Notes under the pieces: model-generated
What the model was told of the DNA's origin: nothing
Databases searched by the model: none
Seen by the model: only the letters and a program-made list of their open reading frames with translations
Origin: Vicugna vicugna
Taxonomy: Eukaryota
Direction: 5' to 3'
Assembly: GCA_013265495.1 (NCBI GenBank)
Contig: MU063211.1
Span: 62,001 to 126,000, forward strand
Length of the DNA: 64,000 bases
Translations under genes and position numbers: made by a program
Part shown: piece after piece, positions 1 through 64,000 of the stretch
Numbering within the stretch: the first letter of the stretch is position 1
Layout of the letters: each line of letters opens with the position of its first letter

Positions 1-1014
1 ACTCCCGCCCGTGACTGTGTCCGATGTGCTTGTGTGTGTGTGTGCGTGCACGCACGGACCCGGGTGTGTGTCCGCTGCGTACATGGGGGCCTGCAGGTGC
101 ACGCCCAGGCTGCTCCTCCCAGATGCGTTTTGAAACTCGGAAAATCCACGCGGTGGAACTGTGCAGCCCTGCCCTGCACCCGTGACAGCCTTGTACAGAA
201 TTTCCAAACGTCCCAACCACCAGCGAAGGCCCTGCCGCCGCCTCCGAGAGTCAGCTCTGGGAGACGTGGTTGTCTGTCCCTTTTTGTCCTCAAACCCTGT
301 CTTCTCAGAGCCCCGGGTCCTCTTCATCTGACTGGATTAATTTTAGGGCCTGAGTACCCTAGACGGCTAATGACCCCTTATGTGCATGTGCACGTGTGTA
401 CAAGGCTGAACGCGCTGTGTGCCGTGGGCGTGCCAGTGCCGGAGGCTGACTCCATCTGCCCAGGACTTTGCGCTGCTTCTGAAGCAGGGTCCCAGCTCCC
501 TGGGGTCAGAGGGAGGAGGCGGGTGTGCTGCCCGCTGCCCGCTCTCCCGGGACGCCGTTCCCTTTCTTTCTGGAGTCAGGCCCATCAATGGCAAGAAGCC
601 TTCCATCGCTGCTCAGTTATTACGACAATCACAGAGCAACACCCCTGCTAAGACCGCACGTTCACGCTGTGCGGCCTCCTGCCCGCGCCCCCCGACCGGC
701 CGCAGGGCGAGCCCAGCTCCTGCCCCCCCACAGCCGGCCCTCCCGCTCCGTCCCTCCTGCCTGCTGACCCGAGGACGCTGTGCTGCTTTCTGTCCTCGGG
801 AAAGCCAGCTTCGGCACCACGTGCCCCCTCTGTGCGTCCGTCACATGCCTGCGTGTGTCACTGTGCCTCTCCTCCAGTCCTGGGAGCCGCCAGAGGACGG
901 TGACCACCGTCTCGTCCCCCGCCCCAGCCCAGTGTCAGGGACGATTTAGTAAATGCTTGAGGCTGGGACCACCGTTCCCATCCCTGCCCTAATCACCAAG
1001 TGTTTCCCCCTTAG

Positions 1015-21238
<20,224 letters not shown>

Positions 21239-21744
21239 GAGCGGGAGCCCGCCCCCAGAGCAACCTCGTGACCTCAGTGCGCCGCCTGTGGGTGTCCTGG
21301 ACAGTGAAGGCCCCTCGTCCCCCCCACCCCCGACCTCGTCTGCGCCCCGGCCTCGCGCCGGGCCCGCCCCTCACCCAGAGAGAGCAAAGGGAAAGAGCCG
21401 CGTCCCCACCCCGGAGCCGAATCACATGACCTAGACGTCCCACAGCCTCCGCCGCTTCCTCCGGCCCTTCCCTCTGCGCTGCGCTCCCCGGGGAAGGGGA
21501 CGGCCATGCGTCCTGCCCCGGCCCGGGATCTCTTCCCGGAGAGCCCACGGGGTGCGGGAGGGGCTGCAGTGTTTGGAGATCACGGCGTTTTTTTTTTTAA
21601 TTCAACTTGAAGATGTGCGTTTCCCCTGACCTTCAAAAGTCGTCCGAGGCCGGCCTTGCAAAGGTCACCCCGCCCTCCAGAGCCTCCGTCTTAACAAGAT
21701 CCATTCACGGGCCAAATGTCATTCCGCACGTGCCTTTCAGATGG

Positions 21745-21750
21745 ATTAAA
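21745..21750 (+). terminator. Candidate proximal polyadenylation signal ATTAAA
   Basis: ATTAAA followed by GU/U-rich sequence (ggtgcttttgtttttgtgag...). Confidence 0.4.
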
Positions 21751-22198
21751 GGTGCTTTTGTTTTTGTGAGTTTTAAGTAAATATTTGTATTGTATTTTCG
21801 TAACGTTCAGTGTCCCTGACTTTCAATCACGCACGGGAACCCAGCTGCAGTCCCACTGGGAGAATTGGACAAGCAGGCGGGGCGTCCACTCTGGGATGCA
21901 GTGCACAGCCCGTCTGCTCGGGGGTGGGGCATAAACGGGAAGTTTGCCAGGGCAGCAGGGACTCACCCCAGCCCTGAAAAGGCAGGCGCCAGTGCCCTTT
22001 CAGACACATTTTTGATTAGCTCTGGATTTTTGTTTTAAAGGGGAGAAAAAAAAGGATCCTATACATTGCCTTTCCCACGTACGCTTAGAGGAAAACACAG
22101 ACTTAAATTCATTGCAACTGCTTCCTTGTTCCATTTTCCTTCCTGCAGAGCCAGGGCAGGGAGACCCCATTTCCTGTAGACGATGATTTAATGATAAT

Positions 22199-22514
22199 TG
22201 GTGCTGATTTTTACGCTCCTCTTTTGTGGTGCTATCTGTTGAGATCTCCTTGAAGGCGGCACGGGGGGCACCTGGCCGAGCCGTGCCCCGTTCTCCTGTC
22301 TTCCCCGCTCCTGGCTCTCGCCCCCACCACCCGGGGTTTTGCCAAGGCTGCTGAGAAGGACGCAGGTCCGCTCGCTCTCCTCCCCGATAGCGGTGACGCT
22401 GCCCCGGGCCCAGGCCCAGGATCAGGCTGCGCTTCTGTGATTTGACAACACACACGCACGCGCCCCACAGACGCTCTCCGTGTGGTCCGCGTGTGACGAA
22501 CGTTTGTGGTGCTA
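22199..22514 (+). promoter_or_regulatory. Three miR-29 seed matches: TGGTGCT 22199-22205, TGGTGCTA 22227-22234, TGGTGCTA 22507-22514
   Basis: Exact 7mer-m8 and 8mer matches to the miR-29 seed (AGCACCA); miR-29 is a known repressor of collagen mRNAs. Confidence 0.8.
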
Positions 22515-23315
22515 ATATCTGTGTTTGTTCCGAGAACTGAATTGAAGCTGCGTGGGGCGTCTCAGCTGGGCTGCCGTCGGCGTCTCGGCAGACAGACAAA
22601 TGTGCAATGAACTCTGAGTCCCTCCGGGGCTGCCAGCGGTGCCTCGTCCCCACCAAAGCAATTTGGAGTTTTCCATCTGCAAATGTCCCCAGGCGCAGGT
22701 CTCAGCTGCGAGGAAGCTCGGGGCTGGCTGGCCCCTCCTGCCCCCTCCTCCTGGAGCAAGGACCGGGACCTGCAGGCCGGCGAGGAAAGGCGATCCCTTT
22801 ACTGTGAAAAGCTGCCCTCGTGCAATGCCCTTTCCTTCCATGACGGGAGAAGCCAGACAGGCCCTCGGGAGGAGCCGTGACGGGTCCCGGTTCCGGTGCT
22901 GCCCTCGCCCGCCCTGCCCCGTCGGAACGTGGCTCCAGCCTGGGAAGCCCCAGCAAAGCACCCCGGGAGCAAGGGAGCACCGCCCGCGAGGCCTCCCCGA
23001 GGGCCGGAGACCCAGGCTCGCTCTCGCCGAAGAGAAGTCTGGCTTCGAGGTTCTCCCAGATCCTGGACGCCAGCGTCTGCCGACGGCCTTCTCCCTCATC
23101 CCTTCAAAAGAAAAGCCATATCAGAGCGGTGCCGGCCCGCGGCCTGCGGGCTCTGTCTAGGTCATGTGATTCCGTTCTGGTTTCTCGTCCCGCCCGAGTT
23201 CTCCTTTTGTTCTGTCAATCTTTTCCTTCCGTTGGTCCCTTTGAAGCCGTTGTGATTTGTACTGAAGTCAAAATGTGTCCCATTCTCCCCAGAACACTTG
23301 GCTATTGTGTATTGC

Positions 23316-23321
23316 AATAAA
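23316..23321 (+). terminator. Distal polyadenylation signal AATAAA of COL5A1
   Basis: Canonical hexamer about 2.1 kb after the stop, with a U-rich downstream element; a further AATAAA lies at 23607-23612. Confidence 0.7.
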
Positions 23322-26321
23322 ATTGCTTCTTATATTTGCAGAAATCCTTTTGGCGTAATTTTATTTTTTCCCCCTTAATCTATATAATCGGACACGTGGA
23401 CAAAAAGTAAAAGCAGACAGTAAAAAGAAAGCCCACAGGGAAGATTTAAGACACTAGGCCCTTCAGAACAGAATGTCAGGTGACACGCCGTGCGTCCCCG
23501 GAAACTCCAGCAGACGTGTTCACACATTTTAACTGTAATGCCCGGGAAGGGTGTTCTTACGAGATTTTAAAGCTTTGTAACAGAGGAATAATTGTCACTG
23601 CTTTTCAATAAATCCAGTCTCCTGTTTCCACTGTCAACAGATGTGATTGACTGTCTTCTTAAGTGTGACCAAGGCCTTCCCCTGCTCAGACTGACATGTG
23701 GCCCCAGGCTCAGCGACAGTAGGAAAACTCTCAGGTCCTGGCAATGGTCACAGGAAGAGGAAAGGCGGCCCTGCCCAGGCCGCGGGAGCTCTTCCTCGGA
23801 GGAGGGGGCAGTGGGCCTCCCGCGGACAGAGCTGTTCCCTGGGGCGCCCTCGGGATGTGGTCAAGCACCAGGCCTCCAGGCTTCCTGGGGGCGTTTCCAC
23901 AGCCTTGAGCATCCAGACCTCCGGGGTGTGTGGGGCGCACCTCGCCCTGGGCAGTCGGCGTCCTGGGGCCGGCCGCAGGTCCCTGCGTCCCCCGCTCTGC
24001 TGTCCAGCTTCATAGTGGGGTCATACTGCCCAGCCCCCGGGGCCAGAGTGGGGTGCGTGGCTCGTCCTGGCCACTGACCCTGAGCAGAAGTGCCGGCAAG
24101 TCTGATGTAGTGGTTCCCTCTCTTGTCACCAGCCATGAGCCTCCCCGGCAGGTTCCCAGAGGGAGCTGTCCCTGGCCAACCTGCCGTGCGCTTGCAGCAG
24201 GAGCCAGACACACATTGTCATGTTCAGCCCCTGACAGTGGGGACTGTTGTTGCTGCAGCAACACCTAGACTCCATGGCTCTAAAGCACGGTCCGGGGGCC
24301 AGCGGCAGCCGCGTCGTCTCCTTGCTAGCAGCGCAGCCTCCCAGGGCCCGGAGGCAGGCCTTCTGCACCAGACACTTCGCAAGAGGCCGCGTTATCTGTG
24401 TGCTGACAAGGCCGCTGGGTGATTCCGGCGCTCACCTGGGTTAGGGATCCACTGGCCTGCACGGCCCTGGAGTAACAGGAACGGGAAGCCAGAGTGGGGA
24501 ATTCCCTTCACAGCAGCAGCGCGAGTTGGCGGGTCCTGCTGTCGGGTGTGGAGGCAGGGACTGTGCTCAGCGGGCGGAAGGCTCCCTGTCTCCAGGGACA
24601 GAACCCACGTGGTCAGATTGCTGTCTGCTGCCGGCGAGGGCTTGCGGGCAGTCACAGCGTGTGACCTGGGGAGAGGTCGCAACGAGGCCGGTGCCGCAGG
24701 CTGGGCGCGCTCGCCCGCGCTTGTCTTGAAAGGATGCAGGACGCGCAGACTCGAGGATTTTCAGAGCCGGAAAAGACAACTTTCTCAGCAGCCGCTGAGA
24801 CGCTAAAGACGAAACTGAGAAACGCTTTGCGGGACCAACGCCGAGTAAGCGCGTCCATCACAGGCGGGAGCAGCGCGTCTGCGGTGGAAGCCTCGGCGCC
24901 GTCACAGCACCCACAGGTGGCTCCGGAAACAGCTGGCCCTCCCGCCAAGCCGGCCAGGTCTGCAGCTGCCGCAGGGAAGCCAAGACGGGGCCCGCGGGGA
25001 GGGTGGGAGCCACGGGCCAGGCGCTGGCCCTGGGGGCCGGCTGGAGCTGCTCGCCTGCAGGAGGGAGGAGTCCTACTCGGAGCCACCAGCCTGGCCTGAG
25101 TCGGCCACCGAGACTTACAGTGACTCGCAGGCCGCCGGGGCCGCACGGGCCCTCCGGTGCCCCACAGTCTGGGTGAGGGACACCCGGGAAGGCCAGGGGC
25201 CGCCTCCCCTCACTGGAGGCAGGTGAACCTCAAAGGTGAGGGGCTGAGCCTGGGAAGAGGGGAGGGAGGAGGGTAGCAATTGAGACCGTCGGGTCCTGTG
25301 TGAGACCCCTCTGGGGCGAGGCCGACAGAGCCCCCGCTTCTCTGCGCCTCTTCCCTGACCCTGGAAACCTAGCTATGGAAGCTCCTGCCCGTGGCGGGGC
25401 TGGAGGATGAGAGCGCGCGGGTGCTGGTGCAGCCCGGAGCCTGGACTCAGAGAGCGCTCCCACGGGCGCATGCCTGGGGGTGGGAGCAGCGAAGCCGGAC
25501 CACGCGGGTACCGCTCTCCCAGCACAGGGCCCCTCCCCTGCACCCACCATCACGTCCCCAGCAATTCACCCGCAGGAGCTCGCGGAGCACCCGTGGCCGC
25601 CCACACTGGGCTGGGTCTTCTGGAGATGCGGGCTGAGTCATGACACCGGCCTTTGCTTCCCAACTGGGAGAGGTGGGGGCAATGGAAATGATGGTGCCGG
25701 CGTGGGTCTCGACTGCAAAGGGGCTGAGCAGCCTCAGTGCCCGGCACCTGCCTCGGGAGCCCTGGAGGGATGGGCCGCGGGGCCCCGGCAGGAGCTGGGT
25801 CCTGGCCGGCCGCCTGCTCTTCAGCATCCCCAGGGGCTGCGTTAGTCTTTGCTGAATGAGGCAAAATATCTGTCCCCACAAAAAGGAAAGCAGGTCGTTG
25901 TTCACTGTCTGGAGCCGGAATTGATTCAAGCTTCCCGTGTTGGAAGAGACACTTCTGTGCCCCGCGTCTCAGCGCTGCTGCCCCGTGCCCTAGGGCGTCC
26001 TCGGAGAGGGAGGAAGGATGGAGGGCAAGGGCGAGTACACCCGCTCGGCCTGGGCAGGGGGCTTTGCTGCAGAGCTGCGGCCCCTCGCGCCAGGGGTCAG
26101 GGGAACGTCTTTCCACATCTGCCAGGGCTCCTGACCTCCAAGAGCTGAGCGTGACCGCAGCCTGCCTCGGGCAGCGCCTCCATTTGGGTGGCGAGTGGGC
26201 GTGGAGACACCTGCCCGTCTCCGCCAACCTGCCTGGTTGGGGCCCAGGGGGGCTGGGATCGTACTGACTTCTTGGTCCAGGACAGGCTGGCGGCTGGGCA
26301 GGGCCTGAGCCTGGGAGAGCC

Positions 26322-26611
26322 AGCTCATCTCCTCCTGCGGGGGGACCCCCGCCCTCCTCCGGGTAAGGAGGGAGGAGGGGGCAGTGGCAGCTCAGGGAGC
26401 CTTCCCTCGGGGGAGGACTCCTGCAGGAAGCGCGCTCCCCCACCCGCCTCCCTTGCCCCCACCCCCCCTAGATAGCTCATCTCCTCCTGCGGGGGGACCC
26501 CCGCCCTCCTCCGGGTAAGGAGGGAGGAGGGGGCAGTGGCAGCTCAGGGAGCCTTCCCTCGGGGGAGGACTCCTGCAGGAAGCGCGCTCCCCCACCCGCC
26601 TCCCTTGCCCC
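26322..26611. repeat. Tandem duplication of 138 bp (26322-26459 and 26474-26611)
   Basis: The two copies (agctcatctcctcctgcgg...cctcccttgcccc) are identical by eye and separated by 14 nt. Confidence 0.95.
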
Positions 26612-26649
26612 GACCGCCCCTCCCACCCCCTGAAGGTTCTGCCACTGCG

Positions 26650-26702
26650 CATTCATTCATTCGATGGCAGCTTATCGAGGGCCTGCCCTTTGCCAGGCAC
26701 CG
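26650..26702 (-). mobile_element. LINE-2 3'-end fragment
   Basis: cattcattcattc...ttatcgagggcctgcc..tgccaggcac resembles the recalled L2 terminus. Confidence 0.55.
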
Positions 26703-29700
26703 ACACCCAAAGCGGGGCGACAAGCACCACAGGTGGGTATGATTTAGCTGTGTTGACTCAAAAACGCGGTGGAGTGGAAATGGGAGCAAGGGAAAAGCAG
26801 GCCTGGCGACGGGTCAGGACTCCGAGTGCACAGCCCACCAGCGCCCAGGGCGCACGTAGGAGGGAGGCAGGCCGACCTGGAGCTGGAGGACGTTCGTCTG
26901 GACGTCCCCCAAGACGTGGTCTGGGTGGAGGGGCCGGCAGGACGCACCGGGAGCCCCAGCCAGGACAACATCCTTTCCGGTAACCCCCAGGAGCAAATCC
27001 TTCAACAGACCCACAAGCACAAAATATTCTGCCGCCCACCGCTCCCCCCGCAGCTGACAAACGGCTCTCCCGCAGACTCGGGAGAGCCCGTCCCAGGCGT
27101 GTGCTGGGGGCGACGTGCTCGGCAGCACGAGGACTTGCTGCGCCTTGGACTTTCTCAGGTTCGAAACTCCTAGACGGGGAGGCCTCGGTGGGCCGGGCTG
27201 TTTAAAAGACCCTAATTACGGGAGACAGACCAAGCGAGGATGCCACGTTCAGCGTTTGTGCTGTGTGTGGCCCCGTAACAAACTCCGCCTAAACGCAGAG
27301 GGAGGCAGCGCCCCGGGTCCTCTCACCCTTCCGCGGGGCAGCAGCCTGGGCACAGCTGGCTCGGCCCGCACCTCCGGACTGCTGACAAACCGCGGGCCGG
27401 GACCCGCGCCTGTGACTGAGTCTCAGCCGGAGGCTCGACCGGGGGAAGATTCCACGAGATGCGTGTTTATGGGACCTGAATGCAAACCCTGGGTGTGCTC
27501 CTCAGGCACGCGTTAGCCCCGCAGGCTGCGGACAGGGCGGCGGGGAGATGTCCAGCTGCCTGGTTTCTTCATCTGTCACACCCAGGCCGGGGGGCCAGAT
27601 GTGACCAGGCCCGAGGGGCCTTCTGTGCAGGAGCGTCAGCACCCAGCTGCGTGGCAGCTCGCTTCCCGGCACCAGCCACACCTGTGCACCCGCTGTGTGC
27701 TGGACAAGCGATCTCAGGACCCTGGGCACGGCCCCTCTGATGTGACTCGGGGAGCAACTGCCAAGGGCCCAGCCCCCGCGAGGGGCGCAGCCCTGGGCCG
27801 GCCAGTGAGCGGACAAAGGGATAGGAGGACACCCTGTTCACAATGAGCTCAGGTCCACTGGCAGGGACTGGACTCCCAGCCAGTACGCTGGGAACCACCC
27901 AGAGGTGACAGACCCATAGGCGGAGGGGCGGTTGGCCCAGGATGGGCTGGAGTGTGGGGGAGGAGGTGTGGCCGAGCCTCAGACCGGAGGGCGGAATTCA
28001 GGGATGCACAGGAGACACCTTTGGAATTCCTCAGGCATGACTCTGTGATGCCAGTCAGTCTGTCTGTCTGCCTGCCTGCCAAAAGATGGGAATGCTTGTC
28101 AGTAGAACGGGCCCTTTGCCCTTGAAGGCTGGACGCTGGAGCTGGTTCTCTGACATCCGGAAGATGAGAAAGAAAGATGATTGGGGAGGGGCCATGGCTT
28201 GGCAGAAGGAGCCTCATTTTCCACGGCTGCAGCCAAGGCAGTAGGGGTAGGGGCATAGCATCAGGCCAGCTCGATCCAGCCCCCACCTTGGCCACGGCAG
28301 ATGCTACAGGGATGTGAACACGGAGGGGATGCAGCCCCTGCCCTCGGGGGCCCACCATGTGGGGGAGACCCTCGTGCACATGGGAGTGGGGCTGTGGGGT
28401 GTTGGCTGCTTGTCCCCCAGCCCCACTGCCCATCGGGCACCCACAGGCCACGGTGAGGGGCCACAGACTCGTGGAGAGGGGTGGGGTCCCTGCAGACGGC
28501 CGCCATCAGAGGCTTCACGGGGCCGAGGACATATAGCAAGAGGGAACAGAGGGAGGATAGAAACCAAACAGCGCGATGGGAGACCCAGCACAGCCGCGCC
28601 AGCCGTCACACTGCACGCGATCGGCGGAGCCAGGCAGCGGGGGTGAGGACGCAGGAGTCAGGACGTGCAGCTGGTGGGAGACACCACGTCGGAACAAGCA
28701 GGTTGGAAGGAAAGAACGAAAACACTCAAACCAACAGGAGCCGTGACGCAGGCGCTTTCCGGAGCCTCGGTCCGGGGTCCTGCGTTCTCAGCAGCGCCTG
28801 CAGGAGCTCCCTGGTCCCACAACCAGGCTGGTTCCCAGTGACCCTGGCGGGTGGACGGCCCAGGCCGCGGGCTGGCGGACGGCGGGGGCGAGCGGGGCGC
28901 CTCGCCCCAGCCCGATGCACCCCCACGGGGCCCTCCGCACTCTTCCCCCGCCCCCACCCCAGGGGCTGGGACGAGGGTCCCCTCAGGACCGCAGCCTGTC
29001 TGAAGGTAACAGACACACGCCACAGGCATGGGGCCCCGGAGGCCCTGCTGGGCGGGGAGGTGCCGGCGGGAGCGGCCGGGGTGGACAGTTACCACCACCG
29101 TGTACGAGGTCGCGGGGTCTCAGGCTGTACCTGCGTCAGTGTGAGTGACCGCCAGTGGTAACTCTGCTTCCACTTCCTGTCTCAAGTTACATCAAACCTC
29201 ACGTTCTGTTGGGGCCGTGCCATCGCTCATCTGATCATTGTCTGTCTTCTCTCAATAGAGCAGCTTCCGAGCGTCTTGGGACCACCTTCTCTGTCCCCCC
29301 GCGTCACAGGCCCAGACCGGCGCCCGGCACATCGCACAGGCGCTCACTGAACATCCCTCTTCTGTCTGCTGCGGGGCCAGCAGAACTGGGAGCCAAATTC
29401 CTGTGCCCTGGCCCAGGGACTGCCTTTGGAGCACCAGGGCTGCAGAGTTCTGAAGTTCTGGAGCAGGAACAGCCCCCGAGGGCAAGGCAGCCAGTCTGTA
29501 CAGGGACAGGAGTGTGGGGGAGGGGACGGCGTGTCCCGGGGCCCGGCCAGAGCCGGGACGGCCCCGCCACGTGAGGGTCCTTGGCTTCCCGCAGGAAGGC
29601 GTCCGGGAGCCAGCCGCAGTCGAGTGGGGGTGGATTTACTCAGAGACACACGCTCCACAGACAGAGCGCAGCCTCCCAGAGACCAGAGGGGGCCGTGCTG

Positions 29701-32434
29701 AGCGGGGGCTGGCGTTTACGGGCTGAGGACCATCGTAGGCTGACAGGTGCGGGGGCGGGGATTCCCAGGAATCGGGCCTTTCCTGGTCAGCCCGCCCGGG
29801 GCGTCCTGGCGCCTGTGAGGGCCCTCCCCCTGCTGATGTAGTGCAGTGAGCGCATCGTGCAGCTCAAGGTCACAGGGAGTCGACTCTCCCGCCACCTTGG
29901 TGCTAATGGCTGGGCCATCCCTTGGCTGGCTGTGCCCTGCCCCCTCCCTCTGTCTCACCGTGACCAGACTTTAGTCTTTGATCACTGCCCTGGGATCAAC
30001 CCTTCTCTTGCTGTGTGAGCAGGCCTTCAGCCCCAGGGGCGCCTCCCAGGGGGCTGGGATTGTCTCGTTCCTGTGCAGGGGCCAGGAAAGAGGCTTCTAA
30101 GCCACTCACGGTGCAGTTGGAGACGTGTCCTGGGAGCTGGAGGGCAGGTGTGGGAGTCGGGACGGGGAGGAGGGTGGGAGGGGCACGAGGACCCCGCGAG
30201 CCACCGGGGAGCCCTCATCCTGGCTCACCACCCTGGGCAGCCTCTGTCCTTCTCTGGGCTCAGCTGCCCACCCCTGGCTAGAGAAGCCCCCGCGGCTCCC
30301 CCGCTGAGCAGTGCCTGCTCCGTGAGCGTGAGCGTGAGCCCGTCTCTCCTCGCGGAGCTCCGTCGCTAGCTTTGGTTTCCCTTCTTGTGCAGAGATTACT
30401 CAGTGTGCTACCACCTTTTAAAATTAATCCGTATGCAATTTGTTCAATTTATTAAAATTGTAAATTCAGAAGTCCACTGGTTCCTTAAGCTTTCAAGCTG
30501 CGCTTATAAACCGTATGCTACACGTAACAGGCACTTACTTTCGGGCCAGGCATGAGGGCCCAGGCACATTTTAATAAACTTTGCAGAGGCTTACAGATAA
30601 TTTTTGCTTCACTCATTGACTCAGTTAACAGCTTTAAACATTTTAATTGCATTTTCAACTTGGATATATACAAATTTGTGTTTGCCCAGGTTGTCTGCCT
30701 TTGACGAGAGCTTCCGAGTCTAAGCTAATTTTTAGAAATCTGCTAATGTAAACCTGCGAACGTGATGGCTCGGGGGTCTCTGAACAACAAACTGTAAACG
30801 CGGCAAGATTCCCACGTAAAATCGTCCCGTTGCTCAAGGTCACATTTTCAACTAGATTATCAGGTTGTTACTCCAAGGCCAGACTCTCTTAAATTATGCC
30901 AACTCCCAAGTTAACAAATTGACATCAATTTTTATGCTGAAATAGTAACACCGTGCATGTCAGCTTCTCACCTGCCCGCACTGGGCGAGATGCTCACAGC
31001 CCGCCAAGAGGGCAGTCCCGACGCACGTGGCCCGGGTGCGGAGGGCCCCTCCAGCCCCGGCTCTGCGGGGCCTCCCTGCGGTGTGTCCTGCCCCCGCCCA
31101 GGGGAGGCCACGTCCCGGGTTCCCCGTGCCTGTCCGGGCAGCGGGACGCGCCCTCCAAACACAGCACTTGGGCGCGTTGAGCAGAGCTGACGCTGAGCTG
31201 CGGGAGTGCCTAGTGCTCCGCAAGGTGACCATTTTGAGCTGTGGGTACTCGACAAGCAGCAGACGCCGGGAGAGGCTTTCTCTGAGCTCCCTCCATCTGC
31301 CTGAAGACAGATCCTCACGCCTGCTAAAACAACGCAGCCTAAGGGCTGAGGGTGTTTCGTCTGCAGGGCTCAAGCCCAGGAGACGCCTCTCAGGTGGCCC
31401 CGAGGGACCGCTCCCAAGAGGCAGGGGAGGAGCCAGGATGCACAGGAGGCTTTGCCACGAAGGCCAGGGAGTCGGAGCGTGAACAGACAGGTGTTAATTA
31501 AAGACCGGGGGCCCCAGGTTCAGGAACTGAGGGCTCGTCTGTGTGCGGGAAGGGGCAAAGGCCTGGGCCACTGAAGTCCCTCCTCTGATCCGCCCCTGCG
31601 CCGCCCAGGGCCGCGCCTGGTGCCTTCCCACCCTGAGCCCCCAGGGGGCGCCGAGGGGGGCTGCAGGGGCCAGGCTGCCTGCTCGTCTGCGTCCTGGGCT
31701 CCCTCCCCTCACTCGGGGAGGCTGCAATCTCTTCATTCCCGTCTGAAGGGAGTCGGGTTGTCGGCCCGTCCCCGGACTTTCATCCACCAGGAAGACTGAC
31801 TCGTCACGACACAGGAGACGAGAGGCGGCACTGCGGCGGGCAGGCCCCACAAAGGCCCCACGCCGCCGCCGCCGCCGCCCCCCCAACAGGAGGCCTGCCC
31901 GCCCTCCCCGCCGAGAAGGTGCTGAGACCCGGATTCTCAGCCCCCGGGGGCCACTCGTTCCCCCGTGACTCCGCTGGCGTGGACCAAGGTGGACGTGCGA
32001 GGAAGCTTCTCTGCGCGTTTCGCTGGCTGCTCTGCCTTAGTTTACGGGGGCGCAGCTGAGAACGCAGGGCGGAGGGAGAGCTACTCTTCCTCCCCTGAGA
32101 GCAAGCATCTCTGAGCAGCTGCCATAGTCCCGGGCCTCACGCCCCTGGACACTGGTGTGGTCTCCGATGGACCCTCGATGCTCACGTGACTTTCATGACT
32201 TGGGGTCCTGATGCCAACGCCACAGCCGGACAGGGGCTGCCGGGGGTGGGGTGGGGCCCTGCCACCTCCATCTCTACTGGGACTCCGGGTAACAGCTGGT
32301 TCCAGGATCTGACTCTTCCTTAAGAAGTATGGGAAAATCACCCAGCCTGGTCCCTCCTGGGGCAGGGGTCAGTGGCCTCCAGGGGTCAGTTTAATGCCCC
32401 TCCCCGACCCCAGCCCCACCTCCATGCCCCACAG

Positions 32435-32460
32435 GCCGGAGCAGCTGCAATCTGACACAC
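32435..32460 (+). pseudogene. Possible decayed ficolin neck exon (PEQLQS, compare PGQLQSCATG of pig ficolin as recalled)
   Basis: ccacag|gccggagcagctgcaatc; the match is short and there is no donor site. Confidence 0.25.
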
Positions 32461-32713
32461 TACTGGTCTTTCCTCAAAGTCCCAGGGCGCCACCCCTTTG
32501 GGATGCCCTGGCCTGGCTCCCGCACTCCTCTCCCCACCAGAAGCCAGCTGCCCAGCCCGATCCAGGTAAATCCTCACCACACACATCCCTGTCCCAGGCC
32601 TCAGAGTCCTCCTCCACCCGTGCAGGTGTCTCTGTTCTCCCCCTCACCCCCCGCTGCCCCTGCCCTGCCCGGCGCTCCTGGCCTGGCCTCCGCTTCCCGG
32701 CTTCCCTTCCCAG

Positions 32714-32839
32714 GACCTGGGACCTGTGAAGAGCTGCTCACCAGGGGACACTTCCTGAGTGGCTGGCACGCCATCTACCTGCCCGGCTGCTGTCCCCTGA
32801 CCGTGCTGTGACATGGACACGGACGGCGGGGGGTGGACC
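32714..32839 (+). pseudogene. Ficolin pseudo-exon equivalent to FCN2 exon 5
   Basis: Acceptor cccag|GACCT. A 2-nt loss (CTG-TG[T-G]AC) creates TGA at 32809-32811. The donor is mutated to ACC|atgagt. Confidence 0.92.
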
Positions 32840-33860
32840 ATGAGTGGGGGGTCCCCGAGACGGCCGTGTGGTCCTGGGCCAGAGGGGGCCGGGCCAGGAA
32901 GTCTCACCCACCGGCTTCTCCACCTGCGGGGAGATCACGTGCGGCCGAGGCCCCTGGGGCCGGGGGGGCAGCAGGGCCCCGTGTCCCCGGCCCCCTCCGT
33001 CCCGCCCAGGATTTCCAGCAGAGTCCCGGCCGGGGTCTGTGGTCCTGGGGGCCTGGAACCCACCTGCCCTGCCCTTAGACCTGGGCCATTGCGCACAGAG
33101 GAGCCGGCTCCTCAGTGCCCCCGGGGCCCCCCTGACAGCGGACAGTGTCACAGCTGCGCCAACCATAGTCCCTCAGAACACGAGGGTCAGAGCGTGAGGA
33201 CCCTGGGGTGAAGACTTCGTCCAGCCACGGTGCCACTGGCGTCTTAGAACCCAGGACAGGAGGGACTGGGCCACTGCCGCTTGGGCCCCACCCCAGCCCT
33301 GATTCCACGTCCCACCAGGTCTTCCCTTAGAGGCTGAGGCTCAGGGAAGAGAGATTTGCCTCCAGCCCCTGTCCCCTGTCAGCCCCCAAGAACACAACTC
33401 TGCACAGCCCCGGGGAGAAGACGGCGGGGGCGCCGGCCTGTGACGGGTCCTGGGCAGGCAGCAAAACCGCCTGGGTCCTCCCCTCCAGGGCCCCACGCCC
33501 GACGCCTGAGCCGCCCCATCGAGTGCGTGCTGGGCCTCCCCGGGTAAAGGAAAGACTAAGGCGGCCCCCCTGCGTGGGCCGTGAGCCCTCCGCAGGCCAG
33601 TCCCGGAAAGCGCGTGCTTTGGAGGTAGTGTGACGTGTCCGTCAAATGAATACGCGAGAGGAATTTCAGGTGTGGCGGGAGGACCCGTGGGAAGTGGGCT
33701 TCGTCCATCCCTCGTATAACCGGGACCCTCTACATGAACTTGCAGAAAGTTCCCCTGGAAGCCAAGTTCAGACATTGCTTAGGAGTTTACCCAGATTCCC
33801 ATCTCCCACGCCTGGAGGCAGAGGCGCCTCTGCTGGGCCCTGAAAACCTCCTTCCGACAG

Positions 33861-33994
33861 GCACCAGTGAGCTCCGGGTAGGCCTCATGGAATTGGAGGG
33901 CAACCGCCAACTTGCCAAGTAGCAGGCGTTCAAGATGGCGAGCGAGGCGGAGACGCGCAGGCTGGTCCTGGGGCCTTTGTCTGGGGCGGGGCAG
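33861..33994 (+). pseudogene. Ficolin pseudo-exon equivalent to FCN2 exon 7
   Basis: cgacag|GCACCAGTGAGCTCCGG (GTSELR). In-frame TAG at 33920-33922 replaces the conserved Tyr of AKY. There is a 1-nt deletion in CTGGGG(G)CC, and the donor reads gcgagg. Confidence 0.9.
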
Positions 33995-34528
33995 GCGAGG
34001 TCTGCACGGGGCGCGGTGGCCTGGGCTGCGGTGCGGCTCCGGGCCCGGGGAGCAGAGGGAGCCCGCTCAGGGTCCCGGCTCTGCCTCTTCTGAGATGGTG
34101 GCGGGCACGGAGCACCGCCAGCGCCTGAATCCACATGATGAGGTGACACGGTGTACTCCCAAGTGCACCCATGAGGGTGATGCGCAAAGCCCAGCAGGCG
34201 GGGGCGTTACTGTTTATCACCAGCCCTGATGAAGACGCGGAAGGATGGCAAGTCGGCACGCCCCCCTGAGGGCTCCCTCCTCCGGCCCTGGGGCTCTGCC
34301 TGAGGAGCGGACGAGCTCCTGGGCCACAGTGGCCCCCATCCGAGTGGAAGGGTGCCCTTAGCCGGCAGCGGCAGACCGATGAGGGGGTCCCAGGGCGACT
34401 GTGTCAGCAGAGGGTGTTCACTGGGGTCGTGGGGGTGGCAGCCCTGGACATGACAGCCCTGCCCTGGACCCAGCACCCAGGACTTCCTAGCCCTGAGTGC
34501 CTGTGGGGCCGCTTTTCCTTCTGAGCAG

Positions 34529-34852
34529 GCGATTCCCTGATGTCCCACAACAACCACGCCTTCTCCACCAAAGACAAAGACACAGACAAAAGTGATGTGA
34601 ACTGTGCGGAGCAGCACCTGGGGCCTGGGGGGACCACAGCCGTCACGAGTCAGCACCTGGGGCCTGGGGGGACCACGGCCGCCACGTGTCAGCACCGGGG
34701 GCCTGGGGGGACAACAGTTGTCACGTGTCGAGCCTGAACGGCCGCTACCTCGCGGAACCCCACAAGACTTTGCAAATGACGTCAACTGGAGGTCGGGGAA
34801 AGGGCCCAACCACAGCTACAAGTGGTAGGAGGTGAAGGTGCGGGCCACCTAG
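34529..34852 (+). pseudogene. Ficolin terminal pseudo-exon equivalent to FCN2 exon 8
   Basis: gagcag|GCGATTCCCTG (GDSL). It contains a 3x39-bp triplication, frameshifts and a premature TAG at 34826-34828; the ancestral-position stop is TAG at 34850-34852. Confidence 0.92.
34612..34728 (+). repeat. 3 x 39-bp tandem repeat inside the ficolin terminal pseudo-exon
   Basis: Units at 34612-34650, 34651-34689 and 34690-34728: cagcacc(t/g)gggg(g)cctggggggac(c/a)ac..(c/t)g(t/c)cacg(a/t)gt. Confidence 0.95.
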
Positions 34853-35918
34853 GCTGGCCAGGGCCAGTGGGGGCAGCTGGTCCAGAGCCCTCCCCAGGAA
34901 GGGACCGCGGGGCGCTGCACCACCATCCCCGTGGGAGCGGAAGAGTTGAGCCCTGTTCCCTGGCGTGCCCTCCCTTCCTGGAGGGCGCGCGTCTCACCCC
35001 GGAGCCCGTCCCCCCTTGCTCCTCGTGCTGGCGCTCAGCCAGGGCAGGACAGAGCGGGGCGGGCCTGGGGAGCGGGTGCAGGGGAGGACGGCCCTTCCTG
35101 CCCCCGGAACCTGAGAGCGGGGCCAAAGCGCGCCCCTCCAGGGCCCGGGGGGGCCCCACGGCGGAACAGTCGTCTTTGTCCTTTTGCGGACCTGGGGCGA
35201 TGACAGTGCCCGGATGGGTGTGGGAGCTCGTCACTGAGCGTGTGCGTCGCTCCTCCCACTCCGGCCCTGGGTTTGATGCGCAAACTTCTAGGGCAGCAAA
35301 GAGCCCACGACACCCCAGGGCCCACAGTCGGGGGTGATCAGGTGCGGGGGCTCCCCCATGTGCCGCCCCCCCCCGCCCGCTGCACCTCCCTTTCACAGAG
35401 GCCGCGCCTCCAGCGGAGGAGACAGTGCCCACCGGCGCAGCTGGGAAGGCAGCCGGAGCTTCAGCCCGCGCCTCGACCTTTCAGGCCTGAAGGATTCTCC
35501 TGGAAGGACCCTCCCCTCCAGAAACCTTGATTTCTTAAGTGCTGCGCTGTTACCGTAGGGGCAGAGCTGCACCGCCGGCCGCGGAGGCGTGCTCAGCGCG
35601 GCCGGCCTGAAACTGCTTCAGCGGTAGCTTAGAACCTGCGTAACCGGGAGCTGGGCTAGGAGCTTTTTCTTTTTCAAACGATTTTGGTAAGTATTTAATT
35701 TGAGCCTTGCTGTAATTTATTTATAAATACTCCTTTGCTTTCAGGACTTGCCAAGACTTATTTTTTAAGTGTTTATAGAAATGCGGCCAAAGGTCACTGG
35801 GGCAGCAAGGGGCTGGTGGAACCAACCGCCTGCGGCAATGAAGCCCCTTGTATTACACGTGCACGTGCATCGGACACACGCGGGGGCCACCGGAGGACAG
35901 ACGACCTTGGTGGGGGGA

Positions 35919-36125
35919 GTCCGTGGGCGTGGGCGTCGCCCGCCCCTCCCCAGCTGGCCCAGACCTCCTCCCAGCAGCCTCTGCCTGCTTCCAGGACTGC
36001 CCTCCACGGCCCAGGCGCCTTCCCCCAGGCTGGGCCATGGCTGCTCTGTCGAGGGTGTTGGGAGCTGGGGCACAGGACAGGAGGACACGAGGCAGGAGGG
36101 CGGCACCCCCTGGAGAGGGCAGGGC
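35919..36125 (+). repeat. Copy A of a diverged direct repeat (copy B at 52006-52359)
   Basis: gtccgtgggcgtgggcgtcgcccgcccctccccagctggccc... aligns collinearly with gaccgtggacatgggcatcacctgcccctccacagctggccc... Confidence 0.85.
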
Positions 36126-37053
36126 CCCAGCGGAGGCTCTGCTTCCTCGTGCCCAGGGTGTGCCCTGTGGGGTCAGAGCCGGAGCCAGCCTGTCAGCCTC
36201 CTTTGTGTCAGAGCCCATGAGGGATGCTGGCTCCCTCCGTCTCTCTCCTGGCCTGAGGAGCGTCACCCTCTCCCTCCAAGAAAGCTGAAGTTTGGGAGCT
36301 GTGGCTGGCCCCAGACCCTGGAACCAGCATGACACTCTTGCCCCAGCCCACCACAACCCACTTATCTCAGTCCCTTCCCCTCCTCTTCACCACGAGGTTA
36401 CAAGCTGTCCCAACGATCCAACGCCTTGAGGGCGATTTACAAGAAAAGGACTTGGAAGGGGCCACCTGGTCACCTTCAGGCTCAGTTGGGTCCAGGTGGA
36501 GCACGAGGCTGCTCACCAGAAATGGGACACTTGTTTTGCTTTTTGGCTGCATTAATGAAGGCATAGCGTCTAGAATGAGGGAGGGGAGAGCCATGCTCCT
36601 CTCTGCACAGGCCAAACCACACCTGTGCCCTGGGGTCTGAGTTTTGCACTTTGTAGCACTAAGGAGGGGGCACGCCTAGGAATGGGAGCAAAGAGCTGGA
36701 AATGACACTGGGAGAAGTGGCTGAAAGTGGGAGAGTCCAGCCCGCTTCAGAGGGGGAGCTGTGTGTGTGGGACAGTGACCCCATCCCCGGAGGACTGTGG
36801 TTGCCCGAGGACCTCAGGCTCAGCCCCCCATCCTTTCATCCCTCTGCACACAAGGTGCCTTCTGCCCTAAGTTTTCTGTCCTCTCCCAGCCCCCATGATC
36901 AGGAAGAGCAGGGGGCCCCTTGTCCTGGTCACCCTGGGTCCTCCAGGTTTCAGCACCAAACTTCCCACGTCCTGGGAAACCCCTCAGTCCTGGACAAACC
37001 AGGATGGTTGATCACCCCGAGAGGAGGCTCAGTGGCCATTAAGACTGCAGCCT

Positions 37054-37140
37054 GGGGGGGGGTGTAGCTCAGTGGTAGAGCACGTGCTTAGTGTGCATGA
37101 GGTCCGGGGCTCAATCCCCAGTACCTCCAACAAGAAACAA
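37054..37140 (+). mobile_element. tRNA(Ala)-derived SINE (camelid Vic-type), tail truncated
   Basis: ggggg..tgtagctcagtggtagagcacgtgcttagtgtgcatgaggtccggggctcaatccccagtacctcca, with A-box and B-box-like motifs and an A-rich tail. Confidence 0.75.
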
Positions 37141-37198
37141 TTGTAACCCAGTCATTAGCAACGGAGGAAAACCCCAAACCTGGACCCTCTCTTCTCAA

Positions 37199-37313
37199 GG
37201 CCGGGTGGTGGGGGGGGTTCTTTTCTTAGTTAATGAAGAAAGACAAAGCCGAGACAGGGCCGGGCGGGGGGGGGGGCTTCTTTTCTTAGTTAATGAAGAA
37301 AGACAAAGCCGAG
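37199..37313. repeat. Tandem duplication with 60-bp period anchored on poly-G
   Basis: ggccggg..(G)n.ttcttttcttagttaatgaagaaagacaaagccgag occurs twice. Confidence 0.9.
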
Positions 37314-37630
37314 CTCTGACCCCACCCCCCACCTCGCAGAGTGCCTACCGGCTGCAGAGCCCCCTCTGGTGCGCAGGTGAGTTTATTCCCACCGTGAAGG
37401 AGGGCCCGGTCTGGCCGGGGGAACGAGGCGTCTCCCCGTGGTGCCCCTCACACGTCGTCAGCGAAAGGCTCGTGCAGACGGGCGCCCTGTGTTTCTTCTA
37501 GACCCGGCCTGAGGTTCAGGTCCTTCAAGGAGTCGGGACTCCGTCACCTCCCGCTGCCTGCCCGGCCTGGCTGGCTTCCACGTGTAAGTGCAAACACGGA
37601 CGGAGCGGCTCTGTTAGGTAGTCCGTCTGT

Positions 37631-38303
37631 TACTGAGGTACACAGTTGGTTCACAACGTTGTGCCAGTTCCTGGTGCGCAGCACAGCGATTCAGTTGTAC
37701 GCGTGTGTATTCTTTCCCATTACAGGTTATTCCCAGGTGTGGGATGCAGTTCCCTGTGCTGCGCAGCAGGACCTTGCCGTCCGCCCGTTTTACGTGTCGT
37801 AGTTCGTCTCTGCTCATCCAAGCTCCTAACTCATTCCTCTTCCTCTCCCCCCTCAGTTGTAAGTTTGTTCTCTGTGTCTGTGAGTCTGTTTCTGTTTTAT
37901 AAATAAGTTCACTTGCACCAAGTTTTAGACTCCACGTATGTATGATCTCACGGTGTTTGTCTTTCTCTGTCTGGCTCACTTCACTTAGTGTGACCATCTC
38001 TGGGTCCACCCAGTTGCTGCAAGTGGCATTACTTTATTCTTTCTTATGGCTGAGGAGTATTCCATTGTATGTATGTATAGCCAGACCTTCTTTATCCCGT
38101 CATCTGTCTGGACTCTGAGGTTTCTTCCATGTCTTGGCCATTGTAAACAGTGCTGCTGTGAACACTGGGGTGCACGTGTCTTTTCAGATTAGAGTTCCCT
38201 CCGGATGTATGCCCGGGAGCGGGGCTGCCGGACCACAGGGTGAGTCTGTGTTCAGCTGTTGCAGGATTCTCCATGCTGTTTTCTGTAACGGCTGCACCCG
38301 TAC
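37631..38303 (-). mobile_element. LINE-1 3'-end fragment (ORF2 end and 3'UTR), antisense
   Basis: The minus-strand ORF reads MDPEMVTLSEVSQTEKDK, typical of an L1 3' end; the + strand shows the hallmark ttcttatggctgaggagtattccattgtatg...ttggccattgtaaacagtgctgc. Confidence 0.9.
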
Positions 38304-40779
38304 GGATGGCAGATTGACAGAGGTCACGCAGCCCCTTGTGGGACTGGCCCCTGAAACCCTGGCACCTTCTCCCAGCGCAGAGCCCCCAGGCCCCCGGCCC
38401 ACCCACGTGTGCCCTGCGCTGCAGTGTGACGGCGGCTTGTCCCAGCAGCTGTCGCACACCGCCGTCCGATGCAGAACTGGCGTCAGAGGGGCAGTGCCAC
38501 TGCGGCAAGGGCGAACCCCACGGCACCAGCCTGGCGGCCGGAGCGGGCGCTGGAGCGCCAGCGAGTTTTGCTTGCTCAGGGCGCTGCTCCTGGTGACTGG
38601 GAAGGCGGGTCCCCAGAGCACGCTCCGCAGGGCCGGGGAGAGAGCCTGCAAATGCGCGCCTTCAGCGGCGTGGGTCTGTCGGTGCTGGCTGTGGAGGGGG
38701 GGGGCGTCACAAGGAGAGGAGCTTAGGGAAGAGCTGAGCCGCCTGCAGGCAGGAAACAGTGAGCCCGGGAGTCTGAGGTCGTACGAGGCTGGAAAACCCC
38801 TGGGCATTTCCGGACGCCAAACAGCAAGAGGCGGAACTTTCTTCTAAAGCCGTCGAGTTCCAAAGACCGGCGAAGTATTTTCTGGAACAGAGCGACTCAG
38901 CCTTGGAAATAGGACAGATCCTTTCTGCCCGAGCTGGAGGCTCTAGGCAGGCCTCCCTGACTTGACGGATGCAGGGAGACGTGGAGGTAAAGTGGTACGA
39001 AGCGCAGTGCGCGCCGTATCGCCGACAGGCGGAGCCGGACGGCTGGGGGTCTGCTTCCCAGGTCCCCGCGGGGCGGACCCGCCACCCACTCTCCGCACGG
39101 CTGTGACAAGCTCCTACGGTACCGCGGCCCTGAGATACGAAGGCTGCGTGGTAAATGGTCAGCGGTCGCTTACCTTTACAAAGAGGAGGCTTCCGTGAGG
39201 CACGGGGTGTGGGGAGGGGCCGAGGACACCCGCGCTCTCGTGCTCCCCCCAAACGCCCACCCCGGGCTTCCAGCCCACGTCGCCTCCTGCCAGTTTCCCC
39301 CAGTTTCTTCAGCCCACCTTGAGCTGCTCGCCGTGCTCGGCATTGTCACAGTGACTAATCAGACATACGCGTGGGGGCGGCCAGTTATCTGATTCCTGGA
39401 GCTGCACAGGAGGCTGCACAGCCCGCCCGCCCACCCCAGTATGTGGCAGAAGTCCCAGCCGGGAAGCCAGGAGAGCCAGGAGCCATCTGGAAGCGTCCAT
39501 CTGTCCCAAGGGAGCGACCCCCCCCCACCAGAATCCTGCGCCTGCCACGATGACAGGGCTGTTCTAAATTGTACTTGGGGTTGAAATATAAATCATCAAA
39601 TCTCAGAACTGGAACCACGGCGCAGCTGGCCCGGCTCAGGCTTTCGCGCAGAGCAAGAACCAGCACCTGCACAGCCCCGGACGGCCGCCCGTCCTGGCTC
39701 CTCTTAACGACAAGGATGCTCACGGCCGCCGTGGACAACTGACCAGCGCAGCGGGGCAGGTGCCCAACCTCAGCAGCGCCCCCTCGTGGAGCTCAGCCCC
39801 ACGTCTCCGCAGAGCTCCTCCTCGGAGTGGGCCGAGAGCCCGCGCGGCAGGATGGCCAGGCTGCCTGCCCGCTAGCCCCAGAAAGGCCTATGTCAGCAGG
39901 TGGCCGAGACGGGGCCCAGGACGGAAGGCATCTTCAGAAAACAAAGCCACACCAAGCAAAGGCCGTGCCGATGTGACCCTGTGCAGCCCTCGGTGCACAA
40001 GCAGGGAGCTAAGTGGAACCTTCTGAGTCTGAGACGCTCAGGCGTCCTGAGCGGTCTGGGCGACTTCTGGCCCCTCAGCTGATAACCCGTCTGGCTCTGC
40101 AGCTCCCGCGTCCCTGGGATGGCACCGAAACGTGCCCCCCGCAGCCCTGCTGTCTCCTTCCCGCAAGCTCTGCTCTGAGGTCACCCAACTGCACCCTCAG
40201 CCCTGAAACGAGCGCCACAGCGGCTTCCGGGCCAGGATGTCCCCGAACCACCTGCGGGAGCACTTCCAGTGTAGACGCGGGGGCCTGTCCCTGACCCACG
40301 AAACCAAAATCTCAGTGGGCGACGCCTAGAAACTGTGGGTTTTGGAGCCTCCTGTTGACTCTGACGATGAGCCGTGGAGCGTGTCAAGCGGGCAGAGGTG
40401 GCAGCCGAGCCCGCCCGCCCCACGCCCAGGCTTCCAGGGGCCGCAGTCCCCCGTCCGCTCCTCGGCCACTGCTCAGGGCACAGGCAGGAGCGACCCGGTC
40501 AAAGGGGAGCCAAGAAGCACCGCATCAGGGTCCAGTCAGCACGGCGACCGGCTACACACCTGAACTCGCTTCGTGGCGAGGGGCCCTGTGACTCCAGCCT
40601 TTCGTGTGCAGCGTCTGCGCTAAAGACGCGTGCGCCCTCTGTGGATTGCCGTGCTTGTGGGAAAGCACTTCTACGAGACCCCACAGACAGAGCAAGCCGT
40701 GGAGGCAGGTGTGTCCGAACTGCAAAGTCCTGGGCAGGAGACAGCGGTCAGAAGAGAGGTGCTTAGGAGGACGGTCATC

Positions 40780-41460
40780 TCTGCAAACGAATGCTAAGTC
40801 AGCTCTTAAGAAACGCCAAGTGTGCCAACTCTGGGAGCGAGGGAAAGTGGCACCATCGCAGGCCAGAGCTCCTGGCTCTCGCTCCCGGGAGCGACGGTGC
40901 AGGCCGCGGGCGCCGGACTCCCTCCGGGGGCGGGCGCACGGCGCGCAGCGCTCAGGGGCGCTACGGTGCGGGAGTCCGGGCAGCTTGGCAGAGGAAAGGG
41001 CTGTATCACCGAACTGGAATAGAGGTAAACAGAAAATACCCAGACGGAGTGTGGAGGGGGGAGAGGAAAGGATAAAAACAGAAAATGGGTCAGAGACGTG
41101 GGACCCGGGGGCAACCTGCTCCCGTGCGTAACAGGGCTTTGAGAGAGGTGAGAGAACGGACAGGTTCAAAGACGCTCTCACCCAGGCGCATCACAGCAAC
41201 CACCGCGGCAGAGGGACATCCGATGCAAAGCCGAGGGGAAGCCGTGCACCCTTCAGAGGAGCGGATTTTCTGCTGAAATCGTGGAATCTGGAAGCCCTGG
41301 ACATGCGTGCTGGAAGTGCTGACAGAGACTGTCGCCAGCCTAGCATGTTTATGCCCCGTGAAAACGCTTTGAAGGTGACGTGAAATAAAGATGTTTCCAA
41401 ACACAAAAATGGACAGAACTCATCACCGACAGACCCGAGAGAAAAATAATTATGAAATGA
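40780..41460 (+). mobile_element. Decayed LINE-1 ORF1 remnant, GC-shifted
   Basis: gaactggaatagaggtaaacagaaaatacccagac... and gtgaaataaagatgtttccaaacacaaaaatg...tcatcaccgacagaccc resemble the L1 ORF1 C-terminal GEIK.F....L.EFIT.RP region. Confidence 0.65.
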
Positions 41461-42779
41461 AAGCGGGGCTCCGGGCAGCGGGGAAGTGGTCCCAGGCTGG
41501 GGAAGAGATGGAAGCAGGACCGGGGGTCCCGTGAAGAGTGAGAACGAGCTGCGCTGAGAAGCGCGTGGGCGCAGCAGGCTCGGGAGAGCGGTGTCCCGCC
41601 TGGTGACGTGCGTGCGGACACAGGGGCACAGGGGCAGGGGGGCACTGAGCTGACAGGGGCTGATAGACCTTCCTGGTCGAGAAGGCCCCGTTTCTCTCGG
41701 GCCGTAAGAAGACAGGGATGGACGGGGCGGATGAGCACACAGGGCTAGGGGAAGGGTGTCCACTTCACCAACCCACGGGGGGAGGCGGGACAGTAAACAC
41801 AGTCATGGACAGGACACAGGGCGAGGAGAGCAGGGCTGGGCGCACACGCGCCCTCGCTGACGCCTGGCAGGGAGCCCCGCCTCCCCTCCTGCTCGGGGGA
41901 GCCTGCGCCCGGATGCTTGGAGGAGCCCCCCATCTGAGCTCCCCCAGCAGCCAGGGCGCACCTGTTCCAGCCACCACTGAGCTGCGGTGATCTGAGTTGG
42001 CGAGGCGCTGGCCTTTGGGAAAAAGTTTGCTTTTCACAATTGATGCCCGGCTTCTGGAAGCTACAGAGGCAGAGCCTCAGCTCCTCCCAGCCTCTTACGT
42101 TTGGCTGGCAGAGCCCTTTCCACGTAAGCCCTGTGGATCTTAGCAACGGCCTTTGAAAACCACACATCTAACTCGTTAAACCTTCAGCACTTTGAATTGC
42201 AAAAGTAAGTGCAATATATTCAAATTGCTTCTCAGCCGTTTCGATGGTCGGATGGACAAAACCTTCTCGGTATGAGTTAGCTTTTAGCAATCTAGTGATT
42301 TCGCTGAGAAATGCGACAGGCCCAGAATTTCTTACATGTTCCAATGCTGCACCTGAACGCACTAAGCTTTCCAGGTAACGTCGCAAGACCAAGTCAACCA
42401 GTTAAGGACATATTTAAATCGGATTCAAGAGCCTTTGTGTGCAACAGGCCAAATTCCTCACACGTCGTAAGGCTATGAGATACCAGACCTGTCTGGATTT
42501 CTTCACGTGGAAGTCGTAAGTCTGTGGCTTTTACCGTATTAGCCATTTCAGACGTACAAGTCCTCCTGGGTTTATAAGGTGCCTACCTACTGAGGAAGGA
42601 CGGTGCAGTTCCGACGAGCAGAATTTACTTCTGACGAGAGACTGTGGCGGGGGCGTGGTGGGGTCTGGCCGGCCCCAGGTGGGCTGAGGGAGCCTCTCCT
42701 CAGTTACTGAGTCAACGGCCGTGGGCGTCAGGAAAAGATGTGTGCAGCCCGCGTCTCTGGATCCAGGACATGCACTTTC

Positions 42780-43060
42780 TTTAAAAGTAGTTATAAAATT
42801 GTGAACGTAACCTGCACACGGTGTATAAAATGAAAAGTACACCACAGGTATTTTTGTCACCACGCGCCCAGCATGCTTGTCACCGCCACCCAGGAGAAGA
42901 AATGGGACGTGACTGGACCCCCAAAGGCCATCCCTTCTGGGTCGCCACCCTGCCCCACCCCAAATGCAATCGCTTTCTTGTTTTCCTGGTACCCGTTTAC
43001 CACCTTCGTAGGCATCCCAAATACTGCAGGTCATTTTCAGTCTGAGAACAATTTCGCATG
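42780..43060 (-). mobile_element. Old L1M/L1ME 3' fragment, antisense
   Basis: caccgccacccaggagaagaaatgggacgtgactggacccccaaaggcc... resembles recalled L1ME 3'UTR sequence. Confidence 0.5.
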
Positions 43061-43189
43061 AAGTGACGCCAAGAGCATACACTCCCTGAACGCAGCCCCC
43101 GCCCCAGCTGCTGCGCTGGCGTCCGCCAGCCTGGGTGTGGCCGTTCTAGTGACGGGGGACGGACCTGACTCCACGCTGGACCCGCTCCT

Positions 43190-43617
43190 TCTGCTTTAAC
43201 CTTTGTGCGCTATTGCTTGTTAATCTTTAAAAGGGTGTTGCCTCTAAGCTTAAATTACACACAACGACCCATCTCTGGGACCCCTGCCCCCAGGCAAAGA
43301 GCATTAAGCTAAAATGCCTTCTTTTCGCTCACAGGAAGCCTCCTGAGCAGGCCCGCCTGGGACTGACTGCGGGGAGGAGGCAGTCGGCACAGGCCCTCCG
43401 GAGGGCGACGGACACAGGGATGTTTGACTTTACTCCCTCCCCTTTCAGTGTAAAAGAAACCCGAATTCTACCTCAGGCAAGATGGCTCTTTGGGACACGA
43501 GTCCACCATCTTCTCGGTCTGCTGGCTTTCCGAATAAAGTCGCTAGTCCTTGTCCCAACAACGTGTCTCTTGATTTGTTGCCATGCAGTGAGCAGCGCGA
43601 GCCTGGCCTTGGTAGCA
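43190..43617 (+). mobile_element. Solo ERV1-class LTR (MER34/MER39-like); 5' boundary uncertain
   Basis: gggacacgagtccaccatcttctcggtctgctggctttccgAATAAAgtc...gagcagcgcgagcctggccttggtagca is a typical R/U5 end. Confidence 0.7.
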
Positions 43618-45269
43618 CTGGTGCCTGGCTGTCTTTGCGTTGCTGTCCGTCCTCTTCCTGGTGGGCGCTTGGGTGGGGCCAGCATGCGTCTGCTGTGAGG
43701 AGCTTGGCTGTAGCTACTCTCAGCCCTGCCCCCGGGCACTGGCAGTGATTTCTACATCAGGCGGCTACGGGAATGCGTCTCTTCGCCCTGGAAGTTAACG
43801 CCAAACTCTTTTCCAGGTCGGGAGCAGCCGTCCCGTGGCCGCCGGCATACGTGAACCCCCCCAGGAGGACCAGCATCACCGACACCGGGCGCTGTCGGTC
43901 CTTCCGGCTCTGGGGTCCTGGTGAGCGAGCAGCAGCACCCCATGCTGGTTGCAGCGTGCGCTCCCCTGAGAGCCAACAGAGACGCTTCAACACGTACGCT
44001 GCCCTGTGGGGGTCGTCTGCTGGGAAGCGTCTCTTTCGAACCTCTTGCCCACTTCTAATGAGCCATTATAATTTTTTTGGGATGTGTAGTTCTTTAAATA
44101 CGCTGGACATGAGACCACACTTTTTTTGAAAAAAGAAAAAATAGGTTGTGGTAGGTGAAAACGTTCCCCTGGTCAAAGTTTTCCTGCCGACTTCCCAGAA
44201 CCGGTGAGGACGCCGCCTTCTGTGGCGAGAGGGACTTGGAAATGTGGTTAAAGTGAGGATCTGGAGGTGCGCGGCGGTGGGGGGGGTCCTGGGTTCCCCA
44301 GGTGGGGCCAGTCGAATCACACAAGTCCTTCGGCGCGAGGACCTCTCCTGGCTATCCTCGGGGGCAGGCGCAACCACGGGTGCAGGTCAGAGAGATGCAC
44401 TGTTGCTGGCTTCGAGGGTGGAGGAAGGGGTTACGAGGCAAGGAACCCCAGGGGCTTCCAGAGGCCAGAAAAGGCGAGAAAACAGGTTCTCCCCAAGAAC
44501 CTGGGCCTGGGACACTCGGCCCTCCAGCTGCGTGCACACCTGCCGTCCACACCAGGTTGGGGTCCCAAACCCCGCAAGGGAGGCCACCACATTGGCGGGA
44601 GAGGTGCCAGGCGCACGGGGGCCCCAGTTTTCAGGTGAGACTGCAGAAACACATAAGGTTTAGAACCGCTGCCGACGGCCTCATGAAGGGGGTCAGGATC
44701 CAGGACCAGGAAGCACATGGTCTATGAAAATACGCCCCGATGTCAGCCGGTAAAGGAATGGGGACCAGCCCCTCCTCTGGGGCCTGCAGACCCCAGGTGG
44801 GCCCTGGGAGCTGCCCCAGATGCTGGCTCTGAGCGAGGCGGTGACCCTAGCTCCTGACCTGAGACCCACAGGAGGCACTGCCCACTCTGGCCTATTGTGA
44901 GGAGAGCCAGCGCTCAGTGACCCCCGCCCTGGTCCGAGCACACGCCCTTCGTCCATCGGCACCCACCTCTGCCTCCGGCCCCGCGGCTCCAGGCAGCCCC
45001 GGGCGGCCTCGGAGGACGGAGCGCTTGTCAGAGCATCTGGACCCAACACCTTCGCCTCTGCAGAGAAGCACGAGGTGCCAGTCAGGGCGCTCTTCCCGGG
45101 CCTGAGGGCTCGGCTGAGGGGCTCTGCCAAGTGGCCAGTGTCCCTGTCGCAGTTGGAGGGCCAGCCTGGCAGTGGGCTTTCCCACCTGTGTTTGAAAGTA
45201 GTCAGGTGAGGAGGCAACACAGGGCAGAGCCCTGGCCTTGGAGTCCGCCTTGCCCGAGGGCCACCCCCC

Positions 45270-45320
45270 GTACTGTGTGTCCTTGGGCAAATCACTCAAC
45301 CTCTCTGAGCTCTGCCCCTT
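45270..45320 (+). mobile_element. MIR core fragment
   Basis: actgtgtgtccttgggcaaatcactcaacctctctgagct. Confidence 0.7.
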
Positions 45321-48300
45321 GGGCTCCCAAGTGAGGACAGGACTAGGGCTGTGGGGAGATTTAGATTTAGATAACACAAACTTTAAAAGTCTAGTACAAT
45401 TCGTTTCAAAAGAGTTTCCTAAACAGTGGGTACTTTCAATAAATGGTAACAATAAATATTTATAAGAAACTTGGGGAATTGGAGTCAACATAACATTTTC
45501 ACCCCAGACCTTGGGCCTGTGACCAGAGTTCCTGAGCAGGAAGGGGTCCATGTAGTTCCCCTGGAGAGGGGACACATTTGACCCCAGGGCACAGAACAAG
45601 TTCTAGGAGAACTGGGACCAGACAGGCATTTCCTTCTGTGGAAAAAATCGATTTTGTTGATTTCAAAAGTAAAACATCCTCACATGAGGCGACGTAGAGA
45701 CCGTGGGGTCGGCCACGCCGTCACCAGAGACGCCAGCCGCGGCGTCTTGGGTGCGTCTCTTGCCTGGCCTTCTGGGACTCCCTCCCCCGAGGGCGGGCTG
45801 GAGGGCACCGATCCTTCCGTAAATATGTCCTCAACCTGGGGGCACGAGGGGCTGGTCTGTCCTCATGGTCAGTCCCTCTCCAGTGTGGCCCCTCCGCCTG
45901 TGTGGGATCCGGAGGGAGGCCACGCTCCCTTGAGACCCCGATTCTACAGATTCAGGTTTCTGTGCTCACGGACCCCAGGTAAGCACGGGAGCCCCTGTAC
46001 TGAACACTCTAAGGGCGTCTTTCCAGAAAGCCCCTGAGCAGAGGAGAAAAGGAGGGGCGTTCCCCCTCCTCAGAGGCCATGCTGAGAGCCGGCTGGTACG
46101 CTCCGCGGGGCCGCCGCGGGCTTGAGAAGCAGACGGACCTGGGAGTAAGCCCCGCCCCTCCCCCTCAGACCTGTGTGACCTGTGTGACCTTGGGCCTGGC
46201 CTCCCCGGCCTGGAGGGTGAAGCGGAGATGTTGAGAGTCTTCGGAAGAAGATGCATGGAGAGAGTTTAACCTGGGATGCTATCCTCGGTCAATGAGTGGC
46301 CAGTTACTAGCTTCCAGGGACAGGAAACGCAGGTCCGTCTCACCTGGACAGGTGTGGGCAGCCTGGGCAGCCGGGGTCCTGAAGCACAGGAACCAGGGGA
46401 GCTGGCCAGCGGGCCCGGGGCCACGGCTACCTGCTCAGCTGCGTGTCCTCTGGTCTTCGACCTCGCTCCTGCAGGCAGAGGAAGCCACCCTCGTCTGTGC
46501 CCACTGGGACGCCCACTTCCTGCAAGCACTTGGATTAACCCAACAGGAGGTGCCAAACGCTCCTTCCAGCTGGGCCCCGTCGGGCTGCCCGCTGAATCAG
46601 GCTCACTTCCCCTGGCAGGAGGGCCCCCAGGACCCCTCTGTGGGAAAGTGTCGGCCTTGTCTGTGGCCTCAGGAAAGCCCAGCCCGCACACCCCTTCCTG
46701 TCACCCAGCCAGACCCAGACGCCGCCCTGCGCCTCGACGGGGCATAAGGAAGGGTTGGCTAAAGACAGCTCCCTCCCTCCTCTGAGTTCCAGAATACACC
46801 AATGACTGAGGCAGCCACTGGGCACTTACCACAAAGGAAGGGAGAAAGTTCCGAGCCCTGATGTGCCAGATACGACTCACGCCAGCCGCTAGCGCTCGGA
46901 TTTCCCAGGTGGAAAACTGACGTCACATAGCGAGAACGGGCTAGGCGTCATCTCAGGCCTAACGCTCTGGGGATCACCAGGTCTGTTCACCGCAGCTGAA
47001 GATGAGGCTGCGCCCCGTCCCCCCACATCCCAGAGGCTGTGCTTCACACCGTGTGCTGCGAAGCTTGCACTCAGCCTGAACACGAGGTGGGCGTTTTCTG
47101 AAGGGCTTCTGCAGACGCGTAGAAGTGCTCACTAAGGAGAGTCAGGTGGTGACCCCATGGGAGGAGCTGAGAGTAAACTGTCCTGTGGTTTGAGAATTCT
47201 CCAGGCTGGTCTGCGTGGGCTGGCCTTCCACCCGCACTAACCACCCGAGTACGAAAGAAGTGGGGCATGGCCAGACCAGAGGGCTAGCACAAGAGGGGAC
47301 ACGGAACCTCAGGTCCACCTCTGTGGGCACTGGAGTGACTCCAGACTTTGCAAATTTCTGTGCAGTGGCTCCAGCCCACTGAGACCGAGGGCGCAGACAA
47401 GCTGGACTGCCTTGGGTGCCATTCTGCCTCCCTGAGCTGCTGGACGGGGTGGCCTGTCCCCGCAGGACAGGTCCGGGTTCCATCTGTCGGGCAGGGGAGA
47501 GAGGCAGCAGCTCTCTGCCCTTCAGCCCCACCTGCGACCATGCCCGTTCCGTGCCAGGACGCCTCCTCTTCTCTGCTTCGTGACACAGTGACTGCAGGCG
47601 AGGTGTCGACAGCACGGTCAGCCAGCACCGTAACGCCCCTAGGCGTCTGTGGGCCTGTCTGTCAAGTTCAGACGTCTGAAAGTTGGGTCAGTACAAGTCC
47701 TTTGACTTCTGGCCGCGGTTGGGTGTTTGGGGCCATCTGTTCTCATAAGGACTAACCGACAAACCATGACCAAAGTGATTTGCTTGAAGGCACAGCCAAG
47801 TCAACCATGTAGAAAAAGGCTTCTTTCTACGCTCTTGGAGAGACAGAACCTGGAGGGGGAAGCCAGCACGCGGGGCCTCTTTAATGCCGGTCCCCGAAAG
47901 ACGGCTGAGAAACCAGCCGGCCACCTCGCCAGCTTTGCAGAGCTAAAGGTCAGGTGCGGGGGTCGAAGGTCTGTCAGGGGAGCGGGTTTGGGTAGAATCC
48001 AGGAGGGGTCCCCCTGGGAATAAGGGTGAGCCATCGCTGGCCAGCCTTAGCGTGGACTGCAAGCTGGTTTTGAGACGTCTGAGTGCCCAAGAGAAAGCGT
48101 CAGCTCCTGAGGTTCTGTTAAGGTCCTTCGAGATCGCCCGTGTCCCCTGCCCTCAGCTAAACCGACGCTAACCTTCTCTGAAGGAGAAGCGCATCCTCCC
48201 AGGACTCACGTGATTTCTGCAGACGCGCACGTTGCTCACGTTAAGTGTCAGCGCGCTGGGAGGCAACCAGGTCCGCGAGGGTAGAAGACGCCCCGTGCAA

Positions 48301-48513
48301 GAACAAACGGAAAGAGCTGGCTGTAGAAACAGACGCCGAAACCGGAGGGGCCGGAACGACAGCACAGGTGCTGGTGCAGACGGAAACGCAGCCTCGGGGG
48401 TGAGGAGCCAGCAGCGACGCTCAGAAGCACCGCCTGTGGTCAGAACTGTGCCGCGCGAGCGGCACGGTCCGCGCCGGAAGGAAGGGAAAAGAGCTGCAGA
48501 AGAGCCGGGAAGA

Positions 48514-48645
48514 GGGGGGGGCACAGCTCGGGGGCAAAGCGCATGCGGGGCGCGCACAAGGTGCGGGCTCAATCCCCAGCGCCCCTGTTAGTAAGTAAGT
48601 TAGTAAGTGAGTAAATAAACTTAATTACCTCCCCCTCCCCCGAAA
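48514..48645 (+). mobile_element. tRNA-derived Vic-type SINE, full length with tail, GC-shifted head
   Basis: gggggggcacagctcgggggcaaagcgcatgc...gctcaatccccagcgcc plus the tail taaataaacttaattacctccccc; aligns to the 37054 copy. Confidence 0.75.
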
Positions 48646-49009
48646 GAGCCGTGAGATGAGGCTTTAAGAGGAGAGAGAGCTGAAAAGGCGGCACACCGCC
48701 GCTATAATTTTCAGAAGATACGTGTAATGTAGAAAATTCAAGAGAATCTGAAATTCAATTTTTAGAATGAACCAGCTTGCAGAGTCAATTCTGTCTCCAA
48801 AAGTTAGCCACAAAGAATCATGAACTGGAATGTTAAACTTTGCACTAGTGACGCCCAAGTCAAATAGCCGTGAGTAATCCGGCCAGCCGTGTGTGGGTCC
48901 TCCTCGCGGAAGCCTGTCCGGTGTGGATGAGAGACCCTCAGAAAGGTCAGAACGACCGGAGCGTATTCCACCCCCGTGGACTGGAGTGCTCGGTGCCGTG
49001 CACACCTTC

Positions 49010-49165
49010 ACTTCCCTCTAACTGATCTGCAGATTCACCGCATTATCAACTAAGTGCCCAATTTACGGTGAAACTTGGCAAGGTGAATTTAGAATTTAAC
49101 TGGGATGTTCTTGAGCCAGAACAAGGAGGACGTGCTCTACCTGATGTGAATAATTATCATAAAAA
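49010..49165 (+). mobile_element. LINE-1 ORF2 remnant
   Basis: ccctctaactgatctgcagattcaccgcatt...ggaggacgtgctctacctgatgtgaataattatcataaa resembles the L1 ORF2 C-terminal region. Confidence 0.6.
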
Positions 49166-49299
49166 TATGGTCACTAAGACAGCTTGGCACTAGCCGTATC
49201 AGCAGGCCTTTGCAGGAAACCCCTGTCGTCACTGACCCGGTACCAGGCGCCCCACCCGCTACTCACCTGCGGCCCTCGCTCACCTTTCAGGTCTTCTGG

Positions 49300-49696
49300 C
49301 CGCACAATACCTTGCCTGACCTGTTGGTTCTCTTCGTGGATCAAAGAAGTAGAAATGGAGAAGGAGAAGTTCACAGATGACCAGATCTCTCCCCGGCTTC
49401 CCCTCCTGTGATCCGCAAAAACCTGTGTGAACAAGTCAGCATCTAAAGAGATCACGAGGCGTCGACAAGCCTGCACGCGGTGGGCGGTGGCGGGGACTCC
49501 GGCCCCCACCCCAGCCATCAACTGAGATCACTTCCCTGGTCCCTTTGAAACTTCCCCGGCTGAGCAGAACCATCTGGAGATAGCTTCGGGGACGCCGAGC
49601 CCACCGTCTCTCCAGATTGCTGGCATTCTGATTAAAAGCCAGCATCTCAAGTATTGGTTTTTGACCAGCGAGCAGCCAGACCCGAGTTTGGTAACA
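49300..49696 (+). mobile_element. Solo ERV1-class LTR; 5' boundary uncertain
   Basis: gagcccaccgtctctccagattgctggcattctgATTAAAag...cagcgagcagccagacccgagtttggtaaca terminus. Confidence 0.65.
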
Positions 49697-50049
49697 GCTC
49701 CAGGGTGCAGAGCGACCCAGCAGAGCGGACTGAAGAGTCGAGACACAGATTAGGCGTGCAGGGACCTTGAGGTCAGACAGCGGCGGCCCTACAGAGCAAT
49801 GAGGAGGGAATGAACTGTCAGTCAGTGAGGTGAGCTGCTGGGGCCTCATGTGGAGAAACAGGAAGGGAGACTCCACCCTTACTACACAGCAGAAAAATAG
49901 TGGGAGAGTTAGAGGCCAAACGGGAAGGCGGAGCAGCAGACGGCCTGGGAGGACAGCCTCCGGGGGCGAAAAGCGCTGGGCGGGTGAAAGGCCTGACCAC
50001 CGGCATTAAGAGGGAGAGCTCTGGGTTCTCCCACGGCACCCAGACACAC

Positions 50050-50330
50050 CCAGGAGCAGGGACGAGGTGCCTGCAACACACGGAAGTGACGGAATGCTTG
50101 TATCCGGAGTAAGTAGAAAACGGGTGTGAAGCAGTAGTCCTGCGGAAAGCGGGGCAGTGACTTGCCCGACACTCCCCAGAGAGGACGCTAAACGCCCGAT
50201 AGAAGAATGAAGAGGGGCTCGACCTCATCGGGGATCAGGGAAATGCAAGTGCAGACCCCATGAGACGCCACTGCCCGCGCAGTCCGGTGAGGCCGCAGCA
50301 GGCGGAGGGGACCGTCACCTGGCACCTCCG
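50050..50330 (+). mobile_element. LINE-1 ORF2 3' remnant, GC-shifted
   Basis: gacactccccagagaggacg...ctcgacctcatcggggatcagggaaatgcaagtgcagaccccatgagacgccact. Confidence 0.7.
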
Positions 50331-51844
50331 CGCGGGCGCCCGGGCCCGCCCTGGGCCCGGCAGTGCCTCCTGCTGTCACACAGGTGCCTGCTCACCGACC
50401 TCCGTCCTGCCCGCTGCGGTGTGTGCCCAGGCTTAGAGGACACACACAGGACACCACCCCGCTCAAACTGCAGCAACCAAAAGCCCACCAGAGCCGGGCA
50501 GACGCGGTCCCCGGCATGCGCGCGCCGGGGGAGCCTCCAGAGCGGCGATGCAGACACCCCCCTCCCTGCAAAGCCAGCTGGGGGTTTGCACGTGCGGTGC
50601 TGAGCAGAGGAAGCCAGCTTCCGGGGGAACGCTGTTCAACCGTGTTTGCACTTAAAATTCAAAAGTGAGCAAGGCCGCACAGACATGTCTGGGGATGCGG
50701 GCCGAGTGGAAATGTGGACGAAAGAGCCAGGGTGTCCCCAGGCGGGATGGCAGCCCCTCGGGAGGGCGCGGGGCCTGGCGCTGGGCTCCGGCTTCGCGGG
50801 GCTGGTGCGCTGGAGGTTTCGTGTGCTCTGGGGCAGAGGTGGTGTATTTCGCCGTAAAAAGGAAGCTTAAATGAAATGAAACGGGGCGTGCAGACGCCAC
50901 AGCCACCCTGCAATGGCTCCTGCTGCAGTGCGGCTGTCCCCGGAAGCGCCGGGATTTGCCAGGGCCCCTTGTCGCGCCCCGTCCCTGGGAGGCCGCGGGC
51001 ACCTCCCAGGGCTGCAGTGCTGCATCTGAAGGGAGGTGTCCCCGGCGGGGGCTCCCGCGCACCGGGAGTGGCACAGCGGGGCCCTCCTCGGGGTTTGTAC
51101 AAGACTCCACAGATGCAGGAGGGACGACAGTGGCGCTCGCCCTCCAAGTGTCCCCAGCAAGGTCCTGGCTCGGGTTGCGGGGTGAAGACCACACCAGCCC
51201 CGGGTTCGGGATGTCTGGGTTAGGGCGGGTCCTCGGGTGGGGCTGGAACATAGCTTAGGGCTGGCGGATACAGCAAAGTGAGGACTTTGAGATGAGGGGG
51301 TTCCAATCAAACTGCTGACTTCTGTTGATGAGTTGAGGGTCTCTGGGGGAAGTGCCTGCCTTGAGTATGCGTCATTACGCACTTGCACCTTCCACATGCC
51401 TGAGCCAGAGTCTCCGGGAACAGCCGGACACCTGGCAGCACAAGTGCCTCCCTGCCCCACCTACGGCGACCTGCTGCCCCTTCCGCCGGGGCCGGCCTGC
51501 AGCGTCCGGCTCCCTCCCAGCAGCGGGGCGCGTCCCCGGGCTCGCGCTGCACCTACCCCTTTGTTGCCACCCCCTTCCTTCCTGCCCCTGCGAGGACCCG
51601 TGTCTGGAGGGCTGTGGGAAGGGCAGCCATGCTCCCGGCTGGACCTGGCGGGTTCAGCACCCCGTACGCCGGGGATTCCCCTGAGGCATCTCTGGCTGTG
51701 ACAACCGTCTACACCGGGAGCCCTTTGGCTGGCGGAGAGGCTGCCTGCCAGGCCCAGCCCAGTTCAGCGCCCAGCACCCTGACTTCTATTCGGGGCCAAG
51801 GAGGAAGCAGGGCTTGCCTTGGACGTGCCCCAGGCAGCACCACA

Positions 51845-51965
51845 CAGGCCTGGGTTCTCCTGACCCAGGCTGTGTGGCCTTGGGCCAGTCACTTGACCTC
51901 TCTGTCTTCTTGGTCAAGTGATTTGGGATAACAGGGTGGGTTTACGGGCCCGTGAAGGGAGGATA
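51845..51965 (+). mobile_element. MIR fragment
   Basis: caggcctgggttc...ctgtgtggccttgggccagtcacttgacctctctg. Confidence 0.65.
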
Positions 51966-52005
51966 GTAAGTGGGAGGCATGGGTCAGGGGCAGACCAAGA
52001 GGTCA

Positions 52006-52359
52006 GACCGTGGACATGGGCATCACCTGCCCCTCCACAGCTGGCCCGGACTTCCGCCCAGCATCCTCTCTGCCTGCTTTCAGGACCGCCCTCCACGGCC
52101 TGGCCACCTGGCCCCGCCTGTGCCAGGCCTCAGTTTCCTTTGGGTGTTTCACAGTCTGGGAGGAGGAGCCCGCTGGCTGGTGGCTGCTGTAACCCCGTAC
52201 CGAACCGCCCCCCACCCACAGCTTCGCTACCTGCCCCGCCCCCCCGGAGCCAGGCTGGGCCCTGGGTGCTCCACCGAGGGTGTCGGGAGCTGTGTCCCTG
52301 GGGACAGAGGACGGGAGGACACAGGGCAGGAGCGCGGCAGCCCCCGGAGCGGGTGGGGC
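52006..52359 (+). repeat. Copy B of the diverged direct repeat (copy A at 35919-36125), with about 150 extra bp at 52101-52249
   Basis: Two collinear blocks of high similarity to copy A flank the extra segment. Confidence 0.85.
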
Positions 52360-52719
52360 TCACTGGGCATAGAGCCTGCAGCCTGTGACGTTTTTCGGGG
52401 CCAACCAGAATGTTCTTGATTTCTTTTAAAATCGGAAGGAAAAAACTGAGTAAAATTTGACCCAGTTTATATTTGTCTTTGAAACTCCATGGTTGTAGAA
52501 TATAATTTTTAATACCTTCCATGGAGGAAGGGGCCCAGGAAGGCAGCAGGACCGCAAGGAGGAGACTCCCCCAGGACCCCGCGGCACATCTTGAGAAAAG
52601 CTGAGGTGAGCTTTGGCGCTGCCGCCCGGCGGTCAGCTGTCAGAGGAGGTTTTTCTCTCCCCCGCCCCGCCACTCACAGGCCTAAAACTTCCCCTTTCCC
52701 ACCCAACACGGGGCCCTAC

Positions 52720-52932
52720 AGCAGGTTTTCTCAGCCTCGGTGTTAGCGACACTTTGGCCCGGACAGCCCTCGCCGCGGGGACCACCCTGCGCACTGCCGG
52801 CTGGTAGCGGCATCCCGGCCTCTACCCGCTGGATGCCAGCGGCACCCTCTCCCTGAGCCGCGGCAGCCGGAGGTGTCCTCGCCGCTTCTGCCGCACGTCC
52901 CCTTGGGGGTGGGGGCAGGTGACTCTGGGAGC
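52720..52932 (+). mobile_element. MER20 (hAT-Charlie) DNA transposon, GC-shifted
   Basis: ttctcagcctcgg...gcggcatcccggcctctacccgctggatgccagcggcacc matches the recalled MER20 core. Confidence 0.75.
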
Positions 52933-53564
52933 ACGACCTCTTCAGTGTCCCAGACCCTCAGGGTGCCCTGATGTCTTGGCCAATACCTGAGAATTGTACC
53001 TACTGCAAGCCCCGCCCCCTGCCTCCCCGGGTCCTGGCCAGGGTGCCATTTAACAGCGTTCTCGGAAAGTGTGTTTTGTGTGTGTGTGTTTAACGTGCGT
53101 AGACGGCATTGGGCCTCGTTCTGAATTCCACTTTCTCCACTCGGCGGGCACCGCGGGCGCCTGTGGCTCTCCAGAGCACGCCTCTTACTATTTGTCTGCC
53201 TTTCGTGCGCTGCTTTCGACTGCCAAGTCTTCCCCAAAGGTGTGCCGACATCATTTTGGACCTGTCCACGTGCCCAGCGCAGTGGCCAGGTGGCCTCTGC
53301 CACCGCCGCCACCAATGCCGCACGCGGTGCAGTCTCCCCAGGTCCTGTGCTCTAAGGAGTGCGATTTCCAGGTCGCGCGGGCTACGGATCCTTAACTCGG
53401 CGGCAGGACACGGGCCGGCCCTTCAGAACGGCTGCGCCCCCGGAGGGGCCACGCTGGCTCCTCCCCTCCCCGGCTCTGCACCGTCCAGCTCTCTGACCGT
53501 GCCCCGTGCTGGAGCCTCGAAGCTTCCCTCTCCCATCCCCTGCGCCCGTTTCTTCTTTGCTGTT

Positions 53565-53628
53565 ATGGTTGCTGCCTTCTCGCGTCCTCTCCAGACATGG
53601 TTGCTGCCTTCTCGCGTCCTCTCCAGAC
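53565..53628. repeat. Perfect 2 x 32-bp tandem repeat
   Basis: atggttgctgccttctcgcgtcctctccagac occurs twice. Confidence 0.95.
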
Positions 53629-54089
53629 AGCGATCGCCTGTTGTTTAAGACCCCGCAAACACCTCCTCCTGCTCCATCAGCTCTCCCATCACCTTTGCCC
53701 TTAGACTTTTGTGAGCTTGTAATTTTCGCTTTTAAAGTTTCATTTACAAAGCCTCCCCCTCCCGCAAAGTCCCAGAGATCATCTCCTGCCGCTGTTCACC
53801 CACTGTGCTCCTCCACCCCAGGGATGCTTAACTACCCTCCAGCTCGTGGGCCCATTCCTGGAACTGCCTACCAAGCCACCGTCCTGTCCCACGGGGTCAG
53901 TGGCGCCACCTTTGGTCAGCTGAGCCTACGTGTGGTCGGTTGGCTGTGTCCCTGAACTCCGGGTGCCAGCCCGCAGCTCTGTGCCGCGACCGCGCGGTAC
54001 TCATTCGCACCTTTGCAGAAAGTCTTTCGATCTCCAAGGACAGTCCACACTCTTTACTCTTCCACAGTCCGTATGGCACCGCCACATAA

Positions 54090-54430
54090 GTCTCAGATGG
54101 CTTTTGAGTCCTGCCAGAAAACGTTTTGATTGGGCCTGCACTGAAACTACAGGTTAATCTGTAGGCAGCTGGCGTCTTTACGACAATAGCTCTTCCCATC
54201 AGAAAGCACGGCGTCACTGTGCTCAGACCGTATCGCTTTCACGTTCGGCTCGGGTTAACTCCTAGACGCTTTACGGTTTCTCTTCCTATTGTGAATGGCA
54301 CCTTTTAAAAATCGTATTTCCTAGTTGATCATTACCAGTGAAATGAATGTTACTGACTTTGTAGGCTCAGTATGTCCAACCGACAGTCCCAGTACATCTG
54401 CTGATTCCATCGGCTTTTTTCTAGAGAGAT
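54090..54430 (-). mobile_element. Old LINE-1 ORF2 fragment, antisense
   Basis: ttttgattgggcctgcactgaaactacaggttaat...aatagctcttcccatcagaaagcacgg...ctattgtgaatggcacctttt. Confidence 0.65.
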
Positions 54431-54526
54431 GATTTAATGAGGAAAACCTTTAATGACCCACTAAAAAGGGAGCTGAGAAAAACCAGTTTCCTTTTTTCCT
54501 CGAATGAGAAGGACTCATTCTCTCTT

Positions 54527-55101
54527 ACACACACACACTCTGTGCACACAGGCATGCAAGCGTGCACACACACGTGCTCATATATACTCATGTACACACG
54601 CAGGCACGCACACATGGACGCTCTCACACACGCACGCACACACGCTCACATACACCCATGCACCCACACATACATGCCCACACACGTACGCGCATGCACA
54701 TGCACACGCATGCCCACACATACATGCCCACACGCGTACACACATGCACATGCATGCCCACAAATGCACACACGCGTGCCCACACGTGCATGCACACGCA
54801 CACACGTGCCCACACATACATGCCCACACACGCACGCACATGCCCACGCATGCCCACGCATACATGCCCACACGTGCATGCACACATGCTCACATACACC
54901 CATGCACCCACACATACATGCCCACAGTGCACGCACATGCACATGCGTGTCCACACATACATGCCACACGCGTACGCACATGCACATGCGTGCCCACACG
55001 TGCACACATACACACGTGCCCACACGTGCACACACATGCACACACGTGCCCACACATGCATGCCCACATGCGCACACACAGGCACACGCATGCCCACGTG
55101 C
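54527..55101. repeat. About 575-bp degenerate CA/CG/TG alternating repeat (cacacgtgcccacacatacatgc-type units)
   Basis: Visible repetition; source of the long His/Thr/Ala and Cys/Val ORFs. Confidence 0.92.
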
Positions 55102-55266
55102 AAGAACAGCCCCTCTCCTCTCTCCTGCACAGTCCTGGGGTCCTGCTTGGCACCAGGGCACGCGCTCTGTCAGCAGCACACGCCGGGACCCAGGTGGGCT
55201 CCTACCCTCCAGGAGCTCAGCTCTGGCCGGGGAAACACAACACGTGTTCAAAGAGTCATGGGAGCG

Positions 55267-55871
55267 AAGGCATGAATTCTGCCTTGCGTTTCTGCCAGCC
55301 TCAGCGGCTGTCACCTCCTCTCTCTTCCTGGGGAGGCGAGAGTGGGCACCCACCACGTGTGAGAGGTGGGAGCGGACGTCCTTGGAGGTCAGGGGTCCCT
55401 CTTGCAATAAGCCCTCCCACCTGGGTCCTCCCGGCTGAGGTGCCCCAGGCAGCCCAGGCCAGCAAAGACACGTGCTCCCGCCCTGGCTGCAGCCTAAGCT
55501 GCAGCCTCAGGGACGCCCCAGCCCTCTAGAGCCTCGGTTCCCCTGTTCACCGTGGGGCGTTTGGACTAAAAGGCATGAATTCTGCCTTGCGTTTCTGCCA
55601 GCCTCAGCGGCCGTCACCTCCTCTCTCTTCCTGGGGAGGTGAGAGTGGGCACCCACCACGTGTGAGAGGCGGGAGCGGACGTCCTTGGAGGGCAGGGGTC
55701 CCTCTTGCGATAAGCCCTCCCACCTGGGTCCTCCTGGCTGAGGTGCCCCAGGCAGCCCAGGCCAGCAAAGACACGCGCTCCCGCCCTGGCTCCAGCCTAA
55801 GCTGCAGCCTCAGGGACGCCCCAGCCCTCTAGAGCCTCGGTTCCCCTGTTCACCGTGGGGCGTTTGGACTA
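55267..55871. repeat. Tandem duplication with 303-bp period (55267-55568 and 55570-55871)
   Basis: aaggcatgaattctgcc...gggcgtttggacta occurs twice with 8 substitutions by my count. Confidence 0.95.
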
Positions 55872-56149
55872 GGGGTGCTTTCCGACTCTTTCCTGCTGAG
55901 GCTGGGACCTGCCCCCCCCCCGCTGGCTCCCCCGAGATTCCGGTGTCCCTGGACCTCCTCCAGCAGAGCCCCGCACCGTCCCCGTGACACGCCCACTGCT
56001 GGGGCCTCATAGAAGAGGCCAGTCCCCTGGCTCTTGTGTCTGGGCTCTGCTTGGGGTAAAGAAGCCTAAATTCTGTAGGAATTGGGTCCAGCCTATGGGG
56101 GTTCGCCTCCGTGGCGGTTTGAGGCAACGTGGAACGAAGCTCAGGAGGT

Positions 56150-56710
56150 GGGATGTGAAACGGGGCAGCCGCTGGGGAACCTGCTCGTGGCTCCTGGAAC
56201 CCAGAGCAACCGCACCCCCGGCGAGCCCGCTCCCAGGGACATCCCCGGGCGGGTGTACCTGGATGTTCCTGAACGTACCTGAACAGCGGACGTGCCCCCG
56301 AAAGCCTGCACGCTCGTGTCCGGCATCGCGGCTCACGACAGCCGAGGTGGAGGCAGCCCAAACGTCCACGGGTTGATAAGTGAACAAACATTGTGCTCCA
56401 TCCACACGAGGGGTGTTACTCGAGCATCAAGGGGAACGAGGTTCTGACTCACGATACAACACGGACGAGCCTTCAGAACGTGCCGAGGGAAGGAGCCAGT
56501 CACGAGACCACGGCTGCCTGGCCCCACTGGTACCGAACGTCCGGAACAGGCGGCTCCCTGGAGTCGGAAAGTATGTCTGGCAGCTGGGGGAGGGGCCCGG
56601 GGGCGACCGCTGGGGTGGTGCAAAGCTCTAAACCGGGAATGTGCCCTGCTCGGCAGATACGCTAAGAGCGTCGAGCTGCGCGTGCTGCGTGAGTGACTGT
56701 TACAAGCTGT
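56150..56710 (+). mobile_element. L1MB-like 3' fragment, GC-shifted
   Basis: ggaggcagcccaaacgtccacgggttgataagtgaacaaacattgtgctccatccacacgagggg...gaacgaggttctgactcacgatacaacacggacgagcctt. Confidence 0.7.
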
Positions 56711-56719
56711 GGACCAGAG

Positions 56720-57080
56720 CGAGAGGGGATCGCCGTCCGAAGTGAAGCAAAACCGCGATGCTGCGTACACGTGGAATCTAAGAGGGAAAGACACGAATGA
56801 ACATATTCACAAAGCCGGCAGGCTCACAGGCACGGAGAGCAGCCCTGCAGTCGCCGGTGCGGGGGGGCGGGGAGGGGTAGGTCGGGGGTCCGGGGTTCGC
56901 AGGCAACACGTGTGAAAGAGATGAACAGCAAGGTCTCACTGCAGAGCGCGGGAACCATATTCAGTGCCTTATAACGGCCTGAAATGAAGGACGGTGTGGA
57001 GAGGAGCGCGTGCAGGCATGACTGAATCACCACGCTGGGCACCGGAAACTAACACAATGCTGCAAACAACCACACTTTGA
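56720..57080 (+). mobile_element. LINE-1 3'-end fragment (same type as 37631-38303), GC-shifted
   Basis: cacgtggaatcta...gatgaacagcaaggtctcactgcagagcgcgggaaccatattcagtgcc...gactgaatcac...ccggaaactaacacaatgctgcaaac. Confidence 0.8.
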
Positions 57081-60000
57081 CTAAGAGAAGGGTCAGCTCT
57101 GGGAGGACGGTGACGGTGGCCGGGAGTGCTGGCACACAGGCCCCAGAGCAGGGGGCGGCCCCAAGGCCCTAGACGGGAGGGACCCTCCCGCCCAGGGCTG
57201 CGGGCTGCGGGCTGCGGAGAGACCCTGGCCTGCTGGCCTCCGCTCCCCCTGCCTGTTGCTCCTGCCTTGTCTCCGGTCCAGCCCTGCCGGCCTCTTCCTA
57301 CCTCCCCCGAGGCTGGCAGCCACACCGGGCTTTCCACGGCTCCCCCTCCTGCGACCGAGGATCCCGAGGGGCTCAGCCACCTGCCCCCACCCGGCGCCTG
57401 GAGGTCAGGGCGGCGGGAGGCAGGGCGGCCGGGCTCCGGCAGGAAGCGGTCCTCACCCTCGGGCCAGCTTAATTTCCCAGAGATAATAACGCCAGCCTGA
57501 GCGTCTGCCGGGCACCTGAAGACAGACGACCCGTGTTTGCAGAGTAATAGCTTGTGTCAGAGCAAATTGGAATTTATATCTCAGGAGGCAGATAATCCTC
57601 TTCAGAGCCCTCAGCGTGCTCGGGACCGGAGACGTTTGCACCGCGACGCCGGCGGGGGACGCCGGGGGGCGGCTCCATGGGAGACCCTGCCCGCCCGGGG
57701 CCTGTGTTTCACATCCTAATTGAGCTACAAACCCGAGCACACCGCGGGGAAGACAGGTCTCGCTGTGTCCTCCTTGCGATTTGCTTGGGTGGAGGCCATT
57801 CTCACCCTCAGGAAACTCAGGGAAGACAAATCAGGAAGCAGGGATTTTGTGTGTGCGTGTTGTTTTGTTTTGTGTGGTGTGGTGGCTGGTCGTTTTTGAG
57901 GGCATTTGTAAAGCTTGTGGACAGACGAGAACACTCCAGGAGCGCATTCTCACCCCGTTAAATAGCTCCTGAACCCCACCCTCCCCTGCGCTGTGTTCGC
58001 AGGGACCAGAGCACAGGCCGCTTTGCTCTCTGCTTGAGCGGCGGCGAGCTGGCCGGGGACGGTCACATAAAACGCGTGGAGCGAACAGCAGAGGCCAAAG
58101 CCGCGGTGACCGCAGGCGCTGCCCGCTCCGAAGAGCTGCTCCCAGAGCCTTGTGCAAATACATTTACTCTGCGTAGACGAATGGGACGAGGCTGCCCGCA
58201 ACATTCGTTCATCACAGCGGATTTAATTTTTAGACTTTCATTAGGGCAGGATTAACCTTGCTGAAGGGTATTGAGATGTGGGTGGAATGAATAAAACTGA
58301 TTCCGGAGACACGCTGCCATGGGAGAAGCGCCGGATGGAATTAGGCATTTACCGCACGCAAGTACCTTCTGCTTGGCACCCACGTGGTCTCTTGCCTGGG
58401 CTCTTTCTCTCCTTCAACAGAGACGAGCTCTCTGGAAGGCAGAGAGAACGTGGCCACAGCCACAGATAAGTCACCGCCATCCTGCTCTGTGGCTGGGGAG
58501 GCGAGAACATGACCCGGCAACGCCAGGTGAAGAATTCCAGGGAAGCCTCTGATTGGCTGGCCGCCGGCCAATCACGACGGAGGGAAGTCGGGCGGAGGTG
58601 CCGTGTACAGACAACGTGGCCGCCTCTGGGGGCTCTTGACCAACTGGTCCCGTCTGCCGAAGGCTGTCCCAGTTTCAGCAGTGGCAGTCCGTGTCCCATC
58701 TGGCAATCAAGACGGCGGGTCTCTCTAAACTCAAGAATCCATCTAGAAATTTCCAAACTCATTTAGTGAGTTCTGTAGCACGTCATAACCTGTTTCACAA
58801 GCATTTCATGTGGGCAGCTTCTGCACAGACTGTGTCCAACGGGACAGCAAGCAAGAGCTGAAGCCAGGTCAGGTGTGTCTCGGGGGTCTCGCCCCTCGGC
58901 CGAAGGCAAACCCCAGCCGCCTCGGGTTAAACGGGACCCGCCATGGGGAGCTTCTGTGACCCCCAGCCTCTCGCGGGAGGCAGATTCCTCTTCCAAGCGT
59001 TGCCAGCCCGGAGCTGTGCAGCTGTGACTTGGGGTCAGTCAGGCGTGAGTATCAGACATAACTGGCTCCCTACCTGCAAGTCCTCCTGAGAGAGGCACCG
59101 ATCAAGCCGCCATGAGAGCTCCCGCTCCCGACAGAGGGGTCCTGGGCCACAACTGTTGGGCATCTAGGTGTTCCAGTTTCTCTTCAAGCAAGAGGATCAA
59201 GGCCCCTGGCCCCTCCATGACCTGCTCAGACGGCCAGGAGAGGGCATTTGGGCCGCCCTGGTCCCTGTGAGCTTGCTGGTGGCGGAGTGGCCCTGGGACC
59301 TCAGGTCACCTGGGCTCAACACAGTGGGGGAGATGCTGCAGAGGAGGGGGCACACAGCTTTTAGCACCATCCACGTGCAAGTTTCCACCATCTCTGTTGT
59401 CCAGAAAACCCAAGAGCATGTGACAACAGTAGGTGGCATTCGCTGTGTGCTGGCTGGGGTGGCACTGAGCTGCAGCTTTGCAAGGGGGAGAGTCTGGCCT
59501 TTTCCTGGACAGCCACTGTCCCCTGATGTCCCTCCCACCACTGGCATCCTTGAGGGGTCCTTCCTCCAACCTGCTTCCTCCAATCAAGTCTCTCTGGTTC
59601 CACTCACCTAAAAGGGTGCAAAAGGTCACCTAACCAAAATAGTTCACACCTCCTTGTAAAGACCACGGGGCTTAACCTTTCAGAGGGAGGCTTGCCCCTT
59701 CCGTCTGAGCATGCGTCACCTGGACCTGGACTGCTGAATCCGGGAGGTGACTCATCAGATCGGGGCATCTCCCTGACCCTAGGACAGTGCCCCCAGCCCC
59801 GCAGGCTGCAGGAGGGCCCACAAGGGGCTTCGGGCTTCTGGAATGCCGCCAGGCCCTCTCCTCCAGAGGGATCCGGTTTGGGGTGGGAGTGGTCCCTCGG
59901 TGCTCCGAGGGCAGGCTGCCGTCAGTGGGAGAGCAGGTGGCGCTGCGCCACCCTGGAGCTGACAGTGATGGACGTGGTTGGATCAGGGACCAGACAGCAA

Positions 60001-62799
60001 GGAGCTGAGGCCCCCACTGCTCAGTTCAGCCTCTCTGCCCTGCTCCACGGAGGCAGCTCCAGACCTCGGGCTTCTCCAGCTGCCGGACGTCTGCATGGGT
60101 CCAGGGAGGTCACATGGGCTTCGGCTTCGGCGGGCTTGGGGGTGGAAGGGGCGGGGCCTCGTCTGGCGCACAGAGGTGGGACTGGGCGCTGGGCTTTGTC
60201 ACCAGGCGAAGGGGGGGCACTCCCATGGGAGCTCGCTGTAGAGGGTGTCGCTCACCTTTCGGAGGACTGTATCACCACCCCCACTTTCCAGGTGAGAACA
60301 CTGAGGCTCTCTCCGGGGAGGCTGCGTGCCCATCACCGGAAGTGGAGTCTCCGTGGGGCTCCTGGAGCCCGAGCTGGACCCGGGTCATGCGACCTGCCCC
60401 TGTGGTGTCCACCTGCTTCCTGGGCGGCATCTTCTCAAGTCCCGTCTGATCTTAAGACGAGTTTAAATTCACCTTTTTAATAAACAGGAGGACGTGACAC
60501 CTTGGAGGGGAAAGGGGTCCCTGGAAGTGTTTGCTGGTGTTGAGGGCGTCCACTAAGGGTGGACTCGTCCTGTCTGCCGGTCACGGGGAGGCACCTGCTC
60601 TTTTGTGGGTGACCCTTCGATGAAGGACTTGGCCGGCGTCTGCCCACAGCCAGCCCCCAGCCAGGAGAGAGCAGGTGCTCGGCGGTTATGGCCTCAGGAA
60701 GGGGCAACGGGGCAAGTCCCCACCCCAAGCCTCTCCCGTGACCAGGGTCTTGCCCCCAAGGACTTGCTGGAGAGACTTAACTGGGACTCAGCGCAGGAAA
60801 CAGACCCGGAGGCGTCCATGCTGACACCCTCCGCGATTTGGGACAGGCTCTCTGAGGGCCAGGGACACTGTTCAGCCGGCTTCGGAGGGCACCGGACCGG
60901 TCGTCTTTGCATCACAAATGAAGAGCCGCTCCCGCCTTCGCGGGCCTGCGCTCCGGGAGCCTCCGCCGCCAGCCTCCGCCCGGGCTGCTCGCTGCCCGTC
61001 ATCGTACAAAACGCTGCGGGGGCCTTTCCGCGGCTGCAGGGACAGCTCTGATTCCCTGCCGAGGGCTTGCACCGCGGGGCCCTGACGGGAGCCGCGCCCC
61101 GGAGAGGAGCGCGGGCAACAGGCGGTCTGTTGACTGCAGGTAATTAAGTCGCCGCGTGGCTGTGGAGCACAAATTATATGATGATTAATCCCCAGCACAG
61201 CGAGGGCATTTTTCATCTTCAAAGCGCTCCTTTCTTGCTCATTATTCATCTCAGCTCCAGGGAGAGAAGTGCTGGTTCTCTTCTCAGCAGCAGGGAAGCC
61301 GAGTCAGCCGTGCCCACCCCGCCCGCCGCCTCGGCACCCAGGGCAGGCAGCCCCAACGGCCAGCTCGGGCGGCCACGGAGCTCCGCGTGCGTCTCCAGCC
61401 TCGCCAGGACACGGATGCCGGAGTCAGCACAGACGTGACTTTAAATAACAAGAAAGCCGCCCGGCCCCCGGCCCGCCCTGCCGTGACAGCCGGTGCCTTT
61501 GCGACGCCTTTGTTCTTATTTTCGTCTTGCACCTGCCTCTCCGGCGCGCAGCCTCCCCGGAAGGCCGCCGGCCTTGCCGTTCTCGGAGCGAGCAGTTTAA
61601 AGGGAGGTGCTGTTTCGCTCTCCAATGCCTTCCTTCCCACTTGGGACCAACTGCTCTAAGTACAGCCACGCCCTCTCTTGTATGCACATTGTTGTGAGTG
61701 TTTGAGGCTGTAAATAACGTTCCCTCGGTGCTCAGGACAGAATCATTATTTCCCCCCAGTTCCTGGGACGGGTGATAAATTAAACGTTTGTTCTGCTCCC
61801 CACCCCACTCACGGCTGGCAGGGAAGGCAGGCGACGCGCTGCACCTGTCAGGGAGGGTGAGGGGCTGCACCGAGGCCCGGAGAGGACCCAGGCCTGGCTG
61901 GGCTGGGCGCTGGGAGGCGCCCCCAGCGTGCGGTGGGGGGCGTCGTCCTGACTCAGGGCTCCTCCTGGCTTCTTCCTTCGCGCGATCTTCCAAGTGTAGG
62001 CGCTTATCCTGGGGGCTCAGAGGTCAGGATGCCCCCGCGCTGGTTCTTTTACACGGGGAGGGGCAGGAACCTGAGGCAGATGGCTGATTTCTGGAGCAAG
62101 CACTGCCTCTCCGTCTCTTCTCCACCTGCCAGCCTCCCACCCCGTCTGCGGGGGTCAGACCCGCACAGCCCTCAGGCGGCCTCGCCCAGAACCTGAGACT
62201 CGGTGTTTCTCCCGGGGTGCTGGCATGGCTCCGGCAGGCGGGAGCAGTCCTTCCTGGTGGAAGCGGAGGCCGTGGGCAGACAGGGCCCATGGAGGCTGCC
62301 TGACCATTTCCCGGGAACAGGAGCCGCGGTTCCGCGGCCACGACTGGGCCGGCAGGAGGGGCCCGTGGGGTCTGACCTCTGCGACAGCTGCAGCGCCAGT
62401 GATGGACGTGGCGGGCGCCGGCCCGTCGCGCCCTGGGCTCCCGTGGGGGCCCCTGTGTGGCAGCCGGTCCTCGGGCCCTTCTTGCCTCGATTTGAAGACA
62501 GCCCTCTGCTCTGAGACCCCCTGCCGCCTTTTTGACGTTAAGATGTCCTTGGTGAAGTAGAGGACAGTGTGGAGACACTGCCTTAGACTCTTCCTTGGGC
62601 TTTGGTCTGCGTCCGCTCAGCAGCAGTGGACGTGCTGGGTGCTGACGGGTCGGGACCGAAGCCGGCTTCCTCCCCGCCCTCACCTGCCCGTCGCTCCGGG
62701 TGCCACGGCTGGGGAGCTCGGCTCGGCGGCACCGGCCCCGCGCGCCCCGCCGTGCTTCTCTGCTGGCCCTGCACCCTCCTCCAAGGGATGTCAGGCGCC

Positions 62800-62985
62800 G
62801 CACACACAGGCACACACTTGCGGGAGCACACACGCATGCTCACCCCTCGCTCAGACACAGACACACGTGCTGACAGACTCGTTCCCGTGCACACCGTTCG
62901 CAGACACGCACGCACTCCTGCACATGTGTGTGCGCTCACACACGCTCACAGCCCTCTGACGCACACACAGGACACACACCCACAC
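62800..62985. repeat. Degenerate (CA)n tract
   Basis: cacacacaggcacacac...cacacaggacacacaccc. Confidence 0.7.
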
Positions 62986-64000
62986 GCCCCGCCCGCTGCC
63001 GGGGTCTCTCCCCTCCCGGACCCCCACACCAGCCGGACGTCTCCTTCAGGCAGGCGGCAGGCAGAGCCAGGGAGAACCCGGGGTTCCCTCCCGGGCGCAG
63101 CCTCATGCCCACGTGCCCGGGGCAGCTGAGAGGCCCGAGCCTGGTGGGGACACGGGCTCCGTGCTCCCTGGGGGGCGGGCGCCCTGGCGGGTCGGTGCAG
63201 AGCATCCGCCCACGCTCGGCACAGGCTTGGCTATCTGTCTCCCCGGGCACGGGGACGGGCAGGCTGTGTCCCCTGTGCTGATGACTGCCCACGCGCCTGC
63301 GGCCTTCAGAACGGCCCGCCCTGTCCGGCACCCGCCTCAGCAGCCCGGGAGGCAGGCCACGGGTCACAGGCTGACGGCTGAGCAGCGTGAGCTCTGGACC
63401 GGGGAAGAGCCAGCGCTCGCAGTACTGGGCAGCCGCCGGCCTGCACCAGAGTCCCTGCAGATTTCTTCCATTCAGACACCAGAGGCCCCCAGAAGGCCGG
63501 CGTCTCGGGGCAGGGGCTGCAGGGCAGAGGGCTTTGGCTCCCGTGGAACGTGCCAGAAGACTCTTCCTACTGCACCAGCACCTGCGGCTGACCGGCTTTC
63601 TCAGGCAGCTCCTGGAAAAACAGTGCGTCTGCCCAGCAGGGTGCGGCTCCGGACCCCCTAACCGGGACTCCGGCGCCAGACGAGCCACCCTGGCTGGCCT
63701 TCGTCCCCACGGCCAGGAGAGCTGCCCTGCTCTGTCACCCCTGGCTGGGTCTCTTGGTCAGCAGGGGGTACAGGTGACCAACGACTGCGTTTCACAGAGG
63801 AGGCTAAGGCATTCATTGGGCCAGGGACAGGGGCCACGGAGCCACCGTGTGGCCTCAGGTCAGTCCGCCACCCATCTGCTGCTGCTGGCCTGAGCCCTTC
63901 CCAGGAAGGCAGCCATGGGGGTCACATCCCAGCCCCACGGGCTCCCCTGGGAACTTCCTCACCTCTCCAGCCCAGGCCCTCGGCCTCGGGGAGCCCATCA

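What the first reader, a model, noticed from the sequence alone, without database searches (positions are those of the whole stretch)
32714..34852. Ficolin gene of the COL5A1-linked locus is a dead pseudogene: possible lineage-specific loss of a lectin-pathway pattern-recognition molecule
Seen: at least seven independent lesions. These are a 2-nt deletion giving TGA (32809), a GT>AT donor (32840), a missing exon, Tyr>TAG (33920), a 1-nt deletion near 33971, loss of the conserved GAWWY motif with a frameshift and triplication (34612-34728), a further frameshift near 34768, and TAG at 34826. The COL5A1 exons in the same sequence have no errors, and most of these lesions are not homopolymer-type, so sequencing error is unlikely. 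No collagen-domain or signal-peptide exons were recognisable upstream. Established: FCN1/FCN2-type ficolins bind acetylated glycans and activate complement through MASPs, and humans carry FCN2 and FCN1 here. Inference: this species (probably a camelid) has lost this ficolin type, which would be an innate-immune peculiarity of the lineage.
Basis: partly seen in the sequence, partly recalled or inferred. Interest (0 to 1): 0.8.

Follow-up and report, generated by a model that had tools for sequence, protein, structure and literature searches.

The report
Two dead ficolin genes beside COL5A1

Summary
Window 32714-34852 (+) holds three of the four fibrinogen-domain exons of a ficolin, with frameshifts, two premature stops, a GT>AT donor and a 39-nt unit tripled over the GAWWY motif.

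Comparison with the gray whale FCN2 and orca FCN1 loci adds four points.
- A ~4.4 kb deletion (junction 32534/32584) removed the promoter and exons 1-4.
- The "missing exon" was removed by a ~125-bp deletion at 33019-33027.
- This wreck is the FCN2-type gene.
It is also dead: ATG>ACG, four 1-nt deletions, loss of a conserved Cys, a GT>GC donor, and a ~7 kb deletion (junction 44509/44502) that removed exons 3-9.

COL5A1 exons in the same window are intact. Noncoding trees place the window in Cetartiodactyla, outside pig, ruminant and whale. That is the camelid position.

Genome-wide loss of FCN1/FCN2-type ficolins is plausible but not shown. No camelid ficolin appeared in two protein searches. 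However, a Bactrian camel liver single-nucleus study names FCN1 as an expressed marker. The finding is a new member of a known kind (a lineage-specific pseudogene of a lectin-pathway gene) and of moderate interest.

The parts
1015..21238 (+). 3' part of COL5A1 (context and quality control). It comprises Gly-X-Y exons at 1015-8445, a C-propeptide exon at 17249-17485, and a last coding exon ending with a stop near 21236. The 3'UTR is alignable to the mole locus as far as ~23375.
   Evidence: One search found 12 uninterrupted GXY exons of 54 or 108 nt. One search matched Pfam COLFI at 2.5e-27. One search showed the last exon and its stop. One search aligned mole L010 24865-25108 to window 17491-17248 at 92% identity.
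32534..32584 (+). Junction of a ~4.4 kb deletion that removed the promoter and exons 1-4 of the FCN2-type gene (signal peptide, collagen-like domain and linker).
   Evidence: Gray whale FCN2 locus L004 147-9479 aligns colinearly with window 27413-32534, and L004 13861-14193 with window 32584-32908. L004 9479-13861, which holds whale exons 1-4, has no counterpart in the window.
32714..32839 (+). FCN2-type exon 5, the first fibrinogen-domain exon. The acceptor AG is intact. A 2-nt deletion gives TGA at 32809-32811, and the donor at 32840-32841 is AT instead of GT.
   Evidence: The PDB search matched human ficolin-2 at E 1e-13. A profile HMM built from 98 intact ficolins scored 45 bits.
33019..33027 (+). 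Site of a ~125-bp deletion that removed FCN2-type exon 6 (fibrinogen-domain residues about 48-90).
   Evidence: Whale L004 14535-14616 aligns to window 32938-33019, and L004 14746-14846 to window 33027-33126. Whale exon 6 is L004 14607-14738. No DNA or protein trace of the exon rises above shuffled controls, and there is no HMM hit to profile positions 158-195.
33861..33994 (+). FCN2-type exon 7. It carries TAC>TAG at 33920-33922, a 1-nt deletion at ~33973, and a GC donor at 33995-33996 in place of GT.
34529..34852 (+). FCN2-type last exon. A 39-nt unit is tripled at 34612-34729 (77 extra nt), GAWWY has become GAWGD, there is a 1-nt deletion at 34767/8 and TCG>TAG at 34826-34828. The native TAG is kept at 34850-34852. 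The C-terminal signature (CHVS, SGKG, KVRAT) is that of the FCN2 type.
34853..44501 (.). Spacer between the two convergent ficolin remnants. It is colinear with the FCN2-FCN1 spacer of whales and with the downstream flank of FCN1 in sheep, rhino and pig.
   Evidence: L004 17902-26400 aligns to window 35037-41728. L005 19103-27953 aligns to window 44502-36394 on the minus strand.
44502..44509 (-). Junction of a ~7 kb deletion that removed exons 3-9 of the FCN1-type gene (the rest of the collagen region, the linker and the whole fibrinogen domain).
   Evidence: Orca FCN1 locus L005 11995-12109 aligns to window 44623-44509, and L005 19103-19302 to window 44502-44300. L005 12109-19103 is absent from the window. 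The same gap is seen against rhino, sheep and pig.
44946..45057 (-). FCN1-type exon 2, the first collagen-like exon. It has two 1-nt deletions, TGC>CGC (the Cys of the RGCPG motif becomes Arg), broken Gly-X-Y triplets and a GT>GC donor.
   Evidence: Profile HMM 28 bits at positions 39-73.
46344..46444 (-). FCN1-type exon 1 coding part (signal peptide). The initiator ATG has become ACG at 46444-46442, and there are two private 1-nt deletions. The donor GT is kept. The signal-peptide signature is that of the FCN1 type.
   Evidence: The alignment with six intact FCN1 orthologues shows ATG in all of them and ACG only in the window.
46445..57645 (-). Upstream flank of the FCN1-type remnant. It is colinear with the upstream flanks of orca, rhino, pig and sheep FCN1 and contains no further ficolin sequence.

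Best explanation
The window carries the conserved mammalian arrangement COL5A1(+) - FCN2-type ficolin(+) - FCN1-type ficolin(-), and both ficolin genes are unitary pseudogenes at their ancestral positions.

The FCN2-type gene lost its promoter and exons 1-4 in a ~4.4 kb deletion and exon 6 in a ~125-bp deletion. Its three remaining fibrinogen-domain exons carry three small frameshifting deletions, a 77-nt tandem insertion over the ligand-site motif, two premature stops and two damaged donors.

The FCN1-type gene lost exons 3-9 in a ~7 kb deletion. Its two remaining exons have no start codon, four frameshifts, and an Arg in place of a conserved N-terminal Cys, which in known ficolins is thought to cross-link subunits (that role is from memory).

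Neither remnant can give a secreted, collagen-stalked, trimeric lectin able to bind acetylated glycans or MASPs. So neither makes a pattern-recognition molecule.

Shown: the lesions, the orthology, the intact neighbour gene and the relaxed constraint.

Inferred: the animal is a camelid, the decay is tens of millions of years old, and the lineage may therefore lack M- and L-type ficolins altogether.
For: - Lesions were read directly and checked against intact orthologues.
- Identity as ficolin: PDB matches to human ficolin-2 and ficolin-1, Pfam Fibrinogen_C above its cut-off for the first part of the last exon, and a profile HMM of 98 intact ficolins.
- Paralogue assignment: type-specific N- and C-terminal signatures in pig, whales, hippo and ruminants.
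- Orthology by synteny: each remnant is colinear with the flanks of its own orthologue, whale FCN2 and orca, sheep, rhino and pig FCN1. The deletion junctions are mapped to within a few bases for FCN1 and 50 bases for FCN2.
- No other ficolin sequence lies in the 64 kb.
- Relaxed constraint: at sites nearly invariant in seven intact ficolins, the window has 23 nonsynonymous and 2 synonymous private changes, against 55 and 53 pooled for the others (Fisher p = 9e-5). Pairwise dN/dS is 0.52-0.82 for pairs with the window and 0.20-0.47 among intact genes.
- Sequence quality: COL5A1 exons are intact.
- Lineage: noncoding trees.
Against: - There are no reads, no second individual and no other camelid assembly, so fixation and sharing of the lesions are untested.
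- The tree that makes the window a cetartiodactyl rests on 516 columns with one carnivore outgroup. The tree that puts it outside pig+whale+sheep has only rhino as outgroup.
- The age estimate rests on 168 codons.
- A transcribed stump of the FCN1-type gene, whose promoter region is still present, cannot be excluded.
- FCN1 is named as an expressed gene in Bactrian camel liver nuclei (PMC13647604). Either an intact FCN1-type gene exists in camels, or that label belongs to the stump or to another gene.
Confidence: 0.9

Rival explanations
1. The two remnants are real, but the species still has a working FCN1/FCN2-type ficolin elsewhere, from a duplication beyond the window or at a distant site as with mouse Fcna. 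In that case there is no loss of the lectin type and little phenotypic meaning.
For: FCN1 is listed among genes over-expressed in a monocyte-like Kupffer cluster of Bactrian camel liver, mapped to the NCBI annotation of Ca_bactrianus_MBC_1.0. Ficolin copy number and arrangement vary among mammals: the hedgehog has at least five named entries, and the mole has a ficolin placed tail-to-tail with COL5A1. The window covers only 64 kb.
Against: No Camelus, Vicugna or Lama ficolin appears among the 120 best hits of a fibrinogen-domain search. The same holds for a signal-peptide/N-terminal search that listed FCN1 from whales, pig, ruminants, horses, carnivores, bats, primates, elephants and others. 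Both orthologous genes at the conserved locus are dead. The flank upstream of the FCN1 remnant is colinear with orca out to 56.6 kb and holds no further copy.
Confidence: 0.45
2. The lesions are assembly or sequencing errors, or belong to one null haplotype that is not fixed.
For: A single sequence was examined without reads. The region is GC-rich (about 65%), which can be hard to sequence.
Against: There are at least 20 independent lesions of many kinds. They include base substitutions that create stops and destroy a start codon and splice donors, three clean deletions of 0.1-7 kb with alignable flanks, and a 39-nt triplication. There are also 23 private amino-acid changes at conserved sites. 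COL5A1 exons 11 kb away are flawless. A recent null allele would not show dN/dS near neutrality.
Confidence: 0.04
3. There was only one ficolin gene, and an inversion tore it in two. Its 5' exons now lie at 46.4-44.9 kb on the minus strand and its 3' exons at 32.7-34.9 kb on the plus strand.
For: The 5' and 3' halves are complementary in content: exons 1-2 in one place and exons 5, 7 and 8 in the other. They lie on opposite strands.
Against: The two halves carry signatures of different paralogues: an FCN1-type signal peptide against an FCN2-type C-terminus. Each is flanked on both sides by sequence colinear with the flanks of its own orthologue in whales. The spacer between them is colinear with the whale FCN2-FCN1 spacer and is not inverted. 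Two simple deletions explain the picture.
Confidence: 0.02
4. The remnants keep some other role. Examples are a non-coding transcript from the surviving FCN1-type promoter, or a short secreted peptide.
For: The promoter-proximal region and exons 1-2 of the FCN1-type gene are still alignable to intact orthologues. This could explain the FCN1-labelled reads in camel liver nuclei.
Against: The start codon is gone and the reading frame is broken four times. Nothing suggests constraint, but constraint was measured only on the FCN2-type exons.
Confidence: 0.05

Closest known systems
FCN2 (L-ficolin) and FCN1 (M-ficolin) genes downstream of COL5A1, as in human 9q34 (from memory) and as seen here in gray whale, orca, pig, sheep and rhino loci
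   Same: The gene order and orientation are the same: COL5A1(+), FCN2-type(+), FCN1-type(-). The exon layout of the fibrinogen domain is the same, with four exons. The flanking and spacer DNA is colinear. The peptide pieces align to solved human ficolin-2 and ficolin-1 structures.
   Different: In this window both genes are wrecks. The FCN2-type gene lacks exons 1-4 and 6, and the FCN1-type gene lacks exons 3-9. Every remaining exon carries disabling changes.
Ficolin-3 (H-ficolin) pseudogene of rodents, also stated for rabbit and pig
   Same: It is a lineage-specific pseudogene of a ficolin, a lectin-pathway recognition molecule, in otherwise healthy species. A 2025 review states that ficolin-3 is a pseudogene in rodents, rabbits and pigs (PMC12165806).
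   Different: That case concerns the FCN3 paralogue at another locus, and FCN1/FCN2-type genes (ficolin A and B) remain. Here the two dead genes are of the FCN1/FCN2 type.
MBL1 pseudogene of humans and great apes
   Same: It is another recognition molecule of the lectin pathway lost in one lineage while a paralogue carries on (PMC12165806).
   Different: It is a collectin, not a ficolin. One paralogue is known to survive, whereas here survival of any FCN1/FCN2-type paralogue is unknown.

Membership tests
Ficolin gene (FCN1/FCN2 type) | C-terminal fibrinogen-like domain with sequence similarity to ficolins | tested here: met
   Pieces of the + strand remnant match human ficolin-2 and ficolin-1 chains (E 1e-13, 2e-6, 2e-5). 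One piece scores 25.2 bits against Pfam Fibrinogen_C, whose cut-off is 22. There are profile HMM hits at positions 107-317.
Ficolin gene (FCN1/FCN2 type) | N-terminal signal peptide and collagen-like Gly-X-Y domain in the same gene | tested here: not met
   The FCN2-type remnant has lost these exons to a 4.4 kb deletion. The FCN1-type remnant keeps exons 1-2 only, with ATG>ACG, frameshifts and broken Gly-X-Y triplets.
Ficolin gene (FCN1/FCN2 type) | Uninterrupted reading frame with canonical splice sites | tested here: not met
   There are two premature stops, four small frameshifting indels or insertions, and GT>AT and GT>GC donors in the FCN2-type remnant. The FCN1-type remnant has four 1-nt deletions and a GT>GC donor.
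Ficolin gene (FCN1/FCN2 type) | Conserved residues of the fibrinogen domain, such as the GAWWY motif and invariant Asp and Tyr positions | tested here: not met
   GAWWY has become GAWGD inside a triplicated segment. There are 23 private nonsynonymous changes at positions nearly invariant in seven intact ficolins.
Ficolin gene (FCN1/FCN2 type) | Position next to COL5A1 in the conserved order FCN2(+) then FCN1(-) | tested here: met
   The COL5A1 stop is near 21236. Colinearity holds with the whale FCN2 locus and with the orca, sheep, rhino and pig FCN1 loci.
Unitary pseudogene (loss of an ancestral gene without a surviving copy) | Lies at the orthologous position, with introns retained (not a processed copy) | tested here: met
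   Introns and flanks align with the orthologous loci.
Unitary pseudogene (loss of an ancestral gene without a surviving copy) | Evolution without purifying selection | tested here: met
   Private changes are 23 nonsynonymous to 2 synonymous, against 55 to 53 in intact lineages (p = 9e-5). dN/dS is 0.52-0.82 against 0.20-0.47. The sample is small at 168 codons.
Unitary pseudogene (loss of an ancestral gene without a surviving copy) | No functional paralogue of the same type elsewhere in the genome | not testable with these tools
   Only 64 kb are available and no mammalian genome collection can be searched. Indirect evidence points both ways: no camelid ficolin, but FCN1 is named in a camel snRNA-seq paper.
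Unitary pseudogene (loss of an ancestral gene without a surviving copy) | Lesions fixed in the species and shared with relatives | not testable with these tools
   No reads, no second individual and no other camelid locus could be fetched. A search with the window's own exon-5 reading frame found nothing.

The most novel reading that the evidence does not exclude
Camelids would be natural double knock-outs of M-type and L-type ficolins. On this reading, both genes of the COL5A1-linked locus died tens of millions of years ago, before camels and llamas split, and no replacement copy exists. Lectin-pathway recognition of acetylated glycans would then rest on collectins and, if intact, ficolin-3. 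The 'FCN1' signal in camel liver nuclei would come from the transcribed exon 1-2 stump.
Probability: 0.4. Interest if true: 0.55.

Novelty: new member of a known kind. Interest (0 to 1): 0.42.

Why it matters
Ficolins start the lectin pathway of complement on acetylated microbial and dying-cell surfaces. FCN1 is also a standard monocyte marker. If a whole mammalian family lacked both FCN1- and FCN2-type genes, three things would follow.
- It would be a natural experiment on how dispensable these lectins are.
- It would affect how camelid sera and camelid single-cell data are interpreted.
- It would add to the known immune peculiarities of a group that is a reservoir of MERS-CoV.

If an intact copy exists elsewhere, the finding is just one more example of copy-number turnover in a gene family already known to vary among mammals.

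Tried and rejected
- Second intact copy in the window: none found by tblastn with the pseudogene pieces and 12 intact ficolins, or by a profile HMM over all six frames.
- Inversion of a single gene: rejected on paralogue signatures and colinear flanks.
- Species identification by exact matches: the window's exon-5 reading frame found nothing in the protein collection. Representative hits were reading-frame calls from other mammals, such as pig, Myotis and pangolin.
- Fetching loci: P0007, P0016 and P0071 were not on record, and P0006 and P0038 gave only ~1 kb Logan contigs. No camelid protein was available to fetch a camelid locus.
- Literature: searches for ficolin or FCN1 with camel, Camelus, camelid, alpaca and 'gene loss' found no report of ficolin loss in camelids. 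The only relevant item is the FCN1 mention in PMC13647604. That paper has no supplements held, and the llama serum paper PMC7112542 is not held.
- Pfam on the short pieces is mostly below threshold because the pieces are only 20-33 residues long.
- Rfam found only a tRNA-like element.
Full report
**What is at the coordinates**

The window is GC-rich mammalian DNA without gaps. On the + strand, 32714-34852 holds three exon-like blocks. Their translations, read piece by piece, align to the fibrinogen-like domain of solved human ficolin-2 and ficolin-1 structures.
- The first block matches residues ~5-47 of the crystallised domain at E 1e-13.
- The second block matches residues ~91-135.
- The third block matches residues ~135-217.

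One piece passes Pfam's Fibrinogen_C cut-off on its own, at 25.2 bits against a cut-off of 22. The residues between 47 and 91 have no counterpart.

**The lesions**

I aligned each block with the exons of an intact orthologue, gray whale FCN2 (locus L004).
- A 2-nt loss in a TG run puts TGA at 32809-32811.
- The donor after exon 5 is AT at 32840-32841.
- TAC has become TAG at 33920-33922.
- One base is lost at ~33973.
- A 39-nt unit stands three times at 34612-34729, adding 77 bases, and turns GAWWY into GAWGD.
- One base is lost at 34767/8.
- TCG has become TAG at 34826-34828.
- The native stop is still at 34850-34852.

I found one more small lesion, a GC donor at 33995-33996. The lost exon is explained precisely. 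The intron just before whale exon 6 aligns up to window 33019, and the intron just after it resumes at 33027. So a deletion of about 125 bp took the exon out. No remnant scores above shuffled controls at the DNA or protein level.

**Why the upstream exons are missing**

The 9 kb upstream of whale FCN2 align colinearly with window 27413-32534. The next alignable whale sequence is the intron just before exon 5, which starts at window 32584. The 4.4 kb in between in the whale holds the promoter and exons 1-4. In the window that stretch is reduced to 50 bp.

A tblastn search with intact ficolins found a signal-peptide exon and the first collagen-like exon on the minus strand. They lie at about 46444-46344 and 45057-44946.

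Intact cetartiodactyl ficolins fall into two types with distinct N- and C-terminal signatures. The minus-strand exons carry the FCN1-type signal peptide. The plus-strand remnant carries the FCN2-type C-terminus.

Synteny settles the assignment. The orca FCN1 locus (L005) is colinear with window 56562-44509 on the minus strand through its upstream flank, exon 1, intron 1 and exon 2. About 7 kb holding exons 3-9 are then missing. Colinearity resumes at window 44502 and runs through the spacer to 36394. Sheep, rhino and pig FCN1 loci show the same gap.

The two surviving exons are themselves ruined.
- All six intact orthologues have ATG where the window has ACG.
- There are two private 1-nt deletions in exon 1 and two in exon 2.
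- The Cys of the RGCPG motif is Arg.
- The exon 2 donor is GC.

A profile HMM built from 98 intact ficolins and run over all six frames finds fibrinogen-domain signal only in the plus-strand remnant. It finds N-terminal signal only in the minus-strand remnant. Everything else it hits is COL5A1 collagen.

The idea that one gene was split by an inversion is rejected for three reasons. The halves are of different paralogue types. Each has its own orthologous flanks. The spacer is not inverted.

**Not an artefact**

The lesions number about twenty and are of many kinds. They include substitutions that make stops or destroy a start codon and donors, and three clean deletions with alignable flanks.

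In the same window COL5A1 is flawless. It has twelve uninterrupted Gly-X-Y exons. One C-propeptide exon matches Pfam COLFI at 2.5e-27. The last exon has a normal stop near 21236.

The surviving FCN2-type exons have also evolved without constraint.
- At sites nearly invariant in seven intact ficolins, the window has 23 nonsynonymous and 2 synonymous private changes.
- The pooled figure for the others is 55 and 53 (Fisher p = 9e-5).
- Pairwise dN/dS is 0.52-0.82 for pairs that include the window and 0.20-0.47 among intact genes.

A rough calculation from these numbers suggests that most of the window's branch was neutral. That would mean tens of millions of years, but 168 codons give a very wide range.

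**Which animal**

Alignable noncoding blocks were taken around the FCN1 remnant and in the spacer.
- With 4111 columns the tree is (window,((orca,sheep)100,pig)95,rhino).
- With otter as outgroup and 516 columns, the window groups with orca, sheep and pig at 99% support.

Together these make the window a cetartiodactyl that lies outside pig + ruminant + whale. The tools do not reveal the species.

**Is the lectin type lost from the animal?**

For it:
- Both orthologous genes at the conserved locus are dead.
- The pig and whales keep both types, so the losses lie on the window's lineage.
- No Camelus, Vicugna or Lama ficolin is among the 120 best hits of a fibrinogen-domain search.
- The same holds for an N-terminal search that listed FCN1 from whales, pig, ruminants, horses, carnivores, bats, primates, elephants and more.

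Against it:
- Only the best 120 hits are shown, and length filters apply.
- The window is 64 kb.
- A single-nucleus atlas of Bactrian camel liver, mapped to the NCBI annotation of Ca_bactrianus_MBC_1.0, names FCN1 among genes over-expressed in a monocyte-like Kupffer cluster (PMC13647604).

That label could stand for an intact gene elsewhere. It could also stand for a transcribed exon 1-2 stump, whose promoter region is still alignable, or for another gene. I could not tell which. No paper in the searchable library reports ficolin loss in camelids.

**Comparison with what is known**

The closest known case is ficolin-3, a pseudogene in rodents and, according to a 2025 review, also in rabbits and pigs. 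MBL1 is likewise a pseudogene in humans and great apes (PMC12165806). Lineage-specific death of lectin-pathway recognition genes is therefore a known kind of event.

What would be new is the death of both FCN1- and FCN2-type genes in one family. Loss of the FCN2 type alone would be unremarkable, because copy number and arrangement vary. The mole has a ficolin tail-to-tail with COL5A1, the hedgehog has at least five entries, and the sheep and cattle proteins seen here are all of the FCN1 type.

**Verdict**

It is a new member of a known kind and of moderate interest. The key open question is answerable by one whole-genome search in camelid assemblies and by inspecting what the camel 'FCN1' annotation actually is.

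Noticed in passing
window 37058-37129 (+): A tRNA-like element scores 51 bits against Rfam tRNA, and ARAGORN calls it Thr-AGT. From memory it looks like tRNA-Ala(AGC) with the anticodon C changed to T, followed by a short A-rich tail. It sits in a ~90-nt insertion that orca and rhino lack at the orthologous spot, so it is a lineage-specific retro-copy or SINE head. It is the only copy in the window.
   Followed up: partly
window 54663-55097 and 55267-55871: There is a CA-rich minisatellite with ~44-nt units in about 9 copies, and next to it a 303-bp unit repeated twice at 97% identity. Both lie in the upstream flank of the FCN1 remnant. This explains the strong negative GC skew at 52-56 kb. 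A similar CA-rich repeat in a COL5A1 intron (8665-9011) cross-matches the pig locus.
   Followed up: no
window 37632-38298: A ~670-bp interspersed repeat recurs in both orientations in the whale, orca and pig loci (for example L004 4675-5345, 23489-23902 and 25475-26139; L005 21970-22634; L008 5763-6203). It is presumably a transposable element shared by cetartiodactyls.
   Followed up: no
L010 (mole, Talpa occidentalis) 10001-25114: In the mole, the ficolin-1-like gene lies tail-to-tail with a gene whose 1841-residue product is COL5A1 by alignment to window 17248-23375. No FCN2-type gene lies between them. So the arrangement of this locus differs among mammals.
   Followed up: no
proteins P0098, P0103, P0126 (sheep, cattle, serow): Ruminant proteins named 'ficolin-2' by NCBI have the FCN1-type signal peptide and C-terminus, and the sheep gene sits at the FCN1 position. 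Database names in this family do not track orthology. No FCN2-type ruminant protein appeared in the lists, which may hint at loss of that paralogue in ruminants.
   Followed up: no
proteins P0027, P0023, P0024 (unnamed Logan or UniRef entries): Reading-frame calls from other, unidentified mammals show degenerate versions of the first fibrinogen-domain exon. In P0027, for example, the GGGW motif and conserved Ser/Trp positions are lost. Ficolin pseudogenes probably exist in further lineages.
   Followed up: no
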